From Dipteris shenzhenensis (Eukaryota), in NCBI GenBank assembly GCA_047967505.1, contig CM106538.1: a stretch of 64,000 bases of DNA; one strand, given 5' to 3'. Made by a program: the position numbers and the translations under genes. How positions within the stretch are numbered: the first letter of the stretch is position 1; the number at the start of each line of letters is the position of its first letter. This document shows positions 1-64,000 of this stretch, one piece after another. The notes under the pieces are model-generated. The model was not told the DNA's origin. It did no database searches and worked only from the letters and a program-made list of their open reading frames with translations.

Positions 1-1272
1 GGTTTTCTCTCTCATCTTCTCCCTTTGTTGAGTTTTTGGACTGGTTTTTCAGCCTCCTTCAGCTGAATTCCGTTTTTCTTCATAACTCCTCACCCGTTTG
101 GATTCCTCGACTACCGTTTGGCCCGATGGCTTCCCCTCTGCCTCCCCTTCGTAGTGATATGCTTTTCCCTCCGTGCGTTTGGTAGAACGGGCAGAGCTGA
201 ACACTTCTTTTGCTGGTCGAATTTGCAAAAGTGGCTTTTTCTGAACTTTTTTTCTTCTACCGCCTCCTGGGCCTCTCCTCTTGCAAAGCTACAGCTTTCT
301 GTTGAATTTCGAGTGGTCCGACGCGCTGGTTGACTGGTTTTTCTCAGTTTTGGAGGACTTTCCGGCGATGAAACTTCTCCAAAACCTTCGCAATGCATTC
401 CTCTCTGAAGCACGCTTCTTTTGAGCCCAAGAACTCCCACTTCTTCGCGACAGAAGTGCTTCTTTTCGCATTTTTCAGCGGAATTCTTGCTGGTCGGCTC
501 TTGTAAATGCTCTTTCTTCATGCCTTTGCACTCCTCTTTGGCTGAGAATGCAATTGGGCATTGGCTACTATGTCCTCTTGGCGATTGAGGACTTGGTTCG
601 AGTCTTCAGGGCTTGGTGAGTTGTGATTTTGCTACTGCAATTTCTTTTTGCCATAAGCTATTGGTTGGCCTCGTGTGCCGCCTCTTTCTTGGCTCACAGG
701 TGCCCAGGCAGTGCTACATGAGTCATTCTTTGGTTGGGTACTTTGCTGATTTTATTTTGGAGCTTTGAAAAGCTTTGTGAATGCCATCTGGAAACCACTC
801 AAAGAGAGTGCAGCTGGGGTGCAGTGTGATTGCATCTAGACAACCAATGGAATTGCACTCGGAAAAGAGAATGCCTTTGAGTTGAGCCTATGGGTTAAGT
901 GCACTTATGTGATGGTGTTCTATGCTTAAAAGCCTTGCGAAGGCTTAGTGAATTAGGGCTGCGTGCTCAGTTGCAGGGAAGGTCTCCCATATGCAACTTG
1001 TAATCATTTCACTGTGAAATATAAAGAAATACCGAAAGGGGCGCCACGGTGTTTGGGGCCAATCGGGTGCACTTGTCTATGTCTGTTGAGCAAGGGCATT
1101 CTAGCCTCCATCCCTTTTTCAGTGGTTTTGTTTGTGAACAAATGGGTAAATGCCAAATGGTGATCATGCAATGGTTAATGGTTGTGATATATGCTTTGTG
1201 AGCTGTAAATAAGTGCTGAAGTGATTAAAGGTTTAGTTCCACTGCCCTCTGAGTGATTAGAGGCCGGTTTCA
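1..1272. mobile_element. Probable end of an unrelated LTR nested in the adjacent gypsy element
   Basis: Homology of gypsy copy A to copy B stops abruptly at ~1273, just before RT. The left-hand sequence ends ...GGTTTCA (CA terminus) and carries no credible ORF. Confidence 0.4.
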
Positions 1273-4200
1273 GAGGTCTATTTGCAGATTCTGCCCCCGG
1301 GATCAGTTCAATCTTATGTTGAACTTTCCGCTCTGGAGGTAACCCATAAGGTAGTTCATCCCTAAAACATTCAGAGAACTCCTCTGTTATAAGATTAGCC
1401 AGCTTGGCCATCTCATCACTTTGCGTAACATCAGTGCTAGCCGAAGAATCATCAACCGGCTCTACCGATGCTGTGCAAAGGAATAAAAACTCTACTTGAG
1501 CTTTTCGGATTTCCATCACGAAAACCAACGGTCCCTGAGATATATCTTTTTCACCTCGCAAGACATAAAGCACATCATTCATCTTGAATTGATATACGTG
1601 CTTTTTCCAATCAATGGCTGGATTCTTCCTAGAATGCCACGCCAGACCCAGGGCTATATCCGCATGAGCAAGCTTGGTCATTTCAAAATCAAGCTTCTCA
1701 GCATAGTCCTGAATCCGAAGCTCTAACTGGGTAACCCTTTGGTCCCATACTTCAGTTGAACTTCCATCTGCCATCTTGACTGTATACGCATAGTGAGATG
1801 GACTTGTCTTTAATTTGAGCCTCTTCACGAGCTTGGAGTTAATCACATTGTGAGTTGACGCCGAGTCAAACAAACACAATGACATCATGATTGGCCACTT
1901 GCCCTTTCATTTTAATTAACTCCGTATCATTAAAGGCTGTATACCCCGTTGCTGCGGGCTTAGATAGGATGTTATCAGATGCACTCATCACTAGCTTAGC
2001 AACAGATACACATAACAAACAAGGTACTAACCTCTAAGAAGATCCCGCTAGCTGAATCTGCATCTCTTCCGCTCTGGGACTTCCCTCCATCTCCACGTCG
2101 CACTCTGAGATCACCATCTCAGCCATCCGACGATCTTTGTTACGTGGACAATCCTTCCACTGATGAGGCTGAAGGCAACCAAAACATAAGCTTTCTCTCC
2201 TCGCTTTTTCCCTTTGTTCTGGGTTCAAGGGAGACTTAGACCAAGCCCGGGCTGCCATTGGGGTTACTTTCCTTTTCACTCCAATGGTGGTACTTGGTTT
2301 AGGAGTTTCAGCTGGTTTCGCCTGCTTGGCTTGACCACTCGGCTAAGAACCACTCCCTCTACTAGTCCATTTCTTCTTAAACCCAGATTTCTTCGGATAC
2401 CCATACTGGGTTCCGACCTGTGCAAACCCACTTGGCTTGCTGCCCTTGGCATCCTCATAGTTCAGGGCTATAGCTATTGCATCATCTAACGTGTTCGCAT
2501 TCTTAGCCCGAACTTTCATTTTTATTCGATCATTCAATCCAAATATGAAATCTTTCATTTGGATTGATTGAGGCAGGGGTTCGTCAACCTTCATTACACT
2601 CTCTCAAAACTTATCAGTGTATTCTGCCACTGATAAATTCCTCTGACGAAGGTTTCTGTATTGATCCCAAGCTTGGGACGCTTCGTCAGGAGGTAAGAAG
2701 TGTTTCCTGAACTCTCTTTTAAACCCCTCCCAGGTAGTGGATGCTATACCATCTTTTTGTCGTTTAATCCACCACCGATCCGCTGCCTCACTAAACATGT
2801 GGGTGGCCTCACGGATCTTCCTGATGTCATTTCTGATTTCACAAATGGCGAACGCCTCGTCCCATTTGTGTAACCAGGTCTCAATGACATCAGAGCTACG
2901 ATCGTTCATCCGATGGCAATATTTGGCACTTCAGCCTTCCTAGGCTTGACCGTATGGACACTAGACTCCGATTCCATTGGAGCCTTTCCCTTCTCCTCTC
3001 GAGAAGGTTTGGCAGACATACTATGTATCGCTCTCCTAAGTTCGGACTGCCCTGCATTGGCCCGTAATTGCTGCGCTAACAACTGTTGCAAGGCATCCTC
3101 CAGCAATGCAATCTTGCCAGAGAAAGTGTGAGCTACTGGGCGCGACACCTGCTGGGTCGGCCGGACTCCTGATTCACCAGGGTCCCTCCTGGAAGCTCCT
3201 TCTTCAACTTCCATTCAGTTCAATGGGTGTTTTATTCTGCTTTGTTTTGTTTTGTTTTGGTTTGGGGGGTTTTTTTTTTTTTTTAACACCACTAGAACGC
3301 TGTATTTACTAGCTGACACAATTCAGTGTACTAACAGTCTGACACAATTCCCTATACTAGGGAATTCCTGCAATCCCACATTCACACTGATCAAGCATTT
3401 AACACAGGCATATATCTCAGATGGCGCTTTTCCCTATACTAGGGAAATTCCTGCAAACTGACTCTGACTGAAGCACACAGGCATATGCACAGGCATAATC
3501 TGTCCCTGCTACAACATTAAAGACTCATGCAGGCTGATCATTCACGAGATCCTGTCTATGAAAGCAGAGCACCACCCGACTAAATCAAGGAGAAAAAAAA
3601 CAACATGAAACTAATGGAGGTCGAAGAGAGCTCCCTGGTCATCCACGAACAACCACGCTCCCTTGTGGTTCCATGCAACTCCAATCAACAATCTGTCGTA
3701 CTCCTACGACCAGTCTGCAGTCACAGTTGATGCACAGGCTGCGGGCCACCAACTTGTTCTGCGTCGCCGTTCAATCCAATTTGTCCGTCGAGTTATTCGA
3801 GCCAATTGGTCTCCCCCTCACGAACTTCTGCTATCCGTTCCAGCACCTCCCCTTGGGCTTTCTATTGATCTGCGTCAGCCACAAAGTACCAATGTCGAAG
3901 GGCCTTACAGGAACCTTCCGCTCCAGCAACAGCTCCAACGCCTGCGTGTCCCGCTCCTACGCTCTACGACCAGCTTGCGTAGGCCAACGCCAATCGATTT
4001 GACGCTCACGTCCGTCGACGATCCAGCTCTATCCTTTCAGCTACGCTCCAGGCCTGTTATCGATCACGTGAATGATCGAATTCCTTGTCTTGCGGGAGTG
4101 CCATCAATCACGGGCATCGTCAACAGCTTCCTTGCGGCCAGCCTGTCGCCTCGCCACCTATCTAAGCCTACAAGCTGTCTGCGTAGCCTTGGAGGGCTCT

Positions 4201-4433
4201 GACTGGAAGTCCGCCAAGGAAGCAGGTCGACATCTACTTCGGACTAGTCAGCCACGTGACACCTCGAAGGTCTTCATTCCGTCTCAAAGGAATCGCAAGT
4301 CTTTCAATTCGACGCCGTTTGTGTAGGCCAGCGTCAATCAAACCCCATGAACAGTCCCGTTCTTCTACACGTCACATATCCCGCGCCTAGCCTGGGCTTT
4401 GATCTTTCGTCCATCCCTTGATCTCTTCCATGG

Positions 4434-4445
4434 GCTCTGATACCA
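4434..4445 (-). promoter_or_regulatory. Primer-binding site (tRNA-iMet), copy A
   Basis: TGGTATCAGAGC on the minus strand, 2 nt inside the LTR end. Confidence 0.9.
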
Positions 4446-4447
4446 AT

Positions 4448-4906
4448 TGTCACAATTAACTATCTAATCTCTCCTTGTTATCACGGGAGCAGCACCATGA
4501 ATCACCTCCCAGCCAAATCTTGCTAAGACTCACGAGCAGACAGAGATATTCATTCAAAATCATACGTGAATAATTTCCTTCTCTTCTCTCTCTAGCCTCA
4601 ACAAGCCCCAATTCCCTAGATAGATCTAGATGCCACATGTCATCCATATAGGGCCTTCCTAATGCAACATTTCACCCCTCTCTTGGGATGCATTAAATTC
4701 TTTGCCCCTAGGCACAACCTTTGCATTAGGCCCTTGGCCTTAGATCTACCTAGTCTGGTGCTATCAGCCCTCACCTAGGACCTTGACATTAATTCCCTCC
4801 CAATCATTTACATGAAGCGCAAACAAATATATTACAAAGATAGATCTTTTAAGGGAAATGTCGACTGATTCTTCCGAGGTCATGCTACCTCGGCTAGAGC
4901 GTAACA
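4448..4906 (-). repeat. 5' LTR of copy A
   Basis: TG...CA ends. The minus-strand start TGTTACGCTCTAGCCGAG matches the copy-B LTR start TGTTATGCTCTAGCCGAG. Confidence 0.88.
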
Positions 4907-5389
4907 GCATCCATGCCACTACGTGAGGCAAGCCCTCAGCTGGATTCAAATGCCTTTTCATCCCAATATGTTTCACAGATCTGCCATGCTGTGTCCCTAC
5001 ACCAGTTAGCTATTAATTGATTGCCGACTATGGGTATGACTGATGGCTTAGTATGCTATCCATCCTACCCAACAGAAGGCTGAGTTGGCCTACAAATCAG
5101 TTTGTCAGCCTGTAGGCTGGGCGCAGTTTCATGGGCCTTGTCAAGACTTTTGAAAGCCTTGCACAGCCTTGTGGGAAACTTGCATGTTAAAGCACGACAC
5201 GCAGCAGACTATTGACGTGTATTTAGCCACCTGGAACCATCATTGGTTTAAGTGTTTCTAAAGACTGTACACCTAAAATTGACACTCAAATGAAGTACTC
5301 TTTCACATTCAAGACACACATAATAAACGATTACCATCAAGAACTGTCAAATCTCCAACACGCTTCTACTCAAAGAACAAGAAACTCAC

Positions 5390-5463
5390 CATCACAAGCA
5401 AGGATGCATTACAGCCAAAATATTTCTCCAGATCTTCAGCCGATCCAGCTGGCTTTTTTAATT
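5390..5463 (-). CDS. PGPP1: PGP phosphatase exon 3 (ELKKPAGSAEDLEKYFGCNASLLVM)
   Basis: AG/GT boundaries, phase matches exon 2, and the HAD KKP motif is present. The expected VGDR..TD exon is not in the window. Confidence 0.85.
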
Positions 5464-6599
5464 CTGTGAGCCACAGGAAAAAATGAGCATAATAACTATC
5501 ATATGACCAAGGAAATTATAAAGCTGTAGTCTTTAAAGTTATCCCTGCATGCAAACATTTTGATGGTGCTGTTTGGAATTGAAAATAAACAAGGAGGCAG
5601 AAGAAGGGATAGACCAACCAGGCAACTCACAACTAAGCTTTGACCCAACAGGAAAATTACCTTCGACAAGGTGTCAAGATTGGAAGGCTTGTCATTGATA
5701 AGCACTTTATCTCACACAAGACTCAAACTTATGCCTATTTCAAGCGATGCAACTCCACAATTAGTAATGATTTCAAGACCCCTCCATATGTCAAAGGTGT
5801 TAGAATTGAAGGGACTGCTGAACGGGAACTGTATGCAGCGAAATAATCTCAAACTCTCACTGATCTCTCGCACAAGATAGGTGTACATACACTGAAACCA
5901 CACTCAGAAAATACAGCTTAGTTGTAGCATGGAAGTGATCATGGTAGAGTGGCATAATCCCTATTTTGCTTTTTTCATAGGTTCTTTTGCTACTCATGGC
6001 TGGCAGATACACCACGGCATAGATCCGAATAGATATTTGGTTTTTTGCTTCAACTTGCTTGACTAGACTTTCCTTGATGATTGTTTGATTGTGCCTGATG
6101 AGTGGTCACTGCCTTAATTGATGCATTAAGTGCAATGTTTTCCTTAAAGTTTTTCATACTACAGGATACAAGTTTGCTTATAGGCTGTTGTATTGCGACA
6201 ATCAAAAGTCTGTAGAGAGCTACTCATTACTGCAAGCAGTTCGCCCTTTTAGTTTGCACTGACAAGGTCAGTTCGCACTGATAGTAGGCAGCAGTTGGTA
6301 GTTTTCTAGGAAGAGAAGGCAGCAGAAGAGCTGGTCAGCTACGAGTGACCAGGATTCGTTGAGTTTCCTCGGCTTAATAGGCAGGGAACACTTACATTCA
6401 GCTAAATGCTAATTTTAGGCTGCATGGCCACAGTTGGACTCCACATGCAAATTTGCTCATGTCAAACCTATACACTCAGGCTGGCATGTGGGGCAATGCA
6501 CAGAAAGTAGAGCAGCTGAGAACATGCACAAATGGGTGGCTAAAAGTAATCCCTAGCTTCTTGGAAAATTATCTTGAACTGACAATAAGAAAAGCTAGA

Positions 6600-6763
6600 T
6601 ATACCTAGATGAATCCAGGAACATTCCCAAACTCATCCTCTAAAAACACAACATAGTGCAGTTTCAATCTCACGATAGTCACTCATAGGATTGAAAACCA
6701 TAAACTCCATGCATAGCAGGGACTAGCTACTATGACATCCCCACTGACGTCATCAGCGCCCAA
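6600..6763 (-). mobile_element. Short 5'-truncated non-LTR retroposon tail, copy 1
   Basis: Near-identical to 8364-8533. Imperfect flanking repeat AGAAAAGC(T/C)AGA. Confidence 0.75.
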
Positions 6764-6899
6764 AAATAGAAAAGCCAGAGTCTAAAATAAATCGCCATTT
6801 AGGGACCACAGCTTTAGAGTTAAAATTGTGCACCTTTTGTGCTAAAGCTTTGGTTGGAAGCTTGCTCCAAACAGCCCATGCAATTCATGAACTACAGCT

Positions 6900-9000
6900 G
6901 TGTCTGACATTACAGATTCAGCAGCATAGGCAAGTGCATTAGCTTCAATGGTTGGCTATTTTTCATATGCATCGAGATGATACAGCCCTCTAGAAATTGT
7001 CCTAATAAGCACAAGGCAATTATCATGCTGATTGTCATAAACACAATGATAACCAGCAAAGACAACTCTGAAGCCATTTGGTAGAAATGGCTGAGATGGG
7101 AACCAGACATTTCTAAGAATATACTTGTTTAGGTGTATAAAGCCAAATTTTTGAATGGACCTTAATCCAGGCCCCAAAGTTGGAATGCTTCCCAAGGTTT
7201 GCTTGGTTGGAGAGGCATGTGATAATGTGGCAACAAGCGACCCATTCTTTGGCATACGTCACATTCTAGGCAACGAGCATCAGCATCCCTGAACAAGGTG
7301 CCACAATCCTGCCTGTGGTACTTTTCAAGCTGTGAGTTCTCCACTAAAATGTCCTACGAGCCCAATGTGTGCCTCAGCACGGTCTCTCGTTCATGAGGAA
7401 GGACCCAATGACACAAGACCCCGTTCGCTCCTTGGCGATGGAGTTGACCCAATGTGCTCCTTGGTGATGGAGTTGACCCAATGACGCAGGGCCCGATTCG
7501 CTCATTGGCAATAGAGATGACTATTTTGTTAATCAAATACAATAGAGCTTGGTGATCAACATAGAAAATGGAAGGATTCCAAGCAAATAGTTTCGAAATT
7601 TTGGAACACTATAAACACATCCCCAAAGCTTCCCACTCAGTGGGGCTATAATTGCACTTGGGTGGTGTCTAGCTGACTAGCATAGTAAACCGGGTAATGC
7701 AGTCTACCATTTGGTTGTGCCAAAATAGATGCATATGGAAATGATGCCAATGGCATATCCTGAAGCATCAACATGTACATGGCAGGTTACATCCCAGCTT
7801 AAAATTGGCATGTCAGTTGCTCATTAAGAGCATGAAAAGCTGCTGATAACTCCTTGTTCCACTGAAACTTTAGTACACTCGTAAAGAGGCCTTGCAATCT
7901 TGGCAAAGTCCTTTACAAACCTCCTGTAGAAACTAATAAACCCAATGAATGGTACAAGTTGTGTTGAATTCTCGGGCTCTCGCATCTGCTCGATTGCTCA
8001 TATATCTTGTTTGGCTCGATTCTAATGCCTTACCTAAATAACCAAGCAATATACCAATCCTAACACAAAAGACACACTCAAGTCAGATTCAAAGAGATCC
8101 CTACCTGCCTGCATTTAGCAAAGACTTTCTTGAGGCAAACAAGATGTATAGAAATTGCAGAGTAAACACAAAAATCATCCAAATAGATAGCAATGAACTT
8201 GGTCAAATACTCTGAAGGTCTCAGCATGAATCTCTCGACAGTAGATGGCGCATTCCACATAGCAAATGGCATAAGTTTGTAGGCCAACACACCCCATTCA
8301 ATGATGAATGCAGTCTTCTACTAGTCCTCGAGTGCCAGTGAGATTTGATTATACCCATTTATGTATATACCTAGATGAATCCAGGAACATTCCCAAACTC
8401 ATCCTCTAAAAACACAACATAGTGCAGTTTCAATCTCACGATAGTCACTCATAAGATTGAAAACCATAAACTCCATCACGCATAGCAGGGACTAGCTACT
8501 ATGACATCCCCACTGACGTCATCAGTGCCCAACAGTGGGTGTAGACCATAGTATAAAAATATGCTCTCACACATACAAATCCACACACCCACACATACTT
8601 GAGCATCCATTTATAGAAAGTCATCGTACTGAGTTTCTGTCAGCACCCATTTATGAATTAGTCATGAACGAGTACATCTCGTGTCATCCTACTTGGTCCA
8701 AGATGCCTTCAGTGAACGGAATCAAAAATGGATCTGGTATTATTTGAGCATTGAGCTTCCAATAATCAACACATACTCAGAGCTTCTCACTCCTCTTGGG
8801 CATGGGCACCACACAATTGGAAATAGGCAACCGCTCCAATGGGTTGAGTAGATGAAACTTACTCAAATTAATTGATCGAGCTCAGCTTTGATTTGCTTGG
8901 TATAATTTGGATTCATCCTATACCATTGATGGCGTACTAGCTTGGCATCAGGTATCAATTGAATCCCATGTTGCATATCTTGGGTGGTGCTCTAAAGATC
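6900..9000 (-). mobile_element. Degenerate Ty3/gypsy pol (RT, RNase H, integrase) in PGPP1 intron 2
   Basis: Motif fragments YRMNPNY, VCVDYWKLN, NGYNQI, MPFAMWNAPST, YLDDFCVYS and CDVCQRMG...FQLWGLD, with many stops. Confidence 0.85.
8364..8644 (-). mobile_element. Short retroposon tail, copy 2, inserted in gypsy RT
   Basis: Flanked by the 11-bp TSD ACCCATTTATG (8353-8363 and 8645-8655). Removing it restores the FINGYNQI RT motif. Confidence 0.85.
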
Positions 9001-10049
9001 AGTCTAGATTGCACCTTTGAGTGTCAAATGCTTGCTTGGACTCAAGATATCATGGCTCCCATCTCACATACTACTCGCAGTCGAAATCATGTCGTGATTC
9101 GAAGCTTTGACCCCAGTATAATCCTGCGCAGTCGTGCTCGTGGCTCGGCCTGTAGCGGGAGATAGACTATTCTCACTCTCTCCTACTCAATACTAACTGC
9201 AACTGCAAAAGATGATGCACTAGATCCCTGAAGAGGTTGAGGCCACCCTGCAGGTCTGCTGCAGGGAGGCCTGCGCTATGCTGCTCTGAAGGCTTGAAGG
9301 CCTGAGGAGTGGATGAAGAATGAGGGCCAAAGGCTGTCCTTTTATAGGCTGTTCGGTCAGCCTTGGTCAGCTGGTCAACGCTGATCGTTGACTAGGTTGG
9401 TCAACAAAGCCAATGTTGACCAAAAATTTAACGTATTGTCTTTTGACCAAGAAGTCAACTATGTGTTTTTTGACTTGCGATGACGTGGCATTGACTACAT
9501 GTTGATTGTGTGTAGATTGTTGATTGCGTAGGGATGTCTGCATGGATGTATGGACGCATGCATGGCCGTTGACCTCGCTCCCTATGCTAACACTAGCTAG
9601 CATGGCCACGGCCTTGTGGATGCCCGTGACATCTCAATCTGCTGAAACTCGAACTAGGGTATCAAAGGGGCTTCCCATCATGTTGACGGAGGTGATTGTT
9701 TGTGGTATACCTGGATGATAAATCCTGATCTGAATGCCTGGTTCATGAATTCGAAAATGGTTGCTAAACTCATGAATCCTGATCTACAGGTACTGAATGC
9801 CTGGATTTGGTGCTTACTTCTGAATCCTGATACATATATTTGTTGTGGATTAATATTCTAGGATGAGGCTCCTTATGGTTTTCCTCGGTGCATATAGGTG
9901 ATAGGGACAGAGGAAGGCTAGGTTTGAGAGAGGCATCCTAGTCTTGTTGCAACTGTGTTGCCTACTGTAATCTTGTTGTAGGACTTTGTCTTAATGGTGC
10001 CGCTCTTGAACCCCTTGAATGATTGATATCCAAGATCGAGGTGGAACAC

Positions 10050-11000
10050 CCTTACTCTAGTAGATGAACTTGGAGATTTTGACATCCAAGCCTTGGTGCT
10101 GATAATCTAGTCGCACTTCAAACTGGTGCCACCATTGTGCTCCCAAGATGACGTCCGCTGCTTGAGTAGGTGCGATCCTGAGTGGCCGACTGTGTACCCA
10201 CCTGAGATCTTCAGAGTGGCTAAAGCTACTTGCATGTTGCTCTCTATTTGCCGCCCTAGAAATGCACCATTCAAGGTCATTGGTTCCATTGGCGTAAGAG
10301 GCAACTGAGCCTTCTGAGCTACTTTGGTGGAGATGATGTCCTCATAACTGCCCAAGTCTGCCAGGATAAGGCCCCTTTGACCACCGACCTGTCCATAAAA
10401 CTAAAACATGTTCAAAAACTGACAAGGCTCCCCCTTCTGCTGAGCTTCAAGCTCTTGGATGACTACTGAGGTTGTCCCTATAGTCTGTTGTTAATCAAGC
10501 TCCTCAATGACTACTGAGGTTGACGAAGTTGTTGCTCAACCACTTGACACGGCTCCTCATGTTAGAAGCTTCTGGTAATGTGGGCAATCTTTCTTATTAT
10601 GGCTCGGCACATGACAATGAAAGCATCGGTTCTCCTTGACATAGAGTGCTCGTGTCGTTGAATCCAAGTACCCACCATAGCCGTTGCTGCCCTTCGCCAT
10701 CTAGCTCTTCTTCTGTTGCCCATTCCCACCATCACCTCGCGAGGAATCTTGGGACTTCTTACTGTTGACCTGCTTGGATCCTTGGCCCTTGTGCATGAGC
10801 TCAAAGTTCTGAGCAAGCTCGTATTCACACTCCTAATCCTATGGCCTAAAACTTCTGACATACCACTGGATGTCTGTACGCAACCCATGGAGAAATTTGC
10901 TCAGCTTCTGACTATCCTCCAACTGCAACTGTATAAACACCTGAGTGAACTTATTGACATAGTGATTCACCGTCTCAGTGTCTCCCTATCATAGCTCGTA
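10050..11000 (-). mobile_element. Degenerate gypsy gag/protease fragment
   Basis: Gag-like SKFLHGLRTDIQ followed by protease-like ADLGSYEDIIS...PMTLNGAF. Confidence 0.6.
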
Positions 11001-12145
11001 GAACTGATTCTGGAGCTTGTCCAGGTACTGCGGTGGCAAAAACGTGATCGAAGATCTTAGTAAGCTTTTAGCTCCTCTACCCAGTAGGACACCCGATGGT
11101 GCAAGAGATGCTAGAGAGCATGCAAATGTGGCTTGTATGAGCACTCTCTATGATGTAGATGGGCCAACCTCATTTGAAGAAATGACTGTAGTTAAATCAC
11201 ACGCTAGTATTACCACATCGTCACAGTGCCACATCATCAATGCCATGTCAACATGCCTCCTAGGCACAATGCTCCTCAAGTACATTATTGTATTCAGCAA
11301 AGTGCCACATTTACACAGTGCTCTACGAGCACATTTCTTTATGCCGCACATGAACACAGTGCCACATGTGCACATTGTCCACAAGCACACCCCTTACATA
11401 GCTGCACATGAACACACATGCCACTCACGTTTCTAGCAAATCTGCCACATGGCAAGAACCCCATAGGCACTAAGTGGGAGGATGGGAACTCAAAGGTGAG
11501 CAAGGAGATCATGAAAGGGGGCTGAATGAGAATACAAGGGGTAGGGGCAATGATACAGGACTGCGAGGGGGAGCGAGACGTCTAGAAGGTGGCTGAGGTG
11601 AGACGCAAGTAGGTGAGGCTATACTGGAGCTGCCTGTTTTGAAAATTGCCATATGTATTGAGTTAGATGCCCTGAAAGAGAACAGCCCTGAAGATGTTGG
11701 CAGTTGGCCAACTAGAATGGCAGCGCCAGCATCAATCTCAGCCTCGACTTGTCCCTCCAATCCGAGCCCTACCATACCTCCTTGTGCCCCCCTATAGTAT
11801 TATATCTTCCTGATGGCTTTTCCCCTTAGCCCTTCCGATTGCCCGCCCAAACCGTTGGATTCCTAACAATGTTCTGCCATGTTGGATGCATGAGATCTTG
11901 GCCAACAAACCCTTTTATGCTCAATTTTCAAGGTTCAAAGAAAATCCACTGACACTGTTCAGTTGCATGCGATCTCTGTTGGAAATACAACAATAATGTC
12001 CCACTACTACTAATTCACCTTGCGTCTAAGTTCTGGTAAATCTTACTTGCATGAATCTGGAATAAAAGAATTTCATATTGATGCACTCATTTAAGCTTCA
12101 TAGTTGTTTACACCCATTTAAAATGGAAACACGTTTGAGAACTAC

Positions 12146-12223
12146 CGTGGCGTATTACAGGAATACCAAGCATGTCCTCAACAACTTTTGCCTCCATCCC
12201 ATCAGGATCATATTGATACAGCC
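12146..12223 (-). CDS. PGPP1: PGP phosphatase exon 2 (GLYQYDPDGMEAKVVEDMLGIPVIRH)
   Basis: AG/GT boundaries and phase-1 continuity with exons 1 and 3. Confidence 0.85.
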
Positions 12224-12441
12224 CTGTGCTGTCCACCAGGCAATCGAATTGTGAGCCTCAATATATGAGAATTACAATCACGTAACAGTTGAAAGTCATT
12301 GAGAAACTTGCCTGCAATAAATACAAAAAAACAGACAAAAACATACTCAGAGAAAAATACTAACAATCACACAACATGATACAGCAGGATAGAAATTCAG
12401 TAACATATAATTATGAGTCAGTATTCTTCCAAAAGGCATAC

Positions 12442-13084
12442 CTGCGGAATTGCTCAGTATCGCCACACGTCCACTAAAAGTCGACTTGCATTCTTCTAAA
12501 GAGCTTGTAAGGGTGGGCCACAACGCTTGCGCGTAAGGAGCCGTGAGAGTGTTATCCTTATCGAACACAACCCCTTGAAATCCGCTGTCTTTTAAAGCCT
12601 TCCAATCGATCCATCGGATGTCGGGAACAGTGACATGAGGAAGAGCGGTTTCACGTTCTTTAAAGATAGCTTTGAGGGTGAAGACAATGCCCGCAAGGTT
12701 AAATCCCTGGCGAAGCTTAGACATCATTGATTTCGGGATCTGTTGTTCACTGGGAGGGTAAGGAAGGTCTGGCGAAGTGGGAACGGAGCATCCACGGGAA
12801 TGCGATGTATCGTCGAGGAGCCATGTATCTGAGAAGGGAGGGAGGGGAAGTTCGGAGGTGGGGGGGTGGGAAGGGTCGGGGTGAGCGGAAAGGGGGGAAA
12901 GGCCGAAGCGAGCGAAGGGAGAGGAGGAAAAGAAAGGGGAAGAGGGGAAGGAAGAGGGAAGGGAAGAGGAGAAAAGGGGGAAGGAAGCAATGGAGGAGAG
13001 ATGGAGGCAAGAGGAGGGAGGAGAGCAGAGAGTGGGCAAAAGGAGTAGATTGAGATTGTGTAGATGAAGATGATGAACAGGCAT
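12442..13084 (-). CDS. PGPP1: HAD-IIIA phosphatidylglycerophosphate phosphatase exon 1, with Ser/Pro-rich transit-like N-terminus
   Basis: LPHVTVPDIRWIDW...FQGVVFDKDNTLTAPY...SNSAG is typical of the plant PGPP1/Gep4 family (DxD motif I). Donor GTATG at 12441. The start codon is uncertain. Confidence 0.88.
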
Positions 13085-13138
13085 AGCTCGAGCCCAATAA
13101 GCTCACACCTTCACTTCCCAGTTTCATTTCATTTCATA

Positions 13139-13251
13139 CAATTTTATAGAGGCTTTTGCCTATTTTGTTGCCTTCCTTTGTGTCCTTCCAAAATGAAACA
13201 ATTTTATAGAGGCTTTTGCCTATTTTGTTGCCTTCCTTTGCGTCCTTCCAA
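13139..13251. repeat. 60-bp tandem duplication immediately upstream of PGPP1
   Basis: CAATTTTATAGAGGCTTTTGCCTATTTTGTTGCC... occurs twice with period 60. Confidence 0.9.
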
Positions 13252-16028
13252 CAACTTTTAGTCCGCTATTTTGTTTTTGTGTGTTCCTTCCGTGATGGAA
13301 TTTTAGTTGGCTTATCTTTCGTTGTGTTCCTTGTCAAAGGATGAAAATTTGGGTGTTTACGAGCACTCCTGTTGCACATGCATCCTTTACGGCCCCTTGT
13401 GTAGATACTAGGATGAAACTGTGGCCGCTCCCCACCTGCCTCCAGGTGCAACCTCTTCACCCTTTCCACCAATGGAAAGCTTCTACAAAGGATCTTTCCT
13501 TCCAGCAATCCAATGTTCGACTGGAATCCCACATTTTATAGACCCTTGGGTAGCATTTGACTACTAGGGAGCCCAACTGAGCCAGCACTCAATCTCCATG
13601 GGGCCTCTCCAATCGACTACTAGTGGCATTGGGTGAGTGCCACTAGCTAATGACATGGGGAGGCGCTCTAACTCAATCGTGCATATTCTAACCACACTCC
13701 CCACTTAATGTCACCTTCATTATTACTATGAACAATGGTGGGCATGTCGGGGGACCCCTAAGGATTTTGAGTAGATCCCTCAACTACTCTTCATTTCTAG
13801 TTAATCAAGAAAGCTTGAAAGGTTCCACACCTACTATTTCATCATTCTAAGAACCTTACACTTGCACCAAGGTTCTCATGCGTCAAACCTTGGAAGTTAA
13901 TCCTCCATAAACGCACATCCTCCACACATTCTATGTCTTTCCAAGACTCGCTTTTGTCTCATAGACCAATGCCTTATTGGTACATTCGATACGAGTCAAA
14001 GTAAAAGAAAAATCACAAAAACAAGAGAAACAAGCAACTACTAGACCATGTCTTCACTATTGCAAAACCTTTGCAAGCCCTCTAACACACCCCTACCACT
14101 TTAATGGCATCGAGTTGTGCACATTCATGTGCTCCAATGGAAGATATTGTTTTTCCTTTGTGAAGGGCATAGCTGTGAATTTGAGCCTCATTTTGAATGC
14201 TACTTTTTGTTCATTTTTCTCAGAATAGAGCAAAACGTTTGCATTGGCTATGTGGATCTACGTTTCTTTATTGATGAAGGTGGATCTATGATCGAACCCA
14301 CTAAAATTGGTCTTGGATCAACTACAAACTAGGAATTCAACCCAAATCCTATAGGACAAAAGGAACGAATAGAATCGTGGACATGAGATGCGACACATGG
14401 TTCATGAGACACCCGATCACCATGCAATGGGTCTACAATGTCAAGCTTCGGCAATGCTTTTATTCTTGAGTTAGTGATGGCCAAAGAATGGCACTTGTTG
14501 ACAATTGTAGCCCAACCAATACACAAATAAGGGCATTGCCCTCATGATATCCTTAGTTTTTCCATTGATAACATAGAAGTTGTCATTGCTACAACTTGTA
14601 ATATATGGTGACTTAGACTATGACATCATGAACATTGGCTTTCTCATCATGAGATCTTACCATGATCATGTCTTTTAATTTCCCAATGCTCCCTCGCTAT
14701 TGAGAACATGTATCAAAGGATAGGGTTGATTAGCTTCTTATAACATTAATCTGCTTCCTTAAATTAAAGCACCTATTTGTTCCAAATCCCATAGTGGCAA
14801 ATGCAAATATGGGCGAAGAGGCAGAACACTTCCTTCTCCGTGTAATTATAAGCCAATGGAATGGGCCCTTTCTTGGGAGTCATGATTGAGAATGTCATGG
14901 ATAATAAGTTTGTGGAGAGTGTCTTGGTCAGCAAGATTATCATACAAGGAGACAACAATTTACCTTGGTGTTGACATTGCCAAAGAATGTTGTTTTAAAC
15001 CATCTCCTCTTTGGCCTTAGCTTGATCGTTGAGACCATAAATATCAACACCATTCAGACACTAGCAACCATGCTAGTGCACAATCATGTCATTTGAAATT
15101 TATGGCTTCCTCCGATCAAAGTCGATAAGCACTTAAAATGGTGTCACGCAAATTGGAGACACTTAAGATGAATATCAAGTAATTCATGAAATTTTTAAAT
15201 AATGACAATGCTGGCCTTATCAAACAAAATCATAATGGAGAAGAAAGAAATTGTACAAACAAATTACCTCTTGGAATACTTAATGGTTCCTTTGTGTTAT
15301 AGGACACACCCAAAATTTGATGTGACACCACGAAGACACCACCAGGATACATAGAGCCATACATGAATCAGGAGCAAAGATAAATTGTCTAAGGGTTGAA
15401 AATTTCCGAGTTAGAATGGACTGTTCAAGCAACATTGATGAAATTAGTCAAAGTACAAGCAAAAAGAATGAGTAATAGTCATGATCCACATTAAAAAGAT
15501 AATGCCATCTTGAATGAAACAATTTCTTGAAGTTCTGATCCAAATGGATGATCACATACCTATACTACTAAGCTTTGACACCAACATGAAGATAGATTCA
15601 GGAACCACTAGTTGCCTCTCCACAAAGCACATCAAGATAGATTTAGGAACCACTAGGTGCTTCTTCCATAGATTGAAAATGAAGGTTTAGTCTTGAAGGC
15701 TGCTATCTTATTAATCTTTGACACCCCCATTCTTAGTACCAACATGCAACTACTCATGAGATACGATGCATGTAACCAAGCTGAACCCAACCCCAACCTC
15801 ACCCCTTTGGCATGAATCTAGTAGAATAAGGGATAAAGGGGGAGGGGTGGAGTTTCAATTAAAGAATAATGGAGGGTCGATGGCATTAAAGAGGGAGCTA
15901 CCTGAGATGGGAGAGGGGGGCAGGGACCACTTATGAAGGTGGCATTAAAGAAAAAGGGAAGTGCCAAAGGGGGACGGGGAGGAGGAACCATTTATAATAT
16001 TATAGTTATCTTTAGAGCTATTATTATA

Positions 16029-16090
16029 CTCTATAGCTTAGTGGTAGAGCGTCTGTATAATCCAAGATTATGGGTTAGACTCCCTTCTTG
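16029..16090 (+). pseudogene. tRNA-derived remnant (SINE head or tRNA pseudogene)
   Basis: A box TAGCTTAGTGG (16034-16044) followed by TAGAGCG, and B-box-like GGTTAGACTCC (16073-16083). No intact cloverleaf. Confidence 0.5.
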
Positions 16091-16549
16091 AAAAGATTAA
16101 AAGATTAACCTATGCATAAAATAAATTAACCCATGGATAAACATAGGTTAATTAGCCTCATGGGCCAAAACATATACAAGACAAATAGGAATAAAGTTGA
16201 GCTGAGCGAGTATGTCCCCATAACATTGACAAATGTTAAAAATATGCACCATTAAAAGTGCACAACTGAGGATAACTTCATCAACTATTTTCCTTGCACT
16301 TTGAGTAAGACAACTTAAAGGCACTTTAATCGATTTCCAATCAAGTATCTGTGAGATTGGGAAACAAATGAAGGAGGCTTTCCTCATGCATTTATGGCAA
16401 GAGATAAATGAGTAGGATGTCAGGACCAAGCTGTAGAGCATAAAGTAAAGGAAAAATGAGTCCATCCAAGACTTCATATTGTAAATAAGAAACTTGGTGA
16501 ATTAGCTCAATAGTCTTTCCAATGAAAAAAACAATATGTAGCTAGCTAT

Positions 16550-18700
16550 TAAGCACACATTCATGGAAATTCTAAACCCAACAAAGACTTATGATGAGCT
16601 ACTCAACGAAGAAATCATCGTAGACAAACGTAGAATGTTATGCTTGCGAAAGAAGGATCTATAGGTGCTAGGCATCTGTGGTGGTAAGCAAACTTGGAAC
16701 CAATGAAAAGTGGTGTACTAAATGTTGTTGAGGTGGACACAAAATTGGAGTCGCACCAAGTATTACAAAATTTATGTCAAAATTTTGCACTATAGTTCTA
16801 AGTGTTGGTATTGAAATAAAAGAACCATGCCAATCATATGTTACAAGAGCAAGGCCAAGGCAAAGTTCAAAACCTAGCCCCAAGACCATGCTAATTGAGA
16901 TCAAGAACCCCAATGAGACTTTTCCAAGACCGTGGAAAGGATAAATTGAAGTTCTTCCTTTGCAAGGAGGAAGGGCACATGAAGAGCAAGTGTAAGCTAT
17001 GGCATGAGTATGTCAAGTTTTTTTGCAAAACAATTGTGAAAGGCACAAGCTTTATTTTGATGCAGAGTGTCATGTCGTGTTGATTGAGATTGTAGATGAT
17101 ACCTGAACACAAGTCAATGTAGTTACTTGCTTGCAAGGGACAATTTGCAAGCAATAGAGGGTACAACCCCAAGTAAAGGATGTCAATTGGAAAGGAAAGT
17201 CAAGATAGTGGTACAAATTGCTAGGAACTTGAAGGGCATAGCTCTAGCCGTTGAGATGTTTCATGAGATACCTAAAAGTAGTGCTAGGAACTGCAAAAAC
17301 ACCCAATCGAGGATATAGCCTAATTTTGTTACCTAGCAAGCCATTGACCAAACTCGACCCCATCGTGAAGTACTTGTACTAGTTTGCAATAGTTGTCAAA
17401 TGATGAGCCAAACCAAGATGACCGCACCAAGAACAAAGCCCAGCTTAGAATGCCTATACTAGTACCAAGCAAGCAACTAAGACGAGATCTCCAGCTTGAT
17501 GCCATCATTAAGAGGGCTATAATCATTGTAGGCCACGATGACCATGCCAAGAGCAACCCAATAATGCAAGACACGATTCTAGATTCGAGCAAGCTAGATA
17601 GATACGAGTCCCTAACTCAGGCCCATAAAGAATGCCATATAAGTCAGACACGCTAAGCTCAAATGACATTACAAAACCAAGTGTGGCTCAACAATCCCAA
17701 CTCAAGGCTAAGGCAAGGCAAAGAAAAACTTCCACCTCAAGTGAGTAAAAATGACTAGAAGGACTAAGCCCAGATGATGAATCAATCAAGTTGAACCAAG
17801 CAAAGACAAAGCCACCCATGCATAAGAAAGGTTTTGAGCATTGGTGCTTAATATTGGCATTGAGAACCTATTCCAATTGGCCCCTTTTTGCATAGATTTC
17901 TTCATATATTAGTCTACAAGAACAGCCACACCAACTATAAGTACAGTTGACAGTTTAGCCACCATTCCAATTATTGAGACACCGATGATGGACGAGGCAA
18001 AGCTTATCATCATAGTGAAGATCAAAAAGCACAATATACAAGGGGTGGCTATAGATGGTGGGTTTGTAGAATAACATATCCACATATCTCATGAAGAAGC
18101 TAACGATGAAGAACTTCAACCCAGTTTACAAGGGGTGACTATAGATGGTGAGTTTGGAGAATAACATGTCCACATACCTCATGAAGAAGCTAATAATGAA
18201 GAACCTCAAGCCATCCCCTTTCTGAGTACAAATAGCACATTAGCCAATAGTCGATTCCTAGGGCATGTGTGAGAGCAAGCCAATGGATCCTGAAGGCATG
18301 CTCTCACACAAAAAAAAACACAATAGAACGGATGCAATACATAACCAATCTGCTGGTGGTCGAGATTGCCATGGAGGACAATATGTATCACATGTTGCTC
18401 ATAAGGCCATGTCTCAAGAGTGCCAAGGCACTCCATGACTAGGGGATGGAAATGATGACAAGTAAAAACCACTTGACCCTGTCAAGTTTGCAGTGGCTAT
18501 CGACCCTAGAGGCTGGTCAATGAGTAGTCTCAAGATGGAAAATCGTTGAATGTGCATGAAAATCATCCTAGCAGTGATCATTTTGATTCTCAATGTCATT
18601 TGATCAAGGCCACACATTGAGTGGATGATCGAGTTAAGGACCCTCTCCTCAAAACAAAGCTTGGAAATTTGAGAAGGTGAAAAGATCACATAGCCATAAG
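16550..18700 (+). mobile_element. Highly decayed LTR-retrotransposon gag/protease remnant
   Basis: Knuckle-like FLCKEEGHMKSKC at ~16960 and protease-like VAIDGG at ~18050, the latter within a ~90-bp tandem duplication. Confidence 0.45.
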
Positions 18701-21700
18701 TGTCGAGTGGTAGCTATTGCTCTTTGATAGTCAACTTAGTCCCAGGTGGTGCAATTAAAGACTCGACTTGAAAGAGCCACTCAAATTATATTGGATTGAA
18801 CAAGAGCACTGAGAACATGCCAAGGACATTTGTGCCTAAAATGATTCTAGCCAATTTTGGGTGCAATAACAATTGGGTAATGTCCTCCTTATCAACCATT
18901 TTGATATAGCTCCATGGGTGTGTAATGGGCCAAACCCACTATAAGCTTAGCACCCATCTTTGCATCCAACTAAAACTTGTGGAACAACAAGTGTGTCAAC
19001 CACTTGCCCTCGTTCCATCTTACTAGACCCATTCCTCAATTCAAAAGTTGCAGAGTCATAAGAGGATGCCAATACTAGTCTTAGTAGTACTAATGTCAGC
19101 ATTCCTAAGAGGATGTTGGTACTAGTGTTAGTAGTCAATCCAACACAAGACTACAAGCATTAGACCAAGTAGTCAATCCAAACATGAGACTACAAGCATA
19201 AGACCAAGGAGCAAGCTAACCAAAAGAGAAGCAAGTGGAGCAAGTTGCATAGTCATCGATTCCAATGCCAATCCCATAAGTAGGACACTTGGAAACCTCA
19301 TCAAGCAACACCATCACTTATGTGAAGATCCCTACATGCCACACAAGCAAGCTGGTGGATCATTACCACCTTCATCATGTAAGACTACCTTAGCAAATGG
19401 AGTAGCAAGCAAAGGTAGCTCCCCCAACCATTACAAGTCTCCCCTAACGATGTCCCTAATTTATTTTATTTTGTAGAAAAGGGCTTGTCATGGGATCAAA
19501 TGTAGGAAATATGGGAAGACCTCACTAGTGAAGCCAAGCAAGTAGCAAAAGCATTGCCCACATCTCTCAATATCGGGTGCCCCCATAGGCTACCCACTTC
19601 AATGAGATTGGAGCCAAGTAACATCAGGCAAAGCTTAAGCATTGGGTAAACAAGTTGGCGATATGACTTCATAACTTATAGAACTTGCTTGATGCATACA
19701 AGGCTCAACAATAAAAGTTTTGAGCCAACATGTTACATGCAAGGCTCAAAGGTGAACACTCCAAAAGCCGAGGCCATCCACTACTACAACAAGTGCAAGG
19801 TGCAAAATAAAAAGATATGCCACCTCAAGTCCGAGTCAATAACAAGATTGACAAACATAGACCTAACAACAATGATCAAGGAGTAGGATGCCTAGCTCAC
19901 ACAGTCGCAAACTAAGGGGGAGCTAAATACAGGTTGAATAGAACAAGTGGCTTGCAAAATGGAAACCTCTGTGACTCCTGGTTTTGCTAAGAACCCAAGG
20001 ACTTTGACAAAGCTATAGTTTGACAAGGACTGCCCTCTAGCACCAATAAGGTGATCACCCCATCTATCAAGCCACCACCTAGTGGTTGTAACTAGCATCC
20101 ATGGGCACCATAAACGAAGCCTCATTAGCCTTAGTAGCATTGGCAACATACAACTCCCGATAGTTCCTTGTTCCCTCCTTAGATAACAAGAGAGCAAGTA
20201 AGAGAGGAAGTTCCTATAGCTTCTAGATGGTAGCTTCTAGATCACCCATATCTAGTTACTCGGGCCTAACTCAGGTTGTCCAGTTAACTTGACACCAATA
20301 GCAAAGAATATTGAATTGGAAACAAAGTTGATGAGGGGCACACTATCCCATATTATAAAGAACTAGAAAGGATGTGTGCTTCCTCTTCCCATACGTCACA
20401 TGTGGATTTTTTTTGGGTTTTACAACTTTCTTATTTTATACTTTTGTATTTTTCCTCACTTTATTAATTATTAAATTTTATTAAATTGGGTTTTTTTATA
20501 AAGCAATACTTCCTATTTGTGAATTGGATATGTAGAGTTCCCTTTTTACAAACCTTCAAACTTAGATCCTCTAAATTGATGATTTTATCTAGCCAACCCT
20601 CTCTTTTTTTATGCATGTCCTTGATGGTGAGTGAGCATTATAGAATTGAAAGAAATGACCATGGTGAATGCAAAATCGACAAATGATAACACGAACATTC
20701 ATGTGATCATAGCGCATCTCATTATATCTTAAAGGTTGCATTAAGGATCAATTTCACTTTATCAAAAAGAGAGCAATTTCTTATTCATGTATTTGTTAGG
20801 CTTCAACTTTCAACAAAACATTAATCTTAGTCCATCATGAATAATACAAGCACTACCCTTGATGGTTACAAGGACGATCGAGTCTAATGGACTTGATGTT
20901 GTGCCTCGTTTATCAAAATTTCCTACTTCTTTTTCTATCTCCTTTCAAAAAATGCTAAAATTATATTAAATTCCAAATCAGCGATTATGTACAAAATAAA
21001 ACTATGTGACATCCAAGTAAATGTTTCTTCCCCATTTCAATTCATGCCAAGAAATGTATTTTTTATAAAATTGTGAAGTGCTCATCTGACATCCTAATGA
21101 GTCACATAGATTACTTTGTTAGTGCATGACATATTAATTATTATTGCAAAGCAAGTATAAAATAAAATCCAATTGCAAAATAGATACATAGTGGAATTGT
21201 GGAGCTCTATTGAAACTATAGTTTCAAGATGGCAACATTATGTTATAAGAAACTAGTAACGCATGACCAACCCTTCCTATACCATGTTTAAATTTTGGCT
21301 TAGGTGTCTCTGAGCTACTGTGTTGGTGATCCCCCCATAATGAACTTTTCTCCTTAATGATATCAATAACATTGTTCTAAATCCAATCTTTTATATCATT
21401 TTTCTATTATGGAGCACATAATGAGAAACTCGTGTGGTTGTACTACTTGATATTCTTGCATCTTTTTGTATTCATTTATTGATTAAATATGACATATACT
21501 TCAAAAACTCTTCAAATGGACATTACATGAAATGATGCACTATTGATAAAACAAATTTTGATGGTAACATTAGTATAGATGTATAAACCATCAATTAAAA
21601 CTTATATCTTCCATTCTCAAGCCCTACCAATGGATATGTACATGCTTATTAACCTATGTCATTGGTTATTGTCCTACAAGGATAAATGTTGCATAACTTA

Positions 21701-22899
21701 ACACTGTGACATAAGTTCATCTACATTTAACCGAGAGAGAGAAATGTTATATCATAAGCAATGACGAGGAGAGTATAAAAGGTTAGTTCATTCTTAGATT
21801 TTCCTACAATGTGGTAGGATGACATAATGCCTAAACATAAGGAAGTGAAGGCATTTGCACAAGCCTAGGCTTACGTAACCACACTAAATGAAAGAATAGG
21901 ATGCCTACTATGCTTAAAGGCCATGATGTACAAAAAATAATTGACCCATATACACAAGATTATGCTCATCCATAGTATCCTCAAGAATAATTATGCAACT
22001 CAAAGAGCAAAGTGCTTGAATATAAGTGAACTCAAAACATAAGTCAATGCTCATCCACACTCACCTAATGAATATCTTACATGAGAGCAAAGTGCTTGAA
22101 TATAAGTGAACCTAAACATAAGTTGATGCACACTATCTTGAAAGAATAGCTTCTTGGCGCCTTAACATAAATGGGGCACATACACTATCAGAGAACAAAA
22201 CTTACTAAAATACATTGTTTGTCATGGGAAATCTCCCATACCTATCTTAATCACCATAATACTCAACCAAATAAAGAAAAAGTCTTATTTATATTCACAC
22301 TATCTAGAATGTTTACACAATCTTGATGACCATAATGCTCAACAAAAGTAGTTCAAAGAAAGGAACGTTCTTCTTTATGTTAATAGTTACACTCTAGAAA
22401 GAGCAATAGCTTAATACATTCTCAAGTGGTAGAATGTGTAAACATAAGTCATATTTAGAAAGAAACTTGAGTAAATGTTTTACCTATTCCTTTCAAGATG
22501 AATGTCAATGTTTTTGGTAGGACAGATTTAACATTGTTATATCCACAACTTGCTTAAAAACTCATTGACGATTCACATGCCTGATCGGTAGATGGGAGGG
22601 AGGCTTGCCGTGATAGTATATGCAGGTTTACAAAAAGTATGTCAAGGAGAAATCTAAAATACGTTGGGATTGTATCTCCACTTTGTACTCACCTCATTTC
22701 TCCATAGGACCCTTTCTTGATGCCTTTGCTCAACGCCATTGAAAGGGAAATGCGAGCAACAGAACATTACGAGTTGGTTGCAGCCCGTATTCAATCCCAC
22801 TTGTGATGGCTTGATCTTGGGAACAGACCTTCCAAATTCTTTTTTAAGTTTGTCAATGAGAAAATGTTGGAGCATATTACTAAAATGATTGATAATCAG

Positions 22900-24673
22900 G
22901 GTCGCCAGGTCTCAGGGCCTTAGGATATTTTTCAAGTTGTTTGGCAATATCTTTCTAGCATAGTTGGTGCTGCTCCGCACACCCCTTTAGACTACAATCA
23001 ATGGGTTGACTCCTTTCTTGAATGTACTCAGACGGTAGTTTATCACCATGAAGCAATGATAATTCAGAGGTCATTCTCATAATATGAAGTGCATTACATG
23101 GTCAACTCGATGGCCGAGGAGAAGACATTAGGTCCATATTGAATCCTGGTGGATTTTTTCTAGCAATACTAGCCGCGCTGTGTGGCAAGGACTTACTACT
23201 GTGCTCAATGCATCTTTTAGGAGAGTGTATTTTTCCCCAACCATGAATTGAGGGGTTGTGAATTTGATCCGCAAATCGATCAATCAGTTGCGCCCAGGTG
23301 ATTGGCAACCTTTGATGATGCTGAATGCATCATATCAAGTTGTAGCAAAGGCCTAAGCTTTATGCTTGAAGTTCCTCCTCGCCACACTTCTCCATCCTCC
23401 CAATATGGTTTCTTATATGGCTGAAGTATACACTACCCTATCTTTAATATGATGTTGGGGATTGACCACGTTGTCTCCATGATACTCAACCTCGACTTGG
23501 AGAAAGCCTATGATCGGTTTTGATGGGGCTTTGTCTTGAAGGTCATGGTCAAGCTCGGATTCATACCAGAATTTTGCTCTATGATGCAAACATTGTTCAT
23601 CAATGCAACAACAACGATCTCTATCAACAAATATCGGTATGACAATTTCCCCCTTAAGTGATTAGTGAGACAAGATTGTCCATTGGCCCCCCTTCTATTC
23701 GCAATTATAACAGAGCTGCTTCTCAAACAAATTGATAATCACATCAACTTGGGTACTATTTATGGTCAGCATGTGCCCAATGACTTAGTGTTCACCTCTC
23801 AATTCTTTGCAGATGATAAGTCAAATATTTTGCAAGCTTCTCTAGCCAATCTTGACAATGTCCTAAAGCTGTATGATGGCTTTGCCAAGGTCTCATATTC
23901 AAATGTCAATTCAGGAAAAACTACGGTGTTTGGATTTCAAGTGATTGTGCTAGGGAAGGTTATGCGCTACCTTGGTTGTCCACTCAGACTAGGGATCACT
24001 ACAAAGTAACGGATCTAATGGTGCATAGAAAAAATCATTGGTAAGTTTCATAAATGGCAAGAGAAAACACTGTCACTTCTTGGGCGATTTAAGCTTCAGA
24101 TGGTGTGGAGTTTAACCCCATCTCCTTGCTTGAATTTCTTATCATGGCAACTACTCACACGCAAGTTGCCTACCAATTATCGTTTAGTTAAATGGCAGGA
24201 CATTTCACCCTTGTGTCCATTTTGTACGTCCCAATTGGAGTCTCATTGTCATCTCATTTGGGGTTGCATTGTACCTACCAACATATGGCGAATATTGTGG
24301 AAATGGTTAGCACGGGCATATATAGATTCCTATGAGGTGGAAAGTTGCTCTCTTTGGTGATAAAGTGGGGATGAATGATGTCTAGTATGGAACTTATGTC
24401 ATGCTATTTATGATAGAATGCATATGGAGTGCTAGAAATAGTGTGGTATTTCAAAAGCACCCAGTGAAGTCAGATTTCCACCGTTCGATTTGTATTGAGA
24501 TTTTAGAAGTCCTCTTCTTCTTTAGGAGGTGAAATGTGAACCTACTCATGGTTGTTGCTAAGGCGCTGAGTTGAGTGCTGTAACCACTGTCAATAGCTTC
24601 TCTAAAGTTGGTATTGTATTCTTTTTTCTTTTTGTGCTGATTTAACTCTCATTCTACAAAAAAGAAAAAAAAA
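22900..24673 (+). mobile_element. Decayed L1-clade LINE (RT and zf-RVT) with A-rich tail
   Basis: DLEKAYDR, RQDCPLAPLLF, FFADD, YLGCPL and CPFCTSQLESHCHLIWGC motifs. A-tract at 24657-24673. Confidence 0.85.
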
Positions 24674-27660
24674 GGGGTTGGGAAGTTCTACGGTGGCACA
24701 AAGGGTTCACCCACATGCAAATTAAGTGGCCTATATGCTTTGTATCCATATGCAAATTACATATAATACTATCTCTTTCTCCCTAGTGTCCACTCATAGA
24801 TTTTCCTTATACTCCCTTCCACACCCACAAATCAAGGCAAGCCAATCTCGATGAATAGAAATGGCTATATTCCATAATCATGCATACCCTTTGGCTAAAT
24901 GCACACGATTGTGCATGTGAAAGTGACAAAAGAAATTAACTACCTCTCCTTGTAATCACTTAACCAAATGGCCTAATACTTCAAACTTGCCTTGCATTCA
25001 CTTGTCTAAGGGAGGGAAATTGGGCAAAGTCACTCAATTTAGAGTTGTTTCATCCATTTGTCATCTCTCAGCCATTAGCAAAAGTGTTACTTTTGTAGTG
25101 ATATATCACTCTTGGGCTATAATGAATAGAGAAATTGTAAATGCTCCAAATAGATGAGGGAATAATTCCATTCTTAGAGCTCTCATGTTAATGGAACTTG
25201 GGCTCAAAAGAACAAAGTGAATGTGGACTAATAGAAACTTCCTATTGTACTGTGAGCTGGTGATGCAAGAACACGTGTGAAGCAAGACTAAAGTGGTGGA
25301 TGGCCAGTTAAGGTGGTAAGAAATTGTGCTCCATCTTGTTGGTTGCCAACATCGATGAAATCTCCAAGGTGACATGCAAGCTACATTGGTGGCAAAGTAT
25401 TATATGGCTGAAAACCCCAATTTATATTCAATGGATGAAGGTTTGCATGGGGCCAACCAAAAAAAGTCCTATCATGTGATTAAATAGTTTCCTTATAAAG
25501 TAATGTCTAGTTGCTATTTAAAGTAACAAATCAAACTACTTTCTAAAAGAAATACTTACTTACCATGGAATATTGAAAGAGTATTAATTATCACCAAATT
25601 CCAATCGTTGATAAAAATATGTCCAACATGTTTGCTATTTGCTAATAGATTCAAATATAGCTCACTAGTGAGTGATGTACAACATAAATTTTTAGGTCAG
25701 ATTGTTTCTATGCATGCTTCTAGGCAAATGGCAGTATGTGGTTCGATTTGATGGTGAAGACTTACATAATGCATATTGGCCTCATAATAAATAACATATT
25801 TAGCTTTTGCATGATCATCATTCAAATGGTTAAACCTATACTTATCTACCATATTGCGACAAACAACATGCTCATAAGCTCTGCTTGCACAAGTTTGTCC
25901 ATTGAGTGTTGTTTGGCAAATCTACACATAATGTTTCTCTTATCAAAAAGATCTACATTAGATAAAAAAACATTAAAAGCAAAAAAATTTGATTAATATT
26001 TTTAAGAATTTCTTATGGAACCTCTTAATATAACTTTAAAGATAGCTTCAAAGAATAAAGAACCTCTTGTATAGGGTCTACAAATTGTTGATAAAGTTAT
26101 TTGCTTCAAGGCGAACCTTAATAATTTAAAAGGATGATTGGGCCCCTGTTGTCTAGTGGAGTATTCTTAAGCATACCTTTATTATTTAGATGGACAATTG
26201 GGCCCTTCTTGTACCGAGGACTATATCTTTGTATATTGAAGATGGACTTGATCTAATGAAAGACACAATAATGAATATTCCATAGCAAAAAAGTTTATTT
26301 CCCTTGAGTAAGCCACTATTAAACTTATAAGCTAGGCTCAATGCTAAAAGAAGTAAATACTTACCATGGAATATTTTAACAATATTGACTATTACAAAAT
26401 TCCAATCATGTATTATATAGACTCAAACATAGGTTAGCATTATTGCACAACAGAAATTTTAAGGACAGATTGTGCTCCTAGTCATGCTTCTAGGCATGCA
26501 CAACAAGATGAGAGTAATTGTAGTCTTGTTATTATGCAAGCACAATTGAAATTATATTATGAATAAGTACTTTATCAATATGCATTATTCACTAAACCTC
26601 ATATATAGGGAACACATATTCTCTTATGATAAATGACTTATGAAATGGTATCATGAGAATAAGATCCACTCCCAATCCCCATTGTTTTAAGACAAAGGTT
26701 GATGAAAGGACAATTGGTTAATCAATGCCGTTCCTTTGAGCACATAATCCAATAGATCTTTATCCGTCATATTGAAGCACTCATTGCTTGCATTATAGTT
26801 CATAAGATTTACCCCCTTATTTACGCTTTTCAGATTTTCACCATCTCCCCTAGCCATCCCATTAATTGACAAAATTTTGTTTTTTGGGACGATTGGGAAT
26901 ATTTTCACCTTTTATGGTATAAAGTTTGTGAGCAGTTTTTCCTAATAATGCCATTACTTCCAACAAATGCCTGTGTGAGTGATTTTCAAAGGTTAGCTAA
27001 AAGACAAACAAAAATGCTACTATGGATCATGATAAAGCATGAAATGGCCATTCAAGGTGTGCGTTGTAGAAGGGAATTTTTAGGCAAAAGGATATTTCTA
27101 TGAAAGAGGAACACAAGATTGAGTAAGGGATTCGAGGATGATAAAAAGGATAATATCTACCACTAAAGTATGAAGAGGGTTTGTAGGTCACATACTAATA
27201 GGGGAAAAAAGTACGTTTGTCTTTTCAAAGAATTCTATAAAGGAGGTCAAGTTCATGTGGGGCAACACCTACTCAAGTGTGTTGGTCCACCTCTAGGCAT
27301 TGTGGGGTTTTAGGGTGACACAAGTGGTTTGAATCCGAGACGACCTAAATGCTTTGTATCTATATGCAAATCTATACAAATGTACTTTTTTCTCTCGCTT
27401 GTCCAATCCAAACTTTCCCTCCCATGTGAGCCCCACAAGTTAAGGCAGTAACCTAAACAAATGGAAAAGGGAACACTCCCTCATGAGTATCCTTTGGCCA
27501 AATGCACATAATTTATGTGTGAAAGTGACTCAAGGAAATTTACTTCTTCCATCATGCTCACTTAAAACTTGCCACACACTCACATGTCTGAGACAAGGCA
27601 CCTTGACACAAGGTCACTCAATTGTTTCATGCATTTGTTATCTTTCGGCCATTCTTGATG

Positions 27661-27860
27661 ACAATGTTGCTTTTGTTGTGACACGCTTCACTAGAAAACT
27701 CATTGGCTATAGTGAATGAAGAAGTTACAATGTTGCTTTTGTTGTGACATGCTTCACTAGAAAACTCTTTGGCCATAGTGAATGAAGAAGTTACAATGTT
27801 GCTTCTATTATGACACGCTTCAATAGAAAACTCTTGGCTATAGTGAATGAAGAAGTTATA
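27661..27860. repeat. 66-bp tandem repeat x3
   Basis: Unit ACAATGTTGCTTTTGTTGTGACA...AGTGAATGAAGAAGTT. A diverged 4th copy lies near 27955-28020. Confidence 0.85.
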
Positions 27861-28741
27861 ATGTTTTAAAATAGCTAAGGAAATAAGCCCATTCATAAAC
27901 GTCTCATGACAGTAGGAGTTGTTTCATCCATTTGTCATCTTTTGGTCATTAGAGATAGTGTTGCTTTTGTCGTGTGCAATTTCGTTGAAAACTCTTAGGC
28001 TATAGTAAAATGAAGAAGTTCTGAATGCCCTAAATGGTTGAGGTAGAGGTAGAGGTCTCATATTAATGACACTCTTAATAAAAAGGAGGGAGAGAACATG
28101 TGGACTGAACATGTTAATTTGTACAATTGGATATATTATAGCCTTATGAAGGTATATATGTATATAATACACTTGTAATAAAAAGGAGGAAGTGAACATG
28201 TGGATTGGTAGAAAGTTCCTCTTGTGTTGTGTGTTTGGTGATTCAAGAGCAAGTGTAAACCAACTATAGAGTGGGAGATGTTCACTTGAGGTGGTAACCA
28301 TTCCCCCAATGCTTGTATGTATCAGTGAAGTCTTAAAAGAATGTGGTAATTACAATGGTGTCCGCACGCAATGTATGAGTTGAGTATATTTGTAGTGGGA
28401 TTATAGGGGCAACAAGGGTGTTAATTACAAGCAATGTTGCTTGGTGAGTCCTTGATTATGTGGCTAGCCATTGTGCCTAGATGGGAGTTGTTTGGTATAA
28501 GGGTAGTGGGGGTGACACACACATTAGAGGACTATTTTGGGGACTTTGGGGCATTGCCATGCTAGTAAGCCTTGCTAGTGTAAGGGTAGAGGGAGCAACA
28601 CACACATGGAGGAGAAGAAATCTATTACCTCCTTAGGGCACAAAGATGGAGAGGCTCTCATTCTTAGGGGTGGAAAGAGTCCACAATAGTCACTAAATGA
28701 GGGTTGCAATGTTGGAAGCTTAGTGCCACTAGCCCATGGTA

Positions 28742-28853
28742 GATAACTCACGAGGAGAGTGTATGTATGGCAACATTGGCATGCATGAGGATGCTTGGAT
28801 AACTCATGAGGAGAGTGTACGTATGGCAACATTGGCATGCATGAGGATGCTTG
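28742..28853. repeat. 56-bp tandem duplication
   Basis: GATAACTCA(C/T)GAGGAGAGTGTA...GAGGATGCTTG occurs twice. Confidence 0.85.
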
Positions 28854-28920
28854 GGGGTCAAAAATCATTCACGCACCAGAAAAAATCAAGAATGTGTACG
28901 TACGATTTGTCGAGGCTTGC

Positions 28921-29148
28921 TCTTGTGCGTGCTTTTTTGTCCCATTGAGTTTGTCAACTATGTTAGAGCGTGTATAGAAATTTGTGAGTTAGAGACTTAG
29001 CCTTTCATAGATGATGGGGAATTTGAAAAGCCCAAGCCTCTTGTACGTGCTTTTTTGTCCCATTGAGTTTGTCAACTATGTTAGAGAGTGTATAGAAATT
29101 TGTGAGTTAGAGACTTAGCCTTTCATAGATGATGGGGAATTTGAAAAG
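28921..29148. repeat. ~118-bp tandem duplication
   Basis: TCTTGT(G/A)CGTGCTTTTTTGTCCC...GAATTTGAAAAGC occurs twice, near-identical. Confidence 0.88.
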
Positions 29149-30139
29149 CTGCAGAGCAAGGCGGTATGTGCCCATAACATAATGTGAAGCCAGGAGGAGG
29201 AAGAGGCCACTTGGGAGTCACTCTAGCGTATTATAAGTGATGAATGAGAACCACAAAAGAACAACAAAGAAACAAGAAGAAAGGCAATCACGAGACAACA
29301 AAGCACCAAATTTTGTTTTTTTGGGGGGGGGTGTCCATAGGAAGAGAGGGGTTGCTATTGAATGAAAACGAAGGCAATAAAGGGAAATAAATGGGGGCTT
29401 TAAAGGACAATTAAAGCCGAACAATATTTACAAAACAAGAAGAAACAAAATGTCCTTAATAGTTGGCTGTGCACGTAACCTTTGAGTCGTTGCCACTTTC
29501 GTTTTTTTTTTGGCTGTTTTTGTTGTCAAGCTCGCCATCGCCCTTCTTCCCATGGCGGAAAGAATCTCTGCATGCACTTGCCATCCATTGCCTTCCTTGC
29601 CTCTCCCGCTTCTCTTCTCATCATCATCATCATCATCATCATTCCTGTAGCTCGAAATTGCTTCGCTTGAAAGAACTACCGCAGCAATCCGGCACCCTTA
29701 GTGTCCATCCTGCCGGACACGGCTGAAATTTCTAACGGTTTGCGCATTGCTTCTGCTTCTGCTTCTGCTTCTTTCGGTGGCTCCAACAGCACCTCCTGCA
29801 TTGCTTACCAGCCCCCACCTACCGTACTCTCGCTCTCGTTTCATCCGTGGATTCACCCCCTGCCAGTGGACAGGACACCAATCGTGGCAACAGCCTTTCT
29901 CTTTTGCATTCTCGAAAGAAGGGCCTGATGAGTCGACTATAATTTCCGGACAAGCGCAGCCATTTCTGCTGTGAATTGTCAGAAAAGTGTCAGCTTACAA
30001 AGTATTGCCTTTGCCCAACTTTCCTGAAAGCCTGAACAAAGGTGGACGCATGGATACCGCGCACACGGGGTACAGAAACGGGAGAGGGAAAGAAACAAAG
30101 AAAGAAAATTTATTATAGTCTTCGAAAGACGGAACGGTT

Positions 30140-30176
<37 letters not shown>

Positions 30177-30319
30177 ACCGCTTTCATCACTGCGAGTAGT
30201 GGGAGCCGTGCGAGAGGCATTCCCCGTCTGTTTCAGCAAGCAAAGACTGCAGTGGTGAGAACGGGCCATGGACTTGGCGGCATGGGAGGGGCAGGGGAGA
30301 AACGTGAATAGGAATAGTT

Positions 30320-30499
30320 ATGGGGCAACGCGCGCGATTTCAAATGAGGACGATGTTGGCTTCCGCGCTTTCCAGGAGTTCTCTGCTATGCGGAGCTGTG
30401 TTGGTGTTGCTGGCCTTCGTTTCGTTAACGACTGGACCGCTTCTTGACTTAGACAATTCGCCTCTCCGTCATGGCCCTACTCCAGTTCCCATTCCTCAT
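30320..30499 (+). CDS. O-fucosyltransferase-family (PF10250/GT106) glycosyltransferase exon 1 (type II TM anchor)
   Basis: MGQRARF...LLCGAVLVLLAFVSL hydrophobic anchor. GT donor at 30500, phase 0. Confidence 0.7.
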
Positions 30500-30641
30500 G
30501 TAATGTGACTAGAATTTCACTCAACTTCTCTACTTCTGACCTTCTCACATCTGCGCATGCCTTCGGCGTTTCGCGCGGCGAGTTTTTTCAGTTATTAATA
30601 TGTTGTTTCGTTCGTAAAACGACTCTACCTTGCTTTGATAG

Positions 30642-30713
30642 GATATCAAGTACTCAGCGTCAGCGCGCTTCCAGCGGAGGCAGCTCGAGGGCGCGCATAG
30701 AACAGGCGGCCAA
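30642..30713 (+). CDS. O-FucT-family exon 2
   Basis: AG/GTAAG boundaries, 24 open codons, phase 0. Confidence 0.65.
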
Positions 30714-30850
30714 GTAAGAAACTCCCTTTGCTGTTGGCATTCCACATATTTATTGCGAGTAGTAAGATCTCAGTATGCTGTCTTCATAGCTCTGAAAGTA
30801 TGAGCGCTGCCATGCTGTGTCTAATGCTCGTTTATGTGGATTTGTCATAG

Positions 30851-30941
30851 GCTTCCGTGCCAGCATTATCAGAAACCATTTGGGCTTCTAAGCTAGCTAA
30901 ATACTACCATGGCTGCAGTTCTCCAAATAGCTCCTTTCCAA
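30851..30941 (+). CDS. O-FucT-family exon 3 (IWASKLAKYYHGCS)
   Basis: Conserved W-S-Y-GCS stem motif of plant O-FucT proteins. AG/GTAAG boundaries. Confidence 0.82.
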
Positions 30942-32599
30942 GTAAGGGAAGAATCGAAGCTCATCATGTCATGTTACCTACCTCTATCGCTAGATGTTCA
31001 TTCAACGCTATGTGTGATATATCCCAAAAGTGTGCCAGACTCCAAATTCACTTTGAAGGAAACCAATCTGCATGTCTTTCAACCAGACTCTAGGTTAGAA
31101 CTGGCATAAAAGGTATGATAGAGAGGGATACATGTGTGTACAACAAAGATTCTCTCTCGTTTCAATAGCTTTGGGGATTATCATGTAAGTGTCGTTGGAG
31201 AGCATGCTAGGAAAGGTTTAATCAGACACTGCCTTTTTGATCATGCTATCCTTCGCTGGCATATGTTACAGATTCCTTATAAGGAGGGTGGAAACATCAT
31301 GGCTTTTGCTTTTGTGATACAACATTGTCTTTTAAAAGTTTTTACGAGCTGTACGCATGCTGCCTAGAATTACCGTGACTCTGTACTCTTTCAGCAACGA
31401 CAAAGACGTATCTTATCTGGGTGGACCTGAAGCAGATTGTAGGGCCCTTAATTTAGGCTTGAGCATTTTCATAATGGCTCAGAACTCTGGAGATTATAAA
31501 CTAGGAAGGATGTGACGGGAACCACTTTGCATGTATCTTATTTGTGTTCATGATTCTAGAGCCTGGGATCAACTTGGATCTTCAGCAAGGGTGACGTTGT
31601 GTGATGATAAAACATTTACTGCATGAAATACGGATAGAATGGAGAATCATATGTGGTCATAATGGGCGCTGTTGCTTGCAAAGAGCGGCCTTTACACATG
31701 CAGGCGTCGAAGAAAAAGTATACTGATGCTCTGTGTGTGTGTGCACGTGTGTATGCATATATGCATATTTAAATATCCGTGCACATGCGCACACTTTTTT
31801 TTAAGTGAAATGCACATTCACACCCACATCATATATGTAGATATTTATGTCTATATATGTTTATATATATGTATGGACGTGTGTTGGTGTGTGAGATAGT
31901 TAGCAAGGCAAAACATTTTCATGCCATAAAACTTCTAATTTACATTTCACCTAACCATTCACTCTTGAGCACAAATACTTCATTCATAGTGTGAATGGCA
32001 ACTGCACACTAGAAACGTACATAAAATTTGATGCATCCTTTATATGCCTTTTCATGCAAACAATTCATACTTTACAAGGGCCATATTGGCGTCAAAGATA
32101 CAATAATGCATATTTGAGGCAAGATTGATGGAAGACGGTTACAAGTGGGGCCCAAATTTGTGAGTCAAAGCTTGAAATGTGTAAGGTGACCTTTGAGATG
32201 AAGAGCGGAAAACGTTCACTAGATCATAGCTTTTGTTAAATCTGAGCGAAGGACATGGGGACACCAAGACTGCAAGCTAAGGCTAGTTACTATGCTAATG
32301 GCCACGTGCCACATTGAGGCTGTTAAGTCTCCCAATCCTATAGTCGAAACATATGTGTTGCAATCATCTCTTGTTGCTCATAGGAACTATTGCTACATGT
32401 ATTACCTACATGACGTAGTGCTTCTAACAGAGTTTAGTGCAATGTTGCCTTTTTGTGATCACTCTAAGTAGAGAGGCTAAGGCTTTAGAGTAGATTTGGT
32501 CTTTTACAAATTGAAGAGCAAGTTCGACGTTATCCAGTTGACAAGGGTGCTCCACTTTAGGGACACACAGAGAAGGCTTGTACTAGGAGGTGTAATGCC

Positions 32600-33100
32600 T
32601 CAATTACATGGCTTGGTGACCAGTTTCTTTGGTGAAGTTTATGCTCATATTTTGATCAATGAGTTCGATAGATAGAGATCTCACCTCTTCCAACGTTGAG
32701 TAGAAAGCTGAATGCAATTACAAATTGGTCGCCTACTTGTTTGTAAGAGTAAAAAGTTAGGCTGAATTCTGTTTGAATGTCATAATAATCTAACCATTGG
32801 ACATCCAAGAATGCTAAATACTTACGCGCTTCTAAAAATGTCAATTTTACCGACCTCAAACGAGTAAGGACATCAAAGACTATGTGTTGTGTGGTTAAAT
32901 TCAAAAATGAATGTGTGACCAAAGCAAAAGTGAAAACCCTCGAATTAGCCAAATTGTACATGGAGCAAATAAGGGCCTTTGCTGCCATGATGATATATGA
33001 GAGCTTTCTTCTTTTAGATCATGGAGGATGGAGGTGAATGATGATCTAGAATGATGCATTTGTGTAGGAGCCTTGCTCCATAATTGGTCATTGCAATATA
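32600..33100 (+). mobile_element. Very decayed gypsy integrase-like remnant
   Basis: FYRPQTSKDIKDYVLC (cf. FYWPxMxKDIxxYVxxC) and TLELAKLYMEQI, across stops. Confidence 0.35.
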
Positions 33101-33940
33101 TGTGGAGCACATCGCGTGATGGGATCAGCAACCTGCGATCACTTAACTTTGTGTTGACTTGTTGAAAGTGGGCCTAGAAGCATTGTCTTTCCAATCTAGC
33201 TATGAGGCATGTCTTTGGTGAGATGGTCCTGTGTTTCTGGTTTCATGCTAAACTTGGGTCTCTTGAATACCATCCCAAAATCACAGAAGATGTAATTATC
33301 CCAATCAGCTCTTTTATTAGAGTGATTCATGTTGACGATGCTCAATACTAGTGGTAAAGATCATGACCTTGACCTTTCATGTTGTCAATGCTCAATACTA
33401 GTAGTGAAGATCATGACCTTGTCCTTCAGATCTTGGCTCGTAAAGAATGGCTGTAAGTTTGACAAGTGTCGTTGCAAGCGCTTTGCTTTAACACAAGCGT
33501 GAAATGGGAGTGAGGGTTTTTGCCAACATTGAGCCTTGTCCTCCAAGAGTGTTCACAAAAGAGGCCAACTCGCCTCTATAAAATTAAAAGGGGGTAGGAT
33601 ATAAGGAGAAACCTTACTCAACATGGATGGTTTAACATCCTTATGTGCGGACTTTGCCTTTCGGTCTCACCAACAAAACCTTGATTTGCCCAAATGACAT
33701 CATTAGTAATGCCTATTGCTTGGAGGTATGAAATGAGGTGAGCACATGGACCAAATGAAAGGTCTTGTAGAAATTGACGAAGCAAGTGTACACATTGTGT
33801 TTTACCTACCGCTCTCTTATATAAAACTAGGATTGCCCAAATGACATCATCAACAATGCCTATCTCTTAGAGGTGTGAAAAGAGGCTAGTCAATGGGACC
33901 AAATGAAGGGTCTTCTAGAAATTGATGAAGCAAGTGTACA

Positions 33941-36480
33941 CATATGTTCCGCACTGGGACTCTCCTGCATTTCTACGTCGCATTCAGATATTATCATATT
34001 AGCCGTGCGACGGTCTTTATTCAGTGGACAATCCTTCCACTGATGTCGCTGAAGGCAGCCGAAGCACAATCCTTCTTTCCTAGCTTTCTCCTTTTGTTCA
34101 GGGGTCAACGAGGACTTTGACCAAGCTCGGGCTGCCATTGGAGTTATTTTCCTTTTCACCCCAACGGTGGTACTTGTTTTTACTGGTCCCTCAACCGGCT
34201 TCACCTGCTTGGTTTGGCCACTTGGCTGCGAGACACTTGTCTTTGAAACCCATTTCCTCTGAAATCCCCCTTTTCTCGGGTGCTCATACTGAGTCCCTGC
34301 CTGCACAAATCCACCAGATCTACCTCTTGCATCCTCATAGTTCAGGGCTACTACTATAGATTCATCTAGTGTAGTCACATATTTAGCCCGAACTTCCATT
34401 TTGATCTTGTCGTTCAGTCCATAGATATAGTCTTTTAACTGAACCGACATAGGGAGAGGGTCGGTTATTTTCATGACACATTCCCTGAATTTGTCAGTGT
34501 ACTTTGCCACTGACAAGCTCCTCTGACGAAGATTTCTATAAGCATCCCAAGCTCGGGATTCTTCATCAGGTGGAAGAAAGTGTTTCTTGAATATAGCTTT
34601 AAACCCTTCCCAGGTGGTTGGAGCAACTTGATCCTTCTGTTGCTTTATCCACCATCTGTCCGCTGCCTCAATAAATAGGTGTGTGGCCTCGCGGATTTTC
34701 TTTAGATCGGATCTAATCTCACAAATGGCGAAGGCTTCTTCCCACTTGTGCAACCAAACCTCGATCACATCAGAGCTGCGCTCGGTCATCCGACCGGCGT
34801 ACTTCTCCGGTCTATAATTAGCGATATTAGGTACTTTGACCCTTGCGCGCCCTAAGGAATGTACACTGGGCTCTGGCTCAGCTAGAGCTTTGCCCTTATC
34901 AATCCTAGACGGTCTAGCCGACAAGGCTTGCACCATCTCCCTAATCTCATTTTGACCAGCATTCACTTGAAGTTGTTGGTTCATAATCTGCTGTAAAGCA
35001 TCCTCTAATATTGAAATCCTACCAATCAATGTAGGTGTTGCCTGATGTGACATCTGTTGTGTAGACTGTACTCTAGACTCACTAGGATTCACTCTAGAAT
35101 TCTGTCCTTCTGCTTCCATAGGTTCACAGTGGAAGATGGGGGTTTTTTTTTTTCCCCCCCCCTTCCTTTGTTGGGGGTTTTTTTTTTTTTTAAAAACAGA
35201 AAAGATAAACGACAATCCCTGTTGTATAAAACGAATTAACTGTAACTCAAAATTTTTTTTCGAAAGAAATGCTTCCTGGATTCTCCACGCGATCCGAGTT
35301 CATGCGCTCCTGACTTTCGCGGTTATGATCTCTCTTTGTAAATTTTTTACGCCTGCGGGTATCCTTCTACAAGTTGCAATTCCTCCTCTAGCATACGGAT
35401 TTGCTGCTGGAGACGCTGTAGCTCGGCATGCTTGCGGTGCTTGCCGTACACATCTGGGGTGTGCGGGGTCTAGGAATGGGAACAACTGACGAAGAAGCCG
35501 TAATCTAGTGGTGAGAAGTCTGCCATCACGTGTGCACTGATCGACAAAGCCAAGGGATGTTGGGAAAAAACTTCGGGTCTTTCGTGGCCGTCATTCCGGT
35601 TCATATTTCATCGTCGCCTCCTGCTCCGCTATCCCGCTCTCAGCTAGGATCTCCCGGGACTCGCTCCCTTTTAGAAGTCTTACGATGAGCAGATTGTCGC
35701 AACCTCAGACCGTCAGCAGGACCTGAAACTGGTGCCTCAAATCATACTGGAATCATGTCTGTCGTCTATCACACACCTGCGACTGTCTTCCCAAACGGAC
35801 GAACGTAAGTGACTCCTTACGTGGCTTCCGTCGATATATTTGACACTCACGTCGCTACCAAGGGTTCCTCGTCACGACAGCCAACAATCCTAATTTGTCG
35901 TAGATCGTGCACGTCGCTCATCACATATCCCCTGATCCTCCACCTGCTGTCCGTCACAAATCGACGGGTTCTACCTTACCTTCGCTCTGATACCAAATGT
36001 AAAGGTCTTCTTACTACTCGTCGTTTCGATCGTGATAAGTCTCTCCACGTCGCAGGTAAATATCACGGGCGATGGCTTTTTTTTATTCCTCCCAGCCAAC
36101 TCTCAGGGATCTGATGCGTCATCTTACATATATCCATCGTTGTTTTTCTTCATCCTTATCCCTGAGACCCACAATTCCCTAGATAGTTCCTGGCCACATG
36201 TCTTCATTTTAGGCCCCTTCTTAAATGCATCCTTTTTCACCCCTCTCTTGGAGTTCCTTTAAAAACAATTGCCCCTTGGCAATTTGCACATTTAGATGCA
36301 CCTAGGCCCTAGCCCTATTAGAACTACCTAGTCAATGCCATTACGCCCTCACCTAGGACCTTGGCAGTTACTTCTCTTGACCATTTAATTATGCACATTA
36401 ACTATTACAAAAGTTGGTCATCTAAGAGAAAATGCCCACCGATCTATCCGAGGTCATGCTATCTCGGCTAGAGCATAACA
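33941..36480 (-). mobile_element. Chromovirus copy B, 5' half (LTR 35998-36480, PBS 35984-35995, open gag), now inverted
   Basis: Open gag ORF with retrotransposon-gag core and CFGCLQRHQWKDC knuckle. PBS TGGTATCAGAGC. 483-bp TG..CA LTR. Confidence 0.95.
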
Positions 36481-36974
36481 GTAGGATAGAGGGCCGGACT
36501 GCATGGCTATTCAATGCCTCTTGCTGGTCCATGTGCTGCCACGATGGCCATGGAGGATCCCGAGAGGGGTGCGGATCTATGCGGGTATGTCAGTGCCACG
36601 GGACAGCTCCTGGAGGCGCCCCTTATAGGCACTAGCTGCAGGCTTTGGAGTAGCAGGTGGGCCGACTTGCAGGTTGGCCACCTTGGCTAGAGAGCAACCC
36701 CCATAGGCTGGGGGTGAGCCCTCTTTATAGGGTTTTAGGTAGCCTTAGTGGTAGGTCGGCCCACCTAGGCTGGTCGACCCCTACAGCAGGGGGTCGGCCC
36801 CCATTCTCCATCAGTCAATTAGGGAAGGGGAGGGGAAGGCTGCCTATATATAGGCCCCCTTGTGTCCTTGTTTTCATCTTCTGGTGGACACATGGACCAG
36901 CCTCTTCCAAGCATCCTCAGGAGCAATCCTTCCACCCTTGGGGTGGAGTAGTTCTTCCATCCTTGTTTAGCTCA
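36481..36974 (+). repeat. Displaced (inverted) part of the 3' LTR of the gag-only copia-like element
   Basis: Reverse complement of ~43060-43563. Confidence 0.85.
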
Positions 36975-37479
36975 ATTGTGGAGGTCATTGAGCAATGTTC
37001 CCGGCTCTTGAGTGGCCCGTTGTGCAAAGGTTTTCCCGTAGGTGTTGCGGGGCTTTTGCCAAAGATCACTTGCAGTTATTTTGTTTCTTTCTCTCCCTCT
37101 CAGTGGGTGTGTGTGAGGAGTGTACTCTCTCTCCATTTCTTTCATTTCCGCTACACTTCTCACGGCATCCTAGAGAGACCGATACAAAGACGAACAAAAG
37201 AAGTGAAAAACATCCACTAAAGAGTGCTCAATAGTCAAATGATACAGGCATGTTATAACGACCAGAGGGCCCAATAGCGACACCTCTTGTCGTGTAATGT
37301 GAAACTTTCAATCAAGTAATTTATTAGCACTACCTCCTTGGAGGGAGTGCTATAATGGAGGATTGAAACTCTTTTGTGTATTTCCATGTGTATGAGAAGA
37401 AGTGAGCATAGTCCGGCATCATATCTGCCAAACATACACACACAAACACACATATGAGGAGGCTAGATACCAAAAATAT

Positions 37480-40400
37480 TATGCAGATGCAACTGGCGGG
37501 ACCTTCTCAGAGGTTAGTACCTTGTTTGTTATGTGTATCTGTTGCTAAGTTAGTGACGAGTGCACCTGATAACATCCTATCTAAGCCCGCAGCAACGGGG
37601 TATACAGCCTTTAATGATACGGAGTTAATTAAAATGAAAGGGCAGGTGGCCAATCATGATGTCATTGTGTTGTTTGACTCGGCGTCAACTCACAATGTGA
37701 TTAACTCCAAACTCGTGAAGAGGCTGAAATTAAAGACAAGTCCATCTGACTATGCGTACACAGTCAGGATGGCAGATGGAAGTTCAACTGAAGTATGGGA
37801 CCAAAGGGTTACCCAGTTGGAGCTTCGGATTCAGGACTATGCTGAGAAGCTTGATTTTGAAATGACCAAGCTTGCTCATGCAGATATAGCCCTGGGAATG
37901 GCATGGTATTCTAGGAAGAATCCAGCCATTGATTGGAAAAAGCACGTATATGAATTCAAAATGAATGATGTGCTTTATGTCTTACGAGGTGAAAAAGATA
38001 TACCTCAGGGACCGTTGGTTTCCGTGATGGAAATCAGAAAGGCTCAAGTAGAGTTTTTGTACCTTTGCACAGCATCGGTAGAGTCGGTGAATGATTCTTC
38101 GGCTAGCACTGATGTTACGCAAAGTGGTGAGATGGCCCAGCTGGCTAATCTTATAACAGAGGAGTTCTCTGAATGTTTTAGGGATGAACTACCTTATGGG
38201 TTACTTCCAGAGCGGAAAGTTTAACATAAGATTGAACTGATCCCGGGGGCAGAACCTGTAAATAGACCTCCCTATAGAATGAGTTTTGCTGAAGAAGCGG
38301 AGGTGCGTAGGCAACTGGAAGAATACCTCAAGTTGGGGCAGATTCAACCAAGTTTCTCACCTTTTGCTTCGCCAGTGATATTAAAGAGGAAAAAGGATGA
38401 TACGTTTCGCCTCTGTATAGATTACAGAGCATTGAATGATATCATTGTTAAGCACAGGTATCCGATGGCTCGGATTGATGATTTGCTAGATGCATTACAT
38501 GGAGCCGTGATTTTCAGCAAGATAGATCTTAAGTGCGGCTATCATCAGATCTAGATTAGAGTCGAGGATGTGCATAAAACCACTTTCAGGAGCAGGTTTG
38601 GTCATTATGAGTTTTTGGTAATGCCCTTCGGACTTACCAATGCTCCAGCGACCTTCGTCATGCTTATGAACGATTTACTACGTCCGTATATCGGAAAGTT
38701 CGTAGTACATTTTATTGACGATATATTGATATTCAGTAAAAGTGTTACTGAGCATCGTGAACACTTAAGGATAGTGTTCAGTACTTTGAGGAAAGCCAGT
38801 CTTTATGTGAATAAGAAGAAAACTATACTGTGTATGGTTAGGCTTGAATATTTGGGTTTCATAATCACTCCACAGGGGGTAGAAATGGATCCGAAGAAAG
38901 TGGCTGCGATACTAACTGGGCCAATCCCTCAGAGTCTGACCGCGTTGCGATCATTCTTGGGATTTGTCCAGTTTTATAGAAGGCATATCAAAGGATATTC
39001 CGGAATAGTATCGCCATTGACTGATCTGACCTCAGATAAAGTACCTTTTATTTGGGGACAGAATCAACAAGAAAGTTTTAACACCATAAAACAAGCTGTG
39101 GTCTTAGGACCGGTGTTAAAAATAGTTGATCCCCAGAAACCGTTGTTCCTAGAAACCGATGCAAGTGGCATTGCGGTAGGAGCAGTCCTCCTTCAAGAGG
39201 GAAGGCTAGTAGCCTTTGAAAGCAAGAAGCTTTCTCCCTCTCAAAGGAATTGGCCAACTCATGAATTGGAGTTGTATGCAGTTATCCATGCTTTGAAAAC
39301 ATGGAGGCATTATCTGTATGGTTCAGAGTTTTATGTGGATGTAGATCATGATACTCTGAAACATTTTTGTAAACAACCTGACTTGAGGGGCCGCCAAGCT
39401 AGGTGGGCAGAGCTCATGCAAGAGTTCAATCTAACGATTCGGTACCGAAGAGGAAAAGACAATAAGGTAGCTGATGCGTTGTCTCGCATTATGCACAACC
39501 TGAGTTTCACGGTATTAGAGAGTGCTCTAATGACTAAGATAAGAGAAACTCAAAAAGTGGACGAGTTTGTCCAGAGCTTATGGTCTAAGGCTCATGTGTT
39601 AAAACCCGGGGAAAGTGAAAAGGATGACCTGGCATCCAGAAAAGGTCAAACTTATGCAAGATATACCATAAGGGATGGTATGCTAGTTAGAAATGGCAAG
39701 GTTGTAGTACCTGATCAGAATGATCTCAGGCAGAGAGTCATTCGACAGTGCCATGATAGCCCGTGTGCGGGACATCCAGGAGTCGAGAAGACATATGATC
39801 TCGTGAGGCGAGATTTCTTTTGGCCAAAGATGAAAAAGCATATTCATGAATATGTGACACGGTGTTTCTCGTGTCAGGTAAGTAAGGCCGAGCGGGTGAA
39901 GCCACCCGGACTGTGATAGCCCTTGGAAATACCACTAAGTAAGTGGGAGAGCATTTCCATGGATTTTATTGTAGGGCTACCTGCAACACAAGGAGGGTAT
40001 AATTCTATCCTTGTGGTGGTTGATCGTCTAACCAAGATGGCTCACTTCATTCCAACTAGAGAGTCTGTTAGTGCCCCGCAAGTGGCGGATTTGTTCATTA
40101 GACATATATTTCGTCTGCATGGATTGCCTAGATCCATAGTGTCAGACCGAGATGTCAGATTTACCGGTCATTTTTGGACAGCGGTATTTGAGACACTAAG
40201 GACTGAGTTGGGAATGAGTAGTAGGGATCATCCTGAGACGGATGGTCAGACGGAGAGAGTCAACCAGACTTTAGAGGATATGCTGAGAGCATATGTGTCA
40301 TTGAGGCAACATACATGGGACAAGTGGTTGCCATTGTTGGAGTTTGCCTACAATGATAGGAAACATTCATCTACCGGGTTCAGTCCGTTTGAGCTGAACT

Positions 40401-41500
40401 ATGGTTATAGACCAGCCAATCCGACTATAGTTGGAGTACCTCAGAAAGTGCCTAGTGCCGCGAACTTTGTAGTTCAGATGCGGGAGATGCTAGCACTTGC
40501 GAGAGCTAATATCCGCCAGGCTATGGATAGAGCCAAGGTGTATGCGGATGAAAATCGGTTTATAAGAGTATTTGAAGGAGAAAAAGTTTTTCTCAGAATT
40601 CCTTCGCACTCGAAGTCGTTGACTTCAGGAGAGTGTGCTAAGTTATCACCTCGATACTGTGGGCCGTGGTTAATTCTAAAGAGAATAGGCAGTGTAGCCT
40701 ATAAATTAGAATTGCCACAGGGGTGTAAGGTGCACCCGGTTTTTCATGTTTCGCGCTTAAAGAAAGTTTTGCATTCAGGTGACTCACTAATCGAAGGTGT
40801 GGTTTTGTTTCAGGAGATAGAGGATATTGCAAGGCGCAAACCGACAACAATCCTGGACCGAGGAACAATGCAAATACGAAATCGGAAGATACCCACGGTG
40901 TTGGTTGCATGGCATGGTCAGCCTCTATCGGAAGCTACCTGGGAATCCGTATACCAGTTACGGAGAGCGTTCCCAGATTTCATCATCGAGGACGCTGATG
41001 CTTGAAGAGGGAAGGAATGTTATGCTCTAGCCGAGATAGCATGACCTCGGATAGATCGGTGGGCATTTTCTCTTAGATGACCAACTTTTGTAATAGTTAA
41101 TGTGCGTAATTAAATGGTCAAGAGAAGTAACTGCCAAGGTCCTAGGTGAGGGCGTAATGGCATTGACTAGGTAGTTCTAATAGGGCTAGGGCCTAGGTGC
41201 ATCTAAATGTGCAAATTGCCAAGGGGCAATTGTTTTTAAAGGAACTCCAAGAGAGGGGTGAAAAAGGATGCATCTAAGAAGGGGCCTAAAATGAAGACAT
41301 GTGGCCAGGAACTATCTAGGGAATTGTGGGTCTCAAGGATAAGGATGAAGAAAAACAATGATGGATATATGTAAGATGACGCATCAAATCCCTGAGAGTT
41401 GGCTGGGAGGAATAAAAAAAAGCCATCGCCCGTGATATTTACCTGCGACGTGGAGAGACTTATCACGATCGAAACGACGAGTAGTAAGAAGACCTTTACA
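37480..41500 (+). mobile_element. Chromovirus copy B, 3' half (protease-RT-RNaseH-integrase-chromodomain, PPT, LTR 41018-41500)
   Basis: LFDSAS, IDLKCGYHQI, MPFGLTNAP, FIDD, ETDAS, HPG..KT, MDFIVGLP and YCGPW motifs, plus chromodomain VLVAWHG...EATWE. PPT GAAGAGGGAAGGAA. A few in-frame stops. Confidence 0.96.
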
Positions 41501-43696
41501 CCGACTTTGTCCTCACGGGGAGGCGGGCACACCCACAACGGGGACCTTTCTCCGGACTGACCTATCCTCACACTAGGTGGGCACACCAACAAGCACTTGC
41601 CCTCTCTCACAGGTGACATCAGGAGATGTTGATCTCTAACACCCCTCTTTGCTCTTGGATGGGAACACAAACGCCAGGGAGTTGGGTGTGCCGTTGGAAC
41701 AACTGGAGGAATCCGTCGTGTGATATTCCATCGCTGAAGACCGCATCAGGTAATGTCAAAGAAGCCCCCTCTTGGCGCGAAGCGCTTTAGCATGATCACG
41801 GGGAACCCGTAACTGTTGCTCCCAGGCCACAGGTGCTAGGTACACTCCTCTGGTCTTGCGCTGGTACTATATGTCATTTGGTACAACAATCCAACTGTTG
41901 GTACTCCAACAGAAGGTATTGGAACGCTGCCACCCATGCAAGGTCAGCTTCCCTGCATGGGCACCTGTATCTCAGAGCTAGATAGCGCCCTCTCATATCC
42001 AAATTGGTACATTGTCGCCAGGTTGATGAACTTCAATGCTCCAGCCTCCAGGGACAATGGGCAAATAACAGCTCACAAGAATCAATCAAGTGTGTCCGGA
42101 CTCCGGCACCAGCAATCTGCTGATCCATCCAGATCTCCAGCAGCTCATCAGGCAATAGCTGCAACAGAACACTAGGAGACCCCCTCTCGATCTGCCAGGT
42201 CATAATGTCTAAACAAAATGCATACTGGTAACATACTGCCACATGAGTCAGTAGGAACAACTCTTGGTGGCTCGATGTCCTGCCTGAAAGCTTGCCTCGA
42301 TGATAGACTCTCTTCCTACTGCACCTGACGAATAGAGGACCCCATACTGGGATGATAACTGGGACAAAAGAGTTATGGCCATGTCCTCGACTACTTCCCT
42401 ACCTGGAGGATCTCCTGCTGAAGTTCTTGCAACTTGTTGATATGGTCCCGCATCGATGAAGACTTCTTGGGATCCATCATCCAACAACCGCATCTGGACT
42501 TCTTGGGAAACCCTCATGGAAGAGGTTCGATTATACAGGGACGCCAAATGCTCCCATATACTCTTGGCCACTGTCATGTGCTTCATGTGATTATAATCGC
42601 CTGAGGAGTACAGTTAAGAAAAATGAGCGATCTTACCCTTGCATTAACATGTTCCCGGAGCTGAGACAGGGTCTCGGCCTCCTACTCTAGGATGCCAAGA
42701 TTGGATGCAAGGGGATTTGGTCTGGTAACGCCGCTCAATTATGAAATCTGCCAGATCATATGACTGTAACACAGACTCCATCATCACCCGCCAGATGCTG
42801 TAACTGAGCCCATGCAACTGACGGTCAATTGGGAATGTGGGCAACACTGGAATTCTAGTCTTGTTCTCTACCATCTCGGACAAAGTCGCCATGTTGGGGA
42901 GAGAGCTGAACTGAAAGAGGTGAATGGGATAGACAGTGACAGAAGGTGGAAGAAAGGAGAGGGCTGGAGAAGAGGATGAAGGGGCTGACAGCCCAATGTA
43001 CCTTCACTCCTCGCTATCTGTCCCTCGGGAACACCTCCTCTCTGATTTGAAAACACATGAACAAGGATGGAAGAACTGCTCCACCCCAAGGCTGGAAGGA
43101 CTGCTCCAGAAGAACTGTTCCAGGTGATGCACAAGGGGCTGGTCCACGTCTGGAAGAACTGCTCCACCAGAAGATGAAAACAAGGAGGAAAGGGTGCCTA
43201 TATATAGGCAGCCTCCCCCTCCCTAGTCGGCTGATGTAGAATGGGGGCCGACCCCCTGCTGTAGGGTCCAACCAGCTTAGGTGGGCCGACCCACCTCTAG
43301 GGCTGCCCACAGCCCTATAAAGAGGGCTCACCCCCAGCCTATGGGGGGCTGCTCTTCAGCCAAGGTGGCCGACCTGCAGGTCTGCCCACCCCCTGCTCCA
43401 AAGCCTGCATATAGGGCCTATAAGAGGCACCTCCAGGAGCTGTCCTGTGGCAGCACAACATGCACAGATCCGCACCCCTCCCGGGATCCTCCATGGCCAT
43501 CGTGGCAGCACATGGACCAGCAAGAGGCACTGAATAGCCATGAAGTCCTGCCCTCTGTCCTACTCTGTCCTCACGGGGGGCGGATATACCCACAACGGGG
43601 CCCTTTCTCCGGACTGACCTATCCTCACACTGGGCGGGCACACCCACAAGCACTAACCCTCTCACATGTGACATCAGGAGATGTTGATGTCTAACA
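41501..43696 (-). mobile_element. Gag-only (non-autonomous) copia-like LTR element
   Basis: 5' LTR ~43048-43696 starts TGTTAG on the minus strand. Copia-type gag fragments YSIWRVMMESVLQSYDL and AKSIWEHLASLY. PPT AAAGAGGGG precedes the 3' LTR start at 41641. No pol in the ~1.4-kb interior. Confidence 0.78.
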
Positions 43697-43896
43697 GATT
43701 CGCATCTCTTGGAGACCTTCCACTGGCCCACCTAGAAGTCTTTTATTACTGCTTTTAGTTTCTGAGTAGTAGCTGTTTTACTTTGGACAGCTATGAATGT
43801 TTAAAAAAACAAGAAATAGTGTGTGCAAAAGTGTGTGTGTGTGTGTGTAGGCCCTTGTGGTACTTGGCTGTGCCATTTCAAAGCTTTTGGATGGTT

Positions 43897-44560
43897 GAGA
43901 GAGAGAGAGAGAGAAGAAGAAGAAGAAGAAGTAGAAGTAGAATTTATTATTGTCCTCGGGGGGCCAAAAATGACCCATGGGACCTAATCCTCAGTACAAA
44001 AATCCTCCTCCGATGTGGAGGGGTCAAGAGTTTTCAAGTTCTTAATGGCACGAAAAAAGACGAGTGACAAAAGACCCCAACGTTGCTGGAGAGGCAGTGG
44101 AGAGAACTGATGAGAGCTGTGTGGTGTCTACCAGTATCTGCTGGTAATCATCCCTGATATGTTTATATCTGGGGCACTGTAGGGCTACATGTGTCTCTGT
44201 CTCGACTGTTTGTGAATCACAAAGTCTGCAAACTTTGGCATGTCGTGGCAAATTCAGCCAAGCTCCTTTCTCTATGGCCAAGGTATGTGACCGTGTGCGG
44301 AATCTGGCAATATTCCTGCGATAGAGAAGAGGGATGGGAGTGCTGATGTATGGCTGAGCAGAGGCATCTGATTTCATGAATGATGACCAGCATAGAGGAT
44401 TTATTTGATCTTGGTAGTATCCTAACTTGGTCTTCCTTTCTACTGTCAGCCATTGAGTCTGTAGGGTGCATAGTAAGGACAACTGGAATTCCTGTAGTTT
44501 GACCTTTTCAGGTGGCATAGTTAAGTATGGTTCCACATCTGCTGAACCATTTCCTTATGT
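43897..44560 (-). mobile_element. 3' end of a non-L1 LINE (RTEX/CR1-like) with (TTC)n/(TC)n tail
   Basis: ARFRTRSHTLAIEKG...VCRLC...VETETHVALQCPRY..IR C-terminal motif, then AATAAA and a microsatellite tail. Confidence 0.75.
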
Positions 44561-45125
44561 CTGTCCCCCATCCTGTACATATGATCTTGCTTTTATGGTT
44601 CTTTTGAGAGAGAGAGAGAGAGAGAGAGGAAATAAAATTTATTAAGGTCTATGAAAGACCAAAGGGTCTATGAGATTGAAAATACAATGAAATCTAAGGG
44701 TGGGCCACTAAAATGGACACCCCGACAAGAGAAGCTCGGCTAAGGATTGAGAGAGAGAGAGAGAGAGAGAGAGGAGGAGGAGGGGGGGGGGCTTGTTGCA
44801 TGTTGTTGGTTATGCTTTGAGCTATTAATATACTTTCAATATTTATCATACTCTATATAGGTGTTGCTCGATAAGTAGTAGGTTGAGTTTCTTCTGTTTT
44901 AAAGATTCCTCTTTGTTAGCTTTCAAGGAAATTTTGATGTCATTTTTTACTTCTTTTAAACATGTGGATGACGTTCTTTCACACTTAGCAGATATTGTGG
45001 TGCTTCCGTCTGTAAGATTTCTTTGATTGGTATTGTTTACCCCTTCTGCTTCCTTTTCTTCTTGCTTGGCTCCCAAGAGGAAAAGGAAAACAACACTGGT
45101 ACAAATTTTTGATGTCATGCTACAG

Positions 45126-45202
45126 GGCGAGTTTCCGAGTCTGAATCGAATGGTTATATTTTGATCCAAACAAGTGGAGGGCTAAATCAGCAGAGGACGG
45201 GG
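45126..45202 (+). CDS. O-FucT-family exon 4 (SNGYILIQTSGGLNQQRTG)
   Basis: GGLNQQR hallmark. Phase matches exon 3. Confidence 0.9.
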
Positions 45203-45468
45203 GTAGTAATCTCAACAGCGTTTGCTCTTGCAATTTCTTACCTCTGTGACTGCAAGCTATTTTGTCCCTTTGTCTCCAAAGTCGTTTTCATAAGTGTATG
45301 TATCCCAAAGAACTGCATGCTTAATCTAGCAAGCAAGGATTGCGAATGCTTTTTGAGGTCTTGTATGTTTCTATTTGTCTAATATGTTACCCAACATATA
45401 TGTTTCTCCCTTAAGTTGGCGTAGTTTTACTTTGATGGAATTGAGTTTTTTTTTGGCTCCACTTTCAG

Positions 45469-45557
45469 ATTATTGATGCTGTGGTGGTTGCTTGGATCTT
45501 GAATGCCACATTGGTCGTTCCTCGCTTGGATCATACATCGTTTTGGAAGGACACTAG
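45469..45557 (+). CDS. O-FucT-family exon 5 (IIDAVVVAWILNATLVVPRLDHTSFWKD)
   Basis: LNATLV.P hallmark. AG/GT boundaries. Confidence 0.92.
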
Positions 45558-45971
45558 GTTGGTGATCACAACAATCTTTGATTACTCTTCCCTTGAAAGT
45601 CCACCTATATACTATATTGGACACGATCTATATACTTTTTATTGAAGGTAGTGTGGGATGTGTTGATGGAATGAAAGAAACAAAGCTACCAGCTGTCAAG
45701 TTGATGGTTTACGACACACTTAAACTTGAAAGAGGCCAATTGTTGGCCTTAACAACATGAGGTAGACATAGAGGATTGATATATGTAGTTCTCTTCTATA
45801 TGGGCCAATAATTGACTGAAACATGTGTGCCCCAATATGCCTGCACACAATCACACATGCAGACTCAATAGATTGAGGCACAAGCACAGACACTTGGGCT
45901 CAGACATAGTCACGTAGACATAGCCGTAGGTGTAGAGACAGAGAGATGTTAGTGTGTGTGTGTGTGTGGCA

Positions 45972-47849
45972 ACTTCTCTCATACTTGGATCATCTTACCG
46001 CACAAGGTCTTCTCACTCGTCTTCAGATTCCTGGAGCCCCTTCCTTTATCGCTCAGGCCTATGCAGATGATTCTTTTTTTATGCAACATAATTCTCCACA
46101 GCAGTTGAAGACTATTATGGACACTCTTTCTTCATATGGCTTGGCTGCTGGCCTGAATGTTAATTTTGATAAATCTAGCCTCATACCTTTGCATTCATAT
46201 GATTGGCATACTCTATGGCCTGGGCACATTATGCAGCCCTATGATGTGGTCCGCCATCTCGGTCACCCTATTGGCTGGCACATCACTAGGAAACAACATC
46301 TAAAGTGGATTTTTGACAAGCTTCATGCCAAACTCCATTATTGGAAGCTCTCCAATTGGCCACTCCATGTTAGGCTCCGGATTGTCCAGTCGATTATTAT
46401 GGCTTATGTTCAGTATTATTTGCCTTTGATGCACTGGACTTCTCAAGACATTTTTGCCTTTATGTCTCACGCTATGGAACTGTTATGGAAAACAAAGTCT
46501 TCTGCTAAAGCTCTAAGACTTATGAGGATGACAAAAGTCTGTTCCCCAAGGATGCACGGTGGATTGAATGTGCTGAATATTGCGCACCATGTCTTGGCCA
46601 GGAAAATTCCTCTTCTACTCACCTTTTTTGGTCAGAAGCAGCCATGGACTCATATGCTTGCAACCATGTGCACGTCCTTACGTACTACTGCACATGGTGC
46701 ATGGATCACTGATTTTTGGGAGGTCATTTTGGGCAGATTTGTAGGCTCTATCCCAGGTTGCCCTTTTGCTACTTCACTTATTAGTGATTGGAAACAGGTC
46801 CTTTCGCATGCTCATTGGGCCCCTTCCGTTTTGTCTTATGCCAATTCCCTTCGGCAAGAAAGTATTTACTGGAGTGCTGTTTTTGATCCTCCATTGGCCC
46901 TCCAAGAGCCGATTCGGGCATATAATCTCAGCAAATTGGGGATCAGGTGTATAAATGATGTTGTTGATGCTACTGGTCAAATGCTTTCCTTCCCTCAAGC
47001 CATGGCTTCTTATCCACTAGCCATGCATTACAGGTTTATTTGGGGAAAAATTGCTGAATTGCTTCAGCCTTTTCTTCCCATCCCTCCTTTATCTAACATG
47101 GACCGATTACACGACTGGCAGTTACACCCGGTGGGCTCAAATTCTCGTCCTGTTACTCTTTCTGACCTAACGGTTAGCACGACATACTCTTTCCTCCAGC
47201 CGTCACCATGGATTCACTTACATGCTAATTCTCTTTGGCATATGGCAAAATCACTTGCTTGGTGGCGAAAGAATCTCCGCAGTTTATGGAGGAGCAAATT
47301 GCCTCTCAAGCAAAAGCTTTTCCTATGGCGTTGTCTTACAGGAACCTTATCCGTGGGGGTCACTCTGGCTCAACGAAGGATTGCATCTGCTTCTTGTCTT
47401 CGATGCATGGCCCCTTCTGAAACGGTGCCTCATTTGTTTTGGATGTGCTCCAGCACTAAGACCTTCATATGCAAAATTTCCATGTCGCTTCGCCTTCGTT
47501 TCCCTAACTCTCCTTTTGGGAAACATTTTTGGCTTTGTGGCAGACTTCCTACAACCCTGGTCCATCACTCTTTATTTTTGTACTGGGTCAGATATTGGGC
47601 TTTTTGGACCATATGGCAGGATCACAACATGAGATATTTTGGGAATCCGTTCTTGCAATCTTATGAATATTTCAGACTCTCCCTACGGCAATCTATCTAT
47701 GATGCTTGCCATCAAGGAGATCTTCCTCAGTCATGCCTGGAAATAGTTTCTCTTTGCTTTTGAATTCCTGTTGAGGCTCTCTGTTTTTTGAGACCCTCAT
47801 GTAAATTTTGCTGATAATATAATCATGGATTTACCAAAAAAAAAAAAAA
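45972..47849 (+). mobile_element. Young 5'-truncated L1 LINE with open ORF2 C-terminus and poly(A)
   Basis: ~600 open codons with AYADD and zf-RVT (CLRC...ETVPHLFWMC). A14 tail. TSD GTGTGTGTGTGTGGCA on both sides. Confidence 0.93.
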
Positions 47850-47969
47850 GTGTGTGTGTGTGGCAGATGGGAGTGTGTGTGTGTGGTATGGTGTGTGCGC
47901 AAGGTGAGAGAGAGCTGCGCGCAGGTGTGTGTGTGTGAGAGAGCTGCGCGCAGGTGTGTGTGTGAGAGA

Positions 47970-50140
47970 GACGACCTGCTTCATGTTTGCTTTGGACTGT
48001 GTGCAGCCTTTTCGGAGCCCTTACCTCTGCTTGTGGGAGATTTCGTCTCTGTTTGCCATCCTGCGTGCTCTCTAAAGACACCTTCAGCGCCTCGTTTTTG
48101 GTTTTCTCTCTGCTTTGCCTACTCTGTGAGTGCGTCGGAGCTGTGTATGTTGTGTGTGAGACAGTATTCCTGCAAGTATTCTTGTCGCAACAGGTTCCCG
48201 TGCCCTCTTGTCCAGGTCCCGTGTCCTTCTGTCCAGGTCTCGTGCCCAGTTGTCCTCGTTGCTTTATTGAACCTATTCTGGCCCAACAGCTACAGCGTCG
48301 TCGCCCCTATCTTGGTTTCAACCCAACCTGTCTAGTTCACGTACTGTCTGGTTAATCCCTCTCTCGCTTGGTTCGTGCCCCGCTTGTCTATTCCATTTCT
48401 GCTTGCTATCTGCCCCGACTGAACTTTCTGACCCATCTGTTTATTTCGTCTTTTCATAGCTTGTTACCTGACTGCAATTTCAGCGTTGAATCTTTCTATT
48501 GAATTGACTAGCTTCAAAATGACAGAAACAAATAAGTATTATGTAAAGAGGGCGCTCTCTCCAGAATCCAAAAGACAGTCAAGGGAGACTCTGCCCCCCA
48601 TAGCCCCTTCATCTGAAGATGCTTCCTATGTGTTTGACATGTTGAATGAGGAATTTCAACAAAGTAGAAGAGAATGGATGTTGCTACTTACAAAATGAAG
48701 TTGCCTTCTCTTGTGCATCCTCTAAAGAAGCTCTCTCAGACTGCAGTCATCATCTTTTTCCCAGGGAAAATACCTTTGGCTAATGATGTGGGACAATGGG
48801 TAAATTCCCTCTTAGGTGGCTGCTATGTGGAAGGAGTTTATTTTGCCTCCCGAGGATTTTATGAAGTTCATCTCTTGGATGCCTTGACAAAACAAAAGAT
48901 GTTGGAAATGTCCCCTTTATTTTTTGGCTGTCAGATGGTGCACATCATGCCTTGGTCTCCTAATAAGGACTATTAGAATCTCATCAAGCACCATTGCCTT
49001 GTATGGGCTGAAGTGGTTGATTTTCCAGATATCATGAGAACGGAGCTTTCTGGCTTAGCAATGACATTGGGACAAGTGATATGTCCCCCTCGTTCCACAG
49101 GTAATAAAAATCGCTTTTGCATCTTATGGGATACTGATAGACCAACCCCTCCTTCTATTGCTGTTGAGATTGAGGGTGTTAATTTGGGATGCTTCTGCTC
49201 CTTCTCTTGGTCAACCATCTACCTCTTTTGATAGCCCCATCTCAAAGGCATGGGTTAATGCAGTCAAGAAGGGTATTCCGCTTTGTAAAGAAGATGATCT
49301 GGTCAGGGAATTGGATTCTGAGGCTCAGCAAGACCCTGAGGCAATGGCAGAGGCGTGATGCCTCCTTTTCTTTCTGAGGACTACTCATTTCTTGTACATA
49401 TTTTCATGCGTGCTTCTCTTAAATGTGTCTCTTACAATATACAGGGCCTTTGCAACCCGAATAAATGGAGGCTCCTTTGGTACTATATATAAATACAACT
49501 CATTTAGATGTTGTGTGTGTGTAAGAGCATAATCAACATTCTTTTCTACTCCTCAGGTTGAATTGGCTCGGAGCAAATTTATTGATCTTGTCTCTCCTAT
49601 TGTTTCTTTGCCAAAAGCTTCATTGTTGGAAGTGTCTTTTTCAGATATTGAATTGGATGATTCTCTCAAACATTTGGGTAAACATAAATCCCTTGGCTGG
49701 GATTGTTTGACGGTTGAATTTTTTGTAGCCTTCTGGGCTGAATTGAAGGGTTCAATCTTGAAGCTCATTAATGTAGCCTGGCAGCATCAACATCTTCCTT
49801 CAGCCTGGAAGCATGGTCTGGTCAAGCTTGTGCCCCAAAAAACTCCTATGTGAGACTATGGCTGACTGGAGGCCCATCAGTTTGATGCCTGTTATATATA
49901 AACTTATTGCTAAAATGTTGGTTCATTGGATAAAGGATATTCTTCATGATGGTCTTTATCCCAGGCAATATGGTTTTGTTCCAAGAAGGAATATACATGA
50001 TAATATCTCCAATACTCTCATCGCAATGGAATATGCTAAATATTCAGCTCAAGATGTTTTGGTCATGCAGGTGGATGTGGCAAAGGCATTTGATACCGTA
50101 CAGTGGGATTATGTCTCTCAAACCATGTCTAGTTTGTTTG
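47970..50140 (+). mobile_element. L1 LINE 5' part (5' UTR, ORF1 DUF4283-like, internally deleted ORF2)
   Basis: ORF1-like RGFYEVHL...MPWSP, endonuclease start SYNIQGL, RT WRPISLM...QYGFVP...DVAKAFD. Frameshifted. Confidence 0.85.
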
Positions 50141-50149
50141 GGTAGGTCC

Positions 50150-52385
50150 CATAGGGAGGAGAATCAAGAATGGGTTAAGGGGACCCAGAGGAGGGGGGGG
50201 GGGTAGAGGATGGTTTGGGTGCTCCTTAGTGAAAGAGGAAGAGCTAATATAGGCTCTCTACATGCTTGCCAGCCCTCCACCCCGAGCCTCCACCTCAATA
50301 TACCATTGCCTCACATCCCTCTTTAATCTCTTGAAATTAGGAAACACTAATTTGGGGCCCTATGGGAGACTTTACTCACGAAGGTACATAGTATACGGGT
50401 CAGGGAGGTGGAGTTCACACTCTACGCCCAGGAGCAGGCTAGGCTCACTCAGGACTTGGCTAGAGTGGTTCAGGAGCAAGCTCGCCATATCCAAGAGTAG
50501 GCCAATATCATCCGGGTGTTGAGGTAGGACATGGTTCAGCTCAGGAAGGAGTTCTCCTCTACTCGTACAATTACAAGGAGTACACTGGTAGTGGAGGCCC
50601 AGATTGTGAGCATGCAATTTGTGATCGAGGAGACTTCCAGGTGGGTCGACGTAGCCAAGCGGGAACCTGCAAGGGCCATCGTTTCGGCTACCCTCATGGA
50701 GCAGCAGCAGAGAGCTAGTAAGGCTCTCAACATCAGAGTCCGTGGGATCCCAGGCATTGAAGCTACGCCAATGTCAGATGTGACAGCTTTCGTGGCCACT
50801 ACGTTGGGTGTAGATGAGCATGGGATCGAGGGTGGGGAGAGACCCCAACCGAGAGCAGCCCCTGATCATACGGTTTCATGATGCTCAAGTCTCGACTTTC
50901 GGTTTTACAATGCATGTTAGTACTACGAGATTAGCCAGTGATCTCCATGGATGAGGACCTCACCCCTCTACAGGTTGAGGAGAGGCGCTCTCTGTTGCAG
51001 CAGTGTGATCAGGCATGTAAGGAGGGGAAGTAGTTAGGGATGGTGGACGACTTCTTACAGGTCCCCGTCGGGCATCCCCCTCCCCCCCCTTCCGCTTAGG
51101 GAGGCGGGGTCTATGAGACTCAGATCTCCGAGACCCTACCCTACACCATTTGGAACTATAATGGTACCTTATGGTTAGAATCAGGAAATTTGTTGGAATC
51201 CTATATAGGCCGCGACATAGTCTTTTACACGGAGACACATTAGAGCCCAGAGCGTCCCCTGCCAATAGTCAGTGGGTACACGTGGGAGTCTGTCTACAGA
51301 GATGAGACTAGGGACATAGGGGGGGTACGTGGATCAGGAGGGGTAGCAGTTCTCTACAGATCCACCCTTTCGGAAACCATTTCGATAGAGCCAAGAGATA
51401 CCCATTCCAAATTTCTTTGGATTCGGATTCGACACATGGACAGCTAGGATCTGTTTGTTGCAGTATGCTACTTCCCTCTCGAGAGCTCCCACTTTGCGAG
51501 AGATATCCGGGATGAGACTGAGGCATCTCCATTTGCAGCCCTATATCAGTTCATTGTTGATTTCTCGAGCCGCAAAGAAGTCCTCCTAGTTGGAGACTTC
51601 AATGCAAGGACAGGCACCCGTCAGGTACCACTTCTTGACTTCGGGGATGATTCCATTCTACTGCCAGACGTTGACCTTGAGGATGTAGTTGTGATACGGG
51701 TTTCAGCTGACAGACGAGGGCCAGTCACATCTTATGGACATGATCTACTAGACCTTGGCAGGATGCATGATCTCATTATCTATAATGGTCTCGACAGATG
51801 GCCCACCTCAGGTGGCTTCACATGCTTCCCACATGGGGGGGGGCTCTAGCGTTGTTGATTACATCATGGGATTGCTTGCCTTCACTTCACGCATCAATGA
51901 TTTCACTGTAGCACCTCTCCCCCAGGGGCTGATCACACTTACCTTTTCTTTAGCGTCTCCACTCTCCATCGTTGCACAGCACCTTCCACCCTACTGAGTT
52001 CTTACTTCTCATACCATGATATACGCTTCGATCGTGACCACTCACCTGCCTACTCTGGCCATCTATATATACTCCTTGCGTACATTGACTTCATACCCCT
52101 CTTAGAGGACCGAGCTGCCTTGATCACTCACTCACTACACGAGGTTGCCCTCCATGCTTTCCCTCACACCACTCGCTCCACTCGCCCACCACCTCCTGGG
52201 ACCATACCTTGTAATAATTGGTACGATGAAGAGTGTAAGGCTTTACACCATCAGCTCAGATTCGAAGCCAAAAACAGCCATTTGAGCGAACCAGAGATGC
52301 TACGTGAGTATCGTAGACTGGTATGTAGGAAGAAACTAGATTTCATTCGTCGGAATGAGGAGGAACTATTGAACATTCTGCTCAT
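50150..52385 (+). mobile_element. Non-L1 LINE 5' part (coiled-coil ORF1 and APE endonuclease)
   Basis: ORF1 RASKALNIRVRGIP. APE motifs LLVGDFNARTG and GSSVVDYI, then WYDEEC. Homologous to 60000-61000. Confidence 0.8.
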
Positions 52386-53239
52386 TAAATTTGGGACGTG
52401 CTATGGTATTGAGAAAACCTATTTGATCAAAGAACCTATAATTAAGTGGGTCGAGTGTATTCCTTAAGGTGTTCGTGTGGCAAGGCCTCGAAGAGAGTAC
52501 TGTGTTGCTATCTTGTGTACATGAGGCATCCAAATGTGATAATTAGTACTCAATTAGTCACTTATGGATGCCACTAACACCACCCTCTTCCATTTGGAGC
52601 TTGTTCGGGAGCTTGTGTAGATCAATGGAATTCTTGTATTTAGAGTGGAGGATTATTTTACTAAGTTGCACGTGAATCTTATATGTGATGAAGTCTCCAA
52701 ATCTTTACATTTTTCATTACTCTGAGTTCTATTGCTAGCTTTATCTTAGATTTGATCTTGTATTTGCGCCTTTTTTGCTTGTGTGATCCTAGTGGATCAT
52801 TTTGTTCCTTGCGAAAACATGGATTACCATTGCATGTAAATGTACTTTAGTGTTAGCATGTAACCAAGCTTTCAACCATGGTAATTGTGAATCTATTTGA
52901 GATCATATCTTTGGGTAGTGATCAAAGGTGCTAATTTAGGCTTGAACTTGTATAGGATCACTTTATTTAAATACGGTTGAGTGAACCTTGAAAATTTATG
53001 AACTCGTCTATTTATAATGTGTAAACAATTAGTTAGTCTTGCTACATAATGAAACACACAAACTCATCTTGCAGTTTACAGTCATGGTTGTTTTTTGGTT
53101 TTTGTTGCAACTTGTGAGTTTAGGGATATGTCTTCTTTGAGCAAATTGTTTGTTCTCTAGGTACAAGTTTTCCAAGAAAAAAAAGGTAAGGATGTTCTGG
53201 TTTTTCAATGTTCTCACTGGTTTAAACTTGGGTTTGCAG

Positions 53240-53426
53240 CAACTTTAGTGACATTTTCGACGTAGACTGGTTCATTGCCACACTTGCCCCATATGTATTG
53301 ATCATAAAAGAATTCCCACCACAATTGGCAAACCTTGAAGAAAGGGTTTACTCAATGCGTGTACCGAGGAAATGTATGCCGGAATATTTCACGAGTAGAG
53401 TGTTGCCCCTCTTACAACGAAAGAAG
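53240..53426 (+). CDS. O-FucT-family exon 6 (NFSDIFDVDWFI...MRVPRKC)
   Basis: F.DIFD.DWFI hallmark. Phase-consistent AG/GT boundaries. Confidence 0.92.
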
Positions 53427-53667
53427 GTTTGCATTCTGAGATTGAAAAGTTTGGAATTTTTTTTGTCATTCAGTGCGTGTGACATCTTTCATTAAAGAAT
53501 ATGCATGCCTAACAACTTGAAGTACCCCACAATTGCTCCTTGTTGTCATACAAGTTTCAACAGGCTATTATCAAATTTTTATATGTATTCCACTAAAAGT
53601 GTGTTTTTGTTGCTACCACTTAATAAAAAGGTGGTTGTTACTATGTAAGCAACTTAAAATTCAGACA

Positions 53668-53984
53668 ACTTCACAAGCAGTCGTACCTTGAATGAGGAGA
53701 TTTTGGACTACTTTTTGATTAGCCTTCTCCTTTAGTGCTAGCCTTCATCATGGCTGAGTCTGCCCTTCACCTTCGGAGTGCCGACAGAAATTGAGTACGA
53801 AGACTTTGTATAAATGGATGCTCAAGCATGCGTGGGTGTGTGGATTTGTATGTGTGAGAGCATGTTTTTATACTATGGTCTACCCCCACTGTTGGGCGCT
53901 GATGACGTCAGTGGGGATGTCATAGTAGCTAGTCCTTGCTATGCGTGATGAGTTTGGGAATGTTCCTAGCTTCATCTAGGTATA
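53668..53984 (+). mobile_element. Short retroposon tail, copy 3 (longest 5' extent)
   Basis: 13-bp TSD TAAAATTCAGACA (53655-53667 and 53985-53997). Same 3' end CATCTAGGTATA as copies 1 and 2. Confidence 0.85.
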
Positions 53985-54026
53985 TAAAATTCAGACAGCT
54001 GTATGATATTTGATATGGTATGAACG

Positions 54027-54440
54027 GATTCATTTTTTTGTCTAATGATGTGGTTGATGTGAAGGAACCCATTTGTCATGTCGCAGAATGAAAAAGAATT
54101 CTTGTCAGGATTTCAAAAATTAAAATTTAGAAAAACTAGTAGTCTTTGTCTAGCACTAAAACGTCTACGATTCATTTTTTTGTCTAATGATGTGGTTGAT
54201 GTGAAGGGACCCATCTGTCATGTCGCAGAACGAAAAAGAATTCTTGTTAGGATTTCAAAAATCAAAATTTAGGAAAACTAGTAGTCTCTGTCTAGCACTA
54301 AAACGTCTACGATTCAATTTTTTGTCTAATGATGGGGTTGATGTGAAGGGACCCATTTGTCATGTCGCAGAACAAAAAATAATTCTTGTTAGGATTTCAA
54401 AAATCAAAATTTAGAAAAACCAGTAGTCTCTGTCCAGCAC
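54027..54440. repeat. 142-bp tandem repeat x3
   Basis: Units start at 54027, 54169 and 54311 (GATTCA..TTTTTGTCTAATGATG). Confidence 0.9.
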
Positions 54441-57400
54441 CATTAAAATAGGTTTATCACGAGGAAAACCATGGTGAAAACAGAATTAAAATAAGATAAA
54501 TATAGAATAAGTAAACATTGTTCAAGTTCTCTTTAGTTTTGATGAATTAAAGTGGATAATAACCTTAGTACATTATTTTCAGCACATGGCAAAATCTAGA
54601 CAGTGCAAGACAGTCATATGTCAAAAGAGACATGTGGCATGACACATGGCAAGACACCCACATGCAATTAGTGACATGGCACAACATGTTGCATGGATTG
54701 CCACATCAGACAAGAATAGCACGTGGGATTGACTGCTGTGTGCCATAAGTGCATGGAATGCCACACCAGCCAAAGATAATGCATCGCAGTTACTGTTATT
54801 TCAATCTGAAATTGACATGTGGTCACTGCCACATCAGCAAAATGACACATGGCATGGACAGGCACATGAACCCCATGACATGGCAAAATTGACATCCTCA
54901 TGGACCAAGTGTCCATAGAGCCCACGAACTTTTGAGAAAATTCCCCACAATGCACCAAAACTGGAAAGGAACGTTGCCTTGGAAGTTGGGCCGTAGCCCA
55001 ATTTTCCACAATCCACCAAAACTGGAAAAGGAAAGTTGCCTTGGGCCATAGTCCACCAAAGCCAAGTCCATCTGCCAAACTCAGACATTCCAGCCCCTAA
55101 ATGTGTCAGTGGGAATCTTTGCCCTAGTTCGGGGGTGGGGGAGGGAGGGGGGGCAGCCCTCACTTGGGGCTATATGAAGAAAGGGTTGGCTCACCATTCC
55201 TTTGCAGCTCCTCTCCCTAATTTAGGAGCTGTCCCCCTCCCTGAGGTCCCTTGCTGTGAGTCTTTCTTCTCCCCTCTCTTAGACTCTTCTCAAGACATAT
55301 TTGAATCTAAGTGTGCATGCAACATGTTTAGAGAAGAAGAGATTTTGAAATCAAGTGTGAATGTACCATATATCATCACTATAGAGCAAGGCTAGCATAG
55401 GAATTTGAAGAATACCCTTCCATGCTTAGACATCCATGACTCCCATTCAAACATCAAAAGCCCAGAGAGAATAGAGTCTTAAAATAAATAAATATCCTAT
55501 CACATTGCTAAGGCTTTACACAATCTCATATAAGGCCATATTAGTCCCTATGTTGCCCTATAGAGTCCTCAAACATTGCAATTTGTAGAGAAGCAAAGCC
55601 CTCGGGACATGATCAAATCCTCCCCAGAATCCACGTACAGTGCTTTGCCACCCTTGTGCACTCCCTAGAGTTTTGGTCGAAAGGAAGTAGCTAACTAAAT
55701 CTTCCCTAACTTGTACTTCCCTAACTTGTACTTGAAGATGAACAAAGCCAAGAGTCTCATCACAACCAGTAAGTGATCCTACACAAGCAAAGGGATCATG
55801 AACAAAGTCTTAGTCACGTGAATCAAAAACCTTCTTAAAACCAAAAAACAACAATGTATCTTTTATTTTGCCCCTGAGAATAAAGATGTGGCCTAATAGG
55901 GTGGCCTTCGGGAAGCTACATGAATGCAAGCACACTACCAAAAACTTCTTTGGTCATCTGGGTTATCATGTGACCCATCATAATGGTCGTCTAGTAGGAT
56001 GGGTCCATGGGTTCATTGGACTTGTGTAGGGGCTGAATGTACTTATCTTATGTTGATAAAGAGCCCATTTGTAATGCGTCATTGAAAAGTGCCCTCCTTG
56101 TTATGCATAAGGAATTCCATTTGCAAGTTTTAAGAATGAGTTGCTTTGCCAATTTTGATGTTTGTCACCCCAACTCTATTTTCCGCATTCTCTCCCAGAA
56201 AGGGCTCTAAAAATCTTGCTTTGTCTTGGGTGCTGTCTTCTTCCGTTCCCCTTTAATCTGTCTTTAAGATGACTCTTCTCCTCATGCTTGTAGATATTTT
56301 GTTGTCATCTTTGTTAAATATCCATGCTCGACCTCCACTTAAGCAACAAAGCTTTTATTTAATGATAAGAGCTTAATGAGGTAATTCAACTCTAGCATAG
56401 CAAGAACTTTTATGTGGGCATATATCGAACTGATACAAGCTCATCATAGATGAGTTTTAAAGCCTTGATCATATTTTTAACTTTTGCCATTCAAATCAAT
56501 TCTTAACTTTTAGAGCAAATAGCTGACCATATCAAGAGAATCTAAGCCTTGTCTGGCTTTTAGCGATTTGGATGAGTGTTCGATTGCAATTTCTTGTAAC
56601 TCATTTTCTTTCCATTCCTTAACTATTATTTGATCTGGCTTCAACAATAGTATGCTTGAGTGTTGCATCCATTGGCTTTGTGACAAAGTCAACAATCGCT
56701 TTCAACCAGAATTTCTGCAAATTCCAAAGCACAGCAACATTTAACCCTAAACGATTCCAGGTGGAAGTCACAATTCAGTCCAGGACAAAATTGTGGATCA
56801 TCTTGGTGCAGTCTCGTCAACATTTCACCTTTGAAGAGTCGTGGATCCATAAAATTTGCAAATACCCTATGGATTTGCATAGAGGGAAATCTGGTGCAAG
56901 TTCCACACCCAAGTAATGTCCACATGTAAGCTCTCGCTTGGAACTTGCAAGACGTAGCAAAATTGCAGCAAGAAGTCCACTACCTGGATTCTAGGTGTAG
57001 ACAAAATCGCACAGGTGAATAAAAATAGGTAGCAGGTACTCAAAGACCTGCACGTGTGTTCAAGAAACAGAAGACGTGTGGCTTCCAATTGGCTAGAATG
57101 TGAGTCACAGGTATAGAAATAAATGGACAGCAGCAAGAGGCTGATGTCTGAACAATGCAAGAGCTTGAGGATTCAATGAGCTAGCATCAGAATTGCTTAC
57201 ATCAACTCTATTAGCAGTAGCACAAAGAGCAATGAAAGATTTGTGAAAGCACAGATTTCTGGAAGATCGTGCCACCACCATAGCAAAGATGGTGTAAAAG
57301 AATGCAGTGACAACCATGCAAAGAGACATTTCTGGACTAATGCTGACCGGTCATTGGATCGGGTAAAGATGATGCCTACTGGCATGTGCAGTCTTGTGAA

Positions 57401-57940
57401 AATAACTCACACTAATGATCAATAAGCCTTTGGACAAAGTAATAATAACAAAGGATTTAAAAATGGAAATGGATATCCATGGAAGATGTAGGACTGTCAC
57501 GTTATATGAAGGCTTGCAAGAGTTTAAGAGCCTAAGCTAACTATGCAATGAGTTCAGAGCCTAAGCTAACTATGCACTCTGTCAAGAGCACAGTTAGGGA
57601 AGGCATACATGGAAATGAGAGCAGGTGCTTTTAAGTCTTGTTTCTTTATGTTCTTGTCCAGGCCTTTCTTAGCCAGCAACCATGTATGCGAGTGGTGGGC
57701 TTGACTGGTCTATTTTGAGTGGCTTTAGTATTATGTTTCATTAATTTATTTAAAGCCTGCTAACATTCAATATTGGATTATCTGATTACTTTTATTGGTG
57801 TTTGTTTTTAGGTCGACTCATGTTTTAAGAAAGTGATCTTTTTACAAAAAGCAATTGATTTTGGAGACTGCGCTTTCAGATGTTTCCCACTCCATTGACT
57901 AGCAGTGTAGTCTTTATGACATTGAAAGGACTTCTTGATT

Positions 57941-58390
57941 TGTTAGGAGGAGATAGAGACATGCAGGAGGTGGTTGGATTGAAACCTTAGCCTGCCCAAG
58001 AGCAGTGATTGTGTCCAGTTGGCCCAGGACAGGCTGTCAGTTGGCCAGTAGCAGGGGGAAGATCCAGCCTATAAAAGGTCTGCCATTTCTTCATTCCAGG
58101 GATCAGCAGGTGCAGTCTTCAGCCATCAGAAAAGAGCACCCATGGCCTTAGCATAGGCTCAGGGAGAAGAGCAACAGCCTACCTCTTTCCACCCCATCTC
58201 TCCAGTCTTTACCCCTTTAGAAGGAGCAAGCTTCCTTCTTGAACAGCTGTAATCTTTGACACATAGGGCTTAGCTATAAGAGATACCCTGTGGCTGGTTA
58301 AAACTCATTGCTTGTGTACTTGCATCACTCAAATCGCATCTCTGCACTTGTGTTGCAGCTCAGTCATTTACACATCTGCACCCAACTACA
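57941..58390 (+). mobile_element. Putative solo LTR
   Basis: TG...CA ends, internal CCTATAAAAGG, flanks TGATT/TGTTT (4/5 TSD match). Confidence 0.5.
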
Positions 58391-58810
58391 TGTTTGCTAC
58401 AAAACTTTAGGTTGGTTAGGGCTATTTTAAGTAGATTTGAGCAGCCTCATATGTAAATAGGAGAGCTTGGGAGTTTTAACTCTGGATATTGTTTAACTGT
58501 TTCTTCAAGTTAGCTTTTGGTGTTGTCAAGAAATTGTCAGATTTGTACATTTGCAGTACAACGTAGAGACTTTTAATTGTGGCTCATATTAGTGTTCCAT
58601 GTCTTCTCTTTCTGTTTCATGCTTCTAGACTTCGGAGATTTCTTGTATGTAGGTCATATTGCATTTTTTACAGTTTAATATGAGACACCTTTAAGTTCAG
58701 CGCCCAAGGCAAATTCTTTTGTTTTGTCTTGTTTTGATCCTAACCAGAAGATGCCCCTGTTTGTTTGAAACTGAAACTTATCTAAAATATTTGAACTTGA
58801 TTTCTTGCAG

Positions 58811-58992
58811 GCAATTCAACTAACTAAATTTGATTATAGGCTCTCAAATAAGCTTGAGGATAATCTGCAAAAAGTTCGTTGTAGGGTAAATTATGATGCC
58901 TTGCGCTTTACTCCAGCTATCAAAACAATGGGTGAGACATTGGTGGAGAGGTTAAGGCAAAGGGCTGGTCGATATATTGCACTACATCTCAG
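58811..58992 (+). CDS. O-FucT-family exon 7 (KFDYRLSN...RCRVNYDALRF...YIALHLR)
   Basis: RCRVNY and ALHLR hallmarks. AG/GT boundaries. Confidence 0.93.
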
Positions 58993-59244
58993 GTATACTT
59001 TAGTCACAATTAACTATCTTTATGTTTAATGTCATGGTAATTAAGTTTGGAGTTGTAATAACATAGCTGACCATATTTGGATATGTATTGTATTGGGATG
59101 GGTGAGTTTGCTCTTGCTACCTGACTTCATCATTGTTTTGTAGAATGGAGACTTCCCCTGATTTGTGGTTTTTATGCTTGTTTGTGAGATTACTTATTAC
59201 CTGTTTGTCAAAGACTTTTGAATTCGTGAGCAATGATTTTGCAG

Positions 59245-59347
59245 ATTCGAGCCTGACATGCTGGCATTTTCTGGCTGTTATTATGGAGGTGGTGAAAGGG
59301 AAAGAAAAGAATTGGGCTTGATTCGCAAGCGTTGGAAGACTCTACAT
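59245..59347 (+). CDS. O-FucT-family exon 8 (FEPDMLAFSGCYYGGG)
   Basis: RFE.DMLAFSGC hallmark. AG/GTAAG boundaries. Confidence 0.93.
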
Positions 59348-59449
59348 GTAAGTGAGTCCCATCAATGATTGTGACGTGTATATGTACCATGCTTACTATA
59401 ATATACAATTAATGAACGAGTCTCAAAACTGTTTGACTTGAATTACCAG

Positions 59450-59781
59450 CAACGAAGTCCAGATTTAGAGCGGCGAAATGGGAAATGCCCGCTTACACCA
59501 GAGGAGGTTGGATTAATGCTGCGGGCCCTAGGATTTGGCAGTGATTCTCATCTCTATGTCGCATCTGGGGAGGTGTATGGGGGGAACAATAGTTTGGCTT
59601 CTCTAAAGCAACTATTTCCAAATTTGTACACTAAAGATTCAATTGCAAGTAAAGAAGAGCTGCGGCCATATTCTATGTACTCTTCACGTATGGCAGCAAT
59701 CGACTATATTGTTTGTGACGAAAGTGATGTTTTTGTCACAAATAATAACGGCAATATGGCACGCATCCTTGCAGGCCGCAG
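59450..59781 (+). CDS. O-FucT-family exon 9 (GKCPLTPEE...AAIDYIVCDESDVFV...NMARILAGR)
   Basis: CPLTPEE and DY.VC..SDVFV hallmarks. Ends in phase 2, so the gene continues beyond the window. Confidence 0.93.
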
Positions 59782-59999
59782 GTTTGTGCTCTTTCTAGTA
59801 TTGAGTTTCTAAAAGTCCAATACACTTGCTACATAACATATACAAACTTTTGTGTTTTCTTTTCTTTCCTTTTGGGACAAATATAGAGTATTTATTTGAC
59901 AATTGATTAAGTGGAAAAGTGAAGATAATAAATTGATTAATTGACAATGTGCGCGCACACCCCGCGCCGTTCCTTCCCTTTTCTCTGTCTTCCTTTTCT

Positions 60000-62162
60000 T
60001 CTTCCCTCCTCCCTTTCTGAACATTCAAGGTTTCTTTGGATCCGACTATGACACATCACCCGCCGTAATTTCTTCATAGCGATCTGCTACTTCCCACCAG
60101 AGACTTCACACTTCGCCAGGGTAGTACGGGAGGAGGCCGAGACATCACAATATACATCCCTTTGACATGATATCATGGATTTCTCGAGCCGCGGAGATGT
60201 TCTCCTAGTGGGGGACTTCGATGCGAGGACAGGAGCATGTCAGGTGCCACTACTGGATTTTCGAGAGAATGCTGTTTTACTTCCTGACATAGATCTTGCT
60301 GATGCTGACATGTCATGAGTGTCTGCTGATAGACGGGCTCCTATCATTTCTTATGGACATGCATTACTGGATCTAGGTACGGCACTCGTTATCTATAATG
60401 GTCTTGAGCGATGGCCCTCCTCCAGCGGCTTCACTTGCTTTCCGTATGGAGGGGGGTCTAGCGTAGTTGATTATATCTTGGGATCCCCTGCCTTCACATC
60501 ACACATCACAGACTTCTGCATTTCACCACCACCACCTGGGGCTGATCATACATCTCTTCTTCAATATCACCACTCCCCGCCTTGCTGTACCACTCACCAC
60601 ATCACCCACCTCCACTACCTATCACGACATACACTTTGACCACAGCCTCTCACCCATATACTCTGCACGGCTCTACACTCTACTCACCTATATTGACTAT
60701 ATACCCCTCCTAGAGGACCGGACTGCGTTGATTAGCCGATCATTGCACGAAGCTACCCTTCATGCCTTCGTGTACACCACACGTTCTAACTGTCCACTGC
60801 CTTTAGGGTTCGTGCCATGTAAATTTGTAATAGGGGGTACAATGGTGAGTGTAAGGCTCTTCACCGACAACTTCGATTCGAATCCCAACATGGCCTATCG
60901 GAACCGGACATGTTACGTGAGTATCGTCGTCTAGTTCACTAAAAGAAACGAACCTTTGTCCGCCAAAACGAGGATGAATTACTGAACATTCTTTTCAGTA
61001 ATAATTCCAAAGACTTTTAACGACGGTTCCTTCAACGTCGGTCCCCTCACAACTCACAGACACTCAAGTTTCGCAGAACTACGCCCACCCACTTTATGAC
61101 ATCCCTGACCAGCCCACACTTGATCTCTCGCACACACCACAACCAACCTCTTGCACTCTCTTCACTAAGGGAGGCATTAAAGATGCGGTCATGAAGCTTA
61201 ATGATGGCCGAGGGAAGGATCATGAGGGATTATGCATTGAGTCTGTTGCATATGGGATTGATATCCTAGCCCCTATCCTTGCAAAGCTATTTAATGGAGT
61301 AGTTTGTCTTGGCTTTCCATGCACTTGGGCCCTCAACACTCAACACTACCATACCTATCCACAAGGCAGGGGATCCTATGGATCCAAGTAACTATAGGAC
61401 CATTATGATCGGGCATGTCATGTCCAAGATATATGCTTCGGTTCTAGATATGGAGGTCAGTCGCTATGCAGAGATGCAGGGATTCAGAGCAGATGGATAG
61501 GCAGGATTTCGACGTGACCACGAGACCATGGATTTTCTTGACACTTAGGAGCGTCATCAGAGGAGGCCAGGACACAGAGACAGAGGGTATATTGCTGCTT
61601 TGTGGATTTCCGCAGAGCCTTCGATACAGTGTCTCGAGCACGTCTCATCAGGTGGTTACAAGAGTTGGGGTATGGGCCGAAGATAGTTTGGGCTGTTATG
61701 GTACTTTATGAGAGGGTTTCTGGCAGGGTTCGGATGGGGGGACAATAGACATATGAGATCCTAAGCACCATTGGGGTCAAACAAGGTTGTCCACTCTCAT
61801 TGACCTTGTTGGGCCTCTACATAGACGAGCTTGAGTCTTTTATGAGGACACTAGGAGGTGATGGTTGCTCTCTTGCCGGTTATTTGCTCCAGATCCTTTT
61901 GTACGCTGATGATGTGGTGCTCCTAGCCTCGTCCACCGAGGGGCTCCAGAGACATCTAGATGTACTACTGACTTTTTGCGAGTCTCATGACTTGAAGGTC
62001 AACATGGATAAAACCAAGGTTATGATCTTCAACACCTCCAGAGCAGTTGCCCACAGAGAGCAGTTTACTTTTGACGGGGCACCATTTGAGATCATTTCAT
62101 CATATACATATTTGGGGGTTCTGTTTTCAAGACCTATCTTCACGATGCGACCAGCGATGCAG
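60000..62162 (+). mobile_element. Non-L1 LINE (APE and RT), same family as 50150-52385, interrupted by gypsy copy C
   Basis: GDFDARTG, SSVVDYI, SNYRTIMI, GVKQGCPLS and LLYADDVVL...YTYLGV motifs. Frameshifted. Confidence 0.87.
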
Positions 62163-64000
62163 TGACACGACCCTAGCACTCTTCAAACTTTTGATCTGCA
62201 AGCAAATACAAGAACACACCAAACGTGAGGAAATTGAGCAGGTTGCTCACCGCCCAACCATGACATCTACGGGTTGATCTCGAATCAAGAGATGTCCCCT
62301 CCGAGCCACGAGTTGAGCTACTGGCACGAACTCCCAACCAGATCCTAACCAACCTGGTGTCCCATACCACTAGGTGGCACTGTGAAGCCTAGGATTTGCT
62401 GTCGGGCCTTGGGCTACACTATGATGCAGGCGCGCGTCTGCGACTCAATCTAGGATCAGACCTAGCACCTGGGAACGAGACTTGCTCCCATCGGCTCTGT
62501 GAGAATTGAACCTCTGGGCCCCTTATATAGACTCGGGCCCCATGCGCCAAAAATAGCGAAGACCCCTAAGTGGTTTGTACCCTTGCCACTCAACCTAAGA
62601 ATCAAGCGTGCCTAGCCCTAAGCCTCCCCAGGCTACCCGAGCTAGTCTTGTGTGCCGAGTACACGTCAGATACCAATCCGTGCACATGACATACTTCCCC
62701 TCCTCTAAGAACTCACTCCTGAGTTCGCTAAAAAACCCGGGAATGTCCTCTGGAGGTTTTGTAATGTCTCCCATGTTGCATCCTCCTCAACACGATCCTT
62801 CCACTTGATCTTGTATTCCGTAATAGTTCTATTACGAATCTGTCTTTCACGAAATTCAAGAATACTCTTAGGTTCTTGTGGAATAAAAGTCAAATCTGTA
62901 ACTTCTATTATTTCTTCTGGAGAAACAAGTTGATCATCCGCACCCAGTAACTCTTTCAGTCTATTGACATGAAACACTGGATGTACTTTAACATCAAGAG
63001 GCAATTCTAATTTATATGCAACTGTTCCAATTCTTTTAGTAACCTTGAACAGACCACAGTATCTAAGGGATAACTTCGGAACCAAACCGGTACTTAGGCT
63101 TTTGGATTCCTTGGGAATACGCAAATATACAATCGTTCCTTCAGAGAACTCTCTAGGTGAACGATGTCTATTAGCATAAAATCTGTCCCGATCTTGGGCA
63201 CTTAGAATAGACTCCTTGGCAAACTGCAACATTTCTTGCACGTCTTGCAAGAATGTCTTTGTAGCATCATTTTGGATTCCCTTTAACCCAACCATAACTG
63301 GTGACTTAGGTTGAAACCTGTATATAAGCATAAAAGGACTGTAACCAGTACTCGAATGCTTTGCACTGTTATAAGCAAATTCTATCATAGGGAGATAATC
63401 TTCTCATGAAGACTGTCTCTTAGAAACATATGCCCAAAGCATATCTTCAACCAATTGGTTGACCTTCTTTGTATTGCCATCAGATTGTGCATGATATGAG
63501 GAACTCATACTTAGAGTAGTTTCCAACTTCTCAAAAACAAGTTTCCAGAAGTTACTTGTAAACTTCGAGTCCCTATCGCTGACTATGTCAGACGACAAAC
63601 TATGCAGCGTAAACAAGTGGTCCACAAACTCGTGAGCCAGCTGAACAACTGAGATGGTTGTTCTAGTAGGTAAGAGTAAGAATCTAGCCATTTTTGTCAG
63701 ACGGTCCACTATGACCCAAATGGAGTCATGACCCTTGCGCGTTCTAGGCAATCCGGTAATAAAATCCATGGAAATACTTTTGCATTTATTACCCAGGATT
63801 TGCTATGGCTGTAATAAACCCGCGCTTCTAAGGCGTTCTGCCTTAGTAGCCTGACAATTCTGGCAACCTATCACATAGTTTTCAATAAATGCACGCATCT
63901 TAGGCCAATAAAAGGTATGCTTCACAAGAGGTAGAGTCCGATGTATACCTGGATGTCCAGCACTAGGAGCATCATGACACTCCCAGAGAATCTTGGATTG
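62163..64000 (-). mobile_element. Chromovirus copy C, 3' end (integrase, chromodomain, PPT, LTR 62163-62691)
   Basis: MDFITGLP, chromodomain YKIKWK...DATWE, PPT AGAGGAGGGGAAG, and a 529-bp TG..CA LTR. Continues past the right edge. Confidence 0.92.

Follow-up and report, generated by a model that had tools for sequence, protein, structure and literature searches.

Family-wide silencing has been proposed to begin at long inverted repeats in transcribed genes, and for DNA transposons this has been shown. The Mu killer locus of maize, for which Slotkin 2005 is also cited, consists of a DNA transposon duplicated in inverted orientation, and hairpin RNA, siRNAs and heritable silencing have been shown for it (PMC3440606; PMC11624286). 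In Arabidopsis, an antisense nested insertion of EVD, with opposed LTRs 1.9 and 2.6 kb apart, is proposed to give rise to LTR hairpins and thereby to set off transcriptional silencing (PMC11624286). Ac/Ds composite insertions arise when a DNA transposon undergoes alternative transposition, and dsRNA and 21–24-nt siRNAs have been demonstrated for them (bioRxiv 10.1101/2020.01.07.897926).

Here, we describe a locus from Dipteris shenzhenensis that can be compared with these systems. It lies in a window of 64,000 nt, the whole stretch of DNA that was analysed (assembly GCA_047967505.1, contig CM106538.1). Like Mu killer, the locus is a rearranged copy with two inverted arms of a terminal, promoter-bearing region, and read-through from a neighbouring gene is possible. 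Unlike those of Mu killer, its arms would stem from inversion of an LTR element, are intronic, and are described here from DNA sequence. As in the EVD case, LTRs of one family lie opposed at a distance of a few kb (4.5 kb here), but EVD underwent self-nesting, whereas the present arrangement probably arose by inversion of one copy; a role for siRNAs is a proposal in both. The Ac/Ds composites are similar in that an intragenic transposon rearrangement left TE arms in inverted orientation, where the promoter of the TE or of the flanking gene can drive their transcription, but there the arms come from alternative transposition and have siRNAs, while here an apparent inversion is described from its structure. 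A limited full-text search returned no published example in which inverting one intronic copy had produced an LTR hairpin, although one may exist in print.

The features of the locus are as follows, with positions numbered from the first base of the window:

1273..4906, minus strand: copy A, a related colinear LTR–gag–PR fragment in which the junction is unbroken and which was taken as the reference (homologous point, 2061–2063)
30942..45125, plus strand: intron 3 of an O-fucosyltransferase-family gene, 14,184 nt, GT..AG, containing the entire rearranged locus
33890..35299, minus strand: gag frame of 469 codons, measured between stops, open as far as the break
33941..37483, minus strand: segment read as inverted, 3,543 nt, in which the 5' LTR, leader and gag are accompanied by 1,000 nt of formerly upstream flank
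35984..35995, minus strand: PBS, TGGTATCAGAGC, 2 nt inside the 5' LTR
35998..36480, minus strand: 5' LTR, arm 1 of the inverted repeat, 483 nt, TG..CA ends
36481..36485, minus strand: left target-site duplicate, CCTAC when read along the element
36481..36967, minus strand: left half of repeat R, now inverted, matching 43060–43564 in reverse and forming with it a further inverted pair, weaker than the LTR arms
36968..37480, minus strand: single-copy DNA carried within the same segment, with no second match in the window
37481..41005, plus strand: pol frame (PR, RT, RNase H, integrase, SH3 and a chromodomain-like end) with four in-frame stops
41004..41017, plus strand: PPT, GAAGAGGGAAGGAA, abutting the 3' LTR
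41018..41500, plus strand: 3' LTR, arm 2 of the inverted repeat, 483 nt
41501..41505, plus strand: right copy of the target-site duplication, CCGAC, one mismatch in five
41501..41641, plus strand: right half of repeat R, 88.7% identical to 43559–43696
43058..43696, plus strand: uninterrupted paralog of repeat R, equivalent to the empty site, with one CCTAC at 43559–43563

The LTR, PBS and gag thus lie on the minus strand, and PR, RT, RNase H, INT, PPT and the second LTR on the plus strand. This layout had been proposed in an earlier note on the same DNA, and it is borne out by the positions of the LTRs, of the PBS and PPT, and of the Pfam matches. The PBS would match the initiator tRNA-Met. 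In Pfam, the gag frame (33890–35299) matched Retrotrans_gag (2.1e-12) and Ty3_capsid (1.3e-12); past the break, it continues for 16 host-encoded residues and then reaches a stop. Open reading frames at 37412–41005, all in a single plus-strand frame, matched aspartyl protease, RVT_1, RT_RNaseH, Integrase_H2C2, rve and SH3_Tf2-1, in the order PR–RT–RNaseH–INT with the integrase after the RT. The in-frame stops in pol are at 38222, 38552, 39914 and 39917. The C-terminus of pol is 45% identical over 228 residues to that of another copy in the window that bears a chromodomain, and residues 308–355 align with the chromodomain stretch of that copy, which scores 33 bits and is above the cut-off. Several further retroelement fragments lie within the window. 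A search of 30000–46000 against Rfam gave no matches at the gathering thresholds.

This organization is closest to that of the chromoviruses (plant Ty3/gypsy elements, Metaviridae), with which the element shares the TG..CA LTRs, PBS, PPT, 5-bp target duplication, gag–PR–RT–RNaseH–INT order in one frame, SH3_Tf2-1 domain and chromodomain-like C-terminus. It differs from them in being split, presumably by an inversion, in the four stops in pol, and in a weak Chromo match (E = 0.0057; 17 bits against the Pfam cut-off of 25.1). Among the best 120 polyproteins listed (the "longer" class), the nearest are at most 48% identical.

When the locus was compared with copy A by blastn, the strand switched at 33941 and 37481. 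The gag frame reaches the break as ..SPSAEHM and the pol frame from 37481 reads MQMQLAGPSQRLVP, whereas copy A reads ..SPRAEEMQIQLAGSS*RLVP, unbroken across the homologous point. Flipping 33941–37483 therefore restores the gag–pol join seen in copy A, as the earlier note had claimed. Copy A also has a mosaic boundary, and the gag–protease linker may be prone to recombination. The ancestral form of the element was colinear. In the 511-nt public contig X3 record 17, found in one of four public runs, 33945 is joined to 37480 with a change of strand and an overlap of 4 bases, and in run X2 one contig at 33941 and two contigs at 37480 continue into the sequence of the other half. The 4 bases common to the two ends of the break are CATA (33941–33944) and TATG (37480–37483), which are present once in a colinear contig of another copy, and the CAT of the shared CATA fits the host tandem repeat too. 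No repeat longer than 4 bases was detected at either breakpoint by blastn and the window repeat search, and neither breakpoint is at an LTR. We consider it probable from the sequence that a chromovirus-type Ty3/gypsy element, inserted in sense orientation in intron 3, was later split by an inversion of 33941–37483.

An unlikely but possible alternative to a clean two-break flip is a more complex event, either an inversion with loss of host DNA or one made in several steps or by template switches. At 33943 the break interrupts a 147-bp host tandem unit, whose expected continuation is absent from the reverse complement of 37441–37480. Neither blastn-short nor local alignment recovered a continuation of the unit in the inverted flank above chance. 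In a scored alignment, the next 27 nt after the homologous point of the adjacent tandem unit bore no likeness to that reverse complement; the host-side alignment score was reached by 571 of 2000 shuffles and by 17 of 200 control 40-mers. Host DNA may have been lost at the left junction, or more than two breaks may have been involved. However, the tandem array may simply have ended at the break, and on the element side no base has been lost relative to the colinear copies. The 4 bases at both ends could also reflect a staggered break or replication-based template switching. The earlier note had called the event microhomology-mediated; the 4 shared bases are real, but an overlap of this size also fits a staggered cut and cannot tell the two apart.

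It is more doubtful that the 3.5-kb piece was misoriented during assembly and that the true locus is colinear. In favour of an artefact, neither junction is supported outside this assembly. The public-run comparison covered four of the six listed runs, as contigs, with small shares for the six (0.00–0.11). No contig in the four runs bridges host and gag at 33941 or host and pol at 37480 or covers the single-copy parts, and depth is zero in all four in 11 bins at 30992–33895 and in three bins at 36536–37327. However, both junctions are base-precise against the colinear copies, and the breakpoints share only 4 bases in single-copy sequence, away from the LTRs and repeats where orientation errors arise. 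Such sequence is not the usual site of assembler misjoins. We infer that the assembly is correct at both junctions.

The sequences flanking the LTRs identify a single insertion. Repeat R is ≈640 bp long, and the outer flanks of the two LTRs are its two halves: the reverse complement of 36481–36967 and 41501–41641 align head to tail on the paralog at 43060–43696, overlapping by exactly the 5-bp site. Because the flanks are halves of one repeat that meet at one 5-bp site, the locus represents one insertion, later rearranged. The flank paralog and target duplication, copy A and the colinear contigs together uphold, in this assembly, the proposal of a single insertion split afterwards at 33941–37483.

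The LTR arms (35998–36480 and 41018–41500) were found by the repeat search to be 99% complementary and 4537 nt apart, with termini TGTTATG...TTTACA that are inverted relative to each other. A base-by-base comparison gave exactly five differences, all transitions and two of them at CpG, in agreement with the five transitions between reverse-complement LTRs counted previously. Depending on the substitution rate assumed, the divergence (K = 0.0105) corresponds to ≈0.4 to 2.4 million years, and a difference of ≈1% is consistent with the recent insertion that the earlier note had suggested. Gene conversion after insertion was considered for copy A and the pol half and was rejected: these are 95% identical, a divergence about five times that between the LTRs.

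TE-rich introns often contain nested and opposed insertions, and the other retroelement fragments in the window might suggest that two elements of the same family were inserted head to head and each later truncated. This is very improbable, and we rejected it, since the flanks form one repeat, both truncation points fall on the same 4 element bases, and the LTRs are 99% alike. The inverted terminal repeats might also recall a DIRS-like element, in which they occur naturally, but the chance of this is negligible, as it is refuted by the DDE integrase matches (rve and Integrase_H2C2, with no match to a tyrosine recombinase in the element in Pfam) and by colinear family contigs, and the PBS, PPT, TG..CA LTRs and 5-bp target duplication are at odds with it.

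Under the preferred reading, a single insertion followed by inversion, a chromovirus-type Ty3/gypsy LTR retrotransposon would have entered the older repeat R in intron 3 in sense orientation, generating the 5-bp target duplication. Later, two breaks, one in the linker that separates the zinc knuckle of gag from the protease and the other ≈1 kb upstream of the 5' LTR, would have been rejoined in flipped orientation, most likely by end joining with an overlap of at most 4 bases. The element would then yield no full-length genomic RNA; gag now reads from the minus strand and pol, which also carries four stops, from the plus strand. The two LTRs would be left facing each other 4.5 kb apart in one intron.

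The host gene was identified by O-FucT Pfam matches in four open frames on the plus strand. In tblastn with six of the 120 listed homologs, all six matched five exon regions at 45137–59782, and five of six matched each of exons 1 and 3. A spliced 2,587-nt public contig (X1 record 1) joins 30499 to 30642 and 30713 to 30851 and then leaves the genomic sequence at 30942, demonstrating GT..AG introns at 30500–30641 and 30714–30850; exon 3 then joins 45126/45127. The loose end of the contig matches 45127–45156, in exon 4, with 2 mismatches in 30 bases, and exon 3 shows a single-base difference from the contig. A different allele, individual or paralog may be its source, and with these mismatches the contig is therefore no proof that the present allele is transcribed. 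Reads on the intron itself were not seen. The position in intron 3, with no exon touched, agrees with the spliced contig and the GT..AG boundaries; the description of the gene as intact applies to the conserved exons, for which it was checked.

A host pre-mRNA spanning intron 3 would hold both LTR arms and could fold into a 483-bp stem. The near-perfect fold-back proposed in the earlier note is possible: 480 of 483 positions can pair (478 Watson–Crick and two G–U pairs, with three mismatches), the longest perfect run is 167, and the computed energy of the duplex is −949.1 kcal/mol, compared with a mean of −187 kcal/mol for 20 shuffles. Such a hairpin could give rise to siRNAs from the LTR arms. 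By analogy with the known systems, the flipped half-element might act as a gene-driven silencer of its own family, in which the intron-3 LTR hairpin would be diced and the siRNAs would direct methylation of LTR promoters family-wide, but we regard this as improbable. The open gag frame behind an intact 5' LTR could add a Gag-only product that interferes with particle assembly.

The kind of event proposed here is already known, and the idea that hairpins can come from TE-derived inverted repeats is well established. On present structural grounds, the locus remains a structural curiosity in a TE-rich intron. If the silencer reading were true, a simple inversion would have produced the equivalent of Mu killer for an LTR retrotransposon. 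To our knowledge, the loci that start silencing of LTR elements are still mostly hypothetical, and a natural case with a host promoter would therefore be useful for testing. Provided that the inversion is real, the locus offers a clean, datable case of ordinary break repair disabling a young retrotransposon, and the same event would have placed a long inverted repeat inside a transcribed gene.

The chromovirus copy in intron 3 of the host gene lies in two halves on opposite strands, with LTR, PBS and gag on the minus strand and pol, PPT and LTR on the plus strand. Reading frames and domain matches confirmed this arrangement, as described in the earlier note:

33890-35299, minus strand: gag frame, 469 codons (Retrotrans_gag, 2.1e-12; Ty3_capsid, 1.3e-12)
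35984-35995, minus strand: PBS, TGGTATCAGAGC, with TT between the left LTR arm and the PBS in element orientation
37412-41005, plus strand: pol frames in one phase (aspartyl protease, RVT_1, RT_RNaseH, Integrase_H2C2, rve, SH3_Tf2-1, weak Chromo)
41004-41017: PPT, GAAGAGGGAAGGAA, directly before the right LTR arm

A repeat search of 30000-46000 returned one long inverted pair, 35998-36480 and 41018-41500 (483 nt, 99% complementary, 4537 nt between the arms). Compared base by base in the same sense, the arms start with TGTTATG, end with TTTACA and differ at five positions, all transitions and two of them at CpG. The PBS TGGTATCAGAGC is presumably the complement of plant initiator tRNA-Met. The gag frame has no stop across its 469 codons and ends in 16 host-encoded residues, whereas pol carries in-frame stops at 38222 (TAA), 38552 (TAG), 39914 (TGA) and 39917 (TAG). 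(Since pol is about three times as long as gag, the difference of four stops versus none is not significant on these numbers.) The Chromo match (E = 0.0057, 17 bits) does not reach the cut-off of 25.1; the integrase C-terminus, chromodomain stretch included, shares 45% identity over 228 residues with a copy at 62705-63403. The repeat search and base comparison bore out the five transition differences between reverse-complementary 483-nt LTRs, and the earlier description of the element was correct in every checkable detail.

In copy A, a related fragment at 1273-4906 (minus), 2061-2913 corresponds to the gag half of the element and 2063-1273 to its pol half, so that one continuous strand spans both, and the translation of copy A is uninterrupted across the homologous point (..SPRAEEMQIQLAGSS*RLVP..). 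Alignment and translation thus agree with the continuous gag-pol junction previously reported for copy A and show that the ancestral element was colinear. Among public contigs from four coded sequencing runs placed on 30200-38100, one from run X2 at 33941 and two at 37480 continue into the start of the other half. In a 511-nt contig from run X3 (record 17), 33945 is fused to 37480 on the opposite strand and four letters fit either side; its 10 differences in 458 nt indicate that it comes from another copy of the family. No element base is missing relative to the colinear copies. The element most likely inserted in the sense orientation and was later broken by a flip of 33941-37483, a segment of 3,543 nt in which gag and its leader account for 2,057 nt, the LTR for 483 nt and DNA from upstream of the element for 1,000 nt.

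The earlier note had attributed the inversion to microhomology. Each end of the inverted segment does carry the four bases CATA/TATG, which belong to a CATATG palindrome. Such an overlap may stem from end joining guided by microhomology or from the filling-in of a staggered break. The CAT at 33941-33943 also fits a 147-bp tandem repeat of the host, the corresponding place in its first unit being GTGTACACAT. Short tandem repeats (33326-33425 and 33676-33943) run up to the left breakpoint: a 50-bp unit occurs twice (90% identity) and the 147-bp unit ≈1.8 times (74-94% identity), its second copy stopping exactly at the break. A search for continuation of the tandem repeat beyond the break found none, and the stretch of 27 nt after the homologous point of unit one is unlike the reverse complement of the sequence from 37480 (571 of 2000 shuffles reached the observed score). 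Possible explanations are that the tandem array ended at the break or that host DNA was lost there.

We considered the possibility that the junctions at 33941 and 37480 are artefacts of misassembly. The contigs from the four runs did not bridge host to gag at 33941 or host to pol at 37480, and depth was zero in all four runs on the adjoining single-copy DNA (11 bins in 30992-33895 and three in 36536-37327). However, both breakpoints are exact to the base and fall in single-copy sequence, away from the LTRs and any repeat. Inversion after insertion is well supported by internal evidence, all of it from this assembly, because the single-copy parts are at zero depth and the junctions unbridged in the four runs.

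The strongest new evidence comes from the outer LTR flanks. The reverse complement of 36481-36967 and the sequence 41501-41641 align head to tail on 43060-43696, in the uninterrupted paralog (43058-43696) of an older repeat, R, and have exactly five bases of it in common (CCTAC, 43559-43563). At the element itself, the left flank reads CCTAC and the right flank CCGAC. Since the flanks meet at one 5-bp site of the paralog, this pattern shows that a single element inserted into a copy of the ≈640-bp R, with a 5-bp duplication and one later change; the left half of R is now inverted along with gag and the adjoining 5′ LTR. An origin in two separate insertions is ruled out, as it could not produce this flank pattern.

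R starts with TG and ends with CA, and its copies are 1.4 kb apart. Between them lies a weak copia-type gag match, under the cut-off:

42251-42613, minus strand: copia-type gag, E = 0.0033

The two R copies probably represent the LTRs of an older, degenerate and internally deleted element, into one of which the chromovirus inserted. No target duplication was found for the R pair.

The host gene belongs to the O-fucosyltransferase family, its O-FucT domain (PF10250) being matched by four plus-strand open frames in model order:

45445-45642, plus strand: O-FucT, model 17-65
53226-53492, plus strand: O-FucT, model 52-121
58775-59026, plus strand: O-FucT, model 116-187
59402-59809, plus strand: O-FucT, model 207-323

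The last frame matches plant O-fucosyltransferase-family proteins, with fern and conifer among the best listed (≈80-83% identity). Six of the 120 proteins listed were used as tblastn queries. Five of the six placed exons at ≈30257-30496 and 30851-30943, and all six at 45137-45289, 45469-45582, 53235-53468, 58808-58996 and 59243-59782. A 2,587-nt contig from run X1 is spliced at 30499|30642 and 30713|30851 and exits at 30942, after which 30 letters match 45127-45156 with two mismatches. Intron 3 is thus 14,184 nt long (GT at 30942, AG at 45125); the spliced contig and the splice dinucleotides agree that the element lies within it and touches no exon. The gene had also been called intact, which holds for the conserved exons, the part checked, which are open. 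Because the contig shows one difference in exon 3 and two in 30 nt of exon 4 (none in 300 nt of exon 1), it may derive from another allele, individual or close paralog.

Retroelements crowd the host-gene introns of 14.2, ≈7.6 and ≈5.2 kb. Remains of LINE-type reverse transcriptases (zf-RVT, RVT_1) occur at 45910-47763, 24019-24357, 49777-50142 and 61542-62162, all on the plus strand; among them, a frame open for 617 codons lies within the next intron of the host gene. A third chromovirus fragment (62705-63802, minus), with integrase core, SH3_Tf2-1 and a Chromo match above cut-off (33 bits), belongs to another family, given its 45% protein identity to the split element. An open frame at 12347-13102 (minus) with a PGP_phosphatase domain (5.2e-20) probably represents an exon of another host gene, which neighbours this one on the opposite strand. 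Compared with the split element (33941-38270), copy A has a mosaic structure, with identities of 73.8% in gag (856 nt), 72-73% in the LTR and 95.1% in the protease region (791 nt). Identity jumps from 0.78-0.80 to 0.90-1.00 (50-nt windows) within ≈30 nt of the breakpoint homologue, and the copy ends abruptly at 1273. The mosaic boundary is due either to chance or to a site in the gag-protease linker that is prone to recombination and breakage.

The flip would have put the promoter, PBS and gag in one unit and pol, the PPT and the 3′ LTR in another, so that the copy cannot make a genomic RNA. The intact 5′ LTR might conceivably drive a Gag-only product; this LTR now opposes the gene and could yield antisense RNA. 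The LTR divergence (K = 0.0105) corresponds to ≈0.4 million years at an assumed rate of 1.3e-8 substitutions per site per year, to 0.75 million at 7e-9 and to 2.4 million at 2.2e-9. On the host plus-strand transcript, 480 of the 483 LTR positions are pairable (478 Watson-Crick, two G-U, three A/C mismatches), with a longest perfect run of 167 and a duplex energy of -949.1 kcal/mol, where 20 shuffles averaged -187. This pairing computation upholds the predicted potential for a near-perfect ≈480-bp fold-back stem. The left half of R and 43060-43564 form a second, poorer inverted pair (83% identity). If the LTR stem formed before splicing and decay, it might then be diced, and siRNA from the hairpin is plausible.

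TE-derived inverted repeats transcribed from a neighbouring promoter are an established silencing trigger, as in Mu killer (PMC3440606), and dsRNA and siRNAs have been demonstrated for Ac/Ds composite insertions (bioRxiv 10.1101/2020.01.07.897926). Opposed EVD LTRs, arising by self-nested insertion, were proposed as a hairpin source but not tested as one (PMC11624286). The likeness to the split element is in anatomy only. The class is defined by inverted arms, one transcript reading through both, and small RNAs with silencing in trans; the split element shows the inverted arms, and both arms lie inside an intron of a gene with a spliced X1 contig, possibly from another allele. The route differs, being inversion of a single intronic copy. 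A limited literature search, which is no proof of absence, did not find this route described for an LTR element. The split element is a further case of the established class of TE-derived inverted repeats, set apart by the inversion route.
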